Shown: positions 1-64,000 of the stretch, piece after piece | How positions within the stretch are numbered: position 1 is the stretch's first letter | How the letters are laid out: each line of letters starts with the position of its first letter | From: Candidatus Woesearchaeota archaeon | Lineage (GTDB): Archaea > Nanobdellota > Nanobdellia > Woesearchaeales > ARS49 | Assembly (NCBI GenBank): GCA_038891615.1 | Contig: JAWADY010000002.1 | Coordinates: 64,994 to 128,993, forward strand | Length of the DNA: 64,000 nt | Direction of reading: 5' to 3' | Notes under the pieces: model-generated | Seen by the model: the letters and a program-made list of their open reading frames with translations, nothing else | Told to the model about the DNA's origin: nothing | Databases searched by the model: none | Position numbers and translations under genes: made by a program

Positions 1-2
1 CA

Positions 3-881
3 ATGTCAAAAAACGTCTTTGCGTTTAAGAAAGCACCGCCAGAATATCCCTACTCCCCATTCCCAAAACCGCCAATATTTCCTTCTGCACCAACATACGG
101 CTATTACGGTGATATAAGTATAGTGACTGAAAAAAGACTTTCTGCGGAGCTGAGCTCATACATAGAATCAAATATCCAAAGCTGCACTGATTGGTCAAGC
201 TTTGCACAGAAAGGGATTGATGTAAAAGTTGGTAAACCATCAGCGGATGTCCTTTTTGGAGACTCTGACACAACAGTCTCGCTTAGGTGGCGAATAGAGG
301 CAAAAAGCGGCCAGGCAGAAGCGGTCATAAACAAATTTGCAGCAAGCATTCCGGTTAGAATGAAGGTTGTACGTAACTATGCTCTCGAGATAGCCTCAAA
401 TGACACCCTTTACTATGACTATGAGCCTAGCAGTGCTCCAGCAGTCCAGGTTTTCAAAAGGGTTGATGGCAAAAGCGACATAATTCAAATCACAGATACG
501 CTTTCAAAAGTTGACACAAAACCGTTTATCTTCAGGTTTGCAAGAAAGAATAGGCCTCCTGTGCTTTTCGATTCTGATATTAAATTGCGATTTAATGAAA
601 TTTTTGCTTGCCCAGGCGATGTTATAAGTTTTGATGGCAAGACATTCAAAATAACTAAACAAAATGGTGACATTCGCTTTTCTTTTGCACCAAATGCAAC
701 AGATTTTGATGAAGATTCTAGTTTATCATTTAATGTTTCTGATAGAGGTGGTGAGCCCTTTCCTTTAAGCACAACTCAGCAAATGGCAAATATTGGTAAA
801 AGAGAACTAAGAATAGAAGTCAGTGATGGTCTTGAAAAAGATTGGTATGATGCAAGCCTGACTTTAAAAACAAAATGTTAA
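3..881 (+). CDS. Hypothetical protein, possibly 5'-truncated at the window edge. Its stop overlaps the start of the giant surface-protein gene (ATGTTAA overlap), so the two are probably co-transcribed.
   Basis: Long ORF beginning at base 3. No recognisable catalytic motifs. The TAA at 879-881 overlaps the ATG at 875 of the next gene. Confidence 0.45.
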   Translation: MSKNVFAFKKAPPEYPYSPFPKPPIFPSAPTYGYYGDISIVTEKRLSAELSSYIESNIQSCTDWSSFAQKGIDVKVGKPSADVLFGDSDTTVSLRWRIEAKSGQAEAVINKFAASIPVRMKVVRNYALEIASNDTLYYDYEPSSAPAVQVFKRVDGKSDIIQITDTLSKVDTKPFIFRFARKNRPPVLFDSDIKLRFNEIFACPGDVISFDGKTFKITKQNGDIRFSFAPNATDFDEDSSLSFNVSDRGGEPFPLSTTQQMANIGKRELRIEVSDGLEKDWYDASLTLKTKC

Positions 882-3800
882 GAAAAGAAGTTATTGGAAT
901 CTTTGTAGTGCTGTTCTTCGTAGTAATTGGAATCGCGGTCATTGCACAGGAAGAAAAAACAGGTTGTTGTTGTGATGAAAATGGAACTGCAATGGATTAC
1001 AGTCCTTTCCATACCCAAAATGAGTGCACTGATCCATTCACCATTCTTGTTCCACTTTCTTCAGAAAACATAAGCAAGTATACTCCTGACAACATCTCAA
1101 AAATATGTATAGACGCTTGTGGTGGTGCAGCCCCTAAGCCTTTACCATTGCCACTTGCTCCAAAAATAACTTTTTTTAAAGCAGAACCGTTGATGGGCCA
1201 AAAGAAATTTTTGCTCACCTGGGAGATAAATCAAACACCAAATGTCATCTATATAGACAGGTGCAAAGGAAATGACTGCACTAATTTTGGCAACATTGCA
1301 ACCTTTGCTGGAACCTCAAGGTCTTATGTCGATGATGATGCAAGCCTTGAGTGGCTAACAAATTACACCTACAGGTTGAGGATTGTCAATACAATTACAA
1401 GCCCACCACAAGAATCAAGCATGACAGCATCCTCAAGCCTTGGCGACATTGAGTGCTGGAATCGATTCGACAAAACTCCTTTCTGCATTTCAGAGTACTA
1501 CTATTGGAATGAGCCTATTCAGAGCTATCTCAAGAATTTTGGCTATTTTGGTTTCAGTTTCACTGATAATTTTGCAAGACAGGTGCGGACTGTTTTTGGA
1601 GTAACAAATCTTGACCACATAGGAAAGCTCGACTCAAGATGTCATGTGGTTGGCATAAACAGACTCAGTCAGTCTTCCTCAAGGTGCAAGAGCAACGAGA
1701 CTTGCCTTGTTGTGGATTCAAACACAATCTGCATAACCCCTTCACCTTGCGATACAAGCTTTAATGCAACCTCTGCTTCTTGTGAAAACACCCCTTCAGG
1801 TACTCCAAGCTATTGTTTCTCTGATAAGAGCCAAAGTGTTATTGAGCGCTGCTACAGTTGTGATAAAAGGATGAGCTGCTATGACTATCGTTCAAAAGAG
1901 GCCTGTGAGAGGGATGCATGCGGAATTGGAGATTGTATATGGAAGCCAACTTATGGAGCAATTGGAGTTGGAGTTTGCATCAATCCTTCTCAAAACAACT
2001 GTCTGCTTTGTGACAAGAAAACAGGAGACCTTCTTTCAGGCTTGGATTCAAAAAAATGGCCTAGTCTTTTGGCTTATAATGAGCTTTTTGACGCCTGCTC
2101 ACAGCTAAAGGCAGAAGCTCTTGGCAAATGCCTTGCCGTGACAGACCCTTCAACAGGAAAAACTTCTCCAAAGACTTGCGAACAAGCAACCTGCAGCGAT
2201 TATAAAACTCAGCAAGAATGTAATGCCGACACTTGTGGGTTGGGAATATGCAAATGGTTTGACTCACCCACCTTCCGCGGCTGTGCAAAGGATGCTGACA
2301 CCCCTCCTCAAGCCCCTGCAACAGATAGTGATGGTGATGGTATTCCTGATTGGTGGGAAATCAAGTATGGTTTGAATCCTAACAATCGTGATGATGCTGG
2401 TAGTGATTCTGATGGTGATGGCTTGAGCAATTTGGATGAATGGTTGCGTGGGACCCTTCCAAACAATCCTGATAGTGATGGTGATGGTGTCTCTGATCTT
2501 AATGATAATTGCCCTGGTACTCCTTCAAACACTTTTCAAGTTGATAGCAATGGGTGCCCTCTTCCTGTTAGTGATACCACTGATTCTGATGATGATGGTA
2601 TTCCTGATTGGTGGGAAAGAAAGTATGGTTTGAATCCTAACAATCCTGCTGATGCTGGTAGTGATTCTGATGGTGATGGCTTGAGCAATTTGGATGAATG
2701 GTTGCGTGGGACTCTTCCTAACAATCCTGATAGTGATGGTGATGGTGTTTCTGATCTTAATGATCAACATCCTGGTACTCCTTCAAACACTCAAGTTGAT
2801 AGCAATGGGCGCCCACCTCAAGGCAATGGCAAGCCGGATTGCATTGATCCAAACACAGGTGAAATAGATCCTGCGTGCGAAGCAGACAAGTGGTCACCTG
2901 AAACAGTCATTATCCCTGTGGGTGACAGAGGGGCTGTAAAATACCTATACATACAAATTACTGACCAGTTCAAAAGCACAGGTGAAAAATTAACTATTGC
3001 GCACTCTGGAACTGGAACAAAGGCAGAGTACTTTCCTAAAGGCTACAGCACTTTTCTTTGCGTTGGTAGCCTTTGCTCACCAAATGTTCGTGTGAACGCA
3101 ACTCCCTTGACTGTTGTAAATGGCTTCTTGACAATAAATGGTAAGCCTCTTGGACTGCAGCTTAAGGATGGTTCCAACATCTTAAGATTCTACTCACAAG
3201 ACCCTGCAAATAATAATGAACAAGTTAAGCAGCTAGAGGTGAATGCCTGCACAGGCTGTCAGGGACCTGCTCTCATTACTCCAATTGATATCGAAGGCGC
3301 AAGAATTGTAAATGGTGAGTATTATACAAAGCTAACACAGCCGCAAATAAAGCTATCCTTTGATGCAAAGGCAGAACTTGTTTTAAAGAGGCTTGTTTTT
3401 GGCAATTCTTTTACTGAGCTTAGCTCAAGCCCACAATCCGGCTTCAGCCAAAACTACACATTACTACCTCCTGAGCTAGCAGAAGCAAAGTATGTTCTGC
3501 AAATAAATGCTCGTGGAGAAAATGGAATCTCGAGCTCTAATACGCCTTACAGCTTCAATTTGACGATAGACAAAACCCCGCCACTCCTTTCATTCAATGT
3601 TGAACAAAACAGCATCTTAGAAAACCCAGACCAGTCTTTTGTGCTTAGCTTTAATGAGCCTGTCTTTGTTACTTCCATTTTTTTCGATGAAGAGCATGTT
3701 GCTCAAAATGGTCGCAAGTATGTTTTTACAAGAAATCTAACCTCTGAACTCAAGCAAGTGAATAGCAGCAAATATAACCTAACTGTTAATGGAATTCCTG

Positions 3801-6355
3801 ATGGGCATGTTGCGCTAAGAGTTACAGCAGAGGATTATGCCGGAAATACAATGGCTTCTGTGCTAAACTTTATTATTGACTCAACAGGCCCGGTCATTTC
3901 TCTGGCACAACCACTATTCGGAATTTCTGACAAGACACCATTTGACATTGTCGTTGAAACAGACCAGCCAGCTATCTGCAGATATTCAACAATTCAAAAT
4001 GTTGACACTGCGAGCATAAGCTATGATGCAATGGCAAAGTTCTACATACCTGAAAAACAAACCGCACAGCACATCATACAAGGCTTTGACGAGCTCACAG
4101 GAAAGCCAGAAAACACGCCCTGGAGGTTCTATGTTGTTTGCAAGGATGGCAAGCAACGCCAGTCTAACGAAACCTTCTGGCTGTCCGTTGATTCTGCTCC
4201 TCCAAAAATAACAGCTGCTTATGCAGAACCAAATCCAATCGTTGAGTACACAGACAGTGAGCTGCTAACAACACTGAAAGTCTCAACAGAACGCAGCTCC
4301 TTCTGCAGTTACAGCACAACAACCACGAGCTTTAGCCCTGAAAATGGTTTTGAAGGGACAGGCATAACTCCAAGGCAAGCGCACAATGCTGTGGTTAAAA
4401 TAACCACTTCTCCGACAACTTATAACATCGCTTGCATTTCACCAACCGATTATGGCAAAGCTGCGCCAAGAACAGCAACAGCAACAATAAAAATCACTGT
4501 TGACGTTGCAGCACCACTAACCATTTCCTGCAGCTATTGCCCTTCATTCTGGAATTCTACCACAAAAAACATATACCTGACCACAAACAAGCGCGCGCAA
4601 TGCTTCTGGACACTTGACAAGACAACCACTTCTTTTGGTACAGTTGGATATGAGCACAGCACCACTCTGAAAGTGCCATCTCTTGGCGAGAAAAAAGTGC
4701 TCTTTAGCTGCAATGCAGGCGCCCAAAGTGCAACCCTTGAGTATTCATTTCTTGTAGACAACAGCCCTCCTGTAATGCTCTATGTTAGTGATAACTCAAG
4801 CCTTAAAGAAGATACAGAGCATAGCTATTTCACAGATAGGTTAAGGGCAGCATGGCTCGGGCAGGATAATGAAAGTGGAATAACACGGTATTATTACTCT
4901 TTAATCGAAAAGGCAAACAACGCTGTTGTGATAAATTGTTCACCTGGCTCTCAACAAAACAATTGCCGATTCTCAACAGTACTTGATGGAAATTTCTTTG
5001 ACATTACGCAGGACCATAATGGAAAGTCGCTCAATTTAACAGACGGCTTTAGTTATTTCTTGAAGGTTTGGCCCCTAAATAGGGTTGGTCTTCTTGGAAA
5101 TCCAATGGACTCGGATGGAGTTGTAATAAACAAAAGCAAAAAGCCAGCTCACTGCAGCGATGGAATAACAAATGAAGGCGAATCAGGGCAGGACTGTGGT
5201 GGAGAGTGCGAGCCTTGTCCTGATGGTCAGCCTTGTAGGTCTGATTCGGACTGTCTCTCAAAAACCTGTATAGAAGGTTCGTGCAAGGCTCCGAGCTGTA
5301 CAGATTTAAGAAAGAATGGTAATGAAAGCTCAATCGATTGTGGTGGGAGCTGTCCAACAAAGTGCGAAGCTGGTAAAAGTTGTAACACTGACAGCGATTG
5401 CAAAACAGGACTAAGCTGTATATCTGGTGCATGCGCAGAACCAACAGCTTGCGAGAATGGTATACTTGATGGGCTTGAAACAGACATTGACTGCGGAAGG
5501 GTTTGTCCAACAAAATGCGCAGCTGGAAAGGGCTGTCTTGATAATAAAGATTGCGCTGATGGGCTATATTGTGTTAGTGGTGTTTGTTCTTCAACAACTC
5601 CAACCGCTGATTCTGATGGTGATGGTGTCACTAATGATCTTGACCAGTGCCCAAACACTCCGAAAGGTGAAAAAGTAGATAAAAACGGTTGTTCAGCAAG
5701 CCAGCGTGACACCGATGGAGATGGCATGAATGATGCTTGGGAGATACGCTATGGCTTTGATCCTGAGAATCCTGCTGATGCTTATACAGATGTCGATGCT
5801 GATGGCCTTAGTAATCTTGAGGAATTCAAGTTAGGAACTGATCCAAGAAACCCAGATACTGATGGTGATGGTTGGAGTGATGGGGCTGAGTTCAAGGCAG
5901 GAACAGACCCTCTAGACCCTGCCTCAAAGCCATCCGCCCCTATTGTGAGAGCTTTGCCATGGCTGTTGCTTGTTGCAATCCTTGCCATAGCCGGTTACGC
6001 AGCTTACAAGTACAGGAAGCAAATTGCTGCAATTTTTGTAAGGAAAAAGGTAATTCCTTTGCCAAAGCCGCCTGTGGTGTGGAGACCGCCACCAAGGCCT
6101 GTCCAAAGAGTTGTGCGTGTTCCAACAAGAGCAGAGTTAATCATTGAACAGCTTAGAAAGATTGCCCGAGCTACAAAGGCTGAAGAAGAGGAATACATTC
6201 CTGTAGAAGAGCTTGCCAGAAGGGCAGCTGCGCTAGAGCCAACAGAAGAAGTACTTAAGCATCTAAAGGCAGCAGTAAGAAAAAGCCCTGAGTTTGCAAG
6301 GGCTGCAGCTGCCCAGCCAAAGCTCAGAGCGATGCTCAAGAAAAAATCAAAATGA
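875..6355 (+). CDS. Giant cell-surface protein of 1826 aa. N-terminal hydrophobic signal/anchor. Central Cys-rich regions and Ig-like-looking stretches. Multiple TSP3 Ca-binding repeats (DxDxDGxxDxxD). Four tandem Cys-rich modules of about 45 aa. C-terminal single TM helix followed by a basic Pro/Lys-rich cytoplasmic tail of about 115 aa.
   Basis: Uninterrupted 5.5 kb ORF. N-terminus MLRKEVIGIFVVLFFVVIGIAVIA. Repeated DSDGDGIPDWWE, DSDGDGLSNLDEW and DSDGDGVSDLND motifs. CGGxCxxC..C..DSDC..G.C..G.C modules. TM segment ALPWLLLVAILAIAGYAAYKY near the C-terminus, then RKKVIPLPKPPVVWRPPPRP. Confidence 0.8.
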   Translation: MLRKEVIGIFVVLFFVVIGIAVIAQEEKTGCCCDENGTAMDYSPFHTQNECTDPFTILVPLSSENISKYTPDNISKICIDACGGAAPKPLPLPLAPKITFFKAEPLMGQKKFLLTWEINQTPNVIYIDRCKGNDCTNFGNIATFAGTSRSYVDDDASLEWLTNYTYRLRIVNTITSPPQESSMTASSSLGDIECWNRFDKTPFCISEYYYWNEPIQSYLKNFGYFGFSFTDNFARQVRTVFGVTNLDHIGKLDSRCHVVGINRLSQSSSRCKSNETCLVVDSNTICITPSPCDTSFNATSASCENTPSGTPSYCFSDKSQSVIERCYSCDKRMSCYDYRSKEACERDACGIGDCIWKPTYGAIGVGVCINPSQNNCLLCDKKTGDLLSGLDSKKWPSLLAYNELFDACSQLKAEALGKCLAVTDPSTGKTSPKTCEQATCSDYKTQQECNADTCGLGICKWFDSPTFRGCAKDADTPPQAPATDSDGDGIPDWWEIKYGLNPNNRDDAGSDSDGDGLSNLDEWLRGTLPNNPDSDGDGVSDLNDNCPGTPSNTFQVDSNGCPLPVSDTTDSDDDGIPDWWERKYGLNPNNPADAGSDSDGDGLSNLDEWLRGTLPNNPDSDGDGVSDLNDQHPGTPSNTQVDSNGRPPQGNGKPDCIDPNTGEIDPACEADKWSPETVIIPVGDRGAVKYLYIQITDQFKSTGEKLTIAHSGTGTKAEYFPKGYSTFLCVGSLCSPNVRVNATPLTVVNGFLTINGKPLGLQLKDGSNILRFYSQDPANNNEQVKQLEVNACTGCQGPALITPIDIEGARIVNGEYYTKLTQPQIKLSFDAKAELVLKRLVFGNSFTELSSSPQSGFSQNYTLLPPELAEAKYVLQINARGENGISSSNTPYSFNLTIDKTPPLLSFNVEQNSILENPDQSFVLSFNEPVFVTSIFFDEEHVAQNGRKYVFTRNLTSELKQVNSSKYNLTVNGIPDGHVALRVTAEDYAGNTMASVLNFIIDSTGPVISLAQPLFGISDKTPFDIVVETDQPAICRYSTIQNVDTASISYDAMAKFYIPEKQTAQHIIQGFDELTGKPENTPWRFYVVCKDGKQRQSNETFWLSVDSAPPKITAAYAEPNPIVEYTDSELLTTLKVSTERSSFCSYSTTTTSFSPENGFEGTGITPRQAHNAVVKITTSPTTYNIACISPTDYGKAAPRTATATIKITVDVAAPLTISCSYCPSFWNSTTKNIYLTTNKRAQCFWTLDKTTTSFGTVGYEHSTTLKVPSLGEKKVLFSCNAGAQSATLEYSFLVDNSPPVMLYVSDNSSLKEDTEHSYFTDRLRAAWLGQDNESGITRYYYSLIEKANNAVVINCSPGSQQNNCRFSTVLDGNFFDITQDHNGKSLNLTDGFSYFLKVWPLNRVGLLGNPMDSDGVVINKSKKPAHCSDGITNEGESGQDCGGECEPCPDGQPCRSDSDCLSKTCIEGSCKAPSCTDLRKNGNESSIDCGGSCPTKCEAGKSCNTDSDCKTGLSCISGACAEPTACENGILDGLETDIDCGRVCPTKCAAGKGCLDNKDCADGLYCVSGVCSSTTPTADSDGDGVTNDLDQCPNTPKGEKVDKNGCSASQRDTDGDGMNDAWEIRYGFDPENPADAYTDVDADGLSNLEEFKLGTDPRNPDTDGDGWSDGAEFKAGTDPLDPASKPSAPIVRALPWLLLVAILAIAGYAAYKYRKQIAAIFVRKKVIPLPKPPVVWRPPPRPVQRVVRVPTRAELIIEQLRKIARATKAEEEEYIPVEELARRAAALEPTEEVLKHLKAAVRKSPEFARAAAAQPKLRAMLKKKSK
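2324..2830 (+). repeat. Near-identical tandem duplication of two copies of about 258 nt inside the giant surface-protein gene. Each copy encodes an 86-aa TSP3-repeat block. A third degenerate copy is near 5608-5940.
   Basis: Copy 1 at 2324-2581 and copy 2 at 2582-~2830 share long identical strings (gattctgatggtgatggcttgagcaatttggatgaatggttgcgtggga...). The protein blocks are DSDGDGIPDWWEIKYGLNPNN...DSDGDGVSDLND and DSDDDGIPDWWERKYGLNPNN...DSDGDGVSDLND. Confidence 0.8.
5146..5590 (+). repeat. Four tandem Cys-rich modules of about 45 aa, encoded by about 135-nt units, in the C-terminal extracellular part of the giant protein.
   Basis: Protein segments CSDGITNEGESGQDCGGECEPCPDGQPCRSDSDCLSKTCIEGSCKAP / CTDLRKNGNESSIDCGGSCPTKCEAGKSCNTDSDCKTGLSCISGACAEP / CENGILDGLETDIDCGRVCPTKCAAGKGCLDNKDCADGLYCVSGVC share the same Cys spacing. 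Confidence 0.6.
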
Positions 6356-6852
6356 GACTTGGCCAAATAGTTGGGCAAATATTTCTTTTCTTGTTGGCAA
6401 CAATTGTTTTTGTTTTTATAGTTGTTTATGGCTATCGCGCAATAGGCAACCTTGTTGCAAAAGGTGAGCAAGCAGACCTAGTGCGATTCAACAGCGAGCT
6501 CAGTTCCGCAGTTAGTGCTATATCCCTTGACTATGGCAGCGTGCGTTGCCTAGAGCTCAGCCTTCCAAAAAGATATAGAACCTTTTGTTTTGTCGGGCAG
6601 GAGCCTGACATAGGCGCACTTTCCTTGGTCAGCCCATTAATTGCAAGTGCTGTCCAGTCAGGGATTAAGCAAAATGTTTTTTTAATCCCCCCTTCACCGC
6701 TTCAACTATATCTAGAAAAGGCAACGACAAAAGCAGAGGGAGGATTTTTTTGCATAAATACAAGCGGACCAACAAATCGCTTGCTACTCAGGCTTGAAGG
6801 TGGCGCAGGAGGAATTGCAGAGCTACAAAAATGGCAAGGAGCAAGCTGTTAA
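6352..6852 (+). CDS. Small pilin-like or membrane protein with a class III-like N-terminus (RLGQIVGQIFLFLLATIVFVFIVV).
   Basis: Start overlaps the stop of the giant gene (ATGA). N-terminal basic residue followed by G-Q and a hydrophobic segment of about 22 aa. Confidence 0.4.
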   Translation: MRLGQIVGQIFLFLLATIVFVFIVVYGYRAIGNLVAKGEQADLVRFNSELSSAVSAISLDYGSVRCLELSLPKRYRTFCFVGQEPDIGALSLVSPLIASAVQSGIKQNVFLIPPSPLQLYLEKATTKAEGGFFCINTSGPTNRLLLRLEGGAGGIAELQKWQGASC

Positions 6853-7820
6853 TTCCAAAGCACAGAAAAGGCCAGATAGAAGCGCCAGTAAGTTGGATAT
6901 TCATACTTATTGCAGGAGCTGTAATCCTTCTTTTTTTCTTTTCAACAACCATTAAGTTGCGTGACATTGCAAAACAAAAGCTTTCAATAACCCTTTTGTC
7001 AAACTTAGATGCACTCATCTCTAGCTCATCCGTTGCAAAAGGTACAAGCCAGCTGCTGCCGATTTATGACCAGCAACTTGTTTTTGAATGTACACAGGCT
7101 TGTCTTTGCGAGCTTTCAGTCCTTGGCGCAAAAAAGCCATTTAAAGACAGGCTGATTTTTGCTCAGCAAAAGGTTTTTGGAAGAAATGCGCTATTTTGGG
7201 CTCTTGACTGGAAGGAGCCATTCAGGATTGCTAATTTTCTTTACATAACAGACAGCTCAAGCAAATATTGGTTGGTTGGGGATTCGAGCAGCGAACCACT
7301 TAAGACAATAAAGTTCCTCCTTCCTAAGAATCTTAGTGCGGAGTTCGTAGACTCCACCCAAAACATCAAGCCAGGAAATTTCAAGAAAAGCAGGATTGTT
7401 CTTTTTGACAAAGCACTGGATGAAAGCCTTGCAGATAGTTTTCCCAAAGCATCTGAGCTAACATTACTTGTTGTCAACACCCAGAACAAAGAGCTTAAGT
7501 GGTACAAGAGAAAAGGTAGCAAGCTGGAAGTGCTGTCAAATGAAGGGGCGGATAACTACAAAAGCATTCCCCATCTTTTGGGAGCAATTTTTAGTGACGA
7601 GCCGCAGCTTTACGCCTGCCAACAAGCAGCTTCTGAGGACAGGAAAGCGGCCATAAAAGAAATCTATGTTGCACGTGTGCAAAAATTGATGCAAATTGTG
7701 CCAGAAGAACGTGGTTGCAGCGCGCTTTACGAAGAGACGTTCAAAAACATTAACGCTCCTGAGGCGCTTGAGGAGATTAATGAGGAATTGCTAAAAAAGA
7801 GTTGTCCAACAATATACTAA
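6831..7820 (+). CDS. Pilin-like protein with a class III signal peptide (RKG|QIEAPVSWIFILIAGAVILLFFF).
   Basis: KGQ motif followed by a hydrophobic helix, as in archaeal type IV pilin precursors. No other recognisable domain. Confidence 0.45.
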   Translation: MARSKLLIPKHRKGQIEAPVSWIFILIAGAVILLFFFSTTIKLRDIAKQKLSITLLSNLDALISSSSVAKGTSQLLPIYDQQLVFECTQACLCELSVLGAKKPFKDRLIFAQQKVFGRNALFWALDWKEPFRIANFLYITDSSSKYWLVGDSSSEPLKTIKFLLPKNLSAEFVDSTQNIKPGNFKKSRIVLFDKALDESLADSFPKASELTLLVVNTQNKELKWYKRKGSKLEVLSNEGADNYKSIPHLLGAIFSDEPQLYACQQAASEDRKAAIKEIYVARVQKLMQIVPEERGCSALYEETFKNINAPEALEEINEELLKKSCPTIY

Positions 7821-7821
7821 A

Positions 7822-8352
7822 ATGGCAAACAATGCATCTCCAAGCAAAAAGGCTCAGATAAAGATGTTTGAGAATATCGCTGTCCTCGTGATATTCTTTT
7901 TTCTTCTGGCTTTTGGTACAAGCTTTTACTTTACACTTCAAAAAAGTTCCCTTCAGCGTGAAATGGAACGCATTGCGCAGCTTGGAAACATTCAGCAGGC
8001 GCTTAGGCTTACATTCTTACCAGAGCTTGACTGCTCATTTGCTGCTGTACAAACTGAAAATTGTTTTGACAGGCTTAAGTTTGATGCTCTTGCAGATCAG
8101 CTTAAACCAGGTAGCCAGCGATGGCTTGAGTACTCTGCAATCCTTGGTTTTACTAGTATAAAACTAAAGACTGTTTATTCCAGCCTCTCTCCCCCGCCTG
8201 AAGAGAAACTTCTGTACGAAAGAAAGCTGAACGCAACTGCAATTCGCACAGAGATTCCTGTCTTGATTTGTGAAAACGGTTGCGACCCGCTAAATCAAAG
8301 CTATTCCTTCGGCATCCTTGAGGTGACAAGCTATGTTAGAAGGGCAACCTGA
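7822..8352 (+). CDS. Pilin-like protein with a class III signal peptide (KKA|QIKMFENIAVLVIFFFLLAF).
   Basis: KAQ motif plus hydrophobic helix. Tightly packed with its neighbours (2-nt spacing). Confidence 0.45.
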   Translation: MANNASPSKKAQIKMFENIAVLVIFFFLLAFGTSFYFTLQKSSLQREMERIAQLGNIQQALRLTFLPELDCSFAAVQTENCFDRLKFDALADQLKPGSQRWLEYSAILGFTSIKLKTVYSSLSPPPEEKLLYERKLNATAIRTEIPVLICENGCDPLNQSYSFGILEVTSYVRRAT

Positions 8353-8854
8353 TGGCATTGCTGTGTTGAAGGGATTAAAGAGAGCAAAAGGCGGGCAAAT
8401 GGAAATAATTGGTCTAACAATCATCATTCTTCTTGTTATAATTGGGGTGCTTTTTGGAATACAGTTTGTGCTCAAGGCAAAGCCGCCCACAATTGGACGA
8501 GAGTTTAGGGAATCGCAGTACGCAGCCAACTTCCTAAGCACTCTTACAGGTACAACAAGCGCATGTAATGGTTTGAGCATCACACAACTTTTACAGAACT
8601 GCGTGACAAGGACAGGGATTGACTGTCCATCAGGAAAGGGTGCTTGTGAGGAGGTTGAGGCTCTTATAGAAACAATCCTTGATAAAACAATTGGCAAGTC
8701 GGGACAAAACAGAGCATACCAACTTATGGTAAAAGGCAGCAACATTGACATTACTAAGTCTAATCGGGGAGGATGTCCGGGCGAAAAAGAGGTTGCAGAA
8801 CACACACTTCCAACAAGAGCTGGAGTAGTTTCTATACGCCTCGAGTTGTGCTAA
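8333..8854 (+). CDS. Pilin-like protein. The true start is probably the in-frame GTG at 8363 or the ATG at 8399, which would give RAKGG|QMEIIGLTIIILLVIIGV.
   Basis: Class III-like motif followed by a hydrophobic helix. The ORF-track start overlaps the previous gene by 20 nt, which argues for a later start. Confidence 0.4.
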   Translation: MLEGQPDGIAVLKGLKRAKGGQMEIIGLTIIILLVIIGVLFGIQFVLKAKPPTIGREFRESQYAANFLSTLTGTTSACNGLSITQLLQNCVTRTGIDCPSGKGACEEVEALIETILDKTIGKSGQNRAYQLMVKGSNIDITKSNRGGCPGEKEVAEHTLPTRAGVVSIRLELC

Positions 8855-8856
8855 AA

Positions 8857-10827
8857 CTATTTGCTAAAAGGATTTCTCATTTGCTTTGCTACCCAGACTG
8901 GGCTAAAATCTTCATAATCATTATCAGTAAGCTGCTCGAGCTTATCCTTTTCAATGTTGTAAACAAAGATTTCGCAATCTCTGTCTTTTTGTTTCTGTCC
9001 AAAACGAAACCAAGGGCAAGCAGAAAAGGCAATGCCTTTTGAGTCTTGCGACCAAGCAATGTTGTCCTCATTTACAAAAAAATTGTTTGGAATGCTAACT
9101 TTTTTGATGCTTAGTTTTGGCCAATCCGCTATATTGACAATGGTTACAATACTGCTCCCCTTATACCTTATTGCAAAATGTTTCAAATCTGGAGAGTTAT
9201 ACATTGCTAATGCCTGGTCTGGAAGTTTTGTCACAAATTTTGGCTTGTCCACACCGTTCTTACAAGATTCTTTTCTTTTTTTCTGGCAAGAGGCTAAGTC
9301 ATAAAGGGTGGCTTTCTCGAGTGCTAGAAAGTAAAGAAGGTTTTGGCTTTCACCTTTTGGATGATAAGGACTGGCTGCGAGGCTAAAGAACAAGCCAGGC
9401 TTTGCAAAAGTCAGTGCAGTAACATAATATCCCTTTTTTTCAAAAATCTTAAGTTTGATTGGGCTTTCTGATCCAAAGATTTTATAAGCATATATCTTGC
9501 CCTTCTTCTCATTGTTGGCATAAACGAGCCAGTTAAAATCAAACCACTCAAAGGCTTCCCACTCTGATTTGTCGTCGTACCCTGTTGATAAATTCTTTAT
9601 TTTGTTCTCTTCCGTCTTTAAAAGGGGAGCGAGCCTGATAGTCTTCCAGGACTTTTCTGCAACGCATCCACATTGTGGTGAGATCTTTATTTTGTGATAA
9701 AAGGATAACCCAGAACTTTCAGCAACATCCCCAAGCTTTGGAAAGAAGTAATGTAGTTTGTTGTCTATCACCACACCAACAGTTTCTCCATCGCTGCTTT
9801 TTATTAGGTTTTTGGCTTCCTTTTTTTTAAACACAACCACATTATGCGTTTCCTTTAATGGTGACCGTGGATAAACAAAGTTTATTCCGAAGTTGTCATC
9901 TAATCGTGAAATAAAGTATATTTTCTCATCAGTGACCAATGAAGAAAGCCAGATGAAGAATGAGGCTGTTGTGACAAACGCCGACCCTAAAAACCATTTC
10001 CTGTTTTTGCGCCACCAAAGATACCTGCACGCCTTTTTAGCGCTCCATCTTTTCTTTAGATTTGTTTGAAGAAAGCCAGAAATAAGTTTGCGAAGTGGAG
10101 CTTTTTTAAGTCGTTCATATTCTCCAGAAATTATTTTTTCTCGCAACCTTTCACGCTCAGCATCCTCAAAAGGAAAGCTACCAGTTATAAGCTTGTACAG
10201 TGCAACGCCTGCCGCCCAACTATCACTTTGTTGCGATGGCATAAAGCCTTTTAGTAGTTCTGGCGCACGATAGAGCAAGCTACCATAGCAAGGGCCGTAG
10301 TGTAGCTCCTTGCTGTTCGATAGTCCGAAGTCAACAATTTTTATCTTTCCTTCAGAAAGAATGAGGTTTTCAAGGCTCAGGTCACCATGTGTAACACCTC
10401 TTGAGTGCAAAAAGTCAAGTCCTTTACAAATCTGTTCCGCGCATTCAATGAGTTGCTTTTCATCGAGTTTGCCTGCAACCTCGCTCAGCTTTCTGCCTTC
10501 CACATACTCTTCAACAATAAATGGCAGGCCAGTCTTTTCGTCTATGTTAACAAAGTAGATTTTAGCAATATGTTCATGGCCTTTGCCGCGCTCCTCACGC
10601 AACTTTGTAAGAATTTTTGCCTCGCGCTCAAATGTGCTTTCAATGCTTACATTCCTATAAGCTGGAAATGAGCGCGAATGTTTCAGAATTTTTAGTGCAA
10701 CTGTTATGCCTTGTTGAGTATCATAAGCCTTCCAAACTTCTTTAAAAGCGCCGCCACCAATCTTTTCAATGAGTCTAAACTTACCGTTATTAAAAAAAGC
10801 ATTATCCTTAAATTCTTCTTCAGCCAT
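8857..10827 (-). CDS. Transmembrane eukaryotic-like Ser/Thr protein kinase. N-terminal cytoplasmic kinase domain, a single TM helix, and a C-terminal extracellular domain with TolB/PD40-like beta-propeller repeats.
   Basis: Kinase motifs IGGGAFKEV (Gly loop), VALKIL, HGDLSLENL (catalytic loop, atypical because it lacks the Lys of HRDLKPxN), DFGLS and YRAPELL. TM helix WFLGSAFVTTASFFIWLSSLV. C-terminal PD40-like segment DNIAWSQDSKGIAFSA...IFVYNIEKDKLEQLTDNDYEDFSPVWV. Confidence 0.75.
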   Translation of the reverse strand: MAEEEFKDNAFFNNGKFRLIEKIGGGAFKEVWKAYDTQQGITVALKILKHSRSFPAYRNVSIESTFEREAKILTKLREERGKGHEHIAKIYFVNIDEKTGLPFIVEEYVEGRKLSEVAGKLDEKQLIECAEQICKGLDFLHSRGVTHGDLSLENLILSEGKIKIVDFGLSNSKELHYGPCYGSLLYRAPELLKGFMPSQQSDSWAAGVALYKLITGSFPFEDAERERLREKIISGEYERLKKAPLRKLISGFLQTNLKKRWSAKKACRYLWWRKNRKWFLGSAFVTTASFFIWLSSLVTDEKIYFISRLDDNFGINFVYPRSPLKETHNVVVFKKKEAKNLIKSSDGETVGVVIDNKLHYFFPKLGDVAESSGLSFYHKIKISPQCGCVAEKSWKTIRLAPLLKTEENKIKNLSTGYDDKSEWEAFEWFDFNWLVYANNEKKGKIYAYKIFGSESPIKLKIFEKKGYYVTALTFAKPGLFFSLAASPYHPKGESQNLLYFLALEKATLYDLASCQKKRKESCKNGVDKPKFVTKLPDQALAMYNSPDLKHFAIRYKGSSIVTIVNIADWPKLSIKKVSIPNNFFVNEDNIAWSQDSKGIAFSACPWFRFGQKQKDRDCEIFVYNIEKDKLEQLTDNDYEDFSPVWVAKQMRNPFSK

Positions 10828-10878
10828 CTCTTTTTTTTAAATTTATGCAAAAATTCTTTAAAAATTTTCCGAACAGCG

Positions 10879-11763
10879 TTATCTTGTTTTCTGGATAACA
10901 GATGGTAAAGCAAGCGCAGGAAGCTGTATGCTCAAGTCGACTATAGAAGCAAGGTGAATGTTTTTCCAGCCGTAACGACGTATTTCCTCAAAAATTCTCG
11001 AAGCTTCGGTTGCCGTTTCCTGTTTTGCATCGAAGACAAATCTGTAGCAAGCGTCAAAAAGCTTGGCAGCCTTTTCATATTGTTTTACAATCTCCTGTTC
11101 AGGAACCGCGCGCTGCTTGACTATCTCTGCAGCAAGATACTTGCACTCGTCACCAATTCTTTCCACACTCCAGACAATGACTGCCTTACGCATAGCCTCT
11201 AGGTGTTCTGATATGACATTTTTTGCAAGATACCTCATGCAGTAATGTGCAAGCCTATTCACATCAATATCGCGCTGCTCTAGATGTTCAAGAGCAGTGT
11301 AATCCCAATTTCGAATAGCTTCTACCGAATCCTCAAGCATTCCTTTTACAAGAAGAAACAACCTCCGATAAAGTGCTGGAAATTCATCTTTTATCTGACC
11401 AGCAACATCACGCAAAATGCAATAGTTGCTCCTTTGTTCAACAGTCTCAAAACCAATTAGCTCAATGAGGGCTTTTTTGACGCGCTGAGGAGTTTCTGCT
11501 TCGAAGTTTGTGATTTTTATTTCATCATAGCCATCCTCATAAAGCCTGACAATAAGCCTTGGCAAGAGGACTCCTGCCTCAGGCGCACTTATTTCTTTGC
11601 TTTTGAAGACCTTTTGAGTGCTTGTTGGAGAAAGCGAAATAAAACCTGGTTGTTCTGACATTTCAATCTCATCTCCTTTCTTTATTCCATACTTTCTTGC
11701 CCATTTCGCAGGAAGACTTACCACAAGCGTTTGCTTGGAAAGCTGAATGACCTTTCTTCTCAT
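10879..11763 (-). CDS. Transcription regulator with an N-terminal SpoVT/AbrB swapped-hairpin domain fused to a PhoU-like domain (archaeal PhoU-type regulator).
   Basis: N-terminus MRRKVIQLSKQTLVVSLPAKWARKYGIKKGDEIEMSE is AbrB-like. The C-terminal helical region contains ERIGDECKYLAAEI, a PhoU-like motif. Confidence 0.6.
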   Translation of the reverse strand: MRRKVIQLSKQTLVVSLPAKWARKYGIKKGDEIEMSEQPGFISLSPTSTQKVFKSKEISAPEAGVLLPRLIVRLYEDGYDEIKITNFEAETPQRVKKALIELIGFETVEQRSNYCILRDVAGQIKDEFPALYRRLFLLVKGMLEDSVEAIRNWDYTALEHLEQRDIDVNRLAHYCMRYLAKNVISEHLEAMRKAVIVWSVERIGDECKYLAAEIVKQRAVPEQEIVKQYEKAAKLFDACYRFVFDAKQETATEASRIFEEIRRYGWKNIHLASIVDLSIQLPALALPSVIQKTR

Positions 11764-11901
11764 AATCCTTTGAAATGGTGCTTTGTATATAAAGTTTTCT
11801 ATAGGTATATAATTAAATTTTTATTATATATTTTAAGATAACTTATATATTTTAAGCATAAAATATATACTTTTGTTAATGCACTCACCTAAAAAAAGGA
11901 G
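11764..11901. promoter_or_regulatory. AT-rich divergent promoter region between the AbrB-PhoU regulator gene (minus strand) and the Lrp/AsnC regulator gene (plus strand). It contains multiple TATA-like boxes and a direct repeat of tatatattttaag.
   Basis: About 138 bp with >80% A+T (ttatatattttaagataacttatatattttaagcataaaatatatac). GGAGGTG lies upstream of the ATG at 11902. Confidence 0.5.
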
Positions 11902-12393
11902 GTGAGAAAGATGTCTGACTTTCAAAAAAAGGATTTGGTAATAATAGCCCATCTCAGGCAGAATGCGCGGATGAAGCTAACAGCAATGTCAAGAAAAACA
12001 GCACTCCCTGTCTCAACAATTTATGACAGGTTACAACTTCATGAAGGAAAGACAATCCTAAAGCATTCGTCTCTCATTGACTTTTCAAGACTTGGCTTTA
12101 GTGCAAGAGTGAATGTTCTCTTCAAACTTGGAAAAACTGATAAACAGGAATTTGTAGCATTCCTATCAAAACATCAGAATGTCAACAGCCTTTACAGGAT
12201 TAATAATGGTTTTGATTTCCTTGCAGAGTGCATTTTTAAGAACATACGAGAACTAGAAGACTTTTTCGAACAACTTGATGCAAGGTTTGACATAAAGCAT
12301 AAAGAGGTTTACCATGTTATTGACGAGCTAAAGCGTGAAGCCTTTTTATCAGACCCTCAATTGATTGAGCTTGCAGGAATTGAAGCAGCCTAA
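11902..12393 (+). CDS. Lrp/AsnC family transcription regulator (HTH plus RAM domain).
   Basis: Typical Lrp layout: N-terminal HTH (DLVIIAHLRQNARMKLTAMSRKTALPVSTIYDRLQLHE) and a C-terminal ligand-binding RAM-like domain. Length 163 aa. Confidence 0.75.
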   Translation: MRKMSDFQKKDLVIIAHLRQNARMKLTAMSRKTALPVSTIYDRLQLHEGKTILKHSSLIDFSRLGFSARVNVLFKLGKTDKQEFVAFLSKHQNVNSLYRINNGFDFLAECIFKNIRELEDFFEQLDARFDIKHKEVYHVIDELKREAFLSDPQLIELAGIEAA

Positions 12394-12479
12394 TCCGCCC
12401 TGAAAGGAAGCAAATGCGTAGTGAATTGCTTGCTCAAACTCAACACACAACAAAGCTTACAAAGCAAACATTTTACGAT

Positions 12480-12543
12480 TTTCAGTAGCAAGCTTTAAAT
12501 ACTCTGTACTTACTTTTCTTGAAAAACAAAACGAGGTGTTGAG
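12480..12543 (+). promoter_or_regulatory. Putative archaeal promoter (BRE/TATA, aagctttaaatac) upstream of the first mini-pilin gene.
   Basis: The tttaaata box lies about 40 nt upstream of the ATG at 12544. GAGGTG is 6 nt upstream of the ATG. Confidence 0.35.
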
Positions 12544-12798
12544 ATGTCAAAAGGTCAAGGCATTTCAATTAATGTTATCATAATAGCTGCGATTGCACTG
12601 CTTGTTCTTGTTGTTCTTTCTGTTATGTTCATAGGCAGGATAGGACTCTTTGGAGTTAAGAGTGTTTCTTGCACAGAACAGGGAGGAACATGTTCTGTTG
12701 ATGTCTGCCCAGCAGGGACAAGGGAGTACACACCTTGGAGGTGCCCTGATACTCCTGAGGGGGCAAAGCAGCGCTGCTGCGTGGCAATAGGGGTGTAA
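12544..12798 (+). CDS. Mini-pilin: class III signal peptide (MSKGQ|GISINVIIIAAIALLVLVV) followed by a small six-Cys secreted head that ends in CC.
   Basis: KGQ prepilin-type motif, a 22-aa hydrophobic helix, an LFG motif, and Cys framework C-x8-C-x4-C-x11-C-x10-CC. Length 84 aa. Confidence 0.6.
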   Translation: MSKGQGISINVIIIAAIALLVLVVLSVMFIGRIGLFGVKSVSCTEQGGTCSVDVCPAGTREYTPWRCPDTPEGAKQRCCVAIGV

Positions 12799-12809
12799 GT
12801 GAATTTTCA

Positions 12810-13079
12810 ATGGCAAAAGCGCAAGGGCTGCCAATAAACACAATCATTATCGTTGCGCTAGCACTTGTTGTTCTTTTAGTCATTGCAGCCATTTTTACTG
12901 GTCGTATACAGCTTTTTGGAAGAGCGCTAAGCAACTGCCCAAAAGGAGAGGGGAAGTGGTGCACAGACAACCCTTCGGATTGCGCAGCTGGCAACGCAGC
13001 AGCAAGTCCGCTAAAAAATTGCAACGAAGATGCTGACCCTGAACCAGAAGGGAGCTATTGTTGCATACCATTGGCATGA
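12810..13079 (+). CDS. Mini-pilin paralog (MAKAQ|GLPINTIIIVALALVVLLVIAAIF) with a six-Cys head ending YCCIPLA.
   Basis: Same architecture and LFG motif as the upstream gene. Length 89 aa. Confidence 0.6.
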   Translation: MAKAQGLPINTIIIVALALVVLLVIAAIFTGRIQLFGRALSNCPKGEGKWCTDNPSDCAAGNAAASPLKNCNEDADPEPEGSYCCIPLA

Positions 13080-13366
13080 GAATGGGCAAAATGAGCGGAA
13101 AAAAGGGTGCTGAAGCCATTTGGTACATAATCGCGCTTGTCATTGGGCTAATAGTTCTTGTTGTGCTGGTAGCATTATTTACAGGAAAGGTAAAGCTGTT
13201 TGGCAAGGCAGGAGAAGAAATCGAAAAAGGTGTTCGTGGAAATCTTTGTTTTGAGCAGGGTTTTTGTGAAGCGGGCACTGCTTGTCCTCCTGGTTCAACA
13301 GCAATCCCGCGCCCTGCTGCTGGCTGGACAGATTGCACAGGGATTTGTTGCAAGCAAGTTGGATAA
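13076..13366 (+). CDS. Mini-pilin paralog (..KKGAEA|IWYIIALVIGLIVLVVLVALF) with a six-Cys head ending ICCKQVG. The start is probably the ATG at 13076, in an ATGA overlap with the previous stop.
   Basis: Same architecture (KLFG motif, six Cys, terminal CC). The ORF track extends it upstream into the previous gene, so it is trimmed here to the internal Met. Confidence 0.55.
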   Translation: MRMGKMSGKKGAEAIWYIIALVIGLIVLVVLVALFTGKVKLFGKAGEEIEKGVRGNLCFEQGFCEAGTACPPGSTAIPRPAAGWTDCTGICCKQVG

Positions 13367-13508
13367 AGTTTTTATACGCAAGAGCCACTTGATTTTTTAT
13401 GCACAAAAGAGGCGTTGAAAAAAGCACTTTGTTATACCTCATCCTAATCCTTATCTTTCTTGCGCTTGCAGCCTATATTCTTGTGAGAATTGCTGGGAGG
13501 ATTTTTGG

Positions 13509-14225
13509 ATGAGCCTGCTCATTGTCAGAAGGAAGGGAATAACAGAAACAGGATTAGTGGCAATAATCCTTGTCCTTGCCTCTGGCATTGTTCTTGGAGC
13601 TCTTGTCTATCAGTTTACTGTTAAGGGGAAGCAGGTTGGCTCTATCGAGCTTTGCAGACAGAATGTGCTAACTGCTAGCAAAGTTGTAGCGCTTGGCAAA
13701 GCAGATATTTGGCCAATCACCAACTGCTTTACAGAAGACCTTGGCAAACTTCCAGAAAAAGAAGAAGAAGCCATTACTCTGATTGCCGAGGGTATTAGGA
13801 AGTGCTGGTACATGTGGGGCGAAGGAAAGCTAACTCCATGGAGCTCTACATGGCTATCAAGAAACATCATGTGTCATGTTTGTACGATGTTTGAGCCAAG
13901 CGCAGAAGTGAGTATTGAAAAGCTTCATGGTTGGATGAGGACTCACAACATTCCTGGCAAAGAATTAACCTACTATGACTTTTTGAAAGAAGGCTACATC
14001 CCTTTCATCTATCCAGCACTTGAAGAAGAAGCCAAAGCCAAAAAAGTTGACCTCACAAAAGGAATGAAATGGGCTGTCTTTTATGCCTATGGAACGCGCG
14101 CGGATTGGCTAAGATTTCCCCTCATTGGTGGACTTGTGCTTGAAGAACCAAAACAAGGCGTTGCCTTCCTGCCGACAAATGAACTCGGAGGCATATGTAC
14201 ATATACTACGATAAAACTCAAATGA
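13509..14225 (+). CDS. Pilin-like protein with a class III-like N-terminus (RRKG|ITETGLVAIILVLASGIVLGALVY) and an extracellular domain of about 200 aa.
   Basis: Basic N-terminus, G at -1, T/E-rich +1 to +5, hydrophobic helix. No catalytic motifs. Confidence 0.45.
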   Translation: MSLLIVRRKGITETGLVAIILVLASGIVLGALVYQFTVKGKQVGSIELCRQNVLTASKVVALGKADIWPITNCFTEDLGKLPEKEEEAITLIAEGIRKCWYMWGEGKLTPWSSTWLSRNIMCHVCTMFEPSAEVSIEKLHGWMRTHNIPGKELTYYDFLKEGYIPFIYPALEEEAKAKKVDLTKGMKWAVFYAYGTRADWLRFPLIGGLVLEEPKQGVAFLPTNELGGICTYTTIKLK

Positions 14226-15145
14226 AAAGGGCGCAAGTAACAACACAGACACTCTTGGTAGTGCTCGTGCTTTTACTCGTAGCAGCTGTCATCTTTATTT
14301 CTTTTCAGACAAGACTCTTTGGCTTAGCAGAAGCCAAAAGTGCAAAGGATGTTTGCAAAACTTCTGTCTATGCCAATGCGCTGCTTGGAAGAAGTGTTGG
14401 AATCTTTTCTTCGGATATAAAATGTCCAACTCAGTATCTTCAGATAGACAATAGTGATGTTGCACATGCAAAGTTTGAGATTGCAAAAGCTCTGTCAGAT
14501 TGTTGGGAACAATTTGGAGAAGGCAGGCTTGAGCTTTTTTCTGGAGAAGGTGTTTTTTGTTCCGTATGTCATTTGATAACTTTTAAGCACAAAGAAAAAG
14601 CAATAAGCGGGCTTTTAGACTATCTTGCAACTAACAAAAAACCCCTTACTGACAAAAGCTATCTTGATTATCTAACAAGCTATCACACTTCAGGAAGCGA
14701 GGTTCTTAAGGCATATGCAGCTGAAAAGCTCCCGCCTGACATTCTTGACCCATCGCGAGGCAACACCTATGCAACAATCTTCTACTATGTCAAGGGTAAA
14801 GACCATGTGAAGGATGTTATTGAAAGAGCCCAAGCAGCAGCACCTGGCATTGGGCTTGAAGCACTTGGTATCGGATTGATAAAGGCAGGCAGTGCAACAG
14901 CTGGCTTGATTTCAGCAACCGGCATTGGTGCGCCTCTAGGTGTAGTTGTTGCAAAGGTCTCAACAATTGTCGGCGGAGTTTTGATTGTTGGCGGAGCAGG
15001 CTATGCCCTCCTCGCTGGTTGGTTCGGCGGAGTCCCTGTAGAATTCCTCTCACAAGTACGCCTCGAGCCTTACAACGAGCAAACGCTTAAAAACCTCGGA
15101 TGCCAAATCCTGCCTGCAGCTGAAAAAGCAGAGGTTGGAAGGTGA
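14222..15145 (+). CDS. Pilin-like protein (MKRA|QVTTQTLLVVLVLLLVAAVIF) with a C-terminal glycine-zipper hydrophobic segment of about 70 aa.
   Basis: The start is taken at the internal ATG that forms an ATGA overlap with the upstream stop. The C-terminal segment is GIGLEALGIGLIKAGSATAGLISATGIGAPLGVVVAKVSTIVGGVLIVGGAGYALLAGWFGG. Confidence 0.45.
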   Translation: MKRAQVTTQTLLVVLVLLLVAAVIFISFQTRLFGLAEAKSAKDVCKTSVYANALLGRSVGIFSSDIKCPTQYLQIDNSDVAHAKFEIAKALSDCWEQFGEGRLELFSGEGVFCSVCHLITFKHKEKAISGLLDYLATNKKPLTDKSYLDYLTSYHTSGSEVLKAYAAEKLPPDILDPSRGNTYATIFYYVKGKDHVKDVIERAQAAAPGIGLEALGIGLIKAGSATAGLISATGIGAPLGVVVAKVSTIVGGVLIVGGAGYALLAGWFGGVPVEFLSQVRLEPYNEQTLKNLGCQILPAAEKAEVGR

Positions 15146-15284
15146 TGAAAAAAGGCATATCCCGCGAGGCATTTGTTTACATACTCTTGGCACTTATTGC
15201 AATCCTCATTGGAGTAATCTTGATAATTTTTTGGGGAGGCGGGGCAGAAAAGGTCCTTAAGTCTCTTGGTTTGGGATAGCTCAA

Positions 15285-15641
15285 ATGGACAAAAAAGCTG
15301 TTGCAATAGAAACAATAGTCATCCTTCTCCTTGCACTTGTTGCTCTCCTTTTCTTTACAGTCCTTGGAGGAAAGCAGCTTCAATTGGGCAAGAAAATAAG
15401 CTTTTTCATGCCGGGCTGCCCAAAGGGTGTTTTAATAACCACAGAATGTCCATGTGATGGCCAAAAGATAAGTTCAGGTTATTGCTGTGATTTTGGACCA
15501 AGCCAAAAGCCTTGCTTTTGCGTAGAGCGAAATGTTAATAAGTGCGAGGATTACAAAAAGCAAGAGGATTGTGTAAGCAATCCTTGCCAAGTTCAAACTG
15601 CTTGCACCTTTGAACAAGGTGTTTGCAAAAGGGCTGGTTAA
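15285..15641 (+). CDS. Small Cys-rich pilin-like protein (MDKK|AVAIETIVILLLALVALLFF) with about 14 Cys in an 80-aa head.
   Basis: Class III-like N-terminus, with Glu at +5 as in type IV pilins. Cys-dense C-terminal region (CPKGVLITTECPCDG...CCDFG...CFC...). Confidence 0.5.
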   Translation: MDKKAVAIETIVILLLALVALLFFTVLGGKQLQLGKKISFFMPGCPKGVLITTECPCDGQKISSGYCCDFGPSQKPCFCVERNVNKCEDYKKQEDCVSNPCQVQTACTFEQGVCKRAG

Positions 15642-15645
15642 ATAA

Positions 15646-16071
15646 ATGGCAAAAAAAGGGGTAAGTGGAATACAGGTCGTCATAGCACTTTTGATTGGCA
15701 TCATAGTGCTCTATGTTGTTGTGGCTTTTATGCAAGCACAGTTCAAGAAGGCTGGAAAGAGTATCGAGGAAATAACTCCTTCCACAATCAGCTTTGCGCT
15801 GCAAGGCTGCAGGCTCCAAGCCGCACGAGGTTTTTCTGATGCAGATAAGGATGGATATCCCGACTTTTGTGATGTCTGCGAAGGCGGTGATGACGGAAAG
15901 CACAGCGATGCTGACTGGGTTCCAGATGATTGTGATGCGCATGAAAAAACAAAAGGGCTTCCTGCAAAGGAATGTGGTTGTGAAAAGCCAGAAATGGATT
16001 CTGAAGGCAGGCTGATAAAGAGCTGTGGGAGGCTTCTTTCAATCGAGCCATTTAAGTGCGCGAAAAAATGA
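15646..16071 (+). CDS. Small pilin-like protein (MAKKG|VSGIQVVIALLIGIIVLYVVVAF) with an Asp-rich TSP3-like Ca-binding motif and a Cys-rich head.
   Basis: Head contains DADKDGYPDFCDVCEGGDDGKHSDADWVPDDCD followed by several Cys. Confidence 0.5.
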   Translation: MAKKGVSGIQVVIALLIGIIVLYVVVAFMQAQFKKAGKSIEEITPSTISFALQGCRLQAARGFSDADKDGYPDFCDVCEGGDDGKHSDADWVPDDCDAHEKTKGLPAKECGCEKPEMDSEGRLIKSCGRLLSIEPFKCAKK

Positions 16072-16088
16072 ATTTGGTAAAATGAAAA

Positions 16089-16949
16089 ATGAGCAAAAGG
16101 AAAGGCCAGGAAGAAGTTGGAAGGATGCTTTGGGAACTTGTTGCGCTGATACTGGCAGTAACTGTTATCATTGGAGGGATATTGTTTTTTGGAAGGGCAT
16201 TTGGATTTATTGGTGAGAGCAAAGAGGAACAGGACACAATCTCAAGCTTTTACAGCCTTGCAACAAAACTAAACGAACTGGCGCTGCTTTCAGAGTCATT
16301 CGTTCATGACAGGCTACCACTTTTTATTGGGGAAGGATTTGTAATTGTTGGCTTTGACAAAGCTGGAGATATTTCTGTCAATGGTTGCAGCGATGAAACA
16401 CATCTTGGAGTTCCAGCTACTGACCTCATCCCAAAGCCAGAGTTCTGTGGCGAGTTTGCTTGCATATGCCTCTATTCTGGCATTAGCGAAGAAGTCGGCG
16501 AGAAGCAGCCAATTTCTTGTGCCAAAATTTTCGCTGACAGATTGATTGGCTTGAGTAGTGCGTATCTTGAAAAAAACTATCCCTCTTTTGAGTCTTTTTG
16601 GAAAAACGCAATGGGCTCTCGTAGGGATAAGCCAGAACTACAAAGGTTCATGGTAACAGGGACAGAGCCTTTTAGCACTCTTCTCGAAAAAGACTATCCT
16701 CTTTTCCCAAGCTTTGAAAGCTACCCCTATACCTATTTTGTTCTTCATGGTGAGTGTGAAAACTGGTGGTTTGATGCCAACTTTGGCACACAAAGCCTCT
16801 ATCTTGAAAAAGTGAGGATAAAAGACAGGAACTATTTATTTATCACCGCAGACATCGAGGACTTTGTAAACAAAAGGGTTGCTGCAATAAAGGATTGGCT
16901 AGAGAAGCAAAAGAGTCAAGAGAAAGCCGAGGGAGGGCTGGTTGGTTGA
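16089..16949 (+). CDS. Pilin-like protein (MSKRKGQ|EEVGRMLWELVALILAVTVIIGGILFF), 286 aa.
   Basis: KGQ motif plus hydrophobic helix. No other domain recognised. Confidence 0.45.
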   Translation: MSKRKGQEEVGRMLWELVALILAVTVIIGGILFFGRAFGFIGESKEEQDTISSFYSLATKLNELALLSESFVHDRLPLFIGEGFVIVGFDKAGDISVNGCSDETHLGVPATDLIPKPEFCGEFACICLYSGISEEVGEKQPISCAKIFADRLIGLSSAYLEKNYPSFESFWKNAMGSRRDKPELQRFMVTGTEPFSTLLEKDYPLFPSFESYPYTYFVLHGECENWWFDANFGTQSLYLEKVRIKDRNYLFITADIEDFVNKRVAAIKDWLEKQKSQEKAEGGLVG

Positions 16950-17784
16950 AATGGTTGTGATTGGCAAGCGAGCCGTTGTTCATCCAGTTGCTCTGACAAT
17001 TGCAGAGCTTATTTTAGCCGCAATTATTGTCCTTGCAATGTACAATTTTGCCTCAAGGGCAAGAGAGCCTGGAAGGCTTGAAAAAGAGTTTGTTGCAAAA
17101 GACCTTGGCTTGCTGCTTGACGCCGTTTCCGTTGGCCAAGGGAGTTACTATTTGGTTTACACATCACCAGCCCTTCATCAAGATTTCAAGATTTCTGCAG
17201 GCGCCCACGAGGTTGTTGTTGATGGCTCAAGGCAGCCCTACGCATCTGGGCGTATAGAAATAAAAGGAGATTCCTTTGGAACAGATAAACTTGTGATCTG
17301 GTCTGAAACTGGAATTCTTGGCACGCCTTCAGCAGTCAAAGGTCACCTGCTACAGCTTCCTTGCGAAAGCCCACTGTCTTTTTCAACTGATAGGCAGCTT
17401 GCGGTAGCTGCTGATGATGGTGCCAAACAACTTGTTGAAAGACTTTTTGTCAAGGACTTAGGGAAAAGGCTGTTGTCAAATGATGAGAAAGGCGCAAGTG
17501 CGCTATTAAAAATTTTCACAGGAACAAAAAATGGGACAGCGAAGGCATATTTTTGGAAGGATGATAAGTCAGCAAGGTCGCTTGCATGCGCCCTTTTGAA
17601 CAGCATTGTCGCTTTTGAAGGAACCAATTCAGCCCTTCTTCTTCCGCTTAATCCTGAGCTTGCACCAAAGCGTTTTGCAGAGCTTGAGAAACAAAAGCCA
17701 GCTGTCTTCCTCGAGCTAGGCCCAGACCTTATTTCAAGCCCTGAACTTGCTCAGGCACTTTATGGTGGTGTTCGAAGTGGCTGA
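16942..17784 (+). CDS. Pilin-like protein (GKRA|VVHPVALTIAELILAAIIVLAMY), 280 aa.
   Basis: Class III-like N-terminus. Overlaps the previous gene by 8 nt (operon-like packing). Confidence 0.4.
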   Translation: MVEMVVIGKRAVVHPVALTIAELILAAIIVLAMYNFASRAREPGRLEKEFVAKDLGLLLDAVSVGQGSYYLVYTSPALHQDFKISAGAHEVVVDGSRQPYASGRIEIKGDSFGTDKLVIWSETGILGTPSAVKGHLLQLPCESPLSFSTDRQLAVAADDGAKQLVERLFVKDLGKRLLSNDEKGASALLKIFTGTKNGTAKAYFWKDDKSARSLACALLNSIVAFEGTNSALLLPLNPELAPKRFAELEKQKPAVFLELGPDLISSPELAQALYGGVRSG

Positions 17785-18325
17785 AAGGCAACAAGCAAAC
17801 ATTTTTAGCAAAAAGGCTCAACTCCTTAGCCATCACACAAAATTTCTTTTCATAAGCCTTCCATTTGTTATTATCTCCGCTCTTGCGTTGTTTCTTCTCG
17901 CAAACAGGTTTCTTGAAATAAGAGTAAATACCTTTCCCCTCGAGGCAAACGCATTTGTTGAAAGCATACTCTACTCATCTGCTGGGCTGGCTTATGTTGA
18001 CAATGTAACCGGGATTACCTATTCTGGAATCATAGACATCACAAAACTTGAAGAAAAGGACATTGGAAAAAGGTTGTCTAAGGCTTTTAACTATGGTGAA
18101 GGGCAAAGTTACCTTGCAGCAAAGCTTCTGATTGGTGATAGGACAATTTTCTATAACAACGAACCAGAAGCACCTTGGTATGACCGCTGGAAACCAAAGG
18201 TTGGGCTCAAGGGTGCTGGCGGAGTGCAATCGGTTACTTTTGTTAAATATGTGCTCATCAAAAATGGAAGTATGTTAGAACCTGCAACCGTTTACATAGA
18301 GTTGCTCAAGCCTGGTGAGGGCTAA
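17747..18325 (+). CDS. Membrane or pilin-like protein, start uncertain. There is a hydrophobic helix FLFISLPFVIISALALFLLA after KKA|Q.
   Basis: ORF packed between pilin-like genes. The predicted N-terminal helix begins about 35 aa in, so the true start may be downstream. Confidence 0.3.
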   Translation: MLRHFMVVFEVAERQQANIFSKKAQLLSHHTKFLFISLPFVIISALALFLLANRFLEIRVNTFPLEANAFVESILYSSAGLAYVDNVTGITYSGIIDITKLEEKDIGKRLSKAFNYGEGQSYLAAKLLIGDRTIFYNNEPEAPWYDRWKPKVGLKGAGGVQSVTFVKYVLIKNGSMLEPATVYIELLKPGEG

Positions 18326-18900
18326 TGGTAATAAATGGAAGAAAAGGCGTTGTTGGGGAGCTATTAGTTGCATTTCTCTCTTTTGCAGGCCTTGCTCTTA
18401 CAATCCTACTCTTCACTTTCATATTCTCTCCAGCAGACTTTCCTGGTCCTCAAACTTTGACCGTGCTTAATGAAGGAGAAACAGATGGCAAACTTAGACT
18501 GCTGACCATTCTTCGCTCACCAGTTGTTTTTGATGGGGAGAAAATAGATTTTGCAGACATGATTGCACTTTGGCAAGGAAAGCAAGAGCCGCTCGAAAGC
18601 ATTCTTCACTCAGAGCTTGAAAAGCTGCTTAATAACAAGCTAAGTTATGAGTTCGAGCATGCTGGTGTCAAATTTGTGCGCACTTATGCTTTTGCCATTT
18701 ATAGCATAAAAGACGATTTAAGTCGTGGCAAAGAACTAATGAAAGTAGAGGCAAGCGGCTATTCAGGAGGTAAAGAAATAGCCTCAACTCATGTTGCATT
18801 AAAGGATGGCAATGTGCTTGAGGTTGTGCTATTTTCAAGCGCGCAAAAAAAGCCATCCAAAACTCCTGTTTCGAGCGCTTCATCCATACCTATAAAATAA
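18325..18900 (+). CDS. Pilin-like protein (GRKG|VVGELLVAFLSFAGLALTILLFTFIF), 191 aa.
   Basis: Class III-like motif. ATGG overlap with the upstream stop. Confidence 0.45.
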   Translation: MVINGRKGVVGELLVAFLSFAGLALTILLFTFIFSPADFPGPQTLTVLNEGETDGKLRLLTILRSPVVFDGEKIDFADMIALWQGKQEPLESILHSELEKLLNNKLSYEFEHAGVKFVRTYAFAIYSIKDDLSRGKELMKVEASGYSGGKEIASTHVALKDGNVLEVVLFSSAQKKPSKTPVSSASSIPIK

Positions 18901-18901
18901 A

Positions 18902-19870
18902 ATGGTCAAATCAAACAAACGCGCAACAATCTTTTTTGAACCACTAATACTTTTGGGGTTAATCGTTGCTCTTAGCATCGCAGCTATTTCTGTTAGCCAA
19001 AAAAGGTCCTCTTTTGGAACAATTGGCAGACCAGCTGCTGACCTTCTTAATTACAATGACTTTGGTGAAGAACTTCTTTTTAAGGTTGAACAAGCAGCGA
19101 GGTTTGCAGTTCGCGATGCGCTTTATGAGTTGGGTGCAAATGGTTGGAGTGCTGAAGGTCCAAACTTAGGTTGTGATAGCCAGCCAATTGGCAAGCCTTT
19201 GCTTATCGAGAGCTTTCCTACACCACAGGAGATTGTTGAAGAACTAACAAAAATTTCTGATAGGAAGCTTAGGGCTTATTCGCTCAGGGCTTCGCAGCTC
19301 CTTGGTCTTGGGAGGTTGGGCTTCCACTTGCCAACAGGTATTGAATATGAGTGGTTTGTTGAGCACTCTGGTGGGCTGTTGAGAGTGAGTGGCATTGCTG
19401 ACAAGCCAGTTACCTTCTCATTTAGCTCATACGAGGTAGGTAAACCAACACTCTACGGCCAGCCGCTGCCACTGCCAACTGCTTCAGTTGTTTTTATTCC
19501 TCTTGAACGTCCAAAACAGCCAGAAGCCCTGCTCTTGCTTTATGGCAATTATTCGATAAGGCCGTCCTTCACAGTCTGGATAGATTACGACCTTTTCGGC
19601 GTCTATGAAAGAATAAAAGAAGGCGTTGAGCAACTCAAAACAATCATTCAGGAAAACAGGGCTCTTGGTTTTGAGGTGACAGACCTGGCGCTCAAAAACA
19701 AAGTCAAGGAGCTGAATTCTGCGCAGGGAGAGCTTGTTTGGCAAGTCCCTAAGAGGACAAGTGAAGATCCGGCTATCTACTCTTTTGTTATTTCTCATAA
19801 GAAGCAGCTTTTAGGATGCAGTCAGCCTATTCAAATAAGGTTTGCGATGAGAATTCCATTAGCTGCTTGA
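18902..19870 (+). CDS. Pilin-like protein (SNKRA|TIFFEPLILLGLIVALSIAAISV), 322 aa. It is the last gene of the array.
   Basis: Class III-like motif with Glu at +5. Begins 1 nt after the previous stop. Confidence 0.45.
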   Translation: MVKSNKRATIFFEPLILLGLIVALSIAAISVSQKRSSFGTIGRPAADLLNYNDFGEELLFKVEQAARFAVRDALYELGANGWSAEGPNLGCDSQPIGKPLLIESFPTPQEIVEELTKISDRKLRAYSLRASQLLGLGRLGFHLPTGIEYEWFVEHSGGLLRVSGIADKPVTFSFSSYEVGKPTLYGQPLPLPTASVVFIPLERPKQPEALLLLYGNYSIRPSFTVWIDYDLFGVYERIKEGVEQLKTIIQENRALGFEVTDLALKNKVKELNSAQGELVWQVPKRTSEDPAIYSFVISHKKQLLGCSQPIQIRFAMRIPLAA

Positions 19871-19947
19871 GGAAGAAGACTATTTGTCATTATTCTGAAT
19901 CACACAAATATTTATAAATTGCTTTCTGCTCGAGCAACTCATAAGGG

Positions 19948-21036
19948 GTGGTTGAACTGATAAGAATTCCTTATGCTGATATTGTTGAAAAGATAAAGTC
20001 AAAGACAGGCATGTCTGAAGAGGAGATAAGACACCTCGTTGAAGAGAAGCAAAGACAGCTTTCTGGCTTGATTTCAAAGGACGGAGCTGCGCACATCGTT
20101 GCAAACGAACTCGGGGTTAAGCTTTTTGAACATGGTAGCAGGTTGAAAATCAAAGAGCTATATCCAGAAATGCGAGCAATCGAGACTGTTGGCAAGGTTC
20201 TACAGGTTTTCCTGCCAAAGCAGTTTGTACGTGCGGATAACACTTTTGGAAACGTTGGAAGCTTTACGTTGGGCGATGAGACAGGCCACATAAGGGTTGT
20301 TTGTTGGGGAAAGAATGCTGAAGCAATGGCAGGGCTGAAGGTTGGGGATGTTGTTAGAATAATTTCTGGATATGTTCGCGAAAACAGAGGCCTAAGAGAG
20401 GTTCATCTTAATGACAATAGCTCACTCATTATTAATCCAGAAGGCATTGACATAACCGAGGTAAAACAACCCGCAGCCGCAATAAAAAAAGCAATTAAGG
20501 AACTTTCTGATGGGGATGAGAATATTGAAATAACAGGTACAGTTATACAGGTTTTTGATTTGAAGTTCTTTGAGTCGTGCCCTGATTGTGGTAAGAGGCT
20601 TAAGCAAGAAGGCTCTGAATGGTTTTGTAGGCTTCACAAGCGCGTGGAACCGACTTACTCTCCTGTTTTAAACTTGATCCTTGATGATGGAACAGATTCG
20701 ATACGCGTTGTTCTCTTCAGAAATCAGGTTGAAAGGCTTCTTGACAAAAGCACGCAAGATGTCCTCGCCTATAAGGGCTCTCCTGAAAGCTTTTCAGACT
20801 TCAAAACAGCTCTGCTTGGAGAAGTACTACGGCTCATCGGTCGGGTAAAACGCAATGAATTTTTTGACAGGCTTGAGTTCACTGCACAACGCGTTTTCAA
20901 AATTCAACCTGGTCAGGAAGAAGTAAAAGCCGAAGTGCAACCTGCTGAGACTGAAAGAACAGAGTTTAAGCCTGAAGAGCTTGAATTTACTAGTGCTGAG
21001 CACTGGTCACTGGACAACTCTGCGCAGAATATATAA
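19948..21036 (+). CDS. Replication protein A-like single-stranded DNA-binding protein (OB folds plus a zinc ribbon).
   Basis: OB-fold signature DETGHIRVVCWGKNAEAMAGLKVGDVVRIISGYVRENRG...EVHLN. Zn-ribbon CPDCGKRL...CRLH. Sits just upstream of radA. Confidence 0.6.
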   Translation: MVELIRIPYADIVEKIKSKTGMSEEEIRHLVEEKQRQLSGLISKDGAAHIVANELGVKLFEHGSRLKIKELYPEMRAIETVGKVLQVFLPKQFVRADNTFGNVGSFTLGDETGHIRVVCWGKNAEAMAGLKVGDVVRIISGYVRENRGLREVHLNDNSSLIINPEGIDITEVKQPAAAIKKAIKELSDGDENIEITGTVIQVFDLKFFESCPDCGKRLKQEGSEWFCRLHKRVEPTYSPVLNLILDDGTDSIRVVLFRNQVERLLDKSTQDVLAYKGSPESFSDFKTALLGEVLRLIGRVKRNEFFDRLEFTAQRVFKIQPGQEEVKAEVQPAETERTEFKPEELEFTSAEHWSLDNSAQNI

Positions 21037-21268
21037 GTTAAGCGATAAGTATTAAAGAATATGAAACAAACACTTGAAAGGTCAGCCCTGCTTTCGAGCA
21101 AGCTTTCGAATGACTCTCACTTAATGCTAAAAGATGTAAAAATGGTTAAAACAGAAGCAGAAAGGATGAAAAAAGCACGCCAATTTAGAAAGTTTTTCAA
21201 CTTTTCGTACAAAAGGCAAATAAAAACCACCTCTTGTAAAAGCAAAAAAGATTTGGAGGCGGTGAAAA

Positions 21269-21517
21269 ATGGAAAAGAAAATGCCTGAAAAGAAATTCAG
21301 GGCAGGCGCGGTTAGCGCAACGATATGGCTAAATGAAGGGTTAAGGGATGGGCAAATAGTCAACTACCCCACCGTGTGCTTTGAAAAGGTATACAAGGAC
21401 AAGTCTGGGCAGTGGAAATCGACAAATTCTTTAAACATGAGTGATATCCCCAAAGCAATAGTTGTGCTCTCAAAAGCTTTTGAGTTCCTTGCGCTCAAGT
21501 CAAAAGAAACTTCCTAA
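21269..21517 (+). CDS. Small conserved hypothetical protein of 82 aa, immediately upstream of radA.
   Basis: Intact ORF with a GGAGG-like sequence upstream (tttggaggcggtg). No recognisable motif. Confidence 0.3.
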   Translation: MEKKMPEKKFRAGAVSATIWLNEGLRDGQIVNYPTVCFEKVYKDKSGQWKSTNSLNMSDIPKAIVVLSKAFEFLALKSKETS

Positions 21518-21538
21518 AAGCGATAAGGTGACCTCATA

Positions 21539-22525
21539 ATGCCTGGAAAGGAAGAAAGTGGAAAAAGAAAGATAACCTCTGTAGCGGACCTTCCAGGCAT
21601 AGGACCAGCAACGCTTGAAAAGCTTGAGGCTGCAGGCTTTAACGACTTGATGTCGGTTGCAGTTGCAACACCTGGCGAGCTTGTTGGAGCTGCAGAGATT
21701 TCAGAAGCAACTGCAAAGAAAATAATCTCAATTGCGCGAGCTAATCTTGAAATGGATTTTGCTTCAGGCGATGAACTTCTAAAGAGACGAGAAAATGTCA
21801 TGAGAATAACAACTGGCAGTAGCGCGCTTGACAAGCTTTTGGGCGGCGGGGTGGAGACTGCAGCCCTGACAGAAGCTTATGGGATGTATGGAAGCGGAAA
21901 AAGCCAGCTAGGCTTTGCGCTCGCAGTTAGATGTCAACTTCCGGTTGAAAAAGGTGGGCTTGGAGGATGTGCTGTTTTTATCGACACAGAAGGGACTTTC
22001 AGGCCAGAAAGGATATCTCAAATAGCCACCGCTCTTGGAATGTCTCCACAAGAAGTTCTAAAGAACATCAAAGTTGCACGAGCAATAAACGCAGACCATC
22101 AAATGCTTCTTGCTGAAAAAATTGAAGACTTGATAAAGAATCAAGGTTTGCCTGTCAAACTTGTTGTAATAGACAGTCTGACTGCTCATTTTAGGGCAGA
22201 ATTCGTTGGGCGAGGCACCCTTGCAGACAGGCAGCAGAAAATAAATAGGCACATGCACAGACTGCTGAGGCTCGCAGAACAGTACAATCTTGCGGTCTAT
22301 GTAACAAACCAGGTCATGTCAAAGCCTGATGTGTTCTTTGGAGACCCAACCGAAGCCATCGGTGGTAACATAGTTTTCCACAACAGCACCTACAGGCTCT
22401 ATCTAAGGAAAGGAAGAAAAGGCACACGTGTTGCAAAGATGGTTGATGCCCCAAACATTCCAGAATCAGAAGCCGTTTTCGTCATTGATGAGAGCGGTGT
22501 CCGTGACGCAAAAGGGCTTGATTGA
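21539..22525 (+). CDS. radA: DNA repair and recombination protein RadA (archaeal RecA/Rad51 homologue).
   Basis: N-terminal HhH segment LPGIGPATLEKLEAAGF. Walker A GMYGSGKSQL. FIDTEGTFRPERI. Length 328 aa. Confidence 0.9.
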   Translation: MPGKEESGKRKITSVADLPGIGPATLEKLEAAGFNDLMSVAVATPGELVGAAEISEATAKKIISIARANLEMDFASGDELLKRRENVMRITTGSSALDKLLGGGVETAALTEAYGMYGSGKSQLGFALAVRCQLPVEKGGLGGCAVFIDTEGTFRPERISQIATALGMSPQEVLKNIKVARAINADHQMLLAEKIEDLIKNQGLPVKLVVIDSLTAHFRAEFVGRGTLADRQQKINRHMHRLLRLAEQYNLAVYVTNQVMSKPDVFFGDPTEAIGGNIVFHNSTYRLYLRKGRKGTRVAKMVDAPNIPESEAVFVIDESGVRDAKGLD

Positions 22526-22754
22526 TTTTTGCTGGATAAAAAGGCATCGCAGCAATGCGACTTTGCGGCGAATTAAGATACAAAATGTTTGAGCTGGAAT
22601 TCAGAACTATGTTGCAAACCTTGAATAGGATTGAACATTTTGTGCACGGCAACGATAGGTTTAAATACGCCTAAGTCAAAGATTTTCAATGTTGTGTGTA
22701 GCTTATTCTACATGCAGCTCAATACAAAAATCGAAGAAAGGGTGAATAGATAAA

Positions 22755-23099
22755 ATGTACGGAAATTTTGGTGGGAGAGATTTCCGACCAAGAGGGGGCA
22801 TTGCTCCCATAAAGGTTGGAGAAGAGCTTGATGTAACCATCGAAGCTGTTGGAGAGAAAGGGGATGGCATAGCCAAAAAAAATGGCTTTGTCATCTTTGT
22901 GCCAAACACAAAGCAAGGCCAAAAAGTCCGCATACGAGTGACAAAAGTCCTTGCAAAGGTCGGTTTTGCAGAGGTCGTTGAAGCAGCCAAGGAAGCCCCT
23001 GCCCCAGCAGCTGAGCCAGCTGTTGAAGAGGTTGCTGAAGAAGCTCCTAGCTCTCCAGAAGACACTGAGACCTTTGGTGAAGAAGAGACAGAGGAATAG
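22755..23099 (+). CDS. TRAM domain-containing small protein with an acidic C-terminal tail.
   Basis: GEELDVTIEAVGEKGDGIAKKNGFVIFVPNTKQGQKVRIRVTKVLAKVGFAEVV matches the archaeal stand-alone TRAM fold pattern. Confidence 0.65.
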   Translation: MYGNFGGRDFRPRGGIAPIKVGEELDVTIEAVGEKGDGIAKKNGFVIFVPNTKQGQKVRIRVTKVLAKVGFAEVVEAAKEAPAPAAEPAVEEVAEEAPSSPEDTETFGEEETEE

Positions 23100-23103
23100 T
23101 TAC

Positions 23104-23150
23104 GTTTTGTTTTTTTTCGCAAATTTTTTATTATTCTTTTTATGCGGTCA
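23104..23150 (+). terminator. Oligo-T-rich stretch downstream of the TRAM gene, a putative archaeal intrinsic terminator.
   Basis: cgttttgttttttttcgcaaattttttattattctttttatgc. Confidence 0.35.
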
Positions 23151-23156
23151 TGACTA

Positions 23157-23705
23157 ATGAGACTTTTTGTAGCAGTTGGTTTGCCGAAGGAGGTAAGTGA
23201 GCACTTGCACGAGCTCGCAGTGGCGCTTGCTTCTGAGCCTTCTGCTAAGGTTGCCCTTGCCGCTGGAAGCCATCTAACATTAAAATTTCTTGGAGAGCAA
23301 CCAGAAGAGAAGCTAGAAGAAATAAAGAGCCTGCTTTCTGAAATTAGTTTTGAGCCATTCGAGGGAGCGCTCAATGGTATTGGATGGTTTCCTGGAGGAA
23401 AAAGGATGCGTGTTATCTGGATTGGGATAAAACCAGAAGAAGCATTTTCTAAACTTCAACAAAAGGTGGAAAGCTCGCTTAAAAGCTTTGGCAAGGCAGA
23501 AGAAAGAGCCTTTTCTCCTCACATCACTTTGGCAAGAGTGAAGGCTATTTTTGACAAGGCTGCCTTTGCAAAAGCTGTTACAGAGCTCGGCAAGAGAGTG
23601 AAACAGCTTCGCTTTGTAGTTACCAGCTTTAGCCTTATGAAATCGACTCTAACCAAAAAAGGGGCTGTTTACGAGGAGTTGGCTAAATTTGTTGCAAAGG
23701 CTTGA
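23157..23705 (+). CDS. thpR: RNA 2',3'-cyclic phosphodiesterase (2'-5' RNA ligase LigT/ThpR family, 2H phosphoesterase).
   Basis: Two H-x-T-x motifs (HLTLKFLG and HITLARV) at the expected spacing in a 182-aa protein. Confidence 0.8.
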   Translation: MRLFVAVGLPKEVSEHLHELAVALASEPSAKVALAAGSHLTLKFLGEQPEEKLEEIKSLLSEISFEPFEGALNGIGWFPGGKRMRVIWIGIKPEEAFSKLQQKVESSLKSFGKAEERAFSPHITLARVKAIFDKAAFAKAVTELGKRVKQLRFVVTSFSLMKSTLTKKGAVYEELAKFVAKA

Positions 23706-23814
23706 CAGAAATCTTTATAAAGGCTATTCAGTCGAATCTTGACAAAATAACCAACGCACAAAGCCTGCTTGGCTTTGCGCATCGGCTGTTGAGGTAGCCA
23801 AATTTGTTTATAAC

Positions 23815-24417
23815 ATGGCAGTCGAATCACAGTTTTTGGTCCCTCAAGAACTCTATCTTAAGTCCGGCATACACATAGGGACAAAGTTTAAGACTAGGTA
23901 TATGGCCCCCTTTATTTACAAGACAAGGCCTGACGGGCTTGCCGTGCTCAACCTGCAAAAAATAGACCAACGAATAGGTATTGCAGCAAACCTTCTCGCA
24001 CAATTTGCTCCAGAAGACATCGTTGTTGTTAGCAGGAGAGAGAATAGTTGGAAGGCTGTCAAGGCTTTTGGCAAGGTTGTTGGCTGCAGGGTGTTCGCTG
24101 GAAGATATCCCCCTGGAATAATTACAAATCCTAGGCTTGAAAGCTACATGGAGGCAAAGATTTTTCTTGTTACTGATGCCTGGCCTGATAGAAATGCAAT
24201 AAATGATGCTCTTTCGCTTGGTATCCCTGTAATTGCGCTCTGCGATACCAATAACACTGCAAACAACATCGACCTAGTCATTCCATGCAACAATAAGGGG
24301 AAGAAAAGTCTAGGTTTGCTTTTTTTCATACTAGCGAGGGAATATCTCCGAAGACGAGGTCTTCTTGGCAAGGACGAGGAGCCTAAATTTACCCTCGAAG
24401 ACTTTGTTGAGGAATAA
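23815..24417 (+). CDS. rps2: 30S ribosomal protein S2 (uS2).
   Basis: LLKSGIHIGTKFKTRYMAPFIY, VVSRRENSWKAVKAF, IALCDTNNTANNIDLVIPCNNKG. These are archaeal uS2 signatures. Confidence 0.85.
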   Translation: MAVESQFLVPQELYLKSGIHIGTKFKTRYMAPFIYKTRPDGLAVLNLQKIDQRIGIAANLLAQFAPEDIVVVSRRENSWKAVKAFGKVVGCRVFAGRYPPGIITNPRLESYMEAKIFLVTDAWPDRNAINDALSLGIPVIALCDTNNTANNIDLVIPCNNKGKKSLGLLFFILAREYLRRRGLLGKDEEPKFTLEDFVEE

Positions 24418-25162
24418 TTTTATCGACGGCAGCTTTTAGCCCTTCCGGCACAATCTCAAAAAGAAGTTCGCGTTCTCCAGCAATACTCCTGTGCTTGCGA
24501 AGGATTGCTTTTCTCAGTCCACCATGACCAATCTGAAGCTCAATAAGACACTTGCTGCCATACTTCAGAATGTCTCCTCCTACCATTGCCATCCTGCGGC
24601 CGCTGGCATGATTGCCATGCCACGCCAAAGGCTGTTCTAGCCTTTCCTCACGCTCAAATGTGCTATAAACCTGGTTTGTAAGAAGGACAGGGATTTTCTT
24701 CTTTCTCGCGATTTCAGTTAAGCCTGCAACCTGTAAGCCAAGCTCTCTATTAAAATTTCCACTACTGTTTCCTATCTTCCTTTCGAGCCTGTAGAGCATG
24801 GATATAGTATCGACAACAATCAATCCTATTTTCTGGTTTACCAGACTTTTCAGCCTTTCAATGCTTCTTTTTTGTTGTTGAAAGGTTGTTGGGTTTAGAA
24901 AAATTATTTTCTCTAAAATTGGCTTGTAGTTTTTGGCAAGCTGTTTCAGTCTTGCTACCGAGAAACCTCCTTCTGTATCAACAAATATTGTTTTTTTCCC
25001 ACGCTCTGCCGTTGCAATAGCAGCCAAAAGAGCGAGTGTTGTCTTTCCTGCCCCTGCAGGTCCATAAATTGTCGTAACAGCATCCTGCTCGTATCCACCT
25101 TCCAAAAAGGCATCAAGCAAAGAAGAGCCTGTCGGAACTCTCTGCTCGGTCAAGGTTACCAT
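24389..25162 (-). CDS. radB: RadB-like RecA-superfamily ATPase (archaeal RadA paralogue; a KaiC-like assignment is not excluded).
   Basis: Walker A GPAGAGKTTLALLAA. FVDTEGGFSVARL. Walker B LIVVDTIS. Length 257 aa. Confidence 0.65.
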   Translation of the reverse strand: MVTLTEQRVPTGSSLLDAFLEGGYEQDAVTTIYGPAGAGKTTLALLAAIATAERGKKTIFVDTEGGFSVARLKQLAKNYKPILEKIIFLNPTTFQQQKRSIERLKSLVNQKIGLIVVDTISMLYRLERKIGNSSGNFNRELGLQVAGLTEIARKKKIPVLLTNQVYSTFEREERLEQPLAWHGNHASGRRMAMVGGDILKYGSKCLIELQIGHGGLRKAILRKHRSIAGERELLFEIVPEGLKAAVDKIIPQQSLRG

Positions 25163-25299
25163 TTTGGATTAATTTTTTTTCAGATTTTATAACCTTTTTG
25201 TCTGTTCTGAGCGCATTCACAAAATTGAAACGAAACCATTGCCAAAGTCAGAGAAAAGTTTTTTAAGCCCTTTTCCGCACGCAACTAAAAAAGAGCACC

Positions 25300-26553
25300 A
25301 TGAACCCTATATTAAGTTTTTTTGTATGGACTGCTATATGTATTTCCCTTTACTTTTCAGTCTTTTGGCTACTTGTATTCATTGAGGGAGATGTTCAAAC
25401 AAGGCAGCGCACTACAAAGCTAAAGCGCTTTCCTTACATCTCCGTTGTAGTTCCTGCATTTAATGAGGAAACTCATATTACCGAAACCCTCCATTCCCTT
25501 CTCAATCTAGATTATCCAAAGAAAAGGCTTGAAATAATTGTAGTGGATGATGGGAGCACTGATCGCACAGCAGAGATGGTCCAAAGCATAGCCAGGAAAT
25601 TCAGCGACAGGAAGATAAAACTTATTCGCAAGGTAAATGGGGGAAAGGGAAGCGCGCTGAATGCAGGGCTCAAAAAGGCCAAAGGGGAGTTATTTGTCTG
25701 CATGGATGCGGATTCTATTGTGCTGCCTGACGCCCTCCGCAAAGCACTCATCCACTTTGAACCTGATGTGGCAGCAGTCCTGCCATTGCTGAAAGTGAAG
25801 AATCCAAAAGCTGTTGTTCAGAAAATGCAATGGTTTGAATACCTTATCAACATGTTTTACAAGAAGCTTCTTTCAAAGCTAAACTGCATTCATGTCGCAC
25901 CAGGCCCCTTCTCCGTCTACAGAACAGCCGTCCTTAAGGAGGTTGGCGGATTTGATGAGCACAATCTTACTGAAGACCTTGAGATGACCCTTCGTTTGCA
26001 ATCAAAGAACTATAGAATCGTTCAGCTTGATAACACCAGCGTGTACACAATCTCACCACATTCTTTTAAAGAGTTTTATAAACAGCGCAACAGATGGTAC
26101 AAAGGAACTCTTCTTAACCTTGCAAAATATAAACATATGATTTTTAACTCAAAGTATGGCGATTTCGGCCTATTTCAGCTTCCTTCTGTCCTGCTTACAG
26201 GGGTTGTTGCACTGATCCTTTTCTCCTCTTTTGTGTGGGACAAGCTAAAGCCTTCTTTCGATTTTCTGTACAGGCTCAAATTCGTTAACTTTGATTTTAT
26301 GACGCTACTCCGTGATTTTCATTTTGAAATAAAATTCTTAGATTTAGACATCCGATGGCTCTTCACTTTTGCGATTGTCATGACTCTCGCAATTTTCATC
26401 CTTATCAAGTCCCATCAGCTGACCAAGGAGCGCATTAAGCCAAAAAGCACCATCCCGCTTTTGATCTATCTTTTTGGTTACTATGCCCTGCTAACCATTG
26501 TTTGGATAACTGTTCTTTTTGAACTCGCAATTGGCAGAAGGCAGAGGTGGTAG
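25300..26553 (+). CDS. Membrane-bound family 2 glycosyltransferase (GT-A fold with C-terminal TM helices).
   Basis: VVVPAFNEE, VVDDGSTDRT, GGKGSALNAG, DADS, QRNRWYKG (Q-x-x-RW). N- and C-terminal TM helices. Confidence 0.8.
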   Translation: MNPILSFFVWTAICISLYFSVFWLLVFIEGDVQTRQRTTKLKRFPYISVVVPAFNEETHITETLHSLLNLDYPKKRLEIIVVDDGSTDRTAEMVQSIARKFSDRKIKLIRKVNGGKGSALNAGLKKAKGELFVCMDADSIVLPDALRKALIHFEPDVAAVLPLLKVKNPKAVVQKMQWFEYLINMFYKKLLSKLNCIHVAPGPFSVYRTAVLKEVGGFDEHNLTEDLEMTLRLQSKNYRIVQLDNTSVYTISPHSFKEFYKQRNRWYKGTLLNLAKYKHMIFNSKYGDFGLFQLPSVLLTGVVALILFSSFVWDKLKPSFDFLYRLKFVNFDFMTLLRDFHFEIKFLDLDIRWLFTFAIVMTLAIFILIKSHQLTKERIKPKSTIPLLIYLFGYYALLTIVWITVLFELAIGRRQRW

Positions 26554-27249
26554 ATGGTTGAACGTACGATAAGCAAATCTAAATACATTCTTGCAGCTCT
26601 AATAACTGGCGTAATCTTTTTGCTTGGAATTGCCCTTGGCTTGGTTATTGAGGGCAAGAGGGTAACTTATGTTCAGGATTTTATGGATTCCCAACGAATT
26701 GAATTTACGAGCTCACAACTCCAATACAGCTATTTGAAGGAGCTAAACAGGAAGGATGATTGTCCTGCAATTTACGAGATATTTTATTCAAACCTGCGAA
26801 ACCTTGAGCGAACAGGAGCCCGCTTGGAAGGATACGCAGTCAACAGCAAAATAAATGACGAGGCTTTTAATCGCTTAAAGAGGGAGTACGTGCTTGAGGA
26901 ATTGCGATACTGGCTTCTTGCAAAACAAGCCAAAGAGTTGTGTGAAGACAAATTTATTACAATGCTGTATTTCTATTCGGATGATGAGCACTGTCCCCGC
27001 TGTGGCGACCAGGAATTCGTGCTGAACTATCTCAAAAAGGCTTTTGAACAGAAGCTACTTATTTTCTCACTTGATGAAAGGCTCAATGAGCCAATGATTT
27101 TGATTCTAAAAAAGCAATACAATCTAACAACTTTTCCAACCCTTATTGTTGAAGAAAAGAAATATGCTGGCTTCACTTCAAAGGATATCCTTCTTAAAGA
27201 GCTCTGCAGCAGACTTGATGCTCCACCTTGTGAGGCTTTAAGAAAGTAA
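26554..27249 (+). CDS. Membrane-anchored thioredoxin-fold protein, a putative extracytoplasmic thiol-disulfide oxidoreductase.
   Basis: N-terminal TM anchor. beta-CxxC-alpha segment MLYFYSDDEHCPRCGDQEFVLNYLKK. cis-Pro loop TTFPTLIV. The start abuts the GT2 stop. Confidence 0.5.
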   Translation: MVERTISKSKYILAALITGVIFLLGIALGLVIEGKRVTYVQDFMDSQRIEFTSSQLQYSYLKELNRKDDCPAIYEIFYSNLRNLERTGARLEGYAVNSKINDEAFNRLKREYVLEELRYWLLAKQAKELCEDKFITMLYFYSDDEHCPRCGDQEFVLNYLKKAFEQKLLIFSLDERLNEPMILILKKQYNLTTFPTLIVEEKKYAGFTSKDILLKELCSRLDAPPCEALRK

Positions 27250-27255
27250 AATTTC

Positions 27256-27645
27256 CTAGCAAGGTTCGCTCATCTCTGTAAGTGGTATCCTTAAGAGCCT
27301 TTCAAGCCTTTTTGCTTCTGCCAGTTCTGGCAAAAGCTCTCCGTTCTCAAACTTGCGAAGCACTGATTCCCTCACAGCAATCCTTGATGCAAACTCCTTT
27401 TGGGTCAAGCCTGTCTTTTCCCTCGTAATCCTCAATTTTTCTCCAAAATCGCTTACAACCCGCTCTATCGCCTTTTTTTCTGCAGGAAAACTTTGAGGTT
27501 TTGCCTGACTCTTTTTGACGGCTTCAGTTGGCAAAACAGTCAAAACTTTTCCAAACCGGCTGCAGCTCTTGCAAAGCCAAAGCTCTGCACCTTCAACTAA
27601 ACACCTTGCAAAGCTTTTTGTCCGATTACATATTTCACAAAGCAT
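27256..27645 (-). CDS. mbf1: Archaeal multiprotein bridging factor 1 (aMBF1): N-terminal zinc ribbon plus C-terminal XRE-type HTH.
   Basis: CEICNRT...CKSC zinc ribbon followed by the HTH ITREKTGLTQKEFASRIAVRESVLRKFENG. Confidence 0.7.
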   Translation of the reverse strand: MLCEICNRTKSFARCLVEGAELWLCKSCSRFGKVLTVLPTEAVKKSQAKPQSFPAEKKAIERVVSDFGEKLRITREKTGLTQKEFASRIAVRESVLRKFENGELLPELAEAKRLERLLRIPLTEMSEPC

Positions 27646-27653
27646 AGGTTTAA

Positions 27654-28064
27654 CTACCCTTTCATCACCTTTACTACAAGCTTTCGCGCTCTTGGGCCAT
27701 CAAATTCACAAAGCCAGATTCTCTGCCATTCTCCAAGTGCAAGCCTTCCATCAAACACTGGTATTGCAAGCGAAGGGCCAATAAGACTTGCCTTTAGATG
27801 GGCCGTGGCGTTGTCATGAACCCTTCCATGTGCCCAACCCCCTTTCACCTTTTCAGGAGCAAACATTGAGAGCACTCTTAGAAAATCCTCCTTTATTCCT
27901 GGGTCTGCGCTTTCGTTTATCGCAAGGCAGGCTGTTGTGTGTTTTAGCCAAAGAAAAGCAACTCCAGAACTTGTGCCCAAGACGGTCTTTTCTATATCTT
28001 CAGTTATATCAACAATTTCTTCCTTTTTTGTTGTTTGAAAGCTTAACTCAATCATTCTCGACAT
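27654..28064 (-). CDS. YjbQ/UPF0047 family protein (secondary thiamine-phosphate synthase-like).
   Basis: TTACLAINESADPGIKEDF...HLKASLIGPSLAIPVFDGRLALGEWQRIWLCEFDGPRAR matches conserved YjbQ blocks. Confidence 0.75.
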   Translation of the reverse strand: MSRMIELSFQTTKKEEIVDITEDIEKTVLGTSSGVAFLWLKHTTACLAINESADPGIKEDFLRVLSMFAPEKVKGGWAHGRVHDNATAHLKASLIGPSLAIPVFDGRLALGEWQRIWLCEFDGPRARKLVVKVMKG

Positions 28065-28133
28065 TTTAACATCTCAGCACTTTAAAAACTTTCTTCAGCA
28101 AGATTTAAAAATGTACCCACCTACTTAAAAAGA

Positions 28134-29213
28134 ATGGTTCAAAAAGAGGAGCTAAAAAAAATTATTTGTTCAGCGCTTTCTTCTGGAATATCTCGTAAGG
28201 AGCTTGAAAATTTTCTTGCAGAGTTCGGTTGGCCACAAGAGATGGTTCATGAATATATCAACATCGACTGCGACAACCTCCCAATAATTTATGTTCGTGG
28301 AGTATCAAAAAGCTTTGGGAAGCATCAGGTTCTGCAAGATGTTACTTTTCATATCAATAAAGGTGAAATACTTGGTATAATCGGCGCAAGTGGCGTCGGA
28401 AAGACAACCCTTCTTAACATCATTGTTGGTTTTGTTCAACCAGATTCTGGAGAGATTGTTTTAAATATTCCACATAAGCCTGGCTGGGGTGGTTCGCGTG
28501 ATGTCAAAAGGATGTTTGGGTTTGCAGCGCAAACCCCTAGCTTTTATCCACACCTAACTGCGCGCGAAAACATTGAACACTTTGCCGCGCTCTACGGCTT
28601 CACAAAAGCTGAGCGCAGGCTAAGGGCAGAATCACTGCTAAAGCTCGTAGGACTTTCAGATTTCGCAGAATTACTTGCTTCACAGTTGTCTGGTGGAATG
28701 CAAAAACGTCTTGATATAGCCTGCGCCCTTGTGCACAACCCTCCCATTCTAATACTAGATGAGCCTGTTGCTGACATTGATTTGCTTCTTAGGCAGCAAA
28801 TGTGGAACTTAATAAAAGCAATAAACAAGCGCGGCACAACGGTCATTATAGCTTCACACTTCCTTCTTGAGCTTGAAAGCTTGTGCACAAGAATTGCGCT
28901 CTTGCACAAAAAAAAGATTACACAAATTGGAAGTCCTCCAGAGCTCAGCTCGGCTCTTCTAAAAAAGCACAGGATGACCTTGGAGCTAGCCTCACGCAAC
29001 TATACCCAACTTTTTTCAGAACTTGCCCGCGACCCAAAGCTTAAGTGTCAGTTTTTTATTCAAGAAGGCAAAGCGGTGTTGTTGACAGAAAGTCCTGAAG
29101 AACTTCTACACGCGCTTGTGCACATACTTGAACGCTCAAAAGACACTCTGCTAGAGTTGAATATTTCAAAGCCAACATTAAAGGAGCTGTTTGAGGTAGT
29201 GGAAAAGGGATAA
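28134..29213 (+). CDS. ABC transporter ATP-binding protein.
   Basis: Walker A GASGVGKTT. Signature LSGGMQKRLDIACAL. Walker B ILILDEP. H-loop. Confidence 0.85.
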   Translation: MVQKEELKKIICSALSSGISRKELENFLAEFGWPQEMVHEYINIDCDNLPIIYVRGVSKSFGKHQVLQDVTFHINKGEILGIIGASGVGKTTLLNIIVGFVQPDSGEIVLNIPHKPGWGGSRDVKRMFGFAAQTPSFYPHLTARENIEHFAALYGFTKAERRLRAESLLKLVGLSDFAELLASQLSGGMQKRLDIACALVHNPPILILDEPVADIDLLLRQQMWNLIKAINKRGTTVIIASHFLLELESLCTRIALLHKKKITQIGSPPELSSALLKKHRMTLELASRNYTQLFSELARDPKLKCQFFIQEGKAVLLTESPEELLHALVHILERSKDTLLELNISKPTLKELFEVVEKG

Positions 29214-29217
29214 TGCG

Positions 29218-30954
29218 ATGAGCGCGCTAATTGAACTAATACGAAAGAATCTCCTTCTTCTTGTTAGGGCTAGGGCTTCAGCATCGATTGTTGTATTTGG
29301 GCCGATGCTAGTGATATTTGTGGCTGGGCTTGCATTCGACAATATCGGTACCTATAACGTGCGAGTCGGGGTCTATTCTGCACACTTTAACGAGCTCTCA
29401 GAGTCCTTTGTGCAAACGCTCTCAAAGAACAGCATGAAGATTTCGCGTTTTGATTCCGAAAACAGCTGTGTTGACGCAGTCAGAGGAGGAGCGCTTCATA
29501 CCTGTATCGTCTTTTCGCCAGATTTCACTCTTGGTAAAGATGCAGCAAATGAGCTTTCCTTTCATATAGATCCCTCTAAAATAAACCTTGTCTGGGTGAT
29601 TCTTGAATCCCTTTCCTCAGCTGTCGCTGAAAGGACAAGGGAGCTTTCACTTAATCTTACCTCTGTTGCAATCAGAGCTATTGAGATAACTGATAATGAA
29701 CTCTCTGGTAAAAAACCCGTTGTTATCCAGCTAGCAACTGAAAACGAAGAGGTTTCGCAAAAGGCATCAGAGATAAGAGAGCGTCTTGGCCGACTTGATC
29801 TCGGCATTAATAAGTCAGCATTTGGAATTGAGGTTATGTCAAAAAGGCAAGAAGACATTCAAAATCATCTAGAAGAACTCAAGGCAATCTCAAATGAACT
29901 CGTGGGCAGCGTCGCTGAAAGGTTGAACAGAGCCAAAGATCTCGTTGAAAGTAGCGAACTGAACTCCACGATAAAAGAGAACATAACCGAAGCTCTGGCA
30001 AGGGCAAGGAACAGCCTTTCTTCTTTTGTCTCAACAATAAATCTAACAATGAATGCAACAACCACAAGCTTTGCTGAAGTTAACGCTTCATTACAGAACC
30101 TTGTTTATCATGTTGAAACAACTGCCAACAAGCTTCAAGCAGTAGAAGAAACAAGAAATAGAGTCTTTGCAACTCTTGAAGCAGCAAAAGCAGAGCTGGA
30201 CAGTTCACTACTCGGAATTGCTTCTATTCAAAACTCCCTCAACAAAATTTCATCCATACTCTCAATGGTTCAAATTCGTGAACCAGAAAAGATTGTCCAA
30301 CCCATCACAACTGTAATAAAGCCAGTTGTTGCACAAAAGACTTATCTGAACTACATTTTCCCAATCCTTGTCATTCTTATTCTCATGTTCACCGCGCTTT
30401 TACTTGCTCCAACTTTGATACTCTTAGAGAAAAAATCAGCAGCCTTTTTTAGAAACTTCATGGCTCCAACTCCAGGTGTTGTACATCTTGGTTCAGTCTT
30501 TATAAGCTCTGGAATTATCCTTATCTTACAGCTTGCAGTACTCTTGGGAATCGCAGCCATAGGTTTCAAAGCTCAAATTACAACAAACATTGTCGCAACA
30601 GCAATAATCCTTTTCATTTTGCTCATCCTTTTTATAACTCTTGGAATGATTTTGGGATACCTTTTTAATTCAGAAGAAACGGCAATGCTAGCGGCTATTG
30701 CACTTGGTTCTGTTTTTCTCTTCCTGTCAGACATAATCATCCCCATAGAGACCATGCCACCGGCTATAGAAGGGATGGCAAAACTGAACCCCCTTATCCT
30801 TGGCGGCCTTGCTCTTCGAAGAGCTATCATTTTCGGTGCGACACTTCAAGAACTATGGAAGGAGGTTGCAATTTTAGGAGGATATATTCTTGTCGCAGGA
30901 CTTTTTGTTTTAGCAGCTTATTTATCAGGCAAGAGCAGGCAAAAAAATATTTAA
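29218..30954 (+). CDS. ABC-2/YhgE-type permease with an N-terminal TM helix, a large extracytoplasmic coiled-coil domain, and a C-terminal TM bundle.
   Basis: Immediately follows the ATPase gene. The hydrophobic topology is typical of ABC-2 permeases. Confidence 0.6.
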   Translation: MSALIELIRKNLLLLVRARASASIVVFGPMLVIFVAGLAFDNIGTYNVRVGVYSAHFNELSESFVQTLSKNSMKISRFDSENSCVDAVRGGALHTCIVFSPDFTLGKDAANELSFHIDPSKINLVWVILESLSSAVAERTRELSLNLTSVAIRAIEITDNELSGKKPVVIQLATENEEVSQKASEIRERLGRLDLGINKSAFGIEVMSKRQEDIQNHLEELKAISNELVGSVAERLNRAKDLVESSELNSTIKENITEALARARNSLSSFVSTINLTMNATTTSFAEVNASLQNLVYHVETTANKLQAVEETRNRVFATLEAAKAELDSSLLGIASIQNSLNKISSILSMVQIREPEKIVQPITTVIKPVVAQKTYLNYIFPILVILILMFTALLLAPTLILLEKKSAAFFRNFMAPTPGVVHLGSVFISSGIILILQLAVLLGIAAIGFKAQITTNIVATAIILFILLILFITLGMILGYLFNSEETAMLAAIALGSVFLFLSDIIIPIETMPPAIEGMAKLNPLILGGLALRRAIIFGATLQELWKEVAILGGYILVAGLFVLAAYLSGKSRQKNI

Positions 30955-30976
30955 ATTGCCGCAATGAAAAAAGAGC

Positions 30977-32398
30977 ATGGTGCTTAAGCTCTATAACACC
31001 CTTTCAAGGCGGAAAGAGATTTTTAAGTCAATAAAACCAGGCAAGGTAGGCTTCTACACCTGTGGTCCAACGGTTTATGATTATCCTCATATTGGAAACT
31101 ATCGCGCCTTCATATTTGCAGATATCTTAAAGCGCTATCTGACCTACAAGGGATATGCAGTAAAGCATGTCATGAACATCACTGATGTTGATGACAAAAC
31201 CATAAGTCGTTCAAGGCAGGAAGGTGTAACACTAAAGCAACTGACAACCAAATACGCCAATGCCTTCTTTGAAGAACTTGCACTACTCAACATAAAGCCA
31301 GCAACTGTTTATCCACGTGCAACAGAGCACATTCCCGAAATGGTTGCAATGATAAAAGCTCTTATGGCAGCCGGACTTGCGTACACCGCATCTGATAACT
31401 GCATTTATTATTCGATATCAAAATTCAAGGACTACGGGAAGCTTGCTGGAATTCGAATGGAAAAACTCCGGCCCGGAGCTTCTGGCAGAGTGGTGAGGGA
31501 TGAGTATGAAAAGGAGCGCGTGGAGGATTTTGCGCTTTGGAAGGCATGGCGTCCTGAGGATGGTGATGTTTTCTGGGAAACTGAATTAGGAAAAGGAAGG
31601 CCTGGTTGGCATATCGAATGTTCGGCCATGTCAACAAAATACCTGGGTTGCCCATTTGACATACACTCTGGAGGCGTGGATCTCATCTTTCCACATCATC
31701 AGAATGAGATAGCACAAAGTGAAGGGGCTGGATGTAAAAAGTTTGTAAACTATTGGCTGCACAACGAATGGTTGCTTGTTGAAGGGAAAAAGATGTCAAA
31801 AAGTCTTGGCAATTTCTACACCCTCAGAGATTTGCTTGCAAAGGGTTATGACCCAAAGGCAATAAGATATATCCTTCTTGCCACACATTACAGACAAAAG
31901 TTAAATTTCACTTTCAAAGGCCTTGAGGCTGCTGAGAGGTCTCTTCAAAGGATATGGGATTTCGTGGCAAGGCTTGACAGCCAGCCTCTTTCTGTGAAGA
32001 AACCAGCAGCCATAGATGGCATTATTTCCAGGACAAAGGCAGCCTTTGAGGCAGCGATGGATGATGACCTCGATATATCAAAAGCACTGGCAGCAATCTA
32101 TGCTCTTATAACAAAGACAAACAAGCTCATCGATGACCAGAGGCTTGCAAGAGAGGACTGCCAAAAAATAAAAAAATTTTTGATAACAATTGACAGCATT
32201 CTTGGGATTCTTATACCGCCGCCACAGGACGAGCTTGCGCCAGAACTTAAAGCTCTCATTGAAAAGCGTGAGGCAGCAAGGGCGGCTGGAGACTGGGCAA
32301 AGGCTGATGCGATACGCCAGGAGCTAGCTCAAAAAGGAATTCTTCTAGAAGACACTCCACAAGGAGTGCGCTGGAAAAAGGTCAAAGCACTATCCTGA
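30977..32398 (+). CDS. cysS: Cysteinyl-tRNA synthetase.
   Basis: YTCGPTVYDYPHIGNYR (HIGH), WHIECSAM, KMSKSLGNF. Length 473 aa. Confidence 0.9.
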   Translation: MVLKLYNTLSRRKEIFKSIKPGKVGFYTCGPTVYDYPHIGNYRAFIFADILKRYLTYKGYAVKHVMNITDVDDKTISRSRQEGVTLKQLTTKYANAFFEELALLNIKPATVYPRATEHIPEMVAMIKALMAAGLAYTASDNCIYYSISKFKDYGKLAGIRMEKLRPGASGRVVRDEYEKERVEDFALWKAWRPEDGDVFWETELGKGRPGWHIECSAMSTKYLGCPFDIHSGGVDLIFPHHQNEIAQSEGAGCKKFVNYWLHNEWLLVEGKKMSKSLGNFYTLRDLLAKGYDPKAIRYILLATHYRQKLNFTFKGLEAAERSLQRIWDFVARLDSQPLSVKKPAAIDGIISRTKAAFEAAMDDDLDISKALAAIYALITKTNKLIDDQRLAREDCQKIKKFLITIDSILGILIPPPQDELAPELKALIEKREAARAAGDWAKADAIRQELAQKGILLEDTPQGVRWKKVKALS

Positions 32399-34793
32399 GC
32401 TCTTTCCCAAACCTTATTTCTGTAATGTTGTGCGTCTGCTGGAGCTCTTTTTCAGCAGGAGCGAGGCTTTCCGGAAACACAGCCAATTTTACAGAACTTT
32501 TGAGACTTAAGCCTTTTTCCTTTTTTGCCTTCCATATCGCGCTGTTTACAGAAAGAAGATCTTTGGTCGCTAAAGCAGGTTTTGCAAGAATTTTGGCTTT
32601 TGGAAATTTTTCTGTATGTATCTCTTTTCCTGTCAGTCTCTCATAGATTGTGCTTGTTATCATTGGAATGACTGGTGCGAGGAGCTTGAGAAGCGTTTCA
32701 AGGCAGTGATTTAGTGTTTGGATTGCTCCTGCCTGCTCAGCAATGCTCCAGCTTTGATTACTATTATATGCACGACCTTTTACAAGCTCAAGGTAATTCG
32801 ACGCAAAAGTTTCCCATATGAAATGTCTGATGGCAATTACAGGTTGATGGAAATCGTAGTTTTGATAGCGCTCGTTTGCAAGCTTCACTAGCTCGTTAAG
32901 TTCAAACAAAATCCATTTATCTAACTCCCGCAACTTTGGTTTTTCTCTTTTGCTCTTAAGCTCTGGAAGCTCAAACATTGAAATAAATCTGGCAATATTC
33001 CAAAGTTTTGTCAGTGTTTTTCCAGCCGCTTCAATACGCTCAAAGTTACACCTGAAATCACCCTTTTCCAAGTTTCCTTCAACAGCAGCCCATAGTCTAA
33101 ATGGCTCTGCACCAAAACGGTCAAGTACCTCTTTAGGCTCTATGACATTTCCTGCAGACTTCGACATCTTCTTGCCGGACTCATCAACTACATGATAATT
33201 TATCCAGACATCTCTGAATATTGGTTTCCCAGTCAAGAGATAGCACTTTAGCAAAGTGTAATAAAGCCATGTGCGTACTATCTCTTTGCCTTGGGGCCTT
33301 AGTGAGCATGGTGCTGCTTTTTCAAAAAAATCTTGAGCTCTTGACCACTTTAGAATGTACAATGGGCTGTTTGAGCTGTCAAACCATGTATCTAAAACCC
33401 TTTCCTCTCCTTTGAAACTCTTGCCTTTGCACTTTGGGCAAGCGTCGATTGGTGGCCCCTCCTTCCATGGTTGATAATACCTTGGTCTTTTTTCAATCGG
33501 TGGAACAACTCTGTAACCACAGCCAGTGCATTGCCAAAGTGGAATTTCTGTTGCATAATATCTTCGACGTGATATCGGCCAATCAAGCGATACAGACTTA
33601 ATCCAATCTAAAAGAAGCTGTCTTGACTCTGGAGAAAAAAATCTCAGCGCATGAGCTATCTTTTCCATCCTCGATTTATACTCGACCTGTTTTAGGTAAA
33701 ACTCTTCCATTTCTATGAACTCAATAGGATCTTTCGAGCGCTCACAAACAGGGCTCCTGTGAAGGATCTTTCGTTGTTTCACAAGAAGCCCCTCACCTTT
33801 CAAACGCTCAATCATGGCCTTTCTCGCAACATCAACAGGGAGCCCAGCCAAAAACTGAGCGTGCTCATTCATCGTGCCATCCTTGTTTATTGCAATGACT
33901 GGCTTCAATCCCATCTCTCTAAAGAACCTGATGTCACTCAAATCTCCTGCTGAGCACATCATGACAAGGCCAGTCCCTTTTGTTGGGTCGGCAAGTGGAT
34001 GAGCCTTTATCGGAACCTCTTTATTAAAAATTGGAGTTATTGCTGTCTTGCCCTCAAGGTGGCTGTACCTCTTGTCTTCAGGATTATATATGACCATCGC
34101 ACAAGTGCATATTAATTCTGGCCTGGTTGTTCCAACAATAATTTTTTCTCCACTCTCCTTTACTGTAAAAACTATGTCGTTAAAATCAGTTTCTTTGAGC
34201 TCGTACTCTATTTCAGCATCTGCAAGAGTTGTTTGACAACCAGGACACCAGTTGCTTATCCTTTTGTCCTCATAAATAAGCCCTTTGTTCCACAGCCTAA
34301 TGAATGTCTCCTGTGTCAAAGCCCTATAGTCTGGACTGTCGGTTGAATATGCATCACCAATCTTGTCGCCTTCATTCCAGGAATTAAAGCTTATACCGCA
34401 TCTCAAAAAATAGTTGATGGATGCCGTTGATGCCTTTTCAAGAATTTTTTTGCAAAGCTCGAGTGCTTTTCCCCTTGGAATTGAGTTGAGTTTCACCTTG
34501 AATTCCTTTTCAGCAGCCATTTCAATAGGCAAACCATTCTTGTCAAGGCCAAGCGGGAAAAGTACGGCATCCCCTACCATTCTATGGTAGCGTGCGAACA
34601 TATCCATCAAGACATAAGTAGTTAGTTGGCCGATATGAATAGGGGTATTAACATATGGAGGTGGAGTGTCTATGCTGAAAACCTTTTGTCCCCTTTTTTT
34701 CTTGAAAGCATAAATTCCAGAATCCTTCCACTTATTGTACCTATCAGCTTCAAGTGCCTTGCTCCAAGCTGTTTCTTTTAGCTTAGTCGCCAT
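32382..34793 (-). CDS. valS: Valyl-tRNA synthetase (archaeal type). The HIGH motif is degenerate (HIGQ).
   Basis: IDTPPPYVNTPIHIGQ, DKNGLPIE, CPGCQTTLADAEIEY, KMSKSAGN. Length 803 aa. Confidence 0.7.
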   Translation of the reverse strand: MATKLKETAWSKALEADRYNKWKDSGIYAFKKKRGQKVFSIDTPPPYVNTPIHIGQLTTYVLMDMFARYHRMVGDAVLFPLGLDKNGLPIEMAAEKEFKVKLNSIPRGKALELCKKILEKASTASINYFLRCGISFNSWNEGDKIGDAYSTDSPDYRALTQETFIRLWNKGLIYEDKRISNWCPGCQTTLADAEIEYELKETDFNDIVFTVKESGEKIIVGTTRPELICTCAMVIYNPEDKRYSHLEGKTAITPIFNKEVPIKAHPLADPTKGTGLVMMCSAGDLSDIRFFREMGLKPVIAINKDGTMNEHAQFLAGLPVDVARKAMIERLKGEGLLVKQRKILHRSPVCERSKDPIEFIEMEEFYLKQVEYKSRMEKIAHALRFFSPESRQLLLDWIKSVSLDWPISRRRYYATEIPLWQCTGCGYRVVPPIEKRPRYYQPWKEGPPIDACPKCKGKSFKGEERVLDTWFDSSNSPLYILKWSRAQDFFEKAAPCSLRPQGKEIVRTWLYYTLLKCYLLTGKPIFRDVWINYHVVDESGKKMSKSAGNVIEPKEVLDRFGAEPFRLWAAVEGNLEKGDFRCNFERIEAAGKTLTKLWNIARFISMFELPELKSKREKPKLRELDKWILFELNELVKLANERYQNYDFHQPVIAIRHFIWETFASNYLELVKGRAYNSNQSWSIAEQAGAIQTLNHCLETLLKLLAPVIPMITSTIYERLTGKEIHTEKFPKAKILAKPALATKDLLSVNSAIWKAKKEKGLSLKSSVKLAVFPESLAPAEKELQQTHNITEIRFGKELRIVL

Positions 34794-35192
34794 TCAAAAC
34801 ACCAAAGACATTCCTTTTATACTCTTTTCAATTTCATAATAGCTAAGGCGCCCAAGCTTTGCACTCCTTGCCCTCTCACAAATGCTGGAAAAGAACCGCG
34901 TCATCTTTTCTTCAAGTTCCTCAATGTCGTTGCTTGTTCGTACGACAACAGTCCCTGCAAGAGGGCCTTCATCTTCCACAAAGCTAATTCCAGAATCAGC
35001 CTTTTTAGCCTTATTTCTTATTTCCGAAATGACCTCTTTTGTTAGGATGGCAGGCTCGATGATTTTACATCTTTTGACAAATGCCTTTTCCTTGCCTGCC
35101 GAATTGACGATGACCCTGAAACTTACCTCTTCAGTCCTTGGATCAAACTGCTCAACCTCAATTTTTTTGTAGCTTATATCGACGAACTGCAT
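34794..35192 (-). CDS. Hypothetical protein of 132 aa, co-oriented with and abutting valS.
   Basis: Intact ORF starting 1 nt after the valS start region. No recognisable motif. Confidence 0.3.
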   Translation of the reverse strand: MQFVDISYKKIEVEQFDPRTEEVSFRVIVNSAGKEKAFVKRCKIIEPAILTKEVISEIRNKAKKADSGISFVEDEGPLAGTVVVRTSNDIEELEEKMTRFFSSICERARSAKLGRLSYYEIEKSIKGMSLVF

Positions 35193-35398
35193 GAGATGGC
35201 ATTTTGGATTTTATTTTATAAGTCTTTCGCAAAAGGTTGTCATGAAGCAGGCTCAGCTTTGGACTTCAAAAGCTATTTTTCATTTACTTTAAGCCCCTTT
35301 TTGCATTTTCTCTGACAAAAATATCTGTATGATTGCGCTTAAGTTTTCAAAATTTGAATTCCGCGAGCGTTAGTTTAATAAATTCACAGCCCTAGAAT

Positions 35399-36628
35399 GT
35401 GCAAATGGCATTATTGATTGAGAGATACGCTCCTCAAAGCCTTGCACAGATACCGCAGCCAGGGATTTCAGTTTTGCGCAACTGTGTAAAAAAACAGCTT
35501 GAAGGCAAGCTCAGTGGCAAGGCAGTTTTTATTTACGGGCCAACCGGTTGTGGAAAAACAACTGCTGTCAAATGTCTTGCAAGAGAGCTTGGACTTGAGC
35601 TTTTTGAACTAAATGCCTCTGATTTCAGGTCTTCAAAAGACCTAGAAGTGACGCTGATGCCAGCAGTTAGTCAATCGAGTCTTTGGGCTGCCAGCCGGTT
35701 GATACTTCTTGATGAGCTTGATGGCCTTGACCCCTCAGAAGATGGAGGCGCGGTTGGCACAATTTTAGCAGCGATAAAGCTTTCAAAACATCCAATTGTG
35801 CTTGTTGCAAACGAGCCGTGGACAGCTCAGCTGGCTCCGCTCCGCGAAAAGGCAATTCTCATCGAGTTTCAAAAAATACCAATTAAAATTATTTTCAACA
35901 CCCTCAAGAACATTTGTCAGAAAGAAGGAACGGCTTATGATATGCAGGCACTTGCATTGCTTGCCCAAAAGTCATCGGGGGATCTTAGGTCAGCACTCGT
36001 GGATCTTGAGCTTTTGTTGCCTAGAGGCGTGGCGCTAAAAGATGTTCAAGAGCTTGCATCAAGAGATGCATCCAAACAAATGAGCGAAGCCCTTTTTACA
36101 ATCTTTAAGCAGACAGACCCAAATGCGGTTGTTGGTGCTTTTGACAAGACAGGCGAGGAACTAACTACTTCAATGCTTTGGCTGGATGAAAATCTTCCTC
36201 GAGAGTACCTTAATCCAGCAGACCTTGCGCGGGCTTATGAAGCCCTAAGCAGAGCAGATGTTCATCTTGGAAGGATAAGACGCTCCCAACATTGGAGGCT
36301 GCTTAACTATGCAGGCATCATGATGACCTCAGGCGTTGCTGTTGCCAAGTCAAGTGTCAATGCTTACGCGAACAGATACACAAAAACAAAAAGGCTTTTC
36401 AGGCATTGGCAACTCAACAGGCAAAATAGTATTGCAAAATCAATAGCCAGCAAGTTTTCTGCTTTAAGCCATCTGTCAACAAGAAGAGCATTTCAGACAT
36501 TGCCTTTTTTGAAAAGGCTGCTTTCTAGTGCTTTTGGGGATGCTGTCGCAAAAGATGTTGGTTTAACAGATGAAGAGGTTGGCTGGCTTTTAGGAAAGGC
36601 AAAGGCAAACGGGCTGTACTTACAGTAG
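35399..36628 (+). CDS. rfcL: Replication factor C large subunit-like AAA+ clamp-loader protein.
   Basis: ERYAPQSLAQI...KAVFIYGPTGCGKTTAVKCLARELGLELFELNASDFRS follows the archaeal RFC large-subunit pattern, including the ELNASD motif. Confidence 0.6.
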   Translation: MQMALLIERYAPQSLAQIPQPGISVLRNCVKKQLEGKLSGKAVFIYGPTGCGKTTAVKCLARELGLELFELNASDFRSSKDLEVTLMPAVSQSSLWAASRLILLDELDGLDPSEDGGAVGTILAAIKLSKHPIVLVANEPWTAQLAPLREKAILIEFQKIPIKIIFNTLKNICQKEGTAYDMQALALLAQKSSGDLRSALVDLELLLPRGVALKDVQELASRDASKQMSEALFTIFKQTDPNAVVGAFDKTGEELTTSMLWLDENLPREYLNPADLARAYEALSRADVHLGRIRRSQHWRLLNYAGIMMTSGVAVAKSSVNAYANRYTKTKRLFRHWQLNRQNSIAKSIASKFSALSHLSTRRAFQTLPFLKRLLSSAFGDAVAKDVGLTDEEVGWLLGKAKANGLYLQ

Positions 36629-36667
36629 CGTTAGTTATTTAAAGCACACCAAGCTTTTGCACATAAA

Positions 36668-38152
36668 ATGAAATACGAGGATGTCATCAATCTTGCACTT
36701 AGAAGGGGAATCTTTTTCCTCTCTTCAGAGATTTATGCAAACGCACCAGCAGGCTTTTATGATTATGGTCCTTATGGTGCTGCAATAAAGCGAAAAATCA
36801 TTGAGCTCTGGCGTAAGCAATTCGTTCAGAAAGAAGAGATGCTCGAGATTGATGGTTCTGTGCTAATGCCCGAAGAAGTTTTTATCTCTTCGGGCCATCT
36901 AAGAAGTTTTGCAGACCCTATAACAAAATGCACTAAGTGCAGTTCAACTTTCAGAGCGGATACTCTTTTAGAAGAAGAGGGCAAGCTAAAGCTAAAAGAA
37001 GGGGCAAGCGTTGAAGAGCTGACAGCCGCGCTAAAAAAGCTTGGTCTTCTCTGTAAGAAGTGTAAAGGTCAGTTGTCAGATGTCTTTCGTTCAAGTCTCA
37101 TGGTCAAGGCAGAAGTTGGAATAGCAAAAAAGTCTCCACTTTATCTTCGGCCAGAAACATGTCAAAGCATTTTTTGCGACTGGGCCAGGCTGCTAAAAAC
37201 AATGAGGATTTCACTTCCAAAAGGGATTGCACAAACAGGCAGAGCTTTCAGAAACGAGATTTCACCAAGGCAGACTCTTCTTAGACAGGTAGAATTTTCT
37301 CAGATGGAAGCAGAGATTTTCTTTGACCCAGAAAAGATAAACGAATTTGGACGTTTTGAGGAGCTTGAAAACTACGAGTTGCGTCTCTTACGCATTGGCA
37401 AGAAGACTGTTGAGAATGTCTCTTGTCGAGATGCTGTTAACAAGGGGCTTGTTTCAGGAAAGCTCATAGCATATTTCCTTGCAAGGCTTCAACAGCTGTA
37501 TACAAGCTTTGGCTTGCCACTCCATTCAATGCGCTTTCGTGAGATTGACAAAGATGAAAGACCTTTTTATTCTAAAGAGACTTGGGATTTTGAGGTTGAA
37601 ACTTCTCTTGGGTGGCTCGAGCTCGTTGCGAACAATTACCGAACGGACTACGACCTCAAAGGTCATGCAGCCGGTTCTGGTAAAGATCTCAGCTTTGTTG
37701 ACGAGAAAGGAAGAAAGTTCATTCCGCATATTTGGGAGGTTTCAGCAGGGCTTGACAGAACCTTTTATGCAATACTTGAACACGCGTACAAAAAAGAAGG
37801 CGAAAGGACACTTCTCACTCTAGCTCCAAAGATTGCTCCGCTTCACGCAGCAGTCTTTCCTCTTCTCTCAAACAAGCCAGAGCTAATAACAAAGGCTCAA
37901 ACGGTTTATAGGAAACTTCTTGAAAGCGGCTTTGAGGTTGTTTACGATGAGACAGGAAGCATAGGCAAAAGGTACGCAAGGATGGATGAAATCGGCTGTC
38001 CCGTCTGCATAACGATTGACTTTGAAAGCCTTACAGCAGAAGATGTGACAATTCGCGATCGCGATACTACAAAGCAAAAACGCATAAAGATTGCCAATCT
38101 TCCAAATGCGCTCGCGAGCATTACCTCAGGAACACCATTTGAAAAGATTTAA
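36668..38152 (+). CDS. glyS: Glycyl-tRNA synthetase (archaeal/eukaryotic alpha2 type).
   Basis: RRGIFFLSSEIYANAPAGFYDYGPYGAAIKRKII is a diagnostic GlyRS N-terminus. Class II motifs. Confidence 0.85.
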   Translation: MKYEDVINLALRRGIFFLSSEIYANAPAGFYDYGPYGAAIKRKIIELWRKQFVQKEEMLEIDGSVLMPEEVFISSGHLRSFADPITKCTKCSSTFRADTLLEEEGKLKLKEGASVEELTAALKKLGLLCKKCKGQLSDVFRSSLMVKAEVGIAKKSPLYLRPETCQSIFCDWARLLKTMRISLPKGIAQTGRAFRNEISPRQTLLRQVEFSQMEAEIFFDPEKINEFGRFEELENYELRLLRIGKKTVENVSCRDAVNKGLVSGKLIAYFLARLQQLYTSFGLPLHSMRFREIDKDERPFYSKETWDFEVETSLGWLELVANNYRTDYDLKGHAAGSGKDLSFVDEKGRKFIPHIWEVSAGLDRTFYAILEHAYKKEGERTLLTLAPKIAPLHAAVFPLLSNKPELITKAQTVYRKLLESGFEVVYDETGSIGKRYARMDEIGCPVCITIDFESLTAEDVTIRDRDTTKQKRIKIANLPNALASITSGTPFEKI

Positions 38153-38190
38153 AAGGTCAGCGCTCTCGACTTTTTTTCGCCGGGGTTAAA

Positions 38191-38264
38191 GGGGCAGTAA
38201 CTCAGCCCGGGAGAGTGCACGGCTGAAGACCGTGGTGTCGCCGGTTCAAATCCGGCCTGCCCCA
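38191..38264 (+). tRNA. tRNA-Phe (anticodon GAA), no encoded CCA.
   Basis: Cloverleaf with acceptor GGGGCAG/CTGCCCC, D-arm ACTC-AGCCCGGGA-GAGT, anticodon arm CACGG-CTGAAGA-CCGTG, and T-arm GCCGG-TTCAAAT-CCGGC. Confidence 0.85.
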
Positions 38265-40454
38265 TTAGCCAAATCTAAGGGTTGCTGCCATTATTCTTAG
38301 GGCAATAAAGTTGAAAAGCAGAATCACAAATAGTGCAACGATGGTGTAAAGTGCTGTGCTTCTTATAAGATTCCTTCCAAGCACATAACGCTCGCCAAGC
38401 TTGTCAGCGCCGTTTTCTATGCCGTTTGCAAGGATAGTGAGTATTGCAATAATTTCAACAACATAGATGCCAACAACGAGCTGGAAATAATAAGTCGGTA
38501 TACCATCGCCAAGCAAGCTTGCAATTGAACTAAGCTTTTCTCCAACATCAGGAGTCTGGAGCTTTGAGAATTGGTGTGACAATGCGCCAATGATTGTTGT
38601 TATCATTGATGTTATCCCAATAACTATCCCTGCGATGGTGGGTGCAAGGAAGTTTATTTGTGATTTCATGTCTGCAATTATGTCAGCCATAAGGTCCTTT
38701 AGACGCTCATTAACCCTGTGTATCTCTTTTATGTACCTAGAGACATTCATGAGTGCTTGAGCAGCTATCTTTGGACCTTTCTTTATGCTTTCAACAAGCA
38801 CCTTCATTGAACTTTCCACTACTGCGCTCGGGAAGTATGTTAGTGCACCAATCCGTGGATGAAATATTGCGTCTCTCAATCCAAGTCCAAGCTTTCTTAT
38901 GTTCGTGGAGATGACGGCAAAGAAATTTCCTGAAACAGTTTCTCCCATAACCTCCGCAACGTTACCAACTGCCATTTCGGCAGGAATTCCATCACCAAGT
39001 CTATTTCCAAGTTGGAAAAGGGCAGATGCAAACTCTTCTTCAAGCCTTTTTGTTCGTTCTCTTATTTTTATCACATTGCTGCTTCTCATCCTAAAGTATA
39101 TGCCAAACCCTAACCCAAGCGCAAGTGGGAAAAGAAGAGATATGACAGAAGCACCAAGCCCATAAGGTCCGAGCTTTTTACCTACCAACCTTATCGAATC
39201 CCTGTATTCGAGAAGGCAGATAAGTCTTTTACATGTTGTTGTTTCTGTTTCAGCACCAAAACCCATATCAAATTCTGGTGAAAAGGCGTGAATAAGTAGC
39301 GGTGACATTGCGCCGATGAAGAGAACGCCTGCTATAACTACTGCTACAATTGCGGGATTAATTGTAAGTTCTGTTCTTCCAATCTTCAAAATAATGTTTT
39401 TGTACCTTTTCAGCTCTGGATTTATTTCTGAGATGTCGACATCTCCATATCCAGTTGGCCTTGTTGAAAGAATGTTTGTGCCCAGATGATAAACTCCAAG
39501 TGGCAGCAGTATGTTGTACAGAATGGCAACGTGATACCACTTTACTCCTTCGATAAAGCTTACAAGGAGAGGGAGTATAACAAGTCCAAGAACTGGAAGG
39601 ATTATTCCTAACATATGAAGGGTTGTTATTGGGCTCTTAAGATTATGGGCATAGTGCAGCATCTTTTCATAAGTCTCCTCAAGAATAACATCGAGGCTTT
39701 TGTCAAGGAGAGCCAGTCTTGCCTCTTCAGTAGGCTCGTAAAGCGAACCTTCAATAAGATGGAATGCTTCTACAAACTCTCTGTTCCAGTTTTTCCAGCC
39801 TTCAAGATAAACATCAAGGCTTTCCTTTACTGTATCATAAATTCCTGATTCTACATTCCACAAGACTTTCTTAAGGTCTAGAGAAAGAGGAGGCGCAAGG
39901 TGTTCTGAAGCAAATTGCAATGCAAGCTCGAGGTTCGAGGTATGCCGCATGTAGGTAACAACATAGAAAATGCATAGCACCATCTGATTTGATGCACGCA
40001 TTCTCCAGGTATTCGCAATTGTATATGGAAGATTTCCGAGAAGTGGAAAAAGCAGTATGCCAACAATAGTGCTCAGCATCGCGAAGAAGAACGAACCAAG
40101 AAGTATTGATATTAAAATTCCAAAAAGCATAACTGCAAGCGGTGCAACCGTTGAAAAGGCAACAGCCTCTTCAGGCCTTATTTCAAGGTGTGCAGTCTCG
40201 ATAGCCTCTTTTAGCTTCTCAAGCCTTTCTGTTTTGAGCCTAAGTCTTATCAGCTTTCCAGAGAACCTGCAGAGCTTTTCATAAAATGTCAGAGGTCTGG
40301 GAAACATTTCCTCCTTAAATTCCCTATACTCTCTTGTGATTATCCTTCTTGGAATTTGAGGAGGGCTCTGACCTAACTCCTGCTCAAGTCTTTCTTTGTA
40401 TTTTTGAACGAGAGACTTAACTTCTTCTTTTGCTCCTGGAGAGAGGTTGTTCAC
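38265..40454 (-). CDS. Polytopic membrane protein of the FlaJ/TadC/PilC (T2SS-F) family, a type IV pilus/archaellum assembly platform.
   Basis: 729 aa with about 8-9 TM helices. Lies immediately downstream of, and is co-directional with, the FlaI/PilB-like ATPase gene. Confidence 0.55.
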   Translation of the reverse strand: MNNLSPGAKEEVKSLVQKYKERLEQELGQSPPQIPRRIITREYREFKEEMFPRPLTFYEKLCRFSGKLIRLRLKTERLEKLKEAIETAHLEIRPEEAVAFSTVAPLAVMLFGILISILLGSFFFAMLSTIVGILLFPLLGNLPYTIANTWRMRASNQMVLCIFYVVTYMRHTSNLELALQFASEHLAPPLSLDLKKVLWNVESGIYDTVKESLDVYLEGWKNWNREFVEAFHLIEGSLYEPTEEARLALLDKSLDVILEETYEKMLHYAHNLKSPITTLHMLGIILPVLGLVILPLLVSFIEGVKWYHVAILYNILLPLGVYHLGTNILSTRPTGYGDVDISEINPELKRYKNIILKIGRTELTINPAIVAVVIAGVLFIGAMSPLLIHAFSPEFDMGFGAETETTTCKRLICLLEYRDSIRLVGKKLGPYGLGASVISLLFPLALGLGFGIYFRMRSSNVIKIRERTKRLEEEFASALFQLGNRLGDGIPAEMAVGNVAEVMGETVSGNFFAVISTNIRKLGLGLRDAIFHPRIGALTYFPSAVVESSMKVLVESIKKGPKIAAQALMNVSRYIKEIHRVNERLKDLMADIIADMKSQINFLAPTIAGIVIGITSMITTIIGALSHQFSKLQTPDVGEKLSSIASLLGDGIPTYYFQLVVGIYVVEIIAILTILANGIENGADKLGERYVLGRNLIRSTALYTIVALFVILLFNFIALRIMAATLRFG

Positions 40455-40482
40455 TAGTCCACCTCTTTTTGCAATTTAGCCC

Positions 40483-42780
40483 TTATCCAATCGCGAATTC
40501 CTTTTTAATACTCCTCTTGAGCCACTCATTCCATTCGAAAAATATTCTTTCTGTATCAAGCCTTCCAACTTCCTCAAGTATCTTATCCGAGATGTTGTGG
40601 AAGGCATCATTTGCAGTTATAACAAACTTTGCCTCAAGAATGTCTGGTCTTTTGAGAGCTCTGGCTGTCTCAACCAGCGTTTCTTTGATTCTTGCTCTTA
40701 AGTTTATGTTCTCCCACACTGCATCCCAGTTGCCAGCCCATTCTTTTACATTTGAAGCAATTGCCTTTAGCACATCGCTGTCGCCAGCAAGAAGGTCTTG
40801 TGTTGGCTGCAGCGTGTCTGTGCGCACATCGTATCTCATCAAATCAACGAAACCTTTCTCTGCAAGAGGGTCTTCTTCCCAAAACTTTCTTACTTCTGTG
40901 ATTTGGGTTATCCTTCTCCACCTATGCAGGCCATCTGGACTTCTTATCGGATTTGCCACAACAATGAGATCTGTCGCCTTAAAGGATGTTCTTGGAACAC
41001 CAAGGTCATTAACAACTCTATCAAAGACACCGTACGGGCTGTCGCCGTGAATCGTTCCAGCAACGACATTTGCGAGGGCACCAACTCTCATTGCTTCGTA
41101 GAGCGCGCGAGCCTCAACAGACCTTACTTCTCCTATGATAAGGCTGCTGTCTCCCAGCCTAAGTGTTGTACGCAAGCCTTCTTCTGCAGGCACTTCTGTT
41201 GTTCCACGGGTCAATGCGCTGGCTACCTTCATAGATTGAATGTTGTAGCCAAGCTCGCGCAGAGAGCTAACTGGTAACTCAAGTGTATCTTCTATGGTCA
41301 ATACTCTTATCCTGCGCATTATCTCTGTCATAAGCGATGCCAGAAAAGATGTTTTTCCTGCAGATCTTGTACCTGCGATTAGCATTGTTCGCGCGCCATC
41401 GATGCAAAAGCTCAGAATGCCTGCGCCAAGAGGGCTAATCATTCTGTTTTCTATGAAAAGTGGAAGAGTCCATGGCTTGTCGCGATGCCTCCTGAAGCTA
41501 TACGCAATACCTGTTGGGTTCAATGGAGCTGTTATTGCCGCAATCCTTGCACGCGCTCTTGGTATAATAAGTTCTGTATCAAGAATTGGATTTGCCTCAT
41601 CAAAAGGCCTATTCGAGAGAAGTCTCAGCTTTGAGGCCCAGCTTTCAGCCTCGCTTGCTGTTGGCACAATGTTTGTCATGCAGTCAGCATAATCAGCCTG
41701 TACAACAAATATTGGAATCCTGCCCATGGGACTGTTAACCGAGATATCCTGTATTTTTTCATCCTGAAGAAGAACTTCAACAAGTCCAAAGCCAACTGTG
41801 TACCTCACTAGGATGTTTGCAAGCTCCTGCAGTTCTTTTTCTCGAAGTTTCAGGCCGCGATACTCCGCAAGTTCCTCAAGAAGGTCAGAACCAATCCGCT
41901 CAAAAACCTGCCTCATACGCTCCGGGTCTACGAACTCTGAGCGTTTTGGCTTGTGTTCTACGATAATATTTCTCGCAGAATCAAGGAGCTCATACTTCTC
42001 CTCACTAAGCTTGAATTCTGGAGGAATAATATGATAAAGGTATTGTACCGTGTTCGGTAGGGAAAAGATGTTGACTTCTGTTCCATTTACAATGTAGCTC
42101 TCAAGCAGCTCTGCATCCGGCGGAAAGCTTGACATTAGTTTGGTAAACATAAAGTCTGGCTTTATTGTCGGCGAAAATATTCTTCTATAAATGTCCCTCT
42201 CGCCAACCTTGTATCCTGCTAATTGCTCTTTTGCAAGCTTGATGAGTGTTGTTTGTTGGAGTAAGCCAAGTGCGTCCTCCACTGCCTTAAGATAGCGCTG
42301 CAGGCACCTCTGGCCTTCGGGAGAGGCATGCTTAAGATATTCTCTTTCTCGTCTTGCAATGCGCTCCAGCTCAACATAAGCTCCCACAGGATCGCTTTTT
42401 AGCATTGTATGTAGGATTGACTGCAGCTCTGTGTATCTCCTTGTTAACCATTTCAAGCACGTCATATCAGATAAGAAGCCATACGCCAATCTTCTGCGTA
42501 GCAGCTCCTTGTACGCAATTGCTATCTCATTAAGTATTGCTGTTTGAGTGCCATCATATTCATAATCGCGCTTTTGCACAAAAACAATTCTTGTAACTGT
42601 GCCAACCTCTGCAAGAATGTCAATTGTCATTGACATTGTTTTTGGAGAATCTTCAATTGAGGGAAAAAATGTGCAGGCCTCTGCATCTATTCTAAGAATT
42701 ATCTCCTCACCTTCTCTTATAATCTCGTAGCTGAAACAACCTCTATCAGGCATGTGAAGTCCTCCCACCTCTTTGAGCAA
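40483..42780 (-). CDS. Type II/IV secretion-system ATPase of the FlaI/PilB/GspE/VirB11 family, 765 aa with an N-terminal extension.
   Basis: Walker A LIAGTRSAGKTSFLASL. Asp-box VLTIEDTLELP. His-box region. C-terminal hexameric ATPase domain. Confidence 0.8.
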   Translation of the reverse strand: MLKEVGGLHMPDRGCFSYEIIREGEEIILRIDAEACTFFPSIEDSPKTMSMTIDILAEVGTVTRIVFVQKRDYEYDGTQTAILNEIAIAYKELLRRRLAYGFLSDMTCLKWLTRRYTELQSILHTMLKSDPVGAYVELERIARREREYLKHASPEGQRCLQRYLKAVEDALGLLQQTTLIKLAKEQLAGYKVGERDIYRRIFSPTIKPDFMFTKLMSSFPPDAELLESYIVNGTEVNIFSLPNTVQYLYHIIPPEFKLSEEKYELLDSARNIIVEHKPKRSEFVDPERMRQVFERIGSDLLEELAEYRGLKLREKELQELANILVRYTVGFGLVEVLLQDEKIQDISVNSPMGRIPIFVVQADYADCMTNIVPTASEAESWASKLRLLSNRPFDEANPILDTELIIPRARARIAAITAPLNPTGIAYSFRRHRDKPWTLPLFIENRMISPLGAGILSFCIDGARTMLIAGTRSAGKTSFLASLMTEIMRRIRVLTIEDTLELPVSSLRELGYNIQSMKVASALTRGTTEVPAEEGLRTTLRLGDSSLIIGEVRSVEARALYEAMRVGALANVVAGTIHGDSPYGVFDRVVNDLGVPRTSFKATDLIVVANPIRSPDGLHRWRRITQITEVRKFWEEDPLAEKGFVDLMRYDVRTDTLQPTQDLLAGDSDVLKAIASNVKEWAGNWDAVWENINLRARIKETLVETARALKRPDILEAKFVITANDAFHNISDKILEEVGRLDTERIFFEWNEWLKRSIKKEFAIG

Positions 42781-42867
42781 AGGTTTTTAGCACTTTGACA
42801 TGGTTACACAATTTATTATCCTGCTAAGCAAAACCTTATTAAAGCAAATTTATAAGCTTTTGCAAAA

Positions 42868-43368
42868 ATGCCTGAAGAACTGCTGCCGCCGATAGGAACT
42901 AATATCGCGCCTGAACCCGCAAGCCAAGCTACAGAGCCATCCCAACAGCCAAAGCGCCTTTTCAAGTCAAAAATGCCAGAAACGACAGAGCTTTCATCGC
43001 TGCGTGAGGAACTTCTATCACTCAGCACCCGTCTAAGAGTGTCCGAAGAGCGCTATGTTGACTTTCGAAGAAAGCTTCAACTTCTAGAGCAAAACCTTCT
43101 TTCAAACCACAAACGGGTAATGGAAGAAATAAAGCTCCTGCTCTCAGAAACAACAGAGCTAAAAAAGAAGATTGATGAGATTGAAAACAAACTCCTTCTT
43201 ATTGTAAAGGAATTACAACTCACAGCAAAAAGAGAAGATGTGGAAGTAATGAAAAAGTATTTTGAACTTTGGAGCCCAGTTAGTTTTGCAACAATTTCTC
43301 AGGTTGAGAAAATGATTGCAGAAGCGCTACAGGAACGGCAAGGAGATGCCGAAGAAGAAAAGACATGA
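42868..43368 (+). CDS. Coiled-coil protein of 166 aa, divergently oriented from the pilus ATPase gene.
   Basis: Heptad-rich helical sequence (LSLSTRLRVSEERYVDFRRKLQLLEQNLL...). Confidence 0.4.
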   Translation: MPEELLPPIGTNIAPEPASQATEPSQQPKRLFKSKMPETTELSSLREELLSLSTRLRVSEERYVDFRRKLQLLEQNLLSNHKRVMEEIKLLLSETTELKKKIDEIENKLLLIVKELQLTAKREDVEVMKKYFELWSPVSFATISQVEKMIAEALQERQGDAEEEKT

Positions 43369-43470
43369 TGACTTGCCCTAGAGCAGCTTCTCACTCCAAT
43401 CTTCAAACCAGAAACCTTTATAAAAGCCACATTCCAAATTCGTTCAAGAGCAAGCTTAAAAGAGGAAAAG

Positions 43471-44184
43471 ATGCCTTTGTTCGGCCTTTTTGGTAAAAAA
43501 AAGGAAACCCCTCCTTCGCCTTTTGAAGGGCTTAAGCAAGAGCTTGCACCTCCCCTTGTTCAACGAGTCATTTCGCTTCAGCAACAAGGCCTTTCAAACA
43601 GCCAAATCATCGAGGCTCTCCAAAGAGAGGGCTTTGCTCTTGACAAAATTGTGGAAGCATTGAATCAAGCCGCTGCACCTCCGCCTGCTGGGCCCATTCC
43701 TACGGAGATGCCACAAGCCCCTCCACCAACTCCACCGTCAGAGCTTCCTCAAGCTCCTCAACCAGTGCCTGCACCGCCTGCAATGTATCCTGCTGAATAT
43801 CCTGAATATACCTATCCAGCTTACCCAGCCTATCCTGCTGAAGAAATACTTTCCCGAGAGAATGTTGAGGCAATTGCTGAGTCGATAGTTGAGGAGCGTT
43901 GGAAGGAGGCTACAAAAGAGCTTACAAAGTTGAGTGAATGGAAGGAAGCTTCAACAAGAAGACTTGACAAGCTTGAGCAGTCTCTTACGGACCTTAAAGC
44001 TGACATTGATAACCTTCACAAAGCACTCGTTGCAAAAATAAGCGAATACGACAAGAGTCTCATTGATGTTGGCGTAGAACTTAAGGCGATGGAAAAGGTT
44101 TTTCAGAAAGTGCTTCCAAGCCTAACAGAATCTGTTTCAGAACTATCACGAATTACGCAGCGGGTAAAAAAGGCAAAGAAGTAA
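43471..44184 (+). CDS. Protein of 237 aa with an N-terminal small helical domain, a Pro/Tyr-rich linker (YPAEYPEYTYPAYPAYPAEE) and a C-terminal coiled coil. It is possibly a paralogue of the preceding gene.
   Basis: The C-terminal heptad pattern is similar to the upstream ORF. Low-complexity PAPP linker. Confidence 0.4.
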   Translation: MPLFGLFGKKKETPPSPFEGLKQELAPPLVQRVISLQQQGLSNSQIIEALQREGFALDKIVEALNQAAAPPPAGPIPTEMPQAPPPTPPSELPQAPQPVPAPPAMYPAEYPEYTYPAYPAYPAEEILSRENVEAIAESIVEERWKEATKELTKLSEWKEASTRRLDKLEQSLTDLKADIDNLHKALVAKISEYDKSLIDVGVELKAMEKVFQKVLPSLTESVSELSRITQRVKKAKK

Positions 44185-44312
44185 CTTCATAGTGCATTTC
44201 GTTGGGCACTTTTGCGCCCAAATCATTGCAGCTTATCTAAATTTTTATGAGATTTTAATTTTTAAAGGCGAGAACAGTTATATTTTTAAACAGCCTCCAT
44301 CTCTTTTGTTGA

Positions 44313-45506
44313 ATGCTAATTGGTCTTGTTGGTAAGCCTTCTGCTGGCAAAAGCACTTTCTTTAAGGCACTAACTCTCGCGGAAGTTGCCATTGCACCGT
44401 ATCCTTTCACCACGATAAAACCAAATGAGGGCGTTGGTTTTGTTCGAGTTGATTGTGTTGAAAAGGAATTTGGGGTTGCCTGCAATCCTCGCGAGGGTTA
44501 TTGTAGCAATGGCATTCGTTTTGTTCCAATCAAATTGATGGATGTTGCCGGGCTTGTGCCAGGCGCGCATCTTGGGAAAGGACTTGGGCTTCAATTTCTT
44601 GACGACCTTAGGCAGGCAGAATGCCTTATACATATTGTTGATGCTTCTGGAAGCACGAATGAAAAAGGCGAGGTTGTTGCTCCAGGGAGCTACGACCCTT
44701 CATATGACATAAAATTTCTTGAGCATGAGCTTGACATGTGGTTTCTTGAAATCATAAAGCGTGGTTGGGAAAAGGTTGCCAAGCTATCTCAACAGACAAA
44801 AAAAGAAGTTTCTACAATTCTTGCAAGACAACTCTCTGGTTTGAATGTGAGTGAAGAGCTTGTCAGGGAACTTATATCAAAACTTGGTCTAGACCCTCTT
44901 TCTCCCATGTCCTGGAGCGAAGAAGTTCTTCACAGCCTTGCTATTGATCTTCGTAAAAGGACAAAACCCCTACTCATCGCAGCAAACAAGGCAGACATTC
45001 CTGAATCTGAAAAGAATATAAAGAGGATGGTTGAGCTCTTTCCAGATAAGGAAGTGGTTCCATGCTCTGCAGAAGCAGAGCTCGCGCTCAAAGAAGCAGC
45101 AAAGGCAGGTTTAATAAAATACTTGCCAGGCAGCAGTGATTTTGAAGTTGTTGGAAAGCTTAACGATAAACAGGCCGCTGCACTTGAATTTATTAGACAG
45201 AATGTGCTTAAAAAGTACGGAAGTACGGGTGTACAACAAACTCTTGATGATGCTGTATTCAAACTTCTTGGTTACATTGCAGTATTTCCTGGTGGTGTAA
45301 ACAAACTTGCAGACCAATTTGGGCGTGTTCTTCCGGATTGTTTTCTCATGCCAAAAAACAGCACAGCACTTGACTTTGCATTCAGAATTCATACAGATCT
45401 TGGAAAGGCGTTTGTAAGAGCAGTTGATGTGCGCTCGAAAAAAACAATTGGTAAAGACTATTTGCTAAAGCACAGGGATGTCATTGAGATTGTTGCAAAG
45501 GCATAG
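44313..45506 (+). CDS. Obg-like GTPase/ATPase of the YchF/Ygr210 family with a C-terminal TGS domain.
   Basis: G1 LVGKPSAGKSTFFKALT. YPFTTIKPNEGV. NKAD-like AANKAD. TGS-like C-terminus. Confidence 0.7.
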   Translation: MLIGLVGKPSAGKSTFFKALTLAEVAIAPYPFTTIKPNEGVGFVRVDCVEKEFGVACNPREGYCSNGIRFVPIKLMDVAGLVPGAHLGKGLGLQFLDDLRQAECLIHIVDASGSTNEKGEVVAPGSYDPSYDIKFLEHELDMWFLEIIKRGWEKVAKLSQQTKKEVSTILARQLSGLNVSEELVRELISKLGLDPLSPMSWSEEVLHSLAIDLRKRTKPLLIAANKADIPESEKNIKRMVELFPDKEVVPCSAEAELALKEAAKAGLIKYLPGSSDFEVVGKLNDKQAAALEFIRQNVLKKYGSTGVQQTLDDAVFKLLGYIAVFPGGVNKLADQFGRVLPDCFLMPKNSTALDFAFRIHTDLGKAFVRAVDVRSKKTIGKDYLLKHRDVIEIVAKA

Positions 45507-45550
45507 TTGCAAAACTTTCAGCCCCTTCAAAACGCATTTGTCAGACCCAT

Positions 45551-46705
45551 CTAAACTTTGAAAAGCCTTTCATGCAGCTTGCTAAAAGCTTTTAATCGCT
45601 CAAGAAATCGGTGCCATGCGCGCCTAGGAATACGCGCTCCCGCTGCCGGGATGTGGCCTCCAGCTGCTGCTTGAGCAATCCCTCGCACAGCCCGGTCAAG
45701 GAGTGCATTAACCTTTACTTTTTTGTCACTCCTTCTTCCGCTGACATCCCACCAGCCATCAGCACGCCGATAAACGATGAGCGTACGGTGAGGGTGCCTA
45801 AAGGCTGCTATTGTGCTAAGCGTAGAAGAGATTTTGAGTGGTGAACTTGCATCATAAAAAACTATTTCTCCAGGAGGAGTATTTCTCACAGCAATGTCAA
45901 ACCTTTTTAAGTGGCCCTTCAACTCATCATTCATTTTCTTTGTAATGAGTTTGAATGCGTTTATAATCTCCAAAGGGCTCTTTGCATCATAGACAACCTT
46001 CCAACATTTTTTTACACCATCTTTGCTGTACTTTATTGCTGATTGGATTGCATTGGCCGCCTTTCCAAAAGCACTCCTCCACACATCCTTTCCAATCCTA
46101 AGTCTTTTTTTGGCCGCAGCCTTTTGAACAAAGCCCTTCCAACAATTATAACCTGCATCCGCAACAATTCCTATTGCTGCAATCCAATCAAACGAAGAAA
46201 TGTCAGCAACGGTCATTCCAAAATCGTATGCAAGTTTTGAGCTGCAATAGCTCGCAGCCTCTTTTGTTGAGAAAAGCTGCGGTTTTATCAAAAGACCATT
46301 TTTAATTGTTTTTGAGTACAAAGGGTGATGGTCAAGGATAAGAAGCCTTGCAAAACTTGAGATGCTTTTTACGATATTCTTTAGTTGATCAAGCGCAAGG
46401 TCTGTTGTTATAACCATGCTAATCCTTGCTCTTTTTAGTTTTGAAATTGTTGCTTTGTTTGGTCTTCGTTCAGGTTCTGAAATAACAAGTTCTGGTGACC
46501 TTCCCCTCACCGCTTCAATGAGTTTCGAAATGATTACTGCAGAGCACAGCCCATCAGGGTCTGCATCATGAATTATTGCAACCCTTCTTCCTCGTGTTGA
46601 AGCAAGGAATCTTACAAAGCTACTCTCCAGCCTTTCACGAACCTTTTCAAGCGATTTATGCTTTCTTGTCATATCCTCTCTTGCGTTTGAACGCAAATAT
46701 GCCAA
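45551..46705 (-). CDS. DHH/DHHA1 family phosphoesterase (NrnA/RecJ-like nuclease).
   Basis: IIHDADPDGLCSA (DHH motif I), ILDHHP (DHH), GGGH-like AAGGHIPAAG (DHHA1). Confidence 0.7.
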   Translation of the reverse strand: MAYLRSNAREDMTRKHKSLEKVRERLESSFVRFLASTRGRRVAIIHDADPDGLCSAVIISKLIEAVRGRSPELVISEPERRPNKATISKLKRARISMVITTDLALDQLKNIVKSISSFARLLILDHHPLYSKTIKNGLLIKPQLFSTKEAASYCSSKLAYDFGMTVADISSFDWIAAIGIVADAGYNCWKGFVQKAAAKKRLRIGKDVWRSAFGKAANAIQSAIKYSKDGVKKCWKVVYDAKSPLEIINAFKLITKKMNDELKGHLKRFDIAVRNTPPGEIVFYDASSPLKISSTLSTIAAFRHPHRTLIVYRRADGWWDVSGRRSDKKVKVNALLDRAVRGIAQAAAGGHIPAAGARIPRRAWHRFLERLKAFSKLHERLFKV

Positions 46706-46736
46706 AATGACAGCTTGTCAACTCTTGGCAGTGCTT

Positions 46737-47123
46737 TCAAGAATCACTGCCTTTTTTTCTCATACGCTCAAAAGTCGCAGCGATATCAATTATGTACTTC
46801 CCATCAGCAACTTTAAATATCAATGGCTCATTTTTAAAAAGCCTTACGAGGTCTAGTTCGTACTTTCCTGGCTTCAGAACATTAATGCTCTCCAAGTCAA
46901 GCACAACTGGTTTTTCTGGCTCTTCAAGTCCTATAATTTTGAAGATGTCAGATTCGATTTCTTTCTTTTCCTTTTCTGAAAGAGGGCTCGCTGGCCCTTC
47001 TGGTTGCTTCAGCTTTTCTTTCTTTATGAAAAAGAAAAGCTTCCCACCACAGGAACAACCCTTTAGTATCGCAGAAGAGCCATCATCGTAGAACGTATTG
47101 CACCGTACGCATTGGTGTGGCAT
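46737..47123 (-). CDS. Zn-ribbon-containing small protein.
   Basis: N-terminal CVRCN...CSCGGK. Same strand as, and tightly linked to, the next two genes. Confidence 0.35.
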   Translation of the reverse strand: MPHQCVRCNTFYDDGSSAILKGCSCGGKLFFFIKKEKLKQPEGPASPLSEKEKKEIESDIFKIIGLEEPEKPVVLDLESINVLKPGKYELDLVRLFKNEPLIFKVADGKYIIDIAATFERMRKKGSDS

Positions 47124-47126
47124 TTG

Positions 47127-47507
47127 CTATCTTTTTTTCCTCTTTTCTTGTGTAAAAAGTTCAATTTTGTGAGGGTCTTTCTTTATCTTCTTGACTATGC
47201 TGGCTGGCCCGATTATGGTCATTCCCTGCCTGTTTCCCAAAAGAAAGCTAAGGACGTTTTCGCGGAATTTCTTAATTCCTGAGAAGTTGCCTTGTTGAGG
47301 ATTTATAACTGCAAGCTCTATCCCTTTGAAATCCTTATTTATCTCTTCCATTGTTGCTTTTATAAGTTCAGCCTCTTCGTCCTTCGATAATCTCCCCTGA
47401 AAAAGAACTATCTTGTCTTCTTTTGCGACATTTAACAACTTTCTTATTCTTCCAACAGAGCTAAGCTGTTCAAGCTCACTATATGGAATGAATTGCAGGG
47501 TCACCAT
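47127..47507 (-). CDS. Conserved hypothetical protein in an operon with a small GTPase (resembles the DUF2073-type partner in archaeal Zn-ribbon/GTPase gene triplets).
   Basis: Its start codon is 2 nt from the GTPase stop. No catalytic motif. Confidence 0.3.
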   Translation of the reverse strand: MVTLQFIPYSELEQLSSVGRIRKLLNVAKEDKIVLFQGRLSKDEEAELIKATMEEINKDFKGIELAVINPQQGNFSGIKKFRENVLSFLLGNRQGMTIIGPASIVKKIKKDPHKIELFTQEKRKKR

Positions 47508-47508
47508 C

Positions 47509-48147
47509 TTATTTTCTCAGAAGCTCGTATAATTTTTCATAAAACTCGTTAATGTTCTTGCCATATTTTGCAGATATGCCAATAACATCGTATTGAGGAA
47601 AGGCTGTCTGAACCCTTTTCAGCTTGGCACGCTTGAGGTCTATCTTGTTTGCAGCGATTAGCACAGGTATTTTTCGAGCAGCAAGGTTCCCAACTATTGT
47701 TATGTTAACTTGTGAATAAGGGTCCTGAGTTGCATCTAATACGAGTACAACCCCGTCAACATCATCCAGCCACTTTATTGCTTCTATCACTCCTTTTGTT
47801 GCTTCGCGCGCCCTGCGCTTCGCTTTTGATTCAGGCAGCCCACTTTTGATGAAATCCTCATAATCTATTCTTGTTGCAATCCCTGGCGTATCAACAAGAC
47901 TAAATTGCAGTTCCTTGCCCTTCTTTAGTTTTATTACAATTCGCTCTTTTACATTGACCTCTCTTGTTTCGTGCGGAACTGGACTGACCTTTCCCATTTC
48001 TTTGCCAATCCAGTCCAAGCATATCTTGTTCGCAAGAGTTGTTTTCCCTGAATTTGGAGGACCATAAAGGCCAAGTTTAAGGGACTGTCTTCTTTTGAAA
48101 AGCTCGCCAAAAAGACCTCCGAAAACGCTCTTCAACAGCTTTAACAT
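47509..48147 (-). CDS. Small Ras-like GTP-binding protein.
   Basis: G1 GPPNSGKTT, G3 VDTPGI, G4 ANKID. Length 212 aa. Confidence 0.7.
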   Translation of the reverse strand: MLKLLKSVFGGLFGELFKRRQSLKLGLYGPPNSGKTTLANKICLDWIGKEMGKVSPVPHETREVNVKERIVIKLKKGKELQFSLVDTPGIATRIDYEDFIKSGLPESKAKRRAREATKGVIEAIKWLDDVDGVVLVLDATQDPYSQVNITIVGNLAARKIPVLIAANKIDLKRAKLKRVQTAFPQYDVIGISAKYGKNINEFYEKLYELLRK

Positions 48148-48243
48148 CTCTGCACCGCTTTTGCAATAAACAAAATAGGTTTTTATTTAAAACTTTCTAA
48201 AGAGAAAAATAAAAACTCAAGGCAAGAGAAGAAGTCAAATGCT

Positions 48244-48477
48244 TTAGCGACCCCGCGCCATCTTTGCCCTTGAGATATCTCCCTTTTTGTCAATGAAATA
48301 AAGATAACCTGGCTCTTTTTTGACTCCAACTTTCGCGACAAGCTCAGGCTTTCCTCCACGCCCCTTCCTGCCCCGTGCCATCTTGACCCTACTGACATTT
48401 CCCTTTTTGTCAACAAAATAAAGATATCCTTCTGCTTTTTTGACACCAACTTTTGCAACCTTTTCAGCCATTTTCAA
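48244..48477 (-). CDS. Small basic protein of 77 aa composed of two tandem 35-aa repeats.
   Basis: VAKVGVKKAEGYLYFVDKKGNVSRVKMARGRKGRGGKPEL is followed by VAKVGVKKEPGYLYFIDKKGDISRAKMARGR. The underlying DNA is a tandem repeat of about 105 nt, and the alternative-frame ORF 48183-48458 is its shadow. Confidence 0.45.
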   Translation of the reverse strand: MKMAEKVAKVGVKKAEGYLYFVDKKGNVSRVKMARGRKGRGGKPELVAKVGVKKEPGYLYFIDKKGDISRAKMARGR

Positions 48478-48562
48478 CCCCCTTTAATTTTCTTTTCAAA
48501 TCGACGATAAAAGCGTCTTTGAAGCAAGAAACAGTTCTAGTTTATAAAGTTTGCGTCTTTCT

Positions 48563-48787
48563 TCATCCCTTACTTTTGCGTGCTTTCATTCGTGGTTTTA
48601 GGTGGGCTATTTTGTGCCTCTCTTTTCCAAGGTACCATACAGGTCTCAAAAGCTTCTGAAGTTTTGCAGCAGTTTCGAGAGATTCTGTATACTCTCTAAA
48701 TATTTTCTTTCTACTATGTGGTATAAGTGGTTCTATCTTTTTTGCTTCTGCAAGTGCCAACTCAACGATAGACCTCTTTTTTGCCAT
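48563..48787 (-). CDS. Small basic protein of 74 aa, possibly a nucleic-acid-binding or ribosomal-like protein.
   Basis: Lys/Arg-rich (MAKKRSIVELALAEAKK...KPRMKARKSKG). Intact ORF with a T-rich upstream region. Confidence 0.3.
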   Translation of the reverse strand: MAKKRSIVELALAEAKKIEPLIPHSRKKIFREYTESLETAAKLQKLLRPVWYLGKERHKIAHLKPRMKARKSKG

Positions 48788-48866
48788 TTCCTCAAATCTT
48801 AGCCTTGTATCTTTTGTATAAAAATGCTTCGGCGAAAGGCATTTATATCCTCCAGCCGTTCTTGAG

Positions 48867-50066
48867 GTGGGGAAAATGAAATTTGCACATCTTGCAGACT
48901 GTCATATCGGTGGATGGCGTGAGCCTGTTCTCCGTGAACTGAACAACAGAGCATTTTCAGAAGCTGTTGCGCGATGCCTTGCAGAAAAGGTCGACTTTGT
49001 ACTCATAGCAGGAGACCTTTTTAACACCTCACTGCCTGCACTTGATAGTCTTAGGAGCGCTGTTGCTGGCCTTCGCGAACTGAAGGAAGCTGGAATTCCA
49101 GTTTATGCAGTTCCTGGTAGCCATGACTATAGCCCAAGTGGCAGGACGATTGTTGATGTGCTTGAGAGTGCAGGGTTGCTTGTCAATGTTGTAAACGAAG
49201 AAGCAAATTTTGTCGTAGATAAAAAGACTGGAGCAAAGCTCATAGGACTTCCTGGTTGGAAGGGTGGGCTTGACCAATCACTCTTCTCTTCAATTGACAA
49301 AAGTGCACTTGAGGCTGAAAAAGGTTTCAAGATCTTCCTATTCCACACGACGGTGAAGGAGCTGATAACAAAAGATTTTGAAATGATTCCATCTGTGCCA
49401 GCTTCAGCTTTTCCAGAAGGGTTTGACTATTATGCAGGTGGTCACATTCACATTGTCAGCAGGCACAGGTTTGGGAAGGGGTTTATGGTCTATCCAGGGC
49501 CGCTCTTTCCGAACAACTTTTCAGAGCTTGAGAAGCTGGGAGCGGGAGGATTTTTCGTATATGAAGATGGCAAGCTTGAGCATGTAAGACTCGAGCTCTG
49601 TCCTGTTCGGCCTTTAGTCTTGGATTGCAATCACAAACGGCCAGCTGAGATTTGCCAGGAGATTGCACACAGGATAGACCAGCTTGAGCTTAAAGGGGCC
49701 TTGCTGCTTGTCAGGCTTTATGGAAGCCTGGCTGGGAAATCTACAGAGATTCCTTTTAACGAGTTGTTTGCACGCGCATACGAGAAGGGTGCACTCTTTG
49801 TTCTCAAGAATTCTCATCAGCTCATAAACGAAGAACTTGCAAAGACCGAAACTGTTTCGGGAACTGTTGAGGAAATAGAACAGAGTGTGATTGAAAGCTT
49901 TTCAGGAAAAGGCCCTTTTACAAAGGAAAAAGAACGCCAGCTTCTTGCCGCCATTATGCAGGTGCTTTCTGCTGAAAAAGCCGAGGGTGAAACTACTGTT
50001 GATTTTGAGACAAGACTGAAAAAAGCCGTTGCAGGGGTCTTAGGCATAACACAGGAGGCACACTAA
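48867..50066 (+). CDS. mre11: Mre11/SbcD-like calcineurin-fold DNA repair nuclease.
   Basis: Metallophosphoesterase motifs HLADCHIG, GDLFN, GSHDY, GGHIH. No rad50 gene is adjacent. Confidence 0.6.
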   Translation: MGKMKFAHLADCHIGGWREPVLRELNNRAFSEAVARCLAEKVDFVLIAGDLFNTSLPALDSLRSAVAGLRELKEAGIPVYAVPGSHDYSPSGRTIVDVLESAGLLVNVVNEEANFVVDKKTGAKLIGLPGWKGGLDQSLFSSIDKSALEAEKGFKIFLFHTTVKELITKDFEMIPSVPASAFPEGFDYYAGGHIHIVSRHRFGKGFMVYPGPLFPNNFSELEKLGAGGFFVYEDGKLEHVRLELCPVRPLVLDCNHKRPAEICQEIAHRIDQLELKGALLLVRLYGSLAGKSTEIPFNELFARAYEKGALFVLKNSHQLINEELAKTETVSGTVEEIEQSVIESFSGKGPFTKEKERQLLAAIMQVLSAEKAEGETTVDFETRLKKAVAGVLGITQEAH

Positions 50067-50074
50067 GAAAATTT

Positions 50075-51385
50075 CTATGGGCTTTTTCTAAGCATTGTTC
50101 GTGGAAAGGGTATTGCATCTTTTATGTTGTCAAGTCCACAAATCCACGATATGACGCGCTCGATGCCCATCCCAAATCCAGAATGTGGAACAGAGCCATA
50201 GCGTCTTGTGTCAAAATACCATTCGTAATGTTCTGGATGTTCGCCGCTCTTTTTTAGCGCTTCTTTCATTGCATTGATGTCAAGGTCTCGTTGCGAGCCT
50301 CCAATTATCTCGCCGTACCCTTCAGGCGCGAGCATGTCAAAACAGAGTGCCGTCTTAGGATCTCTTGGGTCTGCTGGCTTATAAAATGCCATTATCTCCT
50401 TTGGATAGTTCGTTACGATGAGAGGCCTGTCAAAATGCTTCATTATTTTGTTCTCTTCAATTGTCCTCAAGTCCTTGCCCCACTGCACTACCAATCCTTC
50501 TTTTTTCTTCAAAAGCTCAAGGACTTGTGTATATGTAAGCCTAGGAAAAGGTGTTTTTACCTTTTTGAGCTTCGACAGTTCTTGCCCAAGCTGTGTTAGT
50601 TCTGAGCTGTTTTCCTTTAACACAGCCTTTACAACGTGCTCAACGAGCTCTTCGGCTTGTTTAATAGCTCCGTCCAAGTCCTGCCACGCTGTTTCGACCT
50701 CTGCCATCCAGAACTCTGCAAGGTGTCTCGAGGTTTTGCTCCGTTCTGCTCTAAAGCATGGACTAATTGTGAATATCTTTTCAAGTCCAAAAATTCCTGC
50801 CTCTGCATAAAGCTGCCAACTTTGAGTAAGGTATGCAATGTCGTCAAAGTATTTTAGCTGGAAAAGGGTTGCTCCCCCTTCGCAAGCAACTGGGGTTATT
50901 ATAGGTGGAGACCATTCGTAGTAGCCTCGCTCATAGAAATAATCTCGTACCGCCTTGAGGATGGTTGAGCGAATCTTAAGGATGTTTGTTAGCTTTCTAC
51001 TTCTTAACCAAAGATGCCTCACATCGAGGAGAAACTCCTGACTAAGATCCTTTGCTATTGGGAATCTCTCTGCAATATGAACAATTTTCAGGTCTGAAAC
51101 TTTTAGCTCGTATCCTGTTGGAGCCCTTTCATCTTTTACAAGCTCGCCCTCAACAATAAGCGAGCTTTCCATTGTTACCTTTTCCGCATTACTGAATAAC
51201 TCCTTTGGCACATTTTCTTTCTTGACAACACATTGTATGATGTTGGAGCTATCTCTTAAAACAATAAACACTTTGTCCGCAAACTTCCTTTCGCGATAGC
51301 ACCAGCCTCTAAGCCTAACCTTTCCTTTACCTTTTTCAAGTGCTTCTTGTATCGAAATAATGCCGTCTTTTTCAGCTACTGCCAT
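50075..51385 (-). CDS. asnS: Asparaginyl-tRNA synthetase (class IIb).
   Basis: SPCFRAERSKTSRHLAEFWMAEVETAW, GGSQRD, YGSVPHSGFGMGIERV are AsnRS-type motif 2/3 variants. Length 436 aa. Confidence 0.75.
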   Translation of the reverse strand: MAVAEKDGIISIQEALEKGKGKVRLRGWCYRERKFADKVFIVLRDSSNIIQCVVKKENVPKELFSNAEKVTMESSLIVEGELVKDERAPTGYELKVSDLKIVHIAERFPIAKDLSQEFLLDVRHLWLRSRKLTNILKIRSTILKAVRDYFYERGYYEWSPPIITPVACEGGATLFQLKYFDDIAYLTQSWQLYAEAGIFGLEKIFTISPCFRAERSKTSRHLAEFWMAEVETAWQDLDGAIKQAEELVEHVVKAVLKENSSELTQLGQELSKLKKVKTPFPRLTYTQVLELLKKKEGLVVQWGKDLRTIEENKIMKHFDRPLIVTNYPKEIMAFYKPADPRDPKTALCFDMLAPEGYGEIIGGSQRDLDINAMKEALKKSGEHPEHYEWYFDTRRYGSVPHSGFGMGIERVISWICGLDNIKDAIPFPRTMLRKSP

Positions 51386-51431
51386 TTTTCCTTTAAATTA
51401 AAGAACTCTTTTAAAGTTTTCCAGTCGTTCG

Positions 51432-52739
51432 TCAGGGCACAACTCGTTCTGGGTCCCTTGGAAATAGCACTCCTTCTCGGATGTTTCCAAGCCCAAGTAT
51501 GTTTTTTACAAGTCTGTCAATGCCAAGCCCGAAACCGCCATGTGGAGGCATGCCATAGCGGAATGCTTCTAGATAAAATGCAAAATCCTTCGGGTCTAGC
51601 CCTTTACCTTTCATCTGCTCAACAAGCTGGATGTAGCGATGTTCGCGTTGCCCTCCTGAAGCAAGCTCCTCTCCACCATACTCGAAGTCAAAGCTCCGTG
51701 ACAGTCCATTCTCTGCCATTATGTAGAAAGGTTTTATCTTGAATGGAAACTTTGTGATAAAGTACGCCTTTGTGCCGTACCTTTTTTTCACAAGTTCTCC
51801 CAAAAGCTTTTCGTCTTCTGCCCCTATGTCCTCGTCTTCTTTTATCTTTGAGCCAGCTTCCTTGAGCATGTCCAAGGCTTCGCTGTACCTTATCCTTGGA
51901 AATGGAAGCTGAGGAGGCTCCAAGTGAATATCAAAAAGGCCCAGCTCACGCGCGAATTCAGATTTTATTTTTCCAATAACAAAAACAAACAACCTTTCAA
52001 GAAGTCTTAGCACATCCTCTTCATCTTTTATGAATGCCATTTCGAGGTCAAAATGCGTGAACTCTGTGAGATGTCTCGTTGTATGCGATTTTTCTGCCCT
52101 AAAGCTTGGCCCTATCTCAAAGACCTTGTCAAAGCCCGAAGCAAGCACAGCCTGTTTGTACAGCTGCTGGCTTTGACTCAGAAAAACTTTTTTGCCATAG
52201 TAATTTACTTGGAAAAGGGTTGCTCCTCCCTCTGCCCCTGCACTTATGAGTTTTGGCGTTTGTATTTCAATAAAACCCTCTGAGTTAAGGAAAGCGCGGA
52301 TTGCAGCATTTAGTCCTGAACGTATTTTAAAAATTGCCAGGTTTTTTCGGTTTCTTAGATCAAGTAGTCTGTTGTCAAGCCTTTTGTCAAGGCCAGTAGG
52401 AATCTTCCCGGAGAAGTCGATTGGAAGCACTGGTTCGCTTTTACTTATTACCTCAAACTTTTCAAGAACAAGCTCTTTTTCTCCAGATTTGAGCTTTGAC
52501 TCAGCCATTTTCCCCTCTGCAACGATTACAGATTCCTTTGGGATCTTTTCAAGCTCAGACATTTTTTCAAAATCTGGAAGAGCTGTTAGCTGAATCTCCC
52601 CTTCCCTATCACGGAGCCTGACAAAAGCAATCTTTCCAATGCGTTTTATGTCAGCCGCCCACCCTGCTACTACAACTCGTGTTCCAGCAGCCTTTTTCAG
52701 CGCCTCGCTTGAATAAATCCTTCTTGCTAGATCTATCAT
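51432..52739 (-). CDS. aspS: Aspartyl-tRNA synthetase (archaeal-type class IIb).
   Basis: SQSQQLYKQ, GPSFRAEKSHTTRHLTEFTHFDLEMAFI, GGQREHRY, PPHGGFGLGIDRL. Length 435 aa. Confidence 0.8.
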   Translation of the reverse strand: MIDLARRIYSSEALKKAAGTRVVVAGWAADIKRIGKIAFVRLRDREGEIQLTALPDFEKMSELEKIPKESVIVAEGKMAESKLKSGEKELVLEKFEVISKSEPVLPIDFSGKIPTGLDKRLDNRLLDLRNRKNLAIFKIRSGLNAAIRAFLNSEGFIEIQTPKLISAGAEGGATLFQVNYYGKKVFLSQSQQLYKQAVLASGFDKVFEIGPSFRAEKSHTTRHLTEFTHFDLEMAFIKDEEDVLRLLERLFVFVIGKIKSEFARELGLFDIHLEPPQLPFPRIRYSEALDMLKEAGSKIKEDEDIGAEDEKLLGELVKKRYGTKAYFITKFPFKIKPFYIMAENGLSRSFDFEYGGEELASGGQREHRYIQLVEQMKGKGLDPKDFAFYLEAFRYGMPPHGGFGLGIDRLVKNILGLGNIREGVLFPRDPERVVP

Positions 52740-53374
52740 TTTTTCCGTCCTCTGCTTCTGCCTTTGAGCCTGAGCTTCAATGCAAGGTCTTCAAGTTTTT
52801 CCAGCCCATATTTCAGGCTATCAAACTTTTTTCTTAAAGGTTGGTTTCTAAAATCAAATAGGGTCAGTTGTTCATGAATCCCTTCAACAAATGCCTTTAT
52901 CTCAAGCGCAGACCTTTCATTGCCTTTTATCACAGAATTTATGGCTTTTCGCACAAGCTCGCCCACCATATCACAAAGTCCTAGAAGATATATATCTATG
53001 TCAACGCCAAGTTCTTTGGGAGAGAAAAGTCGCTTCTCACTCGCCCAGCCATAGTAGCAGGAAGCCTCAACATACTCTTCCAGAGCCTCTGCATAAGCAC
53101 CAATCATTGCAAGATGTTTGTCACCCTTTACAAGGCTTTCTGCCTCTTTTATTCTGCTTTTTGCAACCCTTAGTGCAGCTGCTGCCGAAGCGAGGTCTTC
53201 TCTATGAAGTGCATAAATTGCCTTTTTGCTTTCCTTTAGAATATCTCTTGATTTCTTTATAAGCTCTTCGCGGGCATAATCAAAAGCCTCTAGCTTCTGC
53301 CTCATGAGCTCAAAAGTCTTTTTGTCAATCATTACTGTAGTTTGTGAGCGCAGCCCTTTTAAATCTATTGCCAC
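52736..53374 (-). CDS. Translin-family protein (all-alpha nucleic-acid-binding/RNase-like).
   Basis: AYAEALEEYVEA and DIYLLGLCDMVGELVRKA resemble the conserved translin/TRAX EE and YL-GL-D--GEL-R blocks. Overlaps the aspS start by 4 nt. Confidence 0.5.
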   Translation of the reverse strand: MAIDLKGLRSQTTVMIDKKTFELMRQKLEAFDYAREELIKKSRDILKESKKAIYALHREDLASAAAALRVAKSRIKEAESLVKGDKHLAMIGAYAEALEEYVEASCYYGWASEKRLFSPKELGVDIDIYLLGLCDMVGELVRKAINSVIKGNERSALEIKAFVEGIHEQLTLFDFRNQPLRKKFDSLKYGLEKLEDLALKLRLKGRSRGRKK

Positions 53375-53451
53375 GCACTGCTCTGAAACAAAGAAAAGGT
53401 TTATATACTCTCATTCTTCAAAAAAGCAAAAAAGAGAGGTTAAAAAACCTG

Positions 53452-54003
53452 ATGGCCGCGACTGTTCTTGGAAATGTCATTGAGTTTTTTAATAGAATAG
53501 GAATTTACGATGTCGTGCTACCCTTTCTTCTCGTTTTCACAATTGTTTTTGCAATCTTTGAGAGAACAAAGGTTCTTGGAACAGAAAAGATTGATGGGGA
53601 AGTTGTTACAAAAAAGAACCTTAATGCAATGGCTGCCTTTGTAATTGCATTTTTTGTAGTAGCTTCAGGCCAGGTTGTGGAGACAATCACAAAGGTTTCT
53701 GCAAACATGGTTGTTCTTCTCTTTCTTGTGATATTCTTCCTAATGCTTGTTGGCACACTTTACAAAGAAGGAGAATTTGTTGAAAAGGGACTTGAAGGCT
53801 GGCCAAGAAATGTCTTTATTATAGTTCTTACCCTTGGAATCATTCTTGTTTTCCTAGACGGAATAAAAGCAGCTGACGGTCGGAGTTGGTTACAGGTTGC
53901 AACAGATTACCTTCAGCTGAACTGGTCCTCACCTGCTGTTGCCTCAGTAGTGCTCATCCTTCTCGTCATATTCATAATAAACTGGCTAACAAAGGGTAAG
54001 TAG
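53452..54003 (+). CDS. Integral membrane protein, paralogue 1 of 3 (start trimmed to the internal Met that follows a GAGG site).
   Basis: IGIYDVVLPFLLVFTIVFAIFERTKVLG N-terminal helix and about 4 TM segments. Paralogous to the next two genes. Confidence 0.5.
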   Translation: MAATVLGNVIEFFNRIGIYDVVLPFLLVFTIVFAIFERTKVLGTEKIDGEVVTKKNLNAMAAFVIAFFVVASGQVVETITKVSANMVVLLFLVIFFLMLVGTLYKEGEFVEKGLEGWPRNVFIIVLTLGIILVFLDGIKAADGRSWLQVATDYLQLNWSSPAVASVVLILLVIFIINWLTKGK

Positions 54004-54579
54004 GTGATGCAAATGATTTTTCGGCTTCAATTTGGGCCTTATGGCATAGGTTTTAGGGACCTTTTTTATAGACTGCAGGTTTTGGGCGTGTTTGATGTTC
54101 TGATACCTTTTGTTCTAATCTTCACCATTCTTTATGCAGTCCTTCAGAAAGTAGGAGTGTTCAAAGAGAAGAAGTTCAATATTCTCATCTCGCTTGCAAT
54201 AGCTCTTCTCGTAGTTGTCCCTCATGTTGTTGGAGGCTATCCTGCTGGCTTTGATGTAGTTGAAATCATAAACCGCTCGCTCCCGCAAATAGCCTTCCTC
54301 CTCATAGCTTTTGTTCTTTTTCTCATAATGGTTGGGCTTGTCTGGAAGCCACAGAAGGGAACGGAACTTGTGTTTCAAGGGGCTCTTGTTCCAATCATTG
54401 TTGCGCTTATTCTCTTTTTCATCTTTAGCAGTGCGATTTATCAGCAAGCCATTCCGAACTGGCTTTGGTGGATTCTTGATCCAACCTTGCAGATGTTCGT
54501 TGTGATTTTGCTGATATTCGGGCTTGTTGTGTGGTTTGTGACAAGCGGAGCAAAGGAAGAAAAAGAGGGAAAAGATTAA
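54004..54579 (+). CDS. Integral membrane protein, paralogue 2 of 3.
   Basis: LGVFDVLIPFVLIFTILYAVLQKVGVFKEKK. Same topology and length (191 aa). Starts 1 nt after the previous stop. Confidence 0.5.
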   Translation: MMQMIFRLQFGPYGIGFRDLFYRLQVLGVFDVLIPFVLIFTILYAVLQKVGVFKEKKFNILISLAIALLVVVPHVVGGYPAGFDVVEIINRSLPQIAFLLIAFVLFLIMVGLVWKPQKGTELVFQGALVPIIVALILFFIFSSAIYQQAIPNWLWWILDPTLQMFVVILLIFGLVVWFVTSGAKEEKEGKD

Positions 54580-54594
54580 AAGAGCTAGTGAAAT

Positions 54595-55158
54595 ATGGCA
54601 ACCCTGCTTGACCTAGGCCTTGTGAGAACTTTTGACGCCCTGTTTCCTTTCCTTTTTGTCTTTGTTGTTGTTTATGGCGTCCTAAGCTACACAAAACTTC
54701 TTGGCGAGAACAAAAGTGTACATGCAATAATTGCATTTATACTTGCCATAGCCGCCCTATTCTCCCGCATTGCTCTAAAGACAATAACCCTCATGGCCCC
54801 ATGGTTCGTTATTCTTTTTGTTTTCGCGATATTTGCAATAATGACTTATCAGCTCTTTGGTGTTAAAGAGGAAGAGATATCTGGACTTTGGAAAAAGTGG
54901 ACAGCTGGTGGTAGCACCATCTTCTATTGGTTATTGGCACTCATACTTATGATAGGACTTGGCTCGTTGTTCACTGTCCTGCGCGAAGAAAGGGCACCAC
55001 CTTTTTTCATCCAAAATGCCACTGTTACTCCAGGCATTCCAGAAGCCCGGATTAGCTTTTGGTCAACAGTATTCCATCCAAAAGTTCTTGGAGCCGCACT
55101 TCTTTTCTTGATAGCATTGTTCGCCATAAAGAGCCTCACAGAGCTTCCAAAGAAATAA
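54595..55158 (+). CDS. Integral membrane protein, paralogue 3 of 3.
   Basis: VRTFDALFPFLFVFVVVYGVLSYTKLLGENK. Length 187 aa. Confidence 0.5.
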   Translation: MATLLDLGLVRTFDALFPFLFVFVVVYGVLSYTKLLGENKSVHAIIAFILAIAALFSRIALKTITLMAPWFVILFVFAIFAIMTYQLFGVKEEEISGLWKKWTAGGSTIFYWLLALILMIGLGSLFTVLREERAPPFFIQNATVTPGIPEARISFWSTVFHPKVLGAALLFLIALFAIKSLTELPKK

Positions 55159-55167
55159 CCTTAAATT

Positions 55168-55779
55168 GTGAAAATGGTAGAAATAATAGATCGGTATTCT
55201 CGTTTTGGCAAAAATCTCTTAAAAATCACAAGTTTTGTATTGGGCTACAAGGATGTTTTTTCTTTAGAAAAACTAATCACTCTTATTCACGAGTGGCTCG
55301 TTGAGGAAGGCTATGCAACACGGGATGATGAGAAGTTTGGTGAGGTGTTTTATTTGCAAAAGGACAACCCTGTTGCAGGCAATGAGTACTGGATTCGTTG
55401 GAGGCTTGAGAAAACCCCCTTTCAAACAAAGCTTTGGAAATATCTTCTTGATATCGATATACACGTTCTTGGATTAAAAAAAGTTGAGCTTGTTGCCGGA
55501 GGGAAAAAGCTTGAAGCAGATAAGGGAAAGGTTGAGATTGCTGCAGACTTTGGCTTACTTCTTGACCCACAAAATTTGCTTGAGGCTCCGGTTATTAAAC
55601 CATTTAAAATGCTTGTGCTAAAGGGCTTTCTTAAGGCGCAGTTTTCAAAGCACAAAGAAGCAGTCTTCACTGATGCTCAAAGGCTTCAAGATATGTTAAA
55701 ATCCTATCTCCGTCTTGAGACCTACTTGACTGAAAAAGGGCTTCCGGAATTCCTTGGCAAAAGGCCGGAGGCAAGATAA
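55168..55779 (+). CDS. Soluble hypothetical protein, paralogue A of 3.
   Basis: Shares the blocks HEWLVEEGY...EKFGE and VELVAGGKKLEADKGKVEIAADFGLLLD with the next two ORFs. Confidence 0.45.
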   Translation: MKMVEIIDRYSRFGKNLLKITSFVLGYKDVFSLEKLITLIHEWLVEEGYATRDDEKFGEVFYLQKDNPVAGNEYWIRWRLEKTPFQTKLWKYLLDIDIHVLGLKKVELVAGGKKLEADKGKVEIAADFGLLLDPQNLLEAPVIKPFKMLVLKGFLKAQFSKHKEAVFTDAQRLQDMLKSYLRLETYLTEKGLPEFLGKRPEAR

Positions 55780-56280
55780 ATGGTAGTGAAGATAGACATA
55801 CCAGTTTCAATTATACGCTATGCTGGGCTTTTTCAAAAGGAAAAACTGCTTAGAACAGTTCGTGGCTGGCTTCTTTCAGAGCGCTATCTCTTTAGTGAGC
55901 CAAAGCATAAGTACAGCAGCTCTCCAACTGGTGCAACATTAGAGGTGCGGTTTGAAGGCGATAGAAAGGTAACAAGCTATGTGCGCTTCAAAATTGTTGT
56001 AGATATTCTGATTAATGAAATGAAGGATGTACAAGTTGTCAAGGATGGCATTCAAACAGTCCTTCAAGAAGGAAAAATACTTATCGAAACAAAGGGCACT
56101 TTGGAATTGGATTGGCAAAATCGTTTTGGAGGTTCAAAATTTCTTCAGGGCTTACACGACTTTTATCTAAAGTACATAATAAAGAAAAAAATTGATGAAG
56201 TATGGTGGGGAGCTCTTTATTCCAAAATATTTAAATTGAACTCAGTCATTAGAGAAGCAATAGGCTTTGAAACAGTCTGA
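55780..56280 (+). CDS. Soluble hypothetical protein, paralogue B of 3.
   Basis: RGWLLSERY...KHKY and VVKDGIQTVLQEGKILIETKGTLELDWQNRF. Starts 1 nt after the previous stop. Confidence 0.45.
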   Translation: MVVKIDIPVSIIRYAGLFQKEKLLRTVRGWLLSERYLFSEPKHKYSSSPTGATLEVRFEGDRKVTSYVRFKIVVDILINEMKDVQVVKDGIQTVLQEGKILIETKGTLELDWQNRFGGSKFLQGLHDFYLKYIIKKKIDEVWWGALYSKIFKLNSVIREAIGFETV

Positions 56281-56806
56281 GGTCGCTCTGATGCCAGAAC
56301 GCGAGACAATTGTTGACAAAGAACGGTTAGAGTATGAAGGACCATTTGAGCTTTCTGCTTTTTATCAGCTTCTCCAGAGCACAATTGCTGAGCTTGGTTA
56401 TGGCGTAAGGGAAAGAAAGCATTCCGAAGCGGTTTCGAAGGAAGGAAAGCTAATCTATCTTGAGCTAGAGTGTAGAAAGGTGCTATCAGAGGACTATGCT
56501 AGAGCTCTTATTCTGCTAAATGTTCAGCTTATAAATGTCAAAGACATCGTTGTTGAGGGCAAAAAATATCAGACAGGAAAGATTAGCATTGTTCTTGATG
56601 GCATCCTTGAAACAGACTATGAAGGAAGATGGGAGGAAAAGCCGCTTCTTCTCTTTCTCAGGACTCTTTATGACAAATTTATTTTTAAAACAATAACTGG
56701 TGGATACGATAGAATAATCCGAGAAGATGCAAATAGGCTGAAAGACATTGTCAGTGCATTCTTTAACATTTCTGCCTTTAGGGTGCCTCAACGTGCCTCT
56801 GCCTAA
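56267..56806 (+). CDS. Soluble hypothetical protein, paralogue C of 3. The true start may be the ATG at 56291.
   Basis: IAELGYGVRERKHSE and VVEGKKYQTGKISIVLDGILETDYEGRWE. Confidence 0.45.
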   Translation: MKQSEVALMPERETIVDKERLEYEGPFELSAFYQLLQSTIAELGYGVRERKHSEAVSKEGKLIYLELECRKVLSEDYARALILLNVQLINVKDIVVEGKKYQTGKISIVLDGILETDYEGRWEEKPLLLFLRTLYDKFIFKTITGGYDRIIREDANRLKDIVSAFFNISAFRVPQRASA

Positions 56807-56875
56807 ACTCTTGGAAATGTTTTTAAACAGTTGTTTTAGAAAGCTATTCTGAGATAGAGCTGCCTAAAAGCTGAC

Positions 56876-56959
56876 GCCTCCGTAGCTCAGTAGTGGAGCG
56901 ACTGCCTTGTATCTGTGCAAGAAAGCAGTAGGTCAGGGGTGCGAATCCCCTCGGAGGCT
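56876..56959 (+). tRNA. tRNA-Thr (anticodon TGT) with a 12-nt intron at the canonical 37/38 position.
   Basis: Acceptor GCCTCCG/CGGAGGC, D-arm GCTC-AGTAGTG-GAGC, and anticodon stem ACTGC/GCAGT enclosing 19 nt (loop CTTGTA + intron tctgtgcaagaa + A). Intron CAAG pairs with exon CTTG to give a bulge-helix-bulge-like structure. T-arm AGGGG-TGCGAAT-CCCCT. Confidence 0.7.
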
Positions 56960-57058
56960 TCATTCTTATTTAACCAGCCGCAGGAAAACTTCATATTCTC
57001 TTTAAGCTTTGCTAAGCTTTCAAAATGTTTATATAACAAAAGAGGTGCTCAATATTTT

Positions 57059-57712
57059 ATGGAAACAAGCAAATGCGGCAGGTTTATTGTTCTTGATGGC
57101 ATTGATGGTTCTGGAAAGAGCATGCAAGCAAAGGCACTCGCTTGTTACCTTTTTGACAAATCAAAAGAGTACAATGTCCTTCTCACGCGCGAGCCTTTTA
57201 ATTCAGACTATTGTGCTGAAATTCGTAGGCTACTCAAGGAAGGAAAAACTCCTTATGAAAACGCCGAGAAGCTCACAGAACTTTTTGTTGCTGACAGAAA
57301 ACTTCATGCTGGCCTGATAGCAAAGTGCCTTTCTGCAGGCGTTCATGTTGTGTCGGACAGGTATAAGTATTCAACCTTTGCGTACCAACAAGCGCAAGGC
57401 TTAAACCTAGACCGCCTGATTGAAATGCACGCTTCTTTGCTTGTTCCTGACATTGCAATAATTATTGATATTCCTGCCAAAGTTGCACTCGAGCGCATCA
57501 AGGACAGCCCTAAAAGGTCATATTACGAGGTTTTTGAAGCTCTTTCCTTTCAAGAGGTCCTACGGCAGAACTTTCTATCACTTCGCAAGAGCTTACCAAA
57601 TGAGCGGATTGTGATTATTGATGGAAACAAGCCTGCAGTTGAGGTCTTTGAATCGATAAGGAAGGAAGTGGACAAGCTGTATGGCTCTTGTGGTCAAAAG
57701 AAACTTTTATAA
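57059..57712 (+). CDS. tmk: Thymidylate kinase.
   Basis: GRFIVLDGIDGSGKSMQ P-loop. LLTREPF. DRY-like DRYKYS. The start is set at the ATG at 57059, because the ORF-track start at 56915 would overlap the tRNA-Thr gene. A TATA-like tttatata lies about 25 nt upstream. Confidence 0.75.
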   Translation: METSKCGRFIVLDGIDGSGKSMQAKALACYLFDKSKEYNVLLTREPFNSDYCAEIRRLLKEGKTPYENAEKLTELFVADRKLHAGLIAKCLSAGVHVVSDRYKYSTFAYQQAQGLNLDRLIEMHASLLVPDIAIIIDIPAKVALERIKDSPKRSYYEVFEALSFQEVLRQNFLSLRKSLPNERIVIIDGNKPAVEVFESIRKEVDKLYGSCGQKKLL

Positions 57713-57791
57713 AAAAGCTATTGCTTCGTTGCTTAAAAGAGGAAAATACTTTTGTTTGTCAAAAAGAACTACTGATGCGAACAGTGTCTGA

Positions 57792-58286
57792 TTGGTTGAG
57801 GTGATTGTGATGGAAATAAAAGAAGCCTATGAACGCTTGCGAAAACGTTATCCTGAACTCCCTCCATTCCAACAGCTTGATTTTGAATTTGAGCTTTCAA
57901 CGATTGAAAAGGAGAGATTTGAAGAGCCTTTCATTCTTAGGCTTATCTGCAGTAGGATAAGCGAAAAAGTAAGCCCGCTGAAGGATTTTTTTGATCAGCT
58001 CCTTCAGCCAGAAGCTACATCCTTTAGCAGCATCTACGAATCACGCTGTTTCACAGAAGCTGAGAAACATGAAATTCTCGATGTCTACAAAAAATATATG
58101 CTTTTTGTCAGAGCACTTGATGAAGCCCTTCTTATGCTCGATGATAAAAAATATGTGGAAGTCGTTAAACTCTCCTTGTCAGAGTGGCCTGATGTGAGAA
58201 AAGCAGTCCTACCTTTTCTGAAGAAGCTTCGTGAATGCTGGAAGACGCCGTTTGAAAAGAAAAGAATTCTTGAATATCTTGGTTAA
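57792..58286 (+). CDS. Hypothetical protein, 164 aa.
   Basis: Intact ORF between tmk and adk. No recognisable motif. Confidence 0.3.
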   Translation: MVEVIVMEIKEAYERLRKRYPELPPFQQLDFEFELSTIEKERFEEPFILRLICSRISEKVSPLKDFFDQLLQPEATSFSSIYESRCFTEAEKHEILDVYKKYMLFVRALDEALLMLDDKKYVEVVKLSLSEWPDVRKAVLPFLKKLRECWKTPFEKKRILEYLG

Positions 58287-58288
58287 AC

Positions 58289-58930
58289 TTGCGCATGAAA
58301 ATAATCTTGTTCGGTCCACAAGGCTCTGGAAAAGGAACGCAGGGCAGACTCCTTAGTCAAGCTTTTGGTATTCCACATATTGATGTTGGAGAGCTTTTGC
58401 GCAAGGAACTTGAAAAGGGAACAGAGCTTGGCATGCGGGCAAAGAAAGTTCTTGAGCATGGAGGCTTTGTAGAGGATGGTGAGATTTTCAAACTTGTGAA
58501 GTCAAAGCTGTTAAGCAGCGAGTCCGAAAAAGGGTGGATTCTTGATGGTTTTCCAAGGACGCTAGAACAGGCAGACTTTCTTGAACAGGTTGCAAAACCT
58601 GATATTGCTATACTTTTGAAGATTCCTGACCGTATTGCAATCAAAAGACTTTCCAGCAGAAGACAATGCCCAAAGTGCGGAAGGGTATACGGCTTAGATA
58701 TTCCCCCAAAAAAGCGAGGGAGGTGTGATGAGTGCGGGGAAAGACTTCTTAGGCGCAAGGATGACAGTCCTGCAGCAATAAGAAAGCGGCTTAGACTTTA
58801 TCACAAAGTTACAGAACCAATACTTAGGCGTTACAAGAAGCAAAGGCTTGTTTACGAAGTTGATGCCTCAGGGGCTATTGAAGAAGTTTTTAAGGAGCTT
58901 TGTTCTGTTGTTAGAGAGTTCTCTGAGTAA
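58289..58930 (+). CDS. adk: Adenylate kinase (long bacterial-type with a Zn-binding LID).
   Basis: ILFGPQGSGKGTQ. ILDGFPRTLEQADFL. LID CPKCGRVY...CDECG. Confidence 0.9.
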   Translation: MRMKIILFGPQGSGKGTQGRLLSQAFGIPHIDVGELLRKELEKGTELGMRAKKVLEHGGFVEDGEIFKLVKSKLLSSESEKGWILDGFPRTLEQADFLEQVAKPDIAILLKIPDRIAIKRLSSRRQCPKCGRVYGLDIPPKKRGRCDECGERLLRRKDDSPAAIRKRLRLYHKVTEPILRRYKKQRLVYEVDASGAIEEVFKELCSVVREFSE

Positions 58931-59895
58931 CGATAAAATTTATTATTAAAGAGTTGCCTAATAAACTCTGTTGCGTAGCTTCCTTTTGGAAGGTCAAAAT
59001 TTAGCTGTAACTTCTTTTTGCCAGGATTAAGCTCGTCTGGTTTTGGCCCTTGAACCACAAGCCCCTGCGCTTCTATCCAAACTTTCCGTGTGCTTCCTTC
59101 ACAGCTTAGCTCTGGGAATTGCTTGATTATAAAATCCTTTGTTGTCAGACTCTCCCTTTTCAAAATGTTCTTTACAAGTGGCTCTTCTGAAGTATCAAAG
59201 CCAATTATTGGAAGTACGGCTTCAGGTTCAATGTCTTGTGCCTGCCTTAAATATTCTTTTGCCATCTCATTCCACAGCCAGCTTTGGTAGCTTGCCACAA
59301 AAAACTTTAACAGCTTTAGATGCACTTGCTTGAGAGCACCAATTGGATCAGAAGGAACTTCTTTTAACCGCTGCTTAACAGCAGGGTATTTTTTAGCAGC
59401 AAGTTCAGCAGCCTTTGCCCATTCTTGATGTAGAATTGCCCTACCTATTTCGAGTCCGTCGCCCCTAAACCTTTGCTCCCCGAAAAAGTTCACAAAGTAC
59501 TTTTTTATCTCCGGCATAGAATCAATGCCGCGCACAACAATTTCAAACCGATTTCCAACATTGCTTCCAAGCGAGATTGGTTTTTTTCCCCGACCAAGAA
59601 AGGTTAGCTCGATGCCCTGGCCTAATAATCTGGCTCCAACTTTTTCCAATCTTTCTTTTCCTATTCCTTTAACAGAACAAATCTGCTCTGTGATTGCTCT
59701 TTTATCTTTATTTCCAGCCCATCCAAACATGCGAAGCCGAAGCCCTAGCTTTTCAGCAATCACCTGCAACGCCTTGAGGGTTGTCCAATTCCTCTTTTTC
59801 AACACAAAGTATGCAAATTTACCATCCTTTTTTGGCTTAAGGTTCATAAGTTCTTTTACTACAAAGTCCTCTGGAATTTGCTTTAATTTGAACAT
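58852..59895 (-). CDS. truD: tRNA pseudouridine(13) synthase TruD/Pus7 family.
   Basis: N-terminal PEDFVVKEL and catalytic FGWAGNKDKRAITEQ (GxKD motif). Its C-terminal end overlaps the adk 3' end by 79 nt in convergent orientation. Confidence 0.75.
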   Translation of the reverse strand: MFKLKQIPEDFVVKELMNLKPKKDGKFAYFVLKKRNWTTLKALQVIAEKLGLRLRMFGWAGNKDKRAITEQICSVKGIGKERLEKVGARLLGQGIELTFLGRGKKPISLGSNVGNRFEIVVRGIDSMPEIKKYFVNFFGEQRFRGDGLEIGRAILHQEWAKAAELAAKKYPAVKQRLKEVPSDPIGALKQVHLKLLKFFVASYQSWLWNEMAKEYLRQAQDIEPEAVLPIIGFDTSEEPLVKNILKRESLTTKDFIIKQFPELSCEGSTRKVWIEAQGLVVQGPKPDELNPGKKKLQLNFDLPKGSYATEFIRQLFNNKFYRYSENSLTTEQSSLKTSSIAPEASTS

Positions 59896-59927
59896 GATGC
59901 TCCCTCTCGAATGTAATTAAAGGCAAA

Positions 59928-60032
59928 CGCGCCCGGGAGGATTTGAACCCCCGATCTCCAGGTTAGGAACCTGTCGCTCTATTTGTCCGAGCAGAAAAGT
60001 GCTTTCTGCCCACCAGACTGAGCTACGGGCGC
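59928..60032 (-). tRNA. tRNA-Arg (anticodon CCT) carrying a putative non-canonical intron of about 30 nt in the D-loop.
   Basis: Reverse complement reads GCGCCCG-TA-GCTC-AGTCTGGT[gggcagaaagcacttttctgctcggacaaat]A-GAGC-G-ACAGG-TTCCTAA-CCTGG-AGATC-GGGGG-TTCAAAT-CCTCC-CGGGCGC-G. Acceptor, T-arm and anticodon arm are canonical. The D-stem closes only if 30-31 nt are removed. Confidence 0.55.
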
Positions 60033-60112
60033 ATTGAAAGGAAAGCTCTTTTAGTGTTTTTAAATATTCTCACCAGCTGTCAGTGCCTTCTTAGCCCTTG
60101 CCAAATAGCTGC

Positions 60113-61969
60113 TCAAGATGAGCTGCCAAGCATTCTTTTCAAAAGCTCTGCAATCTTTTGGCCAGGTGCCTTTCCTCGAAGCTTTGACATAGCAATGCCC
60201 ATTACAGCATTGAAACCAAGTCCTGCCTTTTCAGCAACAAGCGCCTTTAGTTCCTTTTCCAATTCCTTTTCAGAAAGCTGCCTAAACTGGCCAAGCACTT
60301 CTTTAACAGGCTTTGCGGTTGCAAGGATTGGCAAAATGGCTTCTTTTGAAATCTCGCCCTTCTCAAGCGCAGAGAAAATGCTTTCAAAATCCTCTTCGCT
60401 AAGCCAAATCTCAAGATTGAACTCTGCTTTAACCTTCTTTTCAACCGTCATGAGCAGCTCAGCTATGTATGCTGGCTTGAGGGTTTTGAACTTATTAACA
60501 AACCTTTCAAAAATGTCTATACGGTCACTTTTTGCAACTAACTCAGCAAGGTCTTTTGAAAGTCCGAGCTTTCTATACCTTGCAATCTTTTGTTCAATGA
60601 GCTCCGGAAGGGCTATGCCGGAAAGCATCTCTTTTGTAATTGTGATAGGAGGAATGTCTGTTTCTGGATACATTCGCGCAGCCCCTGGCATAGGTCTAAG
60701 GTAGCTTGTGCTTCCATCAGCATTTGCTTTTCTAACTTCTTTCGGAACCCCTTCAAAAGCCTCAAGCGCACGTTGTCTTACAGCCTCCAGCGCAGAGAAC
60801 GCCTGTTGCCTATGACCTGCTACGACAATCACAAAGCCATCTCCTTTCCCGCATCCAAGAGCTTTTGCAACCTTTGCCTTTTCCTCACTGCTTATACCAT
60901 ATCCAGGCAATTCGTCCGAATGCAGTATTCCTCCAACCCCTGCTGCAACAGCAGCCCTTTCTGAAAGTTCTGTTCCAAAACGCCTGCCAGGTTGAAGCTC
61001 CTTGCCAAAAATTCCTTCAAACAATGGCAACTTAAGTGCAAAAGCGCTTCCATTGCTTTGAATTGTTGACTGAATGAGCTTTGATTTTGTGCCTTCCAAC
61101 AATGCTCTGACATCGACAGGTACGACCTTTTTGATTGCCTCTGCCTTTGCGCCCCTTAACTTAAGTTCATCCTTAATAGCAAGCAGACCAAGTTGGCGTC
61201 TTACTTCGTTCTCAACAAGCACAGGTATCATCCCAAGTTCCTGGCATCCTTTTATCTCTATTCTCTCACCACCAGTTATGGAAACATTTACATCCTGCCT
61301 TATTGTCCCAATCCCGCGCTTTACACTTCCTGTGCTCCTAAGTAGCAGCCCTAGTTTCTCAGCAGCCTCTTTTGCCTGTTCTGGACTTTTTATGTCAGCT
61401 GCGGTTCCTATCTCAATCAAAGGGATGCCGAGCCTGTCAAGCCTATAAATGATATGCTTGTGACCTCTTTCCTCTTTTATTATCCTCGCAGAATCCTCTT
61501 CTAAGCAAATTGTTTTTATTCCAATCCTTCCTTGGCTTGTTTCAATCTCGCCATCGAGTCCAACAAGAGCTGTTCTTTGGAAGCCTGTCGTGTTTGAGCC
61601 GTCAATAACAATCTTTCTCATCACCCTAACTTGGTCAACAGGTCTTGCCTTTAAAAGAAGGCTTACTTGCAGTGCAGTTCTAAGAGCAGTTTCATTAAAG
61701 CTTTCCGGAGGGCTCTCATCAAGTTCAACCAGGCAACTGACATCTCTATGCACTTCGTAGATAAAGCTTAACCCTTTCATTTGCTCAGCAAGTGCCGCGA
61801 GGTCAACTTCTCCAACCTCTCCTGGCAGGGCCCTAAGCTTTCGCAAAATTGTGAAGTCAGGGCTGCTTTCTTTAATTATTGTAGGGCATTTACAAAACAG
61901 TTTTTTGCCTTCGAGCTGTTGATGGACCTCAAGCCCTACCCTAAGACCAAGCTTTGAATAGTCTGCCAT
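60113..61969 (-). CDS. gatE: Glutamyl-tRNA(Gln) amidotransferase subunit E.
   Basis: N-terminus MADYSKLGLRVGLEVHQQLEGKKLFCKC is characteristic of GatE. Length 618 aa. Confidence 0.85.
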   Translation of the reverse strand: MADYSKLGLRVGLEVHQQLEGKKLFCKCPTIIKESSPDFTILRKLRALPGEVGEVDLAALAEQMKGLSFIYEVHRDVSCLVELDESPPESFNETALRTALQVSLLLKARPVDQVRVMRKIVIDGSNTTGFQRTALVGLDGEIETSQGRIGIKTICLEEDSARIIKEERGHKHIIYRLDRLGIPLIEIGTAADIKSPEQAKEAAEKLGLLLRSTGSVKRGIGTIRQDVNVSITGGERIEIKGCQELGMIPVLVENEVRRQLGLLAIKDELKLRGAKAEAIKKVVPVDVRALLEGTKSKLIQSTIQSNGSAFALKLPLFEGIFGKELQPGRRFGTELSERAAVAAGVGGILHSDELPGYGISSEEKAKVAKALGCGKGDGFVIVVAGHRQQAFSALEAVRQRALEAFEGVPKEVRKANADGSTSYLRPMPGAARMYPETDIPPITITKEMLSGIALPELIEQKIARYRKLGLSKDLAELVAKSDRIDIFERFVNKFKTLKPAYIAELLMTVEKKVKAEFNLEIWLSEEDFESIFSALEKGEISKEAILPILATAKPVKEVLGQFRQLSEKELEKELKALVAEKAGLGFNAVMGIAMSKLRGKAPGQKIAELLKRMLGSSS

Positions 61970-62085
61970 ATTAGCTAACCTTCAAACAGGGCGCTCATTC
62001 ACTTCTTGAAATTCCTTGGCTATAAAAAGCTGATGCCGCAAGCTTTTTAAGCACAGCATTTTTAGCTATTAAAAAGAGGGAAATA

Positions 62086-62475
62086 ATGGTTTTTATTTCG
62101 TCGTTTGGTGTGGCAGAGGCGCTTTGGCTAGCGTTTATGGCTCTTATTGGAACTCTGCTTCTTATGCTGACTGCAAAGGTGTTTAAGCTCAACGCGAGCT
62201 TTGAGCAGGCACTCCCTGTTTCTATTCTCTCATTTGCTATTGTTTGGGTTGCAGCACTTCTTTTTTCACAACTTGACTTACTTGGTGTTGTGCTAAGCTG
62301 GTTTACAAGTGTAGTAAGTAGCATATTACTGGTCAAGTGGAGATACAAGCTTGGCTTAGGCTGGTCTGCCGCAGTATGGCTTGTTTGGGCAATGCTAAGT
62401 TTTGTTGTTGGATTTGCGCTCGGACTTATAGCACCAATTTTCTTTCCAAAATCTTTCTTAGTGCAGCCACTTTAA
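62086..62475 (+). CDS. Small integral membrane protein (3-4 TM helices).
   Basis: Hydrophobic segments LWLAFMALIGTLLLML, ILSFAIVWVAALLF, AAVWLVWAMLSFVVGFALGLIAPIFF. Confidence 0.4.
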   Translation: MVFISSFGVAEALWLAFMALIGTLLLMLTAKVFKLNASFEQALPVSILSFAIVWVAALLFSQLDLLGVVLSWFTSVVSSILLVKWRYKLGLGWSAAVWLVWAMLSFVVGFALGLIAPIFFPKSFLVQPL

Positions 62476-62822
62476 TCCTTATTCCTGCTGATAAGAGCGA
62501 TGAGTGAAGCAACAATCGTTAGCCCCAGAATCGATTCAAGAAAAGTTTTCACAACTTCTGTACTGCCATATTTGCTGTACAATATATAAGCCGCTCCAAA
62601 CCCAACAAAAAGGGGTATTGGGAGGTATTTACGAGTCAGCTTCTCAAAATATCCTCTCTTCAATCTCGCCTTGTATTGCTGAAGCTTGATTTTCTCAGCA
62701 AGCTTTGGATTCTTTTCAAGAGCTTTTTTTATTGCTGCTTCCCACTCTTGACTCATTTCGTTTTTGGAAAAAAGCAACAAATATAAAATTTTTGTGGATG
62801 TTTTTTGTCTCAACGCTTCCAA
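62472..62822 (-). CDS. Hypothetical protein with C-terminal membrane segments, 116 aa.
   Basis: Intact ORF. C-terminal segments LFVGFGAAYILY and ILGLTIVASLIALI. Confidence 0.3.
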   Translation of the reverse strand: MEALRQKTSTKILYLLLFSKNEMSQEWEAAIKKALEKNPKLAEKIKLQQYKARLKRGYFEKLTRKYLPIPLFVGFGAAYILYSKYGSTEVVKTFLESILGLTIVASLIALISRNKD

Positions 62823-63043
62823 ACAACAGCTCCCCTTTTATGGACCTCCTTCACCCTGTGCAAAGGTATTTCAGCTTCTTTGCCTTCACGCTCAATCACA
62901 ACAAAATTTCCCTCAATGCGCTTGATTGAAGTATATGGAAGCTCAACAAGCCTGCCAAGGTCGATGAAGCAAAAAGAGTACTCCTCAGGCCTTTCCTTTG
63001 GGTCCCACTTGATTTTATTAAAAAGTTCTTTTATTGTTTTCAT
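62810..63043 (-). CDS. Small conserved hypothetical protein of 77 aa (resembles the DUF504-like small proteins of archaea).
   Basis: MKTIKELFNKIKWDPKERPEEYSFCFIDLG...IPLHRVKEV. Confidence 0.35.
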   Translation of the reverse strand: MKTIKELFNKIKWDPKERPEEYSFCFIDLGRLVELPYTSIKRIEGNFVVIEREGKEAEIPLHRVKEVHKRGAVVWKR

Positions 63044-63083
63044 GAGTGCTTATCTTAGCAAAATCACATAGGTGCAACGCTTT

Positions 63084-64000
63084 CTAATCTATTTTTTCAA
63101 GCCTTTCTGAGACTTCCCCAACAATGCTTTTTTGAAAAAGCTCTTCTATCATATCCTTTGGATAGTTTGAGAGCAACCATGCAAGCTTAACAAAAGCAGT
63201 CTCTGGGCTCATATCTGTGTGATTACCAATAACCCCGAGCTTCTGGAGTCTTCGTCCTGTTGAATAGACATCAAGGTCTATTCTACCATAAATTGTTTGA
63301 GAAGCCATTGCCACAACAGTACCAGAGCTCACAAGCCTTGAAATTGCCTCTGCAATCTTTGAGTGTTCTTTCGTTGCAACATCGCTCTCATTTATTGGTG
63401 CATGGCCAAGACCCGTGCCTTCAATGACAAGTCCATCATAGCCCTTGAAGGCAAGAAACTCCTCAGCAGACATGTTTGGATGAACTTTCAGCAGCCCAAC
63501 TTTTACAGCCTCGTTTATATATGTTAGCTTTGGTTCACGCTTTGACCTTCTCTCATAGTCTTCTCTCAAAAATTCAATTTTTCGTGATGAAAAATCTACC
63601 TTTGCCCACGGAATTGTTCCAATTGCCTTAAAGGCATCCCTTCTGCTTGAGTGCATCTTTCTACATTTAGTTGCTGGAAGCACAATACAACTTTTGTCTT
63701 CAATGCTTTCGTGCATGCAGACAACCACGCCTGCGAAATCCGCTCTTGCAGCAAAAAGGCAGGCAGAGAGAAGGTTTAGTGCTGCATCAGTAGATGGTCT
63801 ATCAGAGCTTCTTTGGCTGCCAACTAGAACAACAGGAATTGGTAAGTTCTGAAGCATGAATGAAAGCGCTGCAGAAGTGTAGTGCAGTGTGTCAGTGCCA
63901 TGGGTTATCACTATTCCCCGTGCACCAGCCTTTATTTCTTTTACAATTTCCTGAGCAAGAATGTTCCAGTGATGAAAACGCATGTCCTCTGAAAAGATGT
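63084..64000 (-). CDS. gatD: Glutamyl-tRNA(Gln) amidotransferase subunit D (asparaginase-like domain). It is 5'-partial because it runs off the window end.
   Basis: Asparaginase motifs ITHGTDTL and VLVGSQRSSDRPSTDAALNL. The reading frame is open upstream of the first in-window Met through base 64000. GatE is encoded 1.1 kb away. Confidence 0.7.
   Translation of the reverse strand, partial: IFSEDMRFHHWNILAQEIVKEIKAGARGIVITHGTDTLHYTSAALSFMLQNLPIPVVLVGSQRSSDRPSTDAALNLLSACLFAARADFAGVVVCMHESIEDKSCIVLPATKCRKMHSSRRDAFKAIGTIPWAKVDFSSRKIEFLREDYERRSKREPKLTYINEAVKVGLLKVHPNMSAEEFLAFKGYDGLVIEGTGLGHAPINESDVATKEHSKIAEAISRLVSSGTVVAMASQTIYGRIDLDVYSTGRRLQKLGVIGNHTDMSPETAFVKLAWLLSNYPKDMIEELFQKSIVGEVSERLEKID

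Follow-up and report, generated by a model that had tools for sequence, protein, structure and literature searches.

Background

Pilus loci of Thermoproteales encode large Cys-rich proteins with a C-terminal transmembrane (TM) helix (Makarova et al. 2016, PMC4858521), and an analogy with PilY has been drawn for archaea both in that article and in a preprint (bioRxiv 10.64898/2026.04.22.720090). The adhesin-like or 'S-layer-like' proteins of the archaeal pilus loci treated in the two texts are large, secreted and Cys-rich, lie among many pilin-like genes and have a C-terminal TM in one described case; the preprint also describes the archaeal TFF 'system 2', in which an N-terminally extended ATPase is combined with a seemingly single large platform gene. 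The lineages covered are Thermoproteales and Euryarchaeota. Neither text mentions Woesearchaeota or, for the proteins it describes, a conserved cytoplasmic domain of 100-270 aa.

A bacterial counterpart is PilY1/PilC with the FimU-PilVWXE priming complex, where one very large adhesin gene lies amid four or five minor-pilin-like genes; in the bacterial fimU-pilVWXY1E layout the large adhesin gene is arranged with the minor-pilin genes. The PilY1/PilC adhesins have calcium-binding sites and a C-terminal beta-propeller, or DUF2341 in archaeal candidates. A different type of surface protein is represented by integrins, Mycoplasma pneumoniae P1 and TRAP, whose tails couple adhesins to internal machinery. 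In these proteins a large ectodomain is joined through one TM to a conserved tail in which short motifs occur (for the apicomplexan TRAP family, PMC5015959), and they belong to organisms that live in close contact with, or are parasitic on, other cells, as does the organism considered here.

Here we describe a giant surface protein encoded in a 64,000-nucleotide stretch of Woesearchaeota DNA (the window), which belongs to a family that is present, unannotated, in 63 species-level genomes. To our knowledge, the attachment of the ultra-small DPANN archaea to their hosts is largely unexplained, and we know of no cultured Woesearchaeota. Where genome titles are informative, the family members come from Woesearchaeota or Nanoarchaeota, and each genome seemingly has one copy of the protein, since no two of the 63 loci share a contig accession prefix. 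The literature was searched and no description of the family was found. Large C-terminally anchored Cys-rich proteins in archaeal pilus loci are already known; new here are the family itself, its conserved tail and its pilin-like gene context.

Architecture of the giant protein

The gene and the segments of its product are listed below with their positions in the window and their strand.

875..6355, +: giant gene, ATG start, 1826 aa plus stop, with collinear homologues
875..949, +: Sec-type signal peptide, aa 1-25 (...AVIAQ/EEK), from the hydropathy peak at 6-24
950..2314, +: Cys-rich N-terminal head, aa 26-480, with a GCCC motif at aa 30-33
1166-1438, +: FN3-like sandwich in the head, about aa 98-188, from AF2 and Foldseek
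2324..2839, +: internal TSP3 block, a tandem pair of ~86-aa copies (aa 484-569 and 570-655) with three DxDxDG each
2840..5134, +: central stalk, aa 656-1420, about five Ig-like modules of ~100 aa, conserved
5153..5587, +: three 8-Cys modules, aa 1427-1571, from Cys spacing, common to family members
5609..5929, +: TSP3 repeats next to the membrane, calcium-binding, aa 1579-1685, with four DxDxDG
5951..6007, +: C-terminal TM helix, aa 1693-1711 (hydropathy 2.17), ending in the G-Y-x-x-Y aromatic belt of the family
6008..6352, +: cytoplasmic tail, aa 1712-1826, 115 aa, from alignment, profile significance and composition

The start codon overlaps the stop of the upstream ORF, and the stop codon shares bases with the ATG that opens the following ORF (ATGA at 6352). 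A chance ORF or gene-call artefact is ruled out by relatives that are collinear over the whole length at ~30% identity. As had been recognized from the sequence alone, the product is a TSP3 repeat protein (PF18884/PF02412): it scores 74 bits with the Pfam model TSP3_bac (PF18884; cut-off 25) and contains ten D-x-D-x-D-G motifs, six in residues 484-630 and four in 1579-1670. TSP3_bac, Big_13 and TSP_3 were the only Pfam families found at E<=0.1, and the matches in NCBIfam were to TSP3 repeats only. The DxDxDGxxDxxE repeats are shared with bacterial TSP3 proteins (Myxococcus MtsD and CglD, the Akkermansia Amuc_1099 family and the PA1041 anchor), several of which have roles in cohesion between cells, in adhesion during gliding or in pilus-like systems, but the matches span only repeats of 40-50 aa and the remainder of the proteins is unrelated. 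All NCBIfam TSP3 scores except one are far under the cut-offs (for example, 60 versus 800 for MtsD). The exception, Amuc_1099 (NF042425, 321 positions), scores 59.6 versus a cut-off of 50 when summed over four short stretches, the best of which (aa 488-534, profile positions 106-152) lies inside the TSP3 repeats; we regard this match as repeat-driven and do not assign the giant protein to the Amuc_1099 family.

Hydropathy analysis (Kyte-Doolittle, 19-aa window) reveals no hydrophobic segments other than residues 6-24 (peak 3.3) and ~1693-1711 (peak 2.17). All 78 Cys residues and all 21 N-x-S/T sequons are located N-terminal to the TM, 34 of the Cys falling within residues 31-470, that is, in the large Cys-rich N-terminal region that the sequence-only reading had pointed out, and the stretch immediately C-terminal to the TM, KYRKQIAAIFVRKK, is positively charged. 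A Sec-type signal is thus combined with an ectodomain rich in Cys and sequons, one TM and, directly after it, a positive stretch. This is a type I topology, with the tail inside the cell, in agreement with what had been proposed earlier. The TM of a homologue (P0001) was modelled as a helix with pLDDT >90. The N-terminus, MLRKEVIGIFVV...AVIAQ/EEK, is not a type IV pilin or class III signal, defined here by a short basic N-terminus, a [KR]-[GA]-[Q/A/L/F] cleavage site and a hydrophobic helix of ~20 aa; the N-termini of the relatives all share the n-h-c layout, with Sec sites of A-x-A type followed by G-C-C-(C).

The combination of an archaeal surface glycoprotein and a hydrophobic C-terminal segment is shared with the PGF-CTERM/archaeosortase glycoproteins. 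The earlier view that this is not such an anchor is borne out, with no PGF motif before the TM in ...SAPIVRALPWLLLVAILAIAGYAAY and no NCBIfam CTERM match at E<=0.01. PGF-CTERM substrates have a short basic cluster after the TM, whereas 115 aa follow it in the giant protein and 100-273 aa in the relatives; since the tail is conserved, it is not a cleaved sorting signal.

In the ectodomain, the alignment of the head (A2) has 50 invariant columns, mostly Cys. The AF2 model of the head reaches a pLDDT of ~90 for the FN3 part, for which the best Foldseek matches are all FN3 or FN3-containing structures (E ~1e-4), the remainder of the model being poor and its Cys-rich core (model residues 265-392) unreliable. 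The two copies of the internal TSP3 block are identical at 227 of 261 DNA positions, and the block is lineage-specific, the relatives having none at the same position; TSP3 repeats directly before the TM are also present in most relatives. The central stalk is collinear with that of the relatives (~31% identity), with D-x-[STA]-x-P boundary motifs at aa 899, 1002, 1106, 1210 and 1295 and a Pfam Big_13 match at 958-1002. It is followed by the modules that had been described as knottin/EGF-like and counted as four; they are in fact three 8-Cys units of ~47 aa each (1427-1470, 1475-1520 and 1526-1571).

Conservation of the cytoplasmic tail

The sequence-only reading described a tail of 115 aa rich in Pro, Lys and Arg. 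The length and the basicity hold (A18 K15 R14 P13 E12; net charge +17), but the Pro enrichment is limited to the first ~40 residues, and the remainder is amphipathic and predicted to be helical. The P/K/R linker is followed by the conserved blocks ELIIEQLRKIA, EEEEYIPVEEL, EEVLKHLKAAV and KLRAML. The search for homologues and check of tail conservation that had been proposed earlier showed the tail to be conserved: with a profile built without the query, the query tail scores 29.1 bits (E 3e-8), compared to a maximum of 10.6 among 500 shuffles. A TM followed by a tail of 100-273 aa is found in all but two of the 55 members with a complete 3' end, the exceptions being one fused ORF and one ORF broken by masked bases, and the tails can be aligned collinearly across the family. 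Per 100 aa, the tails contain 0.01 Cys and 0.08 sequons versus 5.82 and 1.13, respectively, in the ectodomains. AF2 modelling of the tail gives helices, with a confident terminal unit (pLDDT 82-94). Judged by these sequence comparisons, the tail is a domain that is homologous beyond composition, not filler.

An exhaustive search of 1.84e9 representative proteins with the tail profile yielded only 38 matches, all at extreme C-termini, and each of the 26 that were read is a protein of the family type or a fragment thereof. We considered a generic modular C-terminal anchor used by many surface proteins and rejected it on account of the small number of matches and the ectodomain modules of the family carried by those read. 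Pfam families, PDB sequences and solved folds gave no match to the tail.

The query tail is a natural short version, in which the four conserved blocks are kept and the terminal helical unit of ~55 aa seen in the family is absent; short tails also occur in other family members. A premature stop or frameshift was rejected as the cause because none of the reading frames contains a remnant of the terminal block and the stop overlaps the start codon of the gene that follows. The tail ends vary across the family, about half of them forming a 'TAxYY' helical unit and about half K-rich 'EDVFxKLKEIAK' repeats, and such variability would be equally compatible with a role under loose constraint. A motif in which Trp or Tyr comes after an acidic stretch (EEEEYIPV in the query, D-R-D-W-I-P-L in relatives) resembles the tail motifs of the TRAP, P1 and integrin type; there is no sequence or fold homology to these proteins, the analogy would be a functional one only, and no actin, myosin or cytoskeletal partner of the giant protein was identified.

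Genomic context and candidate machinery

The genes that surround the giant gene are the following.

3..881, +: gene C, 3' part, cut by the window edge, with orthologues at E 1e-15 to 5e-26 in four related loci (L001-L004)
6352-6852, +: gene E, pilin-like, class III-type N-terminus and hydrophobic helix
6831-7820, +: gene F, pilin-like, class III-type N-terminus and hydrophobic helix
7822-8352, +: gene G, pilin-like, class III-type N-terminus and hydrophobic helix
8333-8854, +: gene H, pilin-like, class III-type N-terminus and hydrophobic helix

This operon of genes with class III (pilin-like) signals had been missed by the sequence-only reading. In the relatives, gene C encodes ~400 aa with a class III signal peptide and precedes the giant gene in almost every locus. 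The N-termini of E, F, G and H are of the class III type [KR]-[GAS]-Q/F, and the motifs of all five genes are conserved in their orthologues (RKGQIE, KKAQIK, KGGQME and similar in the window and in L001-L005). The order C-giant-E-F-G-H is seen in every related locus with enough sequence, so the giant gene is flanked by five class III-signal genes, as expected for the minor-pilin operons of PilY1/PilC adhesins. The products of C, E, F, G and H match no Pfam or NCBIfam entry, pilin family models included, and are called pilin-like from their N-terminal motifs only. Such a context suggests that the protein is part of a type IV pilus-like apparatus and not an adhesin that works by itself.

Further candidate components are encoded downstream.

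12544-12798, 12810-13079 and ~13091-13366, +: three small major-pilin-like genes, 84-92 aa
13399-13512, +: 37-aa TM mini-ORF, after the small pilin-like genes
13509..19870, +: nine further genes with pilin-like N-termini
38265-40454, -: polytopic protein of 729 aa, which may be the platform
40483-42780, -: T2SSE/FlaI-type ATPase with an N-terminal extension of ~370 aa, candidate assembly machinery

Homologues of the small major-pilin-like genes are located downstream in 32 related loci; three of the nine further genes were tested against Pfam, with no match. The ATPase and its polytopic neighbour lie 32 kb from the giant gene and may be functionally linked to it, and the ATPase can be assigned to TFF 'system 2' by resemblance only.

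Because the giant gene sits among pilin-like genes in related genomes, we interpret its product as the adhesin or stalk subunit, anchored in the membrane, of a type IV pilus-like surface apparatus that is specific to DPANN archaea of the Woesearchaeota type, a reading to which we assign a probability of roughly 0.55. The five pilin-like proteins would undergo processing and come together as a short pilus, a pseudopilus or a priming complex. This complex would work with the giant ectodomain, whose reach could be tens of nanometres, enough to bind a host cell or a surface. No other part of the conserved module is cytoplasmic, so the tail probably ties the assembly either to a partner in the cytoplasm, the pilus ATPase or platform being the most plausible candidates, or, through its repeated amphipathic 'phi-x-x-L-[KR]-x-phi-A' helices, to the inner face of the membrane. 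Several observations count against the pilus-type reading: no pilin family model matches the neighbours, no prepilin peptidase was found among the polytopic window ORFs scanned, an ATPase or platform gene occurs within 10 kb of the giant gene in no related locus, and the tail, which varies at its end, gave no match of known function.

A C-terminal TM and a cytoplasmic tail are both lacking in PilY1; the giant protein is membrane-anchored and, held by its TM and folded tail, cannot ride the pilus tip as PilY1 is thought to. It could do so if a rhomboid-type or other protease cut the type I precursor within the TM or close to it, so that the ectodomain joined the minor-pilin complex at the pilus tip and the tail fragment stayed behind or signalled. 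A large adhesin-like gene with about five minor-pilin-like genes does mirror the fimU-pilVWXY1E layout, and the end of the TM is rich in small residues (AIAGYAAY), a type of ending that can be accepted by intramembrane proteases. However, neither a protease gene nor a cleavage motif was identified, the PilY1/PilC and DUF2341 domains are absent from the giant protein by Pfam scan (E<=0.1), and a conserved folded cytoplasmic domain would be superfluous in a protein that is simply shed, which makes release of the ectodomain distinctly improbable.

An S-layer-like or envelope role, in which the protein is a structural component of the wall, perhaps a patch for pilus passage, and the tail is only a stop-transfer/positive-inside anchor and spacer, agrees with the heavy sequon and Cys content expected of an envelope glycoprotein, with the seemingly single copy per genome and with the suggestion that such proteins prime the wall for filament passage (bioRxiv 10.64898/2026.04.22.720090). 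We nevertheless consider it unlikely: a simple anchor needs few basic residues, yet 100-273 aa are kept here with collinear blocks and a confidently folded terminal unit, and a fixed operon with five pilin-like genes would be unusual for a bulk S-layer gene. Known S-layer domains (e.g., of DUF1608 or SlaA type) gave no Pfam match in the giant protein.

The pilus-type reading can be extended, as a tentative proposal that we hold to be doubtful, by supposing that the tail is an adaptor-binding module. Through it, the extracellular fibril that binds the host, together with the pilin-like proteins, would be connected by mechanical means or by signals to the pilus motor or to some other scaffold inside the cell. 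The tail would then be an archaeal counterpart of the integrin, TRAP and P1 linkages, used by DPANN cells to hold or manipulate hosts, and the 'phi-x-x-L-K-K-phi-A/S' helices and the acidic-Trp/Tyr-x-x-Leu motif would be binding motifs of a new kind. Our analysis defines a candidate attachment apparatus that consists of one giant type I membrane protein and five pilin-like proteins in fixed order in 63 species-level genomes, together with a new cytoplasmic domain with recognizable motifs. If the tail engages a pilus motor or scaffold, this would be a case of a type not described before, an archaeal adhesin coupled across the membrane; if it engages neither, the family is still useful as an annotation marker, all genes concerned being 'hypothetical' at present.

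The neighbouring protein kinase

One more gene near the operon had been brought into connection with the giant protein.

8857..10827, -: Ser/Thr kinase, kinase domain at aa 18-271 (Pfam Pkinase E 6e-43), convergent with the operon

The sequence-only reading linked the tail to this 'adjacent kinase', a connection that did not survive comparison with the relatives. In such a pair, the binding of a ligand outside the cell would be relayed through the tail to a membrane Ser/Thr kinase, with the tail as its substrate or as a scaffold. The kinase has a weak TM around residues 284-305, its C-terminal domain of ~350 aa could lie on the outer side, and a kinase is again present downstream of the giant gene in the related loci L002 and L007. 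The gene is, however, on the opposite strand, 2.5 kb from the giant gene with four genes between them, and a kinase domain was found in only 2 of the 36 related loci whose sequence continues for 5 kb or more beyond the giant gene, L001, L003, L004 and L005 having none. We rejected tail-kinase coupling on this lack of conserved adjacency; the kinase is probably not part of the giant-protein system, and a functional pair of adhesin and kinase seems very improbable. The composition of the tail argues in the same direction: it is poor in potential acceptor residues (three Thr, two Ser and two Tyr), no Ser or Thr within the blocks of the query tail is conserved across the family, and the sole conserved aromatic position, in block 2, is mostly Trp in the relatives.

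A pilin-like operon around the giant gene

The giant ORF is real and encodes a protein of 1826 aa. It overlaps its neighbours at both ends, the ATG with the upstream ORF's stop and the stop with the ATG of the ORF that follows (ATGA at 6352), so the genes on both sides are tightly packed. The pilin operon formed by these genes is the key context of the giant gene and the main new finding of this analysis.

Genes of the operon and other genes discussed (window positions)
3-881, truncated: gene C, upstream of the giant gene; it encodes ~400 aa in full, of which the window includes the 3' part
875..6355, + strand: giant ORF
6352-6852: gene E, pilin-like ORF after the giant gene
6831-7820: gene F, pilin-like ORF
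7822-8352: gene G, pilin-like ORF
8333-8854: gene H, pilin-like ORF
8857-10827, - strand: Pkinase gene, convergent with the operon
12544-13366: three major-pilin-like genes (84-92 aa), with homologues in 32 related loci
13509-19870: nine more genes with pilin-like N-termini
38265-42780, - strand: FlaI/T2SSE-type ATPase that is extended N-terminally by ~370 aa, and an adjoining polytopic protein of 729 aa, a possible platform

Genes E to H show mutual overlaps and have no match in Pfam or NCBIfam. All four start with a class III-type signal (…RKGQIE…, …KKAQIK…, …KGGQME…) and then a hydrophobic helix, and gene C has the same type of N-terminus in the relatives. The order C-giant-E-F-G-H is identical in five contigs carrying ~30%-identity homologues, where the neighbours are orthologous to their window counterparts (E 1e-8 to 5e-48); gene C of one locus, L005, is shorter and was found by HMM search after being missed by blastp. 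Scanning one genome per prokaryotic species yielded 63 loci, and wherever a locus is sequenced far enough, the HMMs of C, E, F, G and H recover this order. The records are titled Woesearchaeota, Nanoarchaeia or Nanoarchaeota, apart from a few with the generic title 'archaeon' and those with another title; 'uncultured Methanosarcinales', attached to many of the MAGs, is taken to be a placeholder name for these.

In loci L001-L005 the conserved cluster continues upstream of C, beyond the left edge of the window, with one or two Sec-secreted proteins of about 365-1370 aa. One of these proteins has a conserved W-x-D-L-[ST]-x-K-L-R-[LI] motif at or near the C-terminus, and its L005 representative contains PEGA domains; another, in L002, contains a Laminin_G_3 domain. 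An IS605 OrfB/TnpB-like gene with a Cas12f1-like TNB domain (L004, 5926-7074, - strand) lies between the upstream secreted-protein gene and C.

Architecture of the giant protein

The giant protein contains only two hydrophobic segments by hydropathy, residues 6-24 and ~1693-1711, the second followed by a tail of 115 aa (A18 K15 R14 P13 E12; net charge +17) that starts with the strongly positive stretch KYRKQIAAIFVRKK. All 78 cysteines and all 21 N-x-S/T sequons precede the TM segment. The sequence-only reading was thus correct in proposing a type I-like topology with a 115-aa tail, and the DxDxDG Ca-binding repeats it described are borne out by 10 such motifs and a Pfam TSP3_bac score of 74 bits (cut-off 25). 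The Cys modules that it counted as four are present as three 8-Cys units.

Segments of the giant protein, N- to C-terminal
signal peptide, …AVIAQ/EEK: Sec-type, not a class III signal
aa ~26-480: Cys-rich head; 50 columns of its alignment are invariant, most of them Cys
aa 484-655 (window 2324-2839): two tandem ~86-aa TSP3 triplets
aa ~656-1420: stalk, collinear with relatives at ~31% identity
aa 1427-1470, 1475-1520 and 1526-1571: three 8-Cys modules, followed by four TSP3 repeats and then the TM segment

The head could be modelled confidently (AF2, 10-sequence alignment) only for an FN3-like sandwich at aa ~98-188, whose top Foldseek matches in the PDB are without exception FN3 structures or structures that contain FN3 (E about 1e-4). 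The spacing of D-x-[STA]-x-P boundary motifs in the stalk (899, 1002, 1106, 1210 and 1295, i.e., ~100 aa), together with a Big_13 match, fits a predicted series of about five Ig-like modules. The TM segment ends in a G-Y-x-x-Y belt that is present in most relatives. Relatives have no TSP3 block at the position of aa 484-655, which indicates that this block is a lineage-specific duplication; its two copies are identical at 227 of 261 nucleotides. The tandem duplication is recent, and the second copy has lost the Cys pair C546/C561 of the first, with H and R in their place. The matches to MtsD, CglD and Amuc_1099 are confined to the repeats.

A few residues past the signal peptide, all relatives share a G-C-C-(C) motif (GCCCD, GCCSNP and similar), which is G-C-C-C at aa 30-33 (window 962-973) of the giant protein and lies ~5-8 residues from the predicted cleavage site in every family member. 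Two or three consecutive cysteines at a mature N-terminus are unusual and could reflect a disulfide knot, metal binding or lipid modification.

The cytoplasmic tail

The giant protein, tail included, is conserved. Within the closest subfamily the tail aligns collinearly in four blocks, E-L-x-x-L-[RK]-x-[IF]-A, [DE]-x-[DE]-[WY]-I-[PS]-[LV]-x-x-L, F/V-x-x-L-x-x-L-[RK]-x-[IA]-A and P-L-x-x-L-R-x-M-L. Against a profile built from the tails of relatives only, with the query left out, the 115 post-TM residues score 29.1 bits (E 3e-8), compared with a mean of -0.55 and a maximum of 10.6 bits for 500 composition-preserving shuffles. When 1.84 billion representative proteins were searched exhaustively by HMMER with a TM+tail profile (E<=1e-3), only 38 matched, always at the extreme C-terminus; the 26 retrieved are all family-type proteins or their fragments, and the full-length ones nearly all begin with the G-C-C(C) head. 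This makes the tail a domain specific to the family and not a generic anchor. We consider it rather unlikely that the giant protein is an envelope protein of S-layer-like type whose anchor is passive.

Among 55 members with complete 3' ends (query included; duplicate or artefactual calls L008, L054 and L056 left out), tails are 100-273 aa long (median 151) and contain a single Cys in total, i.e., 0.01 per 100 aa versus 5.82 in the ectodomains; sequons occur at 0.08 versus 1.13 per 100 aa. This contrast reads as a clear inside/outside signature. In the AF2 model of a long-form tail (homologue P0001, 19-sequence alignment) the TM helix (pLDDT above 90) is followed by a disordered linker, three moderately confident helices and a confident terminal helical unit (pLDDT 82-94) with the motif '…GKL[ST]xxExExLFxKL[KR]ITAxYYxxHKxELxKEL…'. 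The query tail ends straight after its 'KLRAML' block, and no remnant of the terminal unit is found in any frame, so it is a natural short variant. Short tails occur in several other family members, and about half of the family ends instead in K-rich 'EDVFxKLKEIAK' repeats. On the collinear blocks, profile score, family-specific search, Cys/sequon contrast and AF2 helices, we regard the tail as meaningful and more interesting than basic filler.

With no PGF-CTERM motif and a long conserved tail, the giant protein falls outside the PGF-CTERM proteins. Nor is it a PilY1/PilC homologue, because that domain is absent and the protein is membrane-anchored. Cleavage of a precursor, with shedding to a pilus tip, appears improbable.

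Function and the kinase

The reading with the best support is that this DPANN lineage has its own type IV pilus-like apparatus, in which the giant protein serves as adhesin or stalk subunit and is anchored in the membrane. Shown here are the type I topology of the giant protein, the layout of its ectodomain, the conservation of its tail and the invariant operon. The giant protein would be physically associated with the pilin-like proteins, and the apparatus would depend on the distant ATPase and the platform candidate; no related locus has an ATPase within 10 kb of the giant gene. The tail, the sole cytoplasmic part of the conserved module, might dock to the assembly machinery or to some other partner in the cytoplasm, or might lie on the inner membrane face. 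TRAP, P1 and integrins, type I adhesins with motif-bearing tails, may resemble it functionally, by analogy only. Large adhesin-like proteins have been reported as frequent in archaeal type IV filament loci (bioRxiv 10.64898/2026.04.22.720090), as has a large Cys-rich protein with a C-terminal TM segment (PMC4858521); neither report mentions Woesearchaeota or a conserved cytoplasmic domain, and we found no description of the giant-protein family in the literature.

The proposal that the giant protein is coupled to the adjacent kinase is weak. The kinase gene lies on the opposite strand with four genes in between. Of the 36 related loci whose sequence extends at least 5 kb beyond the giant gene, only 2 (L002 and L007) have a detectable kinase domain. 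The tail is poor in Ser/Thr/Tyr, and the family alignment shows none conserved in the query's tail blocks. A dedicated adhesin-kinase pair is hence unlikely, and we would give kinase coupling very little credence. In the kinase itself, the kinase domain is N-terminal and is followed by a weak hydrophobic segment (aa ~284-305) and by a C-terminal region (~350 aa) that has no match in Pfam and could be an outward-facing sensor domain.

Other genes in the window

Between the two pilin-like blocks, at 10879-12393, lie an AbrB/MazE-PhoU fusion gene (- strand) and an AsnC/Lrp regulator gene (+ strand), which are candidate regulators of the pilin genes. Each type is found in 16 related loci (both in 15), far more often than the kinase. 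In several loci the small pilin genes are followed by a conserved mini-ORF of 37-47 aa that is essentially one TM helix (window 13399-13512; L001 19711-19854; L002 20576-20698).

A 231-aa protein with an N-terminal TM segment and weak TraF/HyaE thioredoxin-like matches (26554-27249, + strand; E about 1e-3) could be an extracytoplasmic disulfide oxidoreductase, a role that, if true, would bear on the large number of Cys-rich surface proteins encoded in the window. Two adjoining class II aminoacyl-tRNA synthetase genes of the Asp/Asn/Lys type (50075-52739, - strand; 436 and 435 aa) are probably AspRS plus AsnRS, or paralogues. The 84-nt tRNA detected by Rfam at 56876-56959 (+ strand; 57.7 bits) and not reported by ARAGORN may have an intron or a long variable arm. 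That the organism is an archaeon is evident from RadA, RPA, GatE and TruD, encoded in the window, and from MCM and TBP in L001.

Follow-up and report, generated by a model that had tools for sequence, protein, structure and literature searches.

The 64-kb window analysed here, the whole stretch of Woesearchaeota (DPANN) DNA, contains a reverse-strand gene for a predicted receptor-type Ser/Thr kinase, with an ATG start and a 656-residue product. The open reading frame is genuine, and the same protein recurs in several independent Woesearchaeota MAG assemblies; the identical 656-aa sequence is present on 11 contigs, drawn from three NCBI MAG assemblies and Logan runs. The receptor kinase itself is an ordinary signalling protein of familiar architecture, and its identical copy is already labelled in NCBI as 'MAG: serine/threonine-protein kinase [Candidatus Woesearchaeota archaeon]'. 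No orthologue was found in the databases searched, which included 1.84 billion representatives. The features of the gene and its surroundings are listed below.

875..8854, forward strand: pilin cluster 1, with a gene for a 1826-aa surface protein containing TSP3 repeats and, after it, four pilin-like genes (from homologues and N-terminal pattern)
8857..10827, reverse strand: predicted receptor-type Ser/Thr kinase, whole gene (open reading frame; stop codon 8857-8859)
8890..9069, reverse strand: PD40 repeat (residues 587-637) and first strand of a further repeat (639-646) (custom PD40 HMM and database matches)
9070..9930, reverse strand: residues 300-586, the orphan, beta-rich portion of the ectodomain (no homologue, no repeat, pLDDT <50)
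9931..9996, reverse strand: predicted single TM helix WFLGSAFVTTASFFIWLSSLVT, residues 278-299 (hydropathy, AF2 helix, comparator alignment)
10015..10776, reverse strand: Hanks-type (ePK) kinase domain, predicted cytoplasmic, residues 18-271 (Pfam Pkinase, PDB matches, AF2, Foldseek)
10366..10389, reverse strand: catalytic loop HGDLSLEN, residues 147-154 (sequence and alignment columns)
10879..11763, reverse strand: AbrB(SpoVT/MazE-like)-PhoU transcription regulator (Pfam PhoU E=1e-7, MazE_antitoxin E=4e-7)
11902..12393, forward strand: Lrp/AsnC regulator, divergent from the AbrB-PhoU gene (Pfam AsnC_trans_reg, HTH_AsnC)
12544..19870, forward strand: pilin cluster 2 ([KR][GA]-polar-hydrophobic N-termini; gene order conserved with locus L037)

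A gap of 51 nt separates the kinase gene from the AbrB-PhoU gene upstream, which runs in the same direction; cluster 1 is convergent with the kinase gene and meets it at its 3' end. Cluster 2 comprises three small pilins rich in Cys (12544-13366), followed by nine larger pilin-like genes (13509-19870), and its pilin-like genes gave no match to Pfam families. Class III signal peptides were recognised by an N-region that is short and basic, followed by a [KR][GA] site and a hydrophobic stretch of around 20 residues; N-termini of this kind are carried by all three small flanking genes and by 12 of the 13 larger ones. By these predicted signal peptides the flanking genes are archaeal type IV pilin-like, and the placement of the kinase between two pilin clusters and beside two regulators, given in the original prediction, holds: class-III-like N-termini are found on both sides, and the AbrB-PhoU and Lrp/AsnC genes lie upstream.

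Sequence comparison and structural modelling both identify residues 18-271 as a complete Hanks-type kinase domain. The Pfam Pkinase model (PF00069) matches this segment with 147.5 bits (E=6.3e-43; cut-off 31.7) over positions 2-262 of its 263, nearly the whole profile, in agreement with the ePK domain proposed earlier. The kinase domain matches MELK, MARK and AMPK in the PDB by sequence (E~1e-27), and the AF2 model calculated from a 30-sequence alignment adopts a bilobal kinase fold with a pLDDT of ~90 over residues 6-277. Foldseek searches with this model return the kinase domains of CaMKII, MARK and AMPK (E~1e-18, TM ~0.8). In an alignment of 30 kinases, the following residues are kept in invariant or near-invariant columns: K46 (VAIK Lys), E69 (alphaC Glu), D149 (HRD Asp), N154 (loop Asn), D166 (DFG Asp), E190 (APE Glu), D202 (subdomain IX Asp) and R260 (subdomain XI Arg). 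The C-lobe is full, with the APE and DxWxxG motifs and the subdomain XI Arg in place. Nothing essential to ATP binding or phosphotransfer is missing from the domain.

The best matches in both sequence and structure are eukaryotic CAMK-like kinases (MELK, MARK, AMPK, plant CIPK/SnRK3 and CaMKII), with 25-35% identity across the whole domain, including the motif pattern of the C-lobe; their regulatory domains are not common to the Woesearchaeota kinase, and their catalytic loop is also different. Transfer of the kinase domain from a eukaryote to an archaeon is unsupported, as bacterial and eukaryotic matches score alike: the bacterial kinase P0019 reaches 97 bits against ~100 bits for plant CIPKs, and because bacterial kinases score almost as high, neither gene transfer nor a specific affinity to eukaryotic kinases can be claimed. 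The kinase P0002 was also rejected as a specially close relative, its high score being the sum over two kinase domains.

The catalytic loop departs from the canonical Ser/Thr sequence HRDLKxxN. As read in the original prediction, it is HGDLSLEN (residues 147-154), with Ser in place of the canonical Lys; Asp149 and Asn154 are kept, Gly148 replaces the Arg and Ser151 the Lys, and positions 148 and 151 are the near-invariant R and K columns of the 30-kinase alignment at which this kinase departs. HRDxK is present in 117 of the 120 best matches, and the Gly/Ser combination is found in the Woesearchaeota kinase only. Other prokaryotic kinases of related loci vary this loop too (HGDLASGN, HRDIHDRN and HRDIRPAN). 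HGDLSLEN is a variant within the Hanks family and no ground for exclusion from it; a literature search for HGDL-type catalytic loops returned nothing directly relevant.

The catalytic loop of RIO and Bud32 kinases is of the HGDL[S/T]xxN type, and the N-lobe and catalytic loop of the Woesearchaeota kinase make an unusually good partial match to Bud32 models. The best of these models scores 61 bits (E=1e-16) over residues 49-172 only, with a cut-off of 372, against 125 bits for the PknB model; the RIO1 Pfam model scores 21.3 bits, under its cut-off of 22, against the 147.5 bits of Pkinase. The activation segment (APE) and the distal C-lobe, both present here, are missing from RIO and Bud32 kinases, which are also soluble, unlike the Woesearchaeota kinase with its predicted TM helix and ectodomain. 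A RIO/Bud32 identity was rejected on these scores, and the DxWxxG motif, the subdomain XI Arg and the CaMKII-like fold all argue against it as well. A best fit to such kinases with no TM segment was named in the original prediction as counting against a receptor kinase; we looked for it and found that Pkinase fits best and that a TM helix is predicted.

The same loop raises the alternative that the domain is a pseudokinase or ATPase-type switch, binding or hydrolyzing ATP as a scaffold or switch with no phosphorylation of a substrate. This reading starts from the Gly for HRD Arg and the Ser for the loop Lys, as in RIO/Bud32, and draws on the uniqueness of HGDLSLEN among the 120 best matches, on the Bud32/PknB model scores (61/125 bits here, against 50/301 and 30/182 in control kinases), and on the ATPase role proposed for Bud32 and Rio kinases in a review (PMC5007285). 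However, the losses that define a pseudokinase are absent, with the VAIK Lys, HRD Asp and DFG Asp all kept along with the metal-binding Asn154; a full activation segment and a substrate-binding C-lobe are present, and the loop position also varies in the other prokaryotic kinases of these loci. We consider a switch of this kind decidedly improbable. Of the two options left by the original prediction, an atypical kinase or a pseudokinase, the former is a fair description and the latter is unlikely because K46, E69, D149, N154 and D166 are all retained. The Woesearchaeota protein is probably an atypical yet active kinase, judging by its conserved residues; the loop Lys that contacts the gamma-phosphate is gone and no basic residue that could compensate for it is evident in the loop, so catalytic activity may be low.

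The predicted TM helix starts only ~7 residues past the kinase domain. Residues 278-299 form the only hydrophobic segment of the protein and its best hydropathy window (Kyte-Doolittle mean 1.6), a stretch of 22 uncharged residues rich in Ser and Thr, with nine Lys/Arg within 20 residues on the N-terminal side and an acidic stretch on the C-terminal side. In the AF2 model one long helix leaves the kinase domain (residues 263-296), and in bacterial kinase-TM-PD40 proteins the TM segments line up with this stretch. Since the N-terminal flank is strongly basic, the kinase is predicted to be inside and the C-terminus outside. Together these features argue for a receptor-type layout, with an N-terminal cytoplasmic kinase, one TM helix and a C-terminal extracytoplasmic domain, as in the PknB-like arrangement proposed at the outset; topology prediction, examined for a placement of the propeller in the cytoplasm, did not put it there. 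It is highly improbable that the protein is instead soluble and cytoplasmic, its kinase joined to a C-terminal PD40 domain for protein interaction in the manner of kinase-WD40 fusions, with the hydrophobic helix buried. Such an arrangement would fit the Ser and Thr content of the segment and its mean hydropathy, which lies below the 1.9-2.3 of the bacterial comparators; against it stand the uncharged 22-residue stretch with +9 on the kinase side and a net negative charge on the far side, the alignment with comparator TM segments, the single long helix running out of the kinase domain, and the even number of Cys residues (six) in the whole distal domain.

The C-terminal domain after the TM helix comprises 357 residues, of which the last ~60-70 are demonstrably PD40-like. 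Pfam PD40 matches at one site with 13.9 bits (E=0.056), under its 20.9-bit cut-off, and the TolB models of NCBIfam gave no match to the kinase protein. When 1.84 billion representatives were searched exhaustively with HMMER, 264 matches were returned, all confined to residues ~580-655, and the ten of these that were checked are all PD40-repeat proteins. A query-independent single-repeat PD40 HMM found one repeat at residues 587-637 (31.9 bits), where a PD40/TolB-like propeller shows several (typically five or more), together with near-zero-score fragments at 639-646 and 301-315; these two fragments, at ~0 bits, could jointly be a split repeat that closes the ring.

Residues 300-584 scored 16.2 in HHalign against a PD40 propeller profile, compared with 12.1 +/- 2.2 for shuffled sequences, and in this comparison are indistinguishable from shuffled sequence. 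Pairwise tests found no internal repeats in this region. No homologue of residues 300-586 was present in the 1.84 billion representatives, and the orphan part resembled no ORF of the window or of 41 fetched loci; a word-index search with the ectodomain alone returned no match, its own protein included. The pLDDT of AF2 models over residues 300-656 ranged from 25 to 56, with and without an alignment (31 in the single-sequence run); the alignment used held 30 sequences, including four kinase-TM-PD40 proteins, and resolved the kinase and TM helix only. The TolB/PD40 propeller of the original prediction therefore survives in part: a PD40 repeat at 587-637 is supported, while a complete propeller is not demonstrated and found no support at the sequence level, with Pfam, NCBIfam, the custom HMM, HHalign and the internal-repeat tests all negative upstream of ~580. 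HMM and structure prediction of both halves, the check suggested there, was clear for the kinase and left the ectodomain with one repeat and low pLDDT.

A comparable precedent is PknD of Mycobacterium tuberculosis, a receptor kinase whose ectodomain sensor is a beta-propeller of the NHL type (PMC6213207). The metagenomic bacterial kinase-TM-PD40/TolB-like proteins P0060, P0096, P0116 and P0119 share with the Woesearchaeota kinase the succession of kinase, TM helix and extracytoplasmic domain with PD40. They differ in the length of the ectodomain (530-620 aa, against 357 aa here) and of the juxtamembrane linker (~40 residues, against ~7). P0060 matches the TolB model TIGR02800 at 2e-34, whereas one repeat and no TolB match are found here; the host is an archaeon (DPANN), and the loop is HGDLSLEN as opposed to the HRDLKPxN of bacterial propeller-type receptor kinases.

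Homologues of the AbrB-PhoU regulator were found at 32 loci. A divergent Lrp gene (product 39-55% identical) accompanies it at L003, L005, L007, L010, L016, L020/21, L022, L023, L031 and L037. At L037 the AbrB-PhoU protein is 32%, the Lrp 47% and the small pilins 44-55% identical, and the cluster 2 genes follow in the same order, which is partly kept at L010, L038 and L040. Homologues of cluster 1 occur in the same order at L010 and L030, and L010 has both pilin clusters together with Lrp and AbrB-PhoU. The syntenic loci L010 and L037 show that the divergent Lrp/AbrB-PhoU pair heads a conserved operon of predicted pilins.

The gene that follows AbrB-PhoU encodes a protein-kinase-like fold, either TPR/APH-like or Pkinase, in 9 of ~19 usable loci. 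This slot is occupied at L010 by a 618-aa APH-like protein (E=8e-5, motif DAHPEN...LDCEN), whose gene is separated by 31 nt from the preceding pilin-like genes of cluster 1 and shares their strand, and at L037 by a homologous protein of 645 aa. APH-like neighbours of AbrB-PhoU also occur at L013, L016, L020/21 and L031, and Pkinase neighbours at L001, L011 and L031. Since related genomes have a cytoplasmic TPR/APH-like protein of kinase fold at this position, the window kinase looks like a non-orthologous replacement, and apparently fills the slot in this way; no second kinase, PD40 protein or TPR/APH-like slot protein was found elsewhere in the 64-kb window. Close to the gene no phosphatase or FHA protein was noted either, the search itself having covered kinase and PD40 proteins. 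The other slot kinases match the Woesearchaeota kinase with 49-58 bits, against ~100 for plant CIPKs, and a clade of 'AbrB-PhoU-associated' ePKs that includes it was rejected, as plant CIPKs are closer to it than the L001 and L011 kinases. Pilin genes are missing from the surroundings of many AbrB-PhoU/kinase loci, and the module is therefore not pilus-specific.

From this arrangement AbrB-PhoU is a candidate partner or substrate of the kinase, and a regulatory link between kinase and pili is plausible. We lean, by a modest degree, towards a bitopic receptor kinase that took over the slot and tunes the pilus or surface apparatus through AbrB-PhoU, possibly also Lrp. A Hanks-type kinase, N-terminus in and C-terminus out, would sit in the Woesearchaeota membrane, its outward domain, a diverged beta-propeller or other beta-rich sensor, binding an external ligand or surface. 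Ligand-driven clustering would switch the kinase on; because the kinase is non-RD, phosphorylation of the activation loop would probably not be required. The active kinase would then act on the adjacent AbrB-PhoU regulator and possibly on Lrp, and since these two head the conserved pilin operon, it would tune the expression of the pilus or surface apparatus. As a slot replacement, the receptor kinase would open the regulator pair to extracellular input. That it controls the surface apparatus, put forward as plausible in the original prediction, is a step that we still infer, now with added support from the conserved Lrp/AbrB-PhoU and pilin operon (L010, L037) and from the recurrent kinase-fold slot.

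The location of a genuine receptor kinase could also be incidental, the gene having been inserted between the pilin clusters with its targets elsewhere (general stress, nutrient or host-contact signalling) and no particular connection to the regulators or pili. This is unlikely, if well worth weighing: the kinase is an orphan whose own synteny is not conserved, its gene runs in the direction of the regulator where the slot genes of all other loci are convergent, AbrB-PhoU/kinase pairs lie mostly away from pilin genes, and the pilin-linked loci L030 and L025 have no kinase in the slot. Against it, a kinase-fold gene right after AbrB-PhoU in 9 of ~19 loci is far above expectation, which is our own estimate of ~1 kinase-fold gene in 100 or fewer and not a genome-wide computation, and a mere 51 nt separate the regulator gene from the kinase gene that follows it in the same direction.

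Regulation through AbrB-PhoU would have parallels in other organisms. In Bacillus subtilis the kinases PrkC, PrkD and YabT phosphorylate AbrB (PMC6213207). The likeness lies in a Hanks-type kinase paired with an AbrB-family regulator, here a candidate pair; the Woesearchaeota regulator differs in being an AbrB-PhoU fusion. The B. subtilis kinase and AbrB regulator genes are not known to be neighbours. In Sulfolobus acidocaldarius the ePKs ArnC and ArnD phosphorylate the archaellum repressor ArnB (PMC5300886), an archaeal case in which ePKs, by phosphorylating transcription regulators, control a surface structure resembling type IV pili; no correspondence in sequence or architecture is claimed. 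The Arn substrates ArnA and ArnB (FHA and vWA domains) are absent from the Woesearchaeota locus, where the candidates are AbrB-PhoU and Lrp.

Hardly any work has addressed how DPANN archaea transduce signals, and most of what is known about the control of archaeal type IV pili comes from Sulfolobus. A literature search for links between AbrB-PhoU and kinases in archaea gave nothing directly relevant, and the 2016 census of archaeal T4P loci makes no mention of the AbrB-PhoU/kinase-fold pairing (PMC4858521). If the kinase is wired to the regulators of the pilin operon, it would offer a testable entry to the surface-appendage decisions of tiny, probably host-dependent cells; the recurrent pairing may be a general archaeal regulatory module and merits a systematic survey.

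A wider reading, which we find rather doubtful, is that Woesearchaeota-like and other archaea possess a conserved triad of divergent Lrp and AbrB-PhoU regulators and an interchangeable kinase-fold protein, which here, in the form of the triad found at pilin loci, would be an outward-facing receptor kinase through which an external cue controls pili or adhesins. Most loci would fill the kinase position of such a triad with a cytoplasmic TPR/APH-like protein, the remainder with a Pkinase. The external cue could be host contact, relayed through phosphorylation of AbrB-PhoU in an episymbiotic DPANN cell.

The open reading frame at 8857..10827 (-) is a real gene with an ATG start and encodes a protein of 656 residues. 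The identical protein is present in NCBI as 'MAG: serine/threonine-protein kinase [Candidatus Woesearchaeota archaeon]', this phylum being placed in the archaeal kingdom Nanobdellati (DPANN group), and is encoded by 11 contigs (three MAG assemblies and Logan runs), which excludes an assembly artefact. No orthologue was found in the databases searched; in the best other matches, identity across the kinase domain is only ~25-35%. The Pfam Pkinase profile aligns almost in full to residues 18-271 (E=6.3e-43, 147.5 bits), and the top NCBIfam model is a PknB-type kinase (125 bits). A PDB sequence search returned MELK, MARK and AMPK across the whole kinase domain (E~1e-27); AlphaFold with a 30-sequence alignment modelled residues 6-277 at pLDDT about 90, and Foldseek matched this model to CaMKII/MARK/AMPK kinase domains (E~1e-18, TM about 0.8). 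The RIO/Bud32 families carry an HGDL[S/T] catalytic loop, which fits the observation that Bud32 models score relatively higher for this protein than for control kinases. The scores are nevertheless low (Pfam RIO1, 21.3 bits, under its cut-off; NCBIfam Bud32, 61 bits, restricted to residues 49-172) and, with the activation segment and full C-lobe, they rule out a RIO/Bud32 identity; the protein is an ePK, as originally predicted.

The catalytic loop had been read, correctly, as HGDLSLEN, and taken as a possible sign of an atypical kinase or a pseudokinase. K46, E69, D149, N154, D166, E190, D202 and R260 are all kept in the alignment, and the sole departures at near-invariant columns are G in place of R148 and S in place of K151. 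Among the catalytic loops of the 120 best matches, 117 read HRDxK, and the G/S combination occurs in this protein only. A pseudokinase is usually recognized by the absence of any of VAIK Lys, HRD Asp and DFG Asp; all three are present here, so by this criterion the label does not apply, and the sequence is accurately described as that of an atypical kinase with a catalytic loop that is non-RD and Lys-less. Such a loop may lower activity or change specificity.

Residues 278-299, WFLGSAFVTTASFFIWLSSLVT, form the only strongly hydrophobic segment, preceded by nine K/R within 20 residues and followed by an acidic stretch. AlphaFold renders 263 to 296 as a single helix, and MAFFT aligns the segment with those that span the membrane in metagenomic bacterial kinase-TM-PD40 proteins, whose parts come in the same order. 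These data bear out the single TM helix; by the positive-inside rule, the kinase is predicted to be cytoplasmic and residues 300-656 to lie outside.

The TolB/PD40 propeller proposed for the ectodomain fared less well. Pfam PD40 scored a sub-threshold 13.9 bits, and the NCBIfam TolB models gave no match, whereas one of the bacterial comparators (P0060) matches the TolB propeller model at 2e-34. Exhaustive HMMER searching of 1.84 billion representatives yielded 264 proteins with E<=1e-3 and a best value of 5e-14; in each, multiple repeats align to a single stretch of the kinase protein, which coverage mapping puts at residues ~580-655. All ten of the matches checked were PD40-repeat proteins. 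A single-repeat HMM built from the repeats of those proteins found one repeat, at 587-637 (31.9 bits), plus fragments at 639-646 and 301-315. In propellers the ring is closed by a repeat whose parts come from both termini of the domain, and in this respect the two fragments are suggestive, their scores of about 0 bits each carrying no weight alone. Upstream of the repeat, the ectodomain is an orphan in the HMMER search: residues 300-584 scored 16.2 against a PD40-propeller profile (shuffles 12.1 +/- 2.2), a search for internal repeats found none, and nothing in the window or among the loci fetched is similar to these residues. AlphaFold gave no usable model of the ectodomain (pLDDT 25-56). One PD40 blade cannot fold alone, and diverged upstream blades are therefore the simplest reading, which we regard as somewhat better than an even chance. 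The original prediction over-reached here, with one PD40 repeat recognisable by sequence.

The predicted setting, between two pilin clusters and beside two regulators, was upheld. An AbrB(MazE-like)-PhoU regulator gene lies 51 nt upstream of the kinase gene, co-directional with it and divergent from an Lrp/AsnC regulator gene. One flank comprises the gene for a surface protein plus four whose products have pilin-like N-termini (cluster 1), the other three small Cys-rich pilins and nine larger pilin-like genes (cluster 2); no Pfam family matches any of the pilin-like flanking genes. Features of the window are:

875-6355 (+), 1826-aa TSP3-repeat surface protein, 78 Cys, bacterial TSP3 and Big_13 repeats
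10879-12393, divergent Lrp/AsnC and AbrB-PhoU regulator pair
12544-12798, 12810-13079, 13091-13366 (+), three tandem small Cys-rich proteins, 84-91 aa, KGQG/KAQG-type class-III-signal-like N-termini
13509-15145 (+), two adjacent pilin-like paralogues, shared conserved motif CW..[FW]GEG[KR]L ... C.VC
38265-42780 (-), T2SSE-family (PilB/FlaI-like) pilus ATPase, 765 aa, and adjoining 729-aa protein
56876-56959 (+), 84-nt tRNA called by Rfam (57.7 bits), not reported by ARAGORN

The 1826-aa protein, with an N-terminal signal-like segment, a C-terminal TM helix and homologues in loci L010 and L025, is probably a giant adhesin of the cell surface at the head of cluster 1. The small Cys-rich proteins, absent from ORF listings of >=100 aa, have homologues in L010, L037 and L040 and are probably the major pilins. 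The two paralogues belong to no described family and have metagenomic homologues (P0272-P0275) at 26-54% identity.

Because the kinase lacks an orthologue and its ectodomain is an orphan, neighbouring genes served as anchors for related loci: AbrB-PhoU homologues were fetched from genomes and metagenomes, and the contigs that carry homologues of a cluster-2 protein were located. Synteny was seen at two of the loci, L037 with AbrB-PhoU, Lrp, small pilins and cluster-2 genes ordered as in the window, and L010 with these and cluster 1. The divergent Lrp/AbrB-PhoU pair occurs in at least 10 archaeal loci (L003, L005, L007, L010, L016, L020/21, L022, L023, L031, L037), with Lrp 39-55% identical.

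The gene directly after AbrB-PhoU encodes a protein-kinase-like fold in 9 of the ~19 loci with enough downstream DNA, window counted. Kinase-fold genes are assumed to make up about 1% of genes or fewer, against which we estimate this count to be far above chance. In L010 the slot is occupied by a protein of 618 aa whose C-terminal domain is kinase-like and of APH type (Pfam APH E=8e-5; motifs DAHPENWLI and VLDCEN); its gene is convergent with the regulator gene and lies 31 nt past the pilin-like genes of cluster 1, on the same strand as these. A homologue of 645 aa takes this position in L037 (phmmer ~1e-6; APH E=0.025), scoring 30.3 in HHalign against the kinase alignment (shuffles 16.3 +/- 3.4). 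A TPR/APH-like protein is likewise next in L013, L016 and L020/21, and a true Pkinase in L001 (HGDIKPEN), L011 (HGDLASGN) and L031 (HRDIHDRN), where a TPR/APH-like gene follows the Pkinase gene:

TPR/APH-like: L010 6889-8745 (-); L037 4544-6481 (+); L013 6881-8386 (-); L016 6901-8745 (-); L020 6927-8657 (-); L031 8300-11068 (-)
Pkinase near AbrB-PhoU, non-canonical loops: L001 10902-12020 (-); L011 6992-10489 (-); L031 6945-8339 and 10828-12135 (-)

The TPR/APH-like proteins (500-920 aa), none annotated, combine a TPR-like region at the N-terminus with a kinase-like domain of APH type (DxHxxN ... D) at the C-terminus. None of the Pkinase loops, which also include HRDIRPAN, is canonical, so deviation from HRDLK seems to be frequent among these archaeal kinases. 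Relationships between the slot kinases are not close, and only the window kinase is co-directional with the regulator, the other slot genes being convergent. Two pilin-linked loci, L030 and L025, lack a slot kinase, and pilin-like genes are absent from the vicinity of most AbrB-PhoU/kinase loci. In L012 (888-2648, -) and L024 (1100-2536, -), the slot instead encodes a protein (LRR or other) that contains a guanylate-kinase-like P-loop domain, a different nucleotide-binding fold.

A complete ePK domain, a TM helix and a C-terminal PD40 repeat are here joined in one protein, at a locus where a conserved regulator pair heads a conserved pilin operon and AbrB-PhoU has recurrent kinase-fold neighbours. 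In the mechanism we propose, the protein would be oriented N-in/C-out with an outward-facing sensor domain, would be activated by clustering, as PknB/PknD-type kinases are (PMC6213207), and would phosphorylate AbrB-PhoU and perhaps also Lrp. Both output steps have precedent, in AbrB phosphorylation by B. subtilis Hanks kinases (PMC6213207) and archaellum repressor phosphorylation by Sulfolobus ArnC/ArnD (PMC5300886). The window kinase looks like a membrane receptor that has taken the place, non-orthologously, of a cytoplasmic TPR/APH-like partner; if so, the input would shift from the inside of the cell to the outside. Its annotation as a Ser/Thr kinase is already known, and kinase, TM helix and beta-propeller-type sensor form a well-known bacterial architecture; particular to it are the DPANN host, the orphan ectodomain, the Lys-less non-RD loop and the locus position. 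The putative Lrp/AbrB-PhoU/kinase-fold module would be more novel than the kinase itself; a 2016 census of archaeal T4P never mentions Lrp, PhoU or DPANN, and kinases only twice (PMC4858521).

The T2SSE-family ATPase lies ~30 kb from the pilin clusters. The adjoining 729-aa protein, without a Pfam match, may be the membrane platform, and the two would be the pilus assembly machinery. The tRNA may be intron-containing or an otherwise atypical archaeal one.

Follow-up and report, generated by a model that had tools for sequence, protein, structure and literature searches.

DPANN archaea spend their lives attached to the cells of a host, and the ways in which they make and use this contact are little understood. 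A stretch of 64,000 nucleotides from the metagenome-assembled genome of a Candidatus Woesearchaeota archaeon, a tiny symbiont (hereafter the window), raises this question in a specific form, because an earlier note, made from its sequence alone, had described in it an assembly ATPase and a polytopic platform protein lying 18 kb from an island of pilin-like genes. Which machine does this pair drive, and are the distant pilins its substrates?

The ATPase and platform genes

Both open reading frames are real and lie where the earlier note had placed them (table 1). The ATPase frame is open from 40483 to 42780 on the reverse strand, corresponding to 765 aa, and its upstream end is a TTG at 42780; however, judging from the Shine–Dalgarno-like GAGGTGG that precedes it, the ATG at 42753 (M10) is the likely start, and the resulting 756-aa version agrees with the database protein P0121. 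In a Pfam search the protein matched PF00437 at aa 373–609 with 47.3 bits (cutoff 24.9), and it contains a Walker A motif (GTRSAGKT, aa 470–477), an Asp box (IEDTLE, aa 496–501), a Walker B motif (LIIGEVR, aa 547–553), and a His box (TIHG, aa 576–579; all in 765-aa numbering), the columns of which are invariant across orthologs. ATP hydrolysis and hexamer formation are predicted by homology. The additional N-terminal domain is smaller than the approximately 270 aa suggested previously: aa 245 aligns to position 50 of the NCBIfam FlaI model, giving an extra region of approximately 195 aa, and for approximately 245 aa PDB offers no sequence match. This extension is specific to the family and is conserved in its orthologs, and a C-terminal extension of approximately 35 aa is also present. 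In some orthologs an intein is inserted inside the Asp box.

The platform has 8–9 predicted transmembrane (TM) segments; its N-terminus carries approximately 95 aa of extra helices, and a beta-rich insert occupies its center at approximately aa 354–430. The window protein itself did not match any model in Pfam, NCBIfam, or PDB profile searches. Among 59 diverse relatives, each with an E value less than 1e-90 to the family profile, 34 matched PF00482 (T2SSF; best 3.2e-10), and homology to T2SSF is therefore supported by transitivity. Comparison of the protein with itself using hhalign revealed an internal repeat (aa ~124–272 versus ~441–603; probability 78.7%, E value 1.7e-5), and in an AF2 model (pLDDT 81.9) long TM helices flank two helical bundles. 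TadB and TadC were placed on aa 453–617 by hhalign with weak P values of 0.002–0.006. A Foldseek search of the model against PDB gave no significant match, the top-probability hit being the PilC model 3jc8_Ca (prob 0.89, not significant). Assignment of the platform to the T2SSF family is thus supported via its relatives and the two-repeat architecture.

The two genes are on the same strand, separated by 28 nt and each preceded by a Shine–Dalgarno-like site, and they may be cotranscribed. The order ATPase then platform is kept in every locus in which the flank is present. The platform is encoded in at least 558 species-level genomes, and each member of the pair has more than 4,000 homologs at approximately 60–70% identity (approximately 70% for the ATPase, N-terminus included), so neither is a chance reading frame. 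Relative to the window proteins, the ATPases are 66% and the platforms 59% identical, compared with 37–45% for GlyRS, RFC, and ValRS from the same genomes; the pair is thus more conserved than aminoacyl-tRNA synthetases. Together with the Asp-box intein, this strong conservation points to a near-essential function.

Pilin island and candidate accessory genes

The pilin motif that we searched for consists of a short, positively charged leader ending in G or A followed by approximately 20 hydrophobic residues. Eighteen open reading frames at 1–19870 have such class III signal peptide-like N-termini (14 with the strict and 4 with a relaxed motif), two more than the 16 reported in the earlier note, and only two others in the window match the motif. 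Three small Cys-rich pilins (84–91 aa) are missed by longest-ORF logic, and the ten further genes in the second part of the island have K/R-G/A followed by a hydrophobic N-terminus. Additional pilin-like genes lie upstream of the window (locus L003). From the end of the island to the stop codon of the platform gene we measured 18.4 kb, as the 18-kb gap given earlier implied.

Table 1. Features of the window discussed in the text
Feature	Position	Strand	Evidence or proposed role
Island, part 1	1..8854	+	N-terminal motifs, adhesin domains
Class III-like ORF	begins before window, ends 881	+	N-terminal motif
1826-aa TSP3/Ig-like adhesin	875-6355	+	adhesin domains
Four pilin-like genes	6352-8854	+	N-terminal motifs
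Island, part 2	12544..19870	+	three Cys-rich pilins and ten more genes
Three small Cys-rich pilins	12544-12798, 12810-13079, 13091-13366	+	candidate major pilins
T2SSF-family (FlaJ/TadC/PilC-like) polytopic platform, 729 aa	38265..40454	-	relatives' PF00482 matches, repeat, BLASTP
T2SSE-family assembly ATPase, likely start	40483..42753	-	PF00437, motifs, PDB profiles, NJ tree, orthologs
cc166, coiled-coil cytoplasmic protein	42868..43368	+	divergent from ATPase; candidate accessory/regulatory subunit
cc237	43471..44184	+	small N-terminal helical domain, Pro-rich linker, C-terminal coiled coil; candidate accessory subunit
Three tandem TM5 paralogs, ~185-190 aa, 5 TM each	53452..55158	+	candidate membrane accessory components
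TM5a	53452-54003	+	5-TM paralog
TM5b	54004-54579	+	5-TM paralog
TM5c	54595-55158	+	5-TM paralog

Five further genes had been overlooked in the earlier note: two adjoin the ATPase gene, and three are displaced from it by approximately 10.7 kb. The two encode the coiled-coil proteins cc166, which has no match in Pfam or NCBIfam, and cc237; the three encode five-TM paralogs (TM5) that belong to no Pfam family and whose models have no fold match in Foldseek (best E value 2.6). Among the 44 Woesearchaeota loci with enough flank, cc166 is directly upstream of the ATPase gene in 30, cc237 adjoins cc166 and the ATPase gene in 27, and TM5 genes are directly upstream of cc237, cc166, and the ATPase gene in 27. 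These genes travel with the pair across DPANN lineages: a TM5 homolog lies beside the platform in an Aenigmatarchaeota locus (L092; HMM E value 7.7e-10), and in another distant DPANN genome (L093) homologs of TM5 (6.6e-14), cc237 (5.9e-17), and, immediately before the ATPase region, cc166 (7.6e-10) are part of one codirectional cluster with the ATPase, an adhesin, the platform, approximately eight pilin-like genes, and a VWA protein. The two coiled-coil proteins and three five-TM paralogs probably act as accessory components of this machine; as helper genes they appear not to have been described before.

The survey covered the window and 10 kb on either side (84 kb in total). Housekeeping genes and genes of unknown function make up everything within 10 kb of the pair. 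As the earlier note had remarked, a prepilin peptidase is not visible: Pfam found no Peptidase_A24 match among the polytopic ORFs of the window, precomputed Pfam annotations show none in the flanks, and the neighborhoods of all 85 loci examined lack one as well. Such an enzyme is needed, and the suggestion that it is encoded elsewhere fits these data. The TM5 proteins were considered as A24 prepilin peptidases (PibD/FlaK/EppA) and rejected, having neither a conserved Asp pair nor a GxGD motif; D20 is the only invariant Asp in TM5a, and some TM5c proteins lack it, as does the Aenigmatarchaeota homolog. Profile and fold searches gave no similarity to A24 or presenilin-type proteases either: Pfam A24 did not match, presenilin 4hyg had a Foldseek E value of 3.6 (prob 0.08), and FlaK was not among the Foldseek hits listed.

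Placement of the pair among known systems

In a small neighbor-joining (NJ) tree with bootstrap the ATPase groups at 100% with an ATPase from Haloterrigena turkmenica plasmid pHTUR04. A split with 64% support separates this clade from FlaI/2OAP, CpaF, and VirB11/TrbB; FlaI clusters at 97% with 2OAP and a paralog from the Woesearchaeota relative L079, and CpaF forms a clade of its own. The ATPase thus falls with neither FlaI nor VirB11, two of the clades against which the earlier note had proposed to place it. The Haloterrigena pair (HTUR_RS24145/HTUR_RS24140) is the closest sequence relative outside DPANN: its ATPase is 36% identical over aa 189–598 (E value 8e-70), and the gene beside it, in the same ATPase-to-platform order, encodes a platform that matches ours by BLASTP at 1e-28 over approximately 600 aa and is likewise invisible to Pfam. 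The Haloterrigena proteins are shorter (648 and 604 aa), the N-terminal region of the ATPase does not align and the platform has no central insert, and the neighbors are DUF7311 and DUF7382 genes, whereas the window type has TM5 and coiled-coil genes. The Haloterrigena genes probably represent the clade-4 type of halobacterial system, the ATPase of which was said to be "also found in nanoarchaea" (Makarova et al. 2016).

The archaeal adhesive type IV pili (Aap, Ups, Epd, and Haloferax PilB/PilC) combine the same elements, a T2SSE ATPase, a T2SSF platform, and class III pilins, and their ATPase/TadC locus is often apart from the pilin locus, a split common in archaea (PMC4858521; preprint). The window pair departs from these pili in three ways: its ATPase and platform form another subfamily, which has an N-terminal domain of its own; its candidate accessory genes are specific to DPANN; and its sequences are conserved far more strongly. 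The best solved-structure match of the ATPase is Archaeoglobus fulgidus GspE2 (PDB 2OAP), which covers the N2-like and RecA-like domains with 26% core identity but groups with FlaI and has no N-terminal extension. CpaF of the bacterial Tad/Flp system is second, with core identity of only 26–30%, and TadB and TadC aligned with the platform at its second T2SSF-like domain; unlike these two proteins, the platform is a single fused two-repeat protein.

Could the pair instead be an archaellum motor? The ATPase core and the two-repeat platform are homologous to FlaI/FlaJ (ArlI/ArlJ), some JGI annotations label the orthologs FlaI, and the NCBIfam FlaI model (NF058587) gives 107.5 bits; however, this is far under its 550-bit cutoff, the ATPase is outside the FlaI/2OAP clade, and neither the window nor the 10 kb flanking it on each side has an archaellin (FlaB) or FlaC/D/E/F/G/H gene, in line with the earlier note. 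A RecA-like ORF at 24389–25162 was tried as FlaH and rejected, since it is RadB of the Rad51 family. The pair is also larger than typical FlaI/FlaJ, as noted previously, by approximately 230 aa in the ATPase and 150 aa in the platform, and the large N-terminal extension is set against archaellum ATPases having the simplest organization among archaeal type IV filament (TFF) ATPases (preprint). A motility motor is thus very improbable. Least probable is the reading in which the ATPase is a VirB11/TrbB-type enzyme serving conjugation or type IV secretion. The generic JGI label "VirB11/archaellum biosynthesis ATPase" and weak matches to the VirB11 and TrbB models (61.6 and 60.7 bits; cutoffs 250 and 305) would favor it, but in every ranking VirB11 comes out weakest (in PDB profiles, 2OAP 3.6e-30, CpaF 3.6e-24, FlaI 6e-16, and VirB11 2e-8), archaeal GspE2-like, Tad, and FlaI matches standing well above it in PDB and NCBIfam alike. 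The tree separates the two, and the partner here is a T2SSF platform, a component that VirB11 systems are not known to have. The earlier note had weighed a VirB11 or conjugation affiliation, with a relaxase or coupling protein nearby, against its pilus reading; the ATPase instead forms a clade apart, and no relaxase, coupling protein (T4CP), or VirB4 lies within 10 kb. TadA/CpaF (TIGR03819; 110.5 bits, cutoff 373) is likewise not reached, every NCBIfam equivalog cutoff being far above the score. These placements support the proposal of a pilus rather than a motility or conjugation machine.

More weight, although still unlikely, is due to a third possibility, that the pair is a TFF motor for other substrates (bindosome-like display of binding proteins, protein secretion, or DNA uptake) and that a second TFF system builds the island pilins. 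Pilins are missing beside the pair in almost all Woesearchaeota loci, 81 of 82 of which have fewer than three pilin-like genes within 10 kb (median 0 per locus); in this lineage the pair is thus never linked to pilins directly. Besides the pair, L079 has another TFF locus of more canonical make-up: its ATPase (827 aa) is FlaI/2OAP-like, its T2SSF platform is split, and pilin genes adjoin it. A second system elsewhere in the window genome could therefore serve the island. Conservation above that of aminoacyl-tRNA synthetases would suit a housekeeping-like uptake role, and the bindosome provides a precedent (2026 preprint 10.64898/2026.04.22.720090). Against this, three distant DPANN genomes (L092, L093, and L094) have members of the platform family embedded in class III-type pilin and adhesin islands, and no second T2SSE ATPase is visible in the 84 kb. 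The earlier presumption that the pair serves the upstream pilins has gained support from these islands, and it stays a presumption given relatives with a second TFF locus.

A probable filament motor conserved in DPANN archaea

We conclude that the pair probably forms the core motor driving a type IV filament (pilus) machine of DPANN type, and that the island pilins are its likely substrates. The machine is of a known kind, with unusually strong conservation in the type represented by the window. By homology, a hexameric T2SSE-family ATPase would dock on the two cytoplasmic helical domains of the two-repeat platform, and ATP hydrolysis would drive the platform to lift processed pilins from the membrane into a growing filament. 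Its substrates would most likely be the approximately 18 class III signal peptide proteins and the giant adhesin 18 kb upstream, and the machine would likely function in host-cell attachment or exchange rather than in swimming. FlaI/FlaJ/pilin sets of DPANN genomes, including Woesearchaeota, have been interpreted as host-interaction pili (PMC6642349). The choice of pilins, their extraction, the accessory roles, and the biological function are proposed here from sequence comparison.

A more far-reaching version is possible but rather doubtful, namely that this is a DPANN-specific filament machine with a new accessory module of three to four five-TM paralogs and two coiled-coil proteins, forming an essential host-contact or uptake organelle. 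Purifying selection stronger than that on aminoacyl-tRNA synthetases would then argue for an essential organelle rather than an optional adhesin, and pilin processing without a canonical A24 peptidase would be conceivable because none was found near any of the 85 loci.

For the pilus-type motor itself, the data place it among the slowest-evolving proteins of these Woesearchaeota genomes. Searches of Pfam, NCBIfam, and PDB do not detect its platform, and the system, for which five candidate accessory proteins are now defined, is probably undercounted by automated surveys that depend on a recognizable platform beside pilins.

Motor genes and family of the ATPase

The earlier note had described a FlaI/PilB-like ATPase and a FlaJ/PilC-like platform, and what it observed holds up, apart from small corrections to the numbers (table). 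Both ORFs lie as claimed, although the 765 aa given for the ATPase hold for the open frame; its likely start is the ATG at 42753, which has GAGGTGG upstream and yields the database protein P0121. The same motif lies upstream of the GTG start of the platform gene, a 28-nt gap separates the two genes, and tRNA-Phe abuts the platform stop. The platform protein shows 100% identity to an NCBI protein of a Candidatus Woesearchaeota MAG, and the window maps to contig JAWACO010000001.1 (344 kb) of assembly GCA_038896715.1. The ATPase does exceed FlaI by an N-terminal extension, but this amounts to ~195 aa relative to FlaI rather than the ~270 aa claimed; at the C-terminus, ~35 residues extend beyond FlaI in the NCBIfam model alignment.

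Features of the window discussed in the text
Feature	Position	Strand	Remarks
Pilin island	1-19870		continues upstream of window start
Kinase and regulator genes	8857-12393		within pilin island
Cys-rich pilins	12544-13366	+	three, 84-91 aa
Spurious ORFs	12565-12843, 12895-13353		opposite strand to Cys-rich pilins
RecA-like ORF	24389-25162		RadB, Rad51 family
Comparison genes for conservation	35399-36628, 36668-38152
tRNA-Phe	38191-38264	+
Platform	38265-40454	-	729 aa
ATPase, open frame	40483-42780	-	765 aa
ATPase, likely start	40483-42753	-	756 aa
cc166	42868-43368	+	coiled-coil ORF
cc237	43471-44184	+	coiled-coil ORF
Apparent inversion and ~6-kb insertion	44313-53374
OapC, OapB, small GTPase (OapA-like)	46737-48147	-	origin-associated proteins
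Gene-poor stretch	~48.2-48.9 kb
TM5a, TM5b, TM5c	53452-55158	+	tandem 5-TM paralogues
Soluble ORFs	55168-56806	+	203, 166, 179 aa
tRNA	56876-56959	+	84 nt
Thymidylate kinase, ORF call	56915-57712

The Pfam T2SSE model covers aa 373–609 of the ATPase above cutoff, and the Walker A, Asp box, Walker B, and His box motifs are complete and invariant among orthologues. NCBIfam models score 110.5 bits (TadA family), 107.5 (FlaI), 61.6 (VirB11), and 60.7 (TrbB), every cutoff being far higher. A profile built from 32 orthologues ranked the solved structures as Archaeoglobus fulgidus GspE2 (2OAP, 3.6e-30), CpaF (3.6e-24), FlaI (6e-16), and VirB11 (2e-8); no solved structure matched its first ~290 positions. 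The N-terminal region of the ATPase is conserved throughout the family; one homologue that shares it, at 51% identity, comes from a distant DPANN genome. By far the best plasmid match is a Haloterrigena ATPase that is 36% identical to the window protein over aa 189–598. In a small, distance-based neighbor-joining (NJ) tree of 319 core columns, which does not resolve the deeper branching order, nine Woesearchaeota ATPases and the Haloterrigena protein form one clade (100% bootstrap), apart from FlaI/2OAP together with a paralogue from the related locus L079 (97%), CpaF (100%), and VirB11/TrbB (58%). As far as these sequence distances go, the tree excludes the window ATPase from the FlaI and VirB11 groups.

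A divergent platform under strong constraint

Neither the platform protein by itself nor its profile had a match in Pfam, in NCBIfam, or among PDB sequences. Because an exhaustive profile search recovered only 1254 representative clusters, we regard the family as isolated in sequence. Pfam T2SSF was nevertheless matched by 34 of 59 diverse relatives (best 3.2e-10), with no other family close, and the N- and C-terminal halves of the platform are homologous to each other (hhalign E 1.7e-5), a feature also seen in FlaJ and PilC; this family scan and the internal-repeat test decide the assignment, the homology to T2SSF being supported by transitivity. In an AF2 model (pLDDT 81.9), long TM helices enclose two helical bundles on the cytoplasmic side, and a beta-rich insert lies at the center. 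Foldseek found nothing significant in PDB, the match of highest probability being a PilC model (3jc8_Ca; probability 0.89, E 0.05), and hhalign against single TadB, TadC, and HofC sequences gave weak results. The gene beside the Haloterrigena ATPase encodes a clear relative (E 1e-28). Taken together, the evidence identifies the protein as a divergent FlaJ/TadC-type platform.

Across the 23 genomes in which every marker is present, counterparts average 66% identity to the window ATPase, 59% to the platform, and 55% to TM5a, compared with 45% for GlyRS, 40% for RFC, and 37% for ValRS; across Woesearchaeota the pair stands 14–29 percentage points above these neighbors. In addition, four orthologues (P0157, P0173, P0209, and P0239) contain a ~500-aa intein with LAGLIDADG and intein splicing domains at the Asp box, at a point equivalent to window aa 497–500, and intein-bearing ATPase genes longer than 3.7 kb occur at L059, L089, and other loci. 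Both the high identity and the intein point to constraint that is unusually strong for the motor of a pilus.

Candidate accessory genes at related loci

Except for the two coiled-coil ORFs divergent from the ATPase, the genes within 10 kb of the pair are housekeeping genes: ValRS, RFC, GlyRS, tRNA-Phe, an Obg-like GTPase, a DHH phosphoesterase, OapA/B/C, a Mre11-like protein, and two Asp/Asn-RS. The Oap genes suggest that a replication origin is nearby, possibly in the gene-poor stretch.

A platform relative is encoded in at least 558 species-level genomes, and we fetched 80 related loci for gene-order comparison. The platform gene follows the ATPase gene at every locus with that flank present. 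Where 4.5 kb or more of upstream sequence was available (44 loci), cc166 occurs at 30, cc237 at 27, and TM5 paralogues at 27, in the fixed order TM5a, b, (b'), c, cc237, cc166, ATPase, platform; the remaining 14 of 44 comprise 11 bare pairs in unrelated surroundings and three with cc166 only. The TM5 block of the window is displaced by ~10.7 kb. The block from Asp/Asn-RS through translin to the TM5 genes appears inverted relative to the common Woesearchaeota order, and ~6 kb, from the Obg-like GTPase through the Mre11-like gene, is inserted between cc237 and the inverted block. Directly 3' of TM5c, three tandem soluble ORFs are mutually paralogous (BLASTP E 1e-5 to 1e-8) without Pfam or NCBIfam matches, and have a homologue at only one (L043) of 82 related loci. 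The tRNA that follows was detected by Rfam (57.7 bits) and unreported by ARAGORN; because the thymidylate kinase ORF call overlaps it, that gene probably starts further downstream.

Since the housekeeping flanks are likewise shared, conservation of the candidate accessory genes could be mere synteny, but three distant genomes argue against this. At L092 (Aenigmatarchaeota), 1.2 kb separate the platform from a homologue of TM5, in the midst of pilin genes of the 'MKG' type and a gene for an adhesin of 1020 aa. At L093, a single strand encodes three homologues of TM5, counterparts of both coiled-coil proteins, an ATPase with 51% identity, an adhesin of the CARDB type, a membrane protein resembling SpoIIM, the platform, approximately eight proteins similar to pilins, and a VWA protein. 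In L094, the platform sits within a pilin island. These loci support both a link of the motor family to class III pilins and the view that the TM5 and coiled-coil genes are accessory ones. The polytopic SpoIIM-family protein (PF01944) of L093 (9271–9996), between adhesin and platform, has no homologue found in the window.

Two observations count against so simple a picture. In Woesearchaeota, the surroundings of the pair nearly always lack pilin-like genes (median 0 per locus), and at L079, from a Nanoarchaeia MAG, another TFF locus of more canonical make-up (12876–20014) lies 4 kb from the conserved pair, with an 827-aa FlaI/2OAP-like ATPase, a KaiC-like protein, its own pilins with a 'QYSMEF' N-terminus, and a platform split into two genes (275 and 349 aa), the latter, the only one scanned, matching T2SSF. 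TM5 and coiled-coil HMMs matched nothing at the Haloterrigena locus, and cc166 has no similarity to Haloterrigena DUF7311. In the literature, supplementary data aside, we found no account of a module made up of TM5 and coiled-coil proteins.

Pilins, prepilin peptidase, and the role of the motor

The earlier note had counted 16 pilin-like genes upstream of the pair. The island is real, but comprises 14 strict and four relaxed class III-like ORFs, all 18 inside the island, with two chance-level matches in the rest of the window; it also encodes a TSP3/Ig adhesin of 1826 aa. The Cys-rich pilins, which are likely the major pilins, are missed by a longest-ORF reading because longer spurious opposite-strand ORFs mask them. 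The island is divided in two by genes for a 656-aa Ser/Thr kinase of the eukaryotic type, a protein with a PhoU/AbrB domain, and a regulator of the AsnC/Lrp type, which, by analogy with the Arn kinases for Sulfolobus surface structures, may control the pilus genes.

As the earlier note had also claimed, no prepilin peptidase is visible: Peptidase_A24 matched no polytopic window ORF or called gene in 10 kb on each side, nor any of ten representative polytopic ORFs scanned, from 30 clusters of 82 Woesearchaeota loci. The TM5 paralogues were considered as divergent peptidases and rejected; they have a single invariant Asp, lack the conserved Asp pair and GxGD motif, and gave no A24 Pfam match and no fold match (pLDDT 80.5 model). 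Two nanoarchaea with a secretion ATPase lack a detectable A24 peptidase (Makarova et al. 2016; PMC4858521). The papers found on Woesearchaeota offered only general statements about such a peptidase or system. A peptidase gene elsewhere in the genome would fit its absence from the 84 kb searched here.

The tree and NCBIfam scores, together with the lack of archaellin, FlaC-H, VirB4, coupling protein, and relaxase genes within 10 kb of the pair, support the claimed pilus-type motor over an archaellum or conjugation machine; the RecA-like ORF, considered as FlaH, is RadB. That ATPase/TadC genes lie apart from pilin genes is an established theme, as are N-terminal ATPase domains specific to a subsystem (PMC4858521; preprint 10.64898/2026.04.22.720090). 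The DPANN systems of that preprint have two platform genes and resemble the second L079 locus, unlike the window platform, which is fused. A published interpretation of the FlaI/FlaJ/pilin sets of DPANN, with Woesearchaeota expressly named, is that they form pili for interaction with a host (PMC6642349). We infer that the pair probably serves the distant pilin island.
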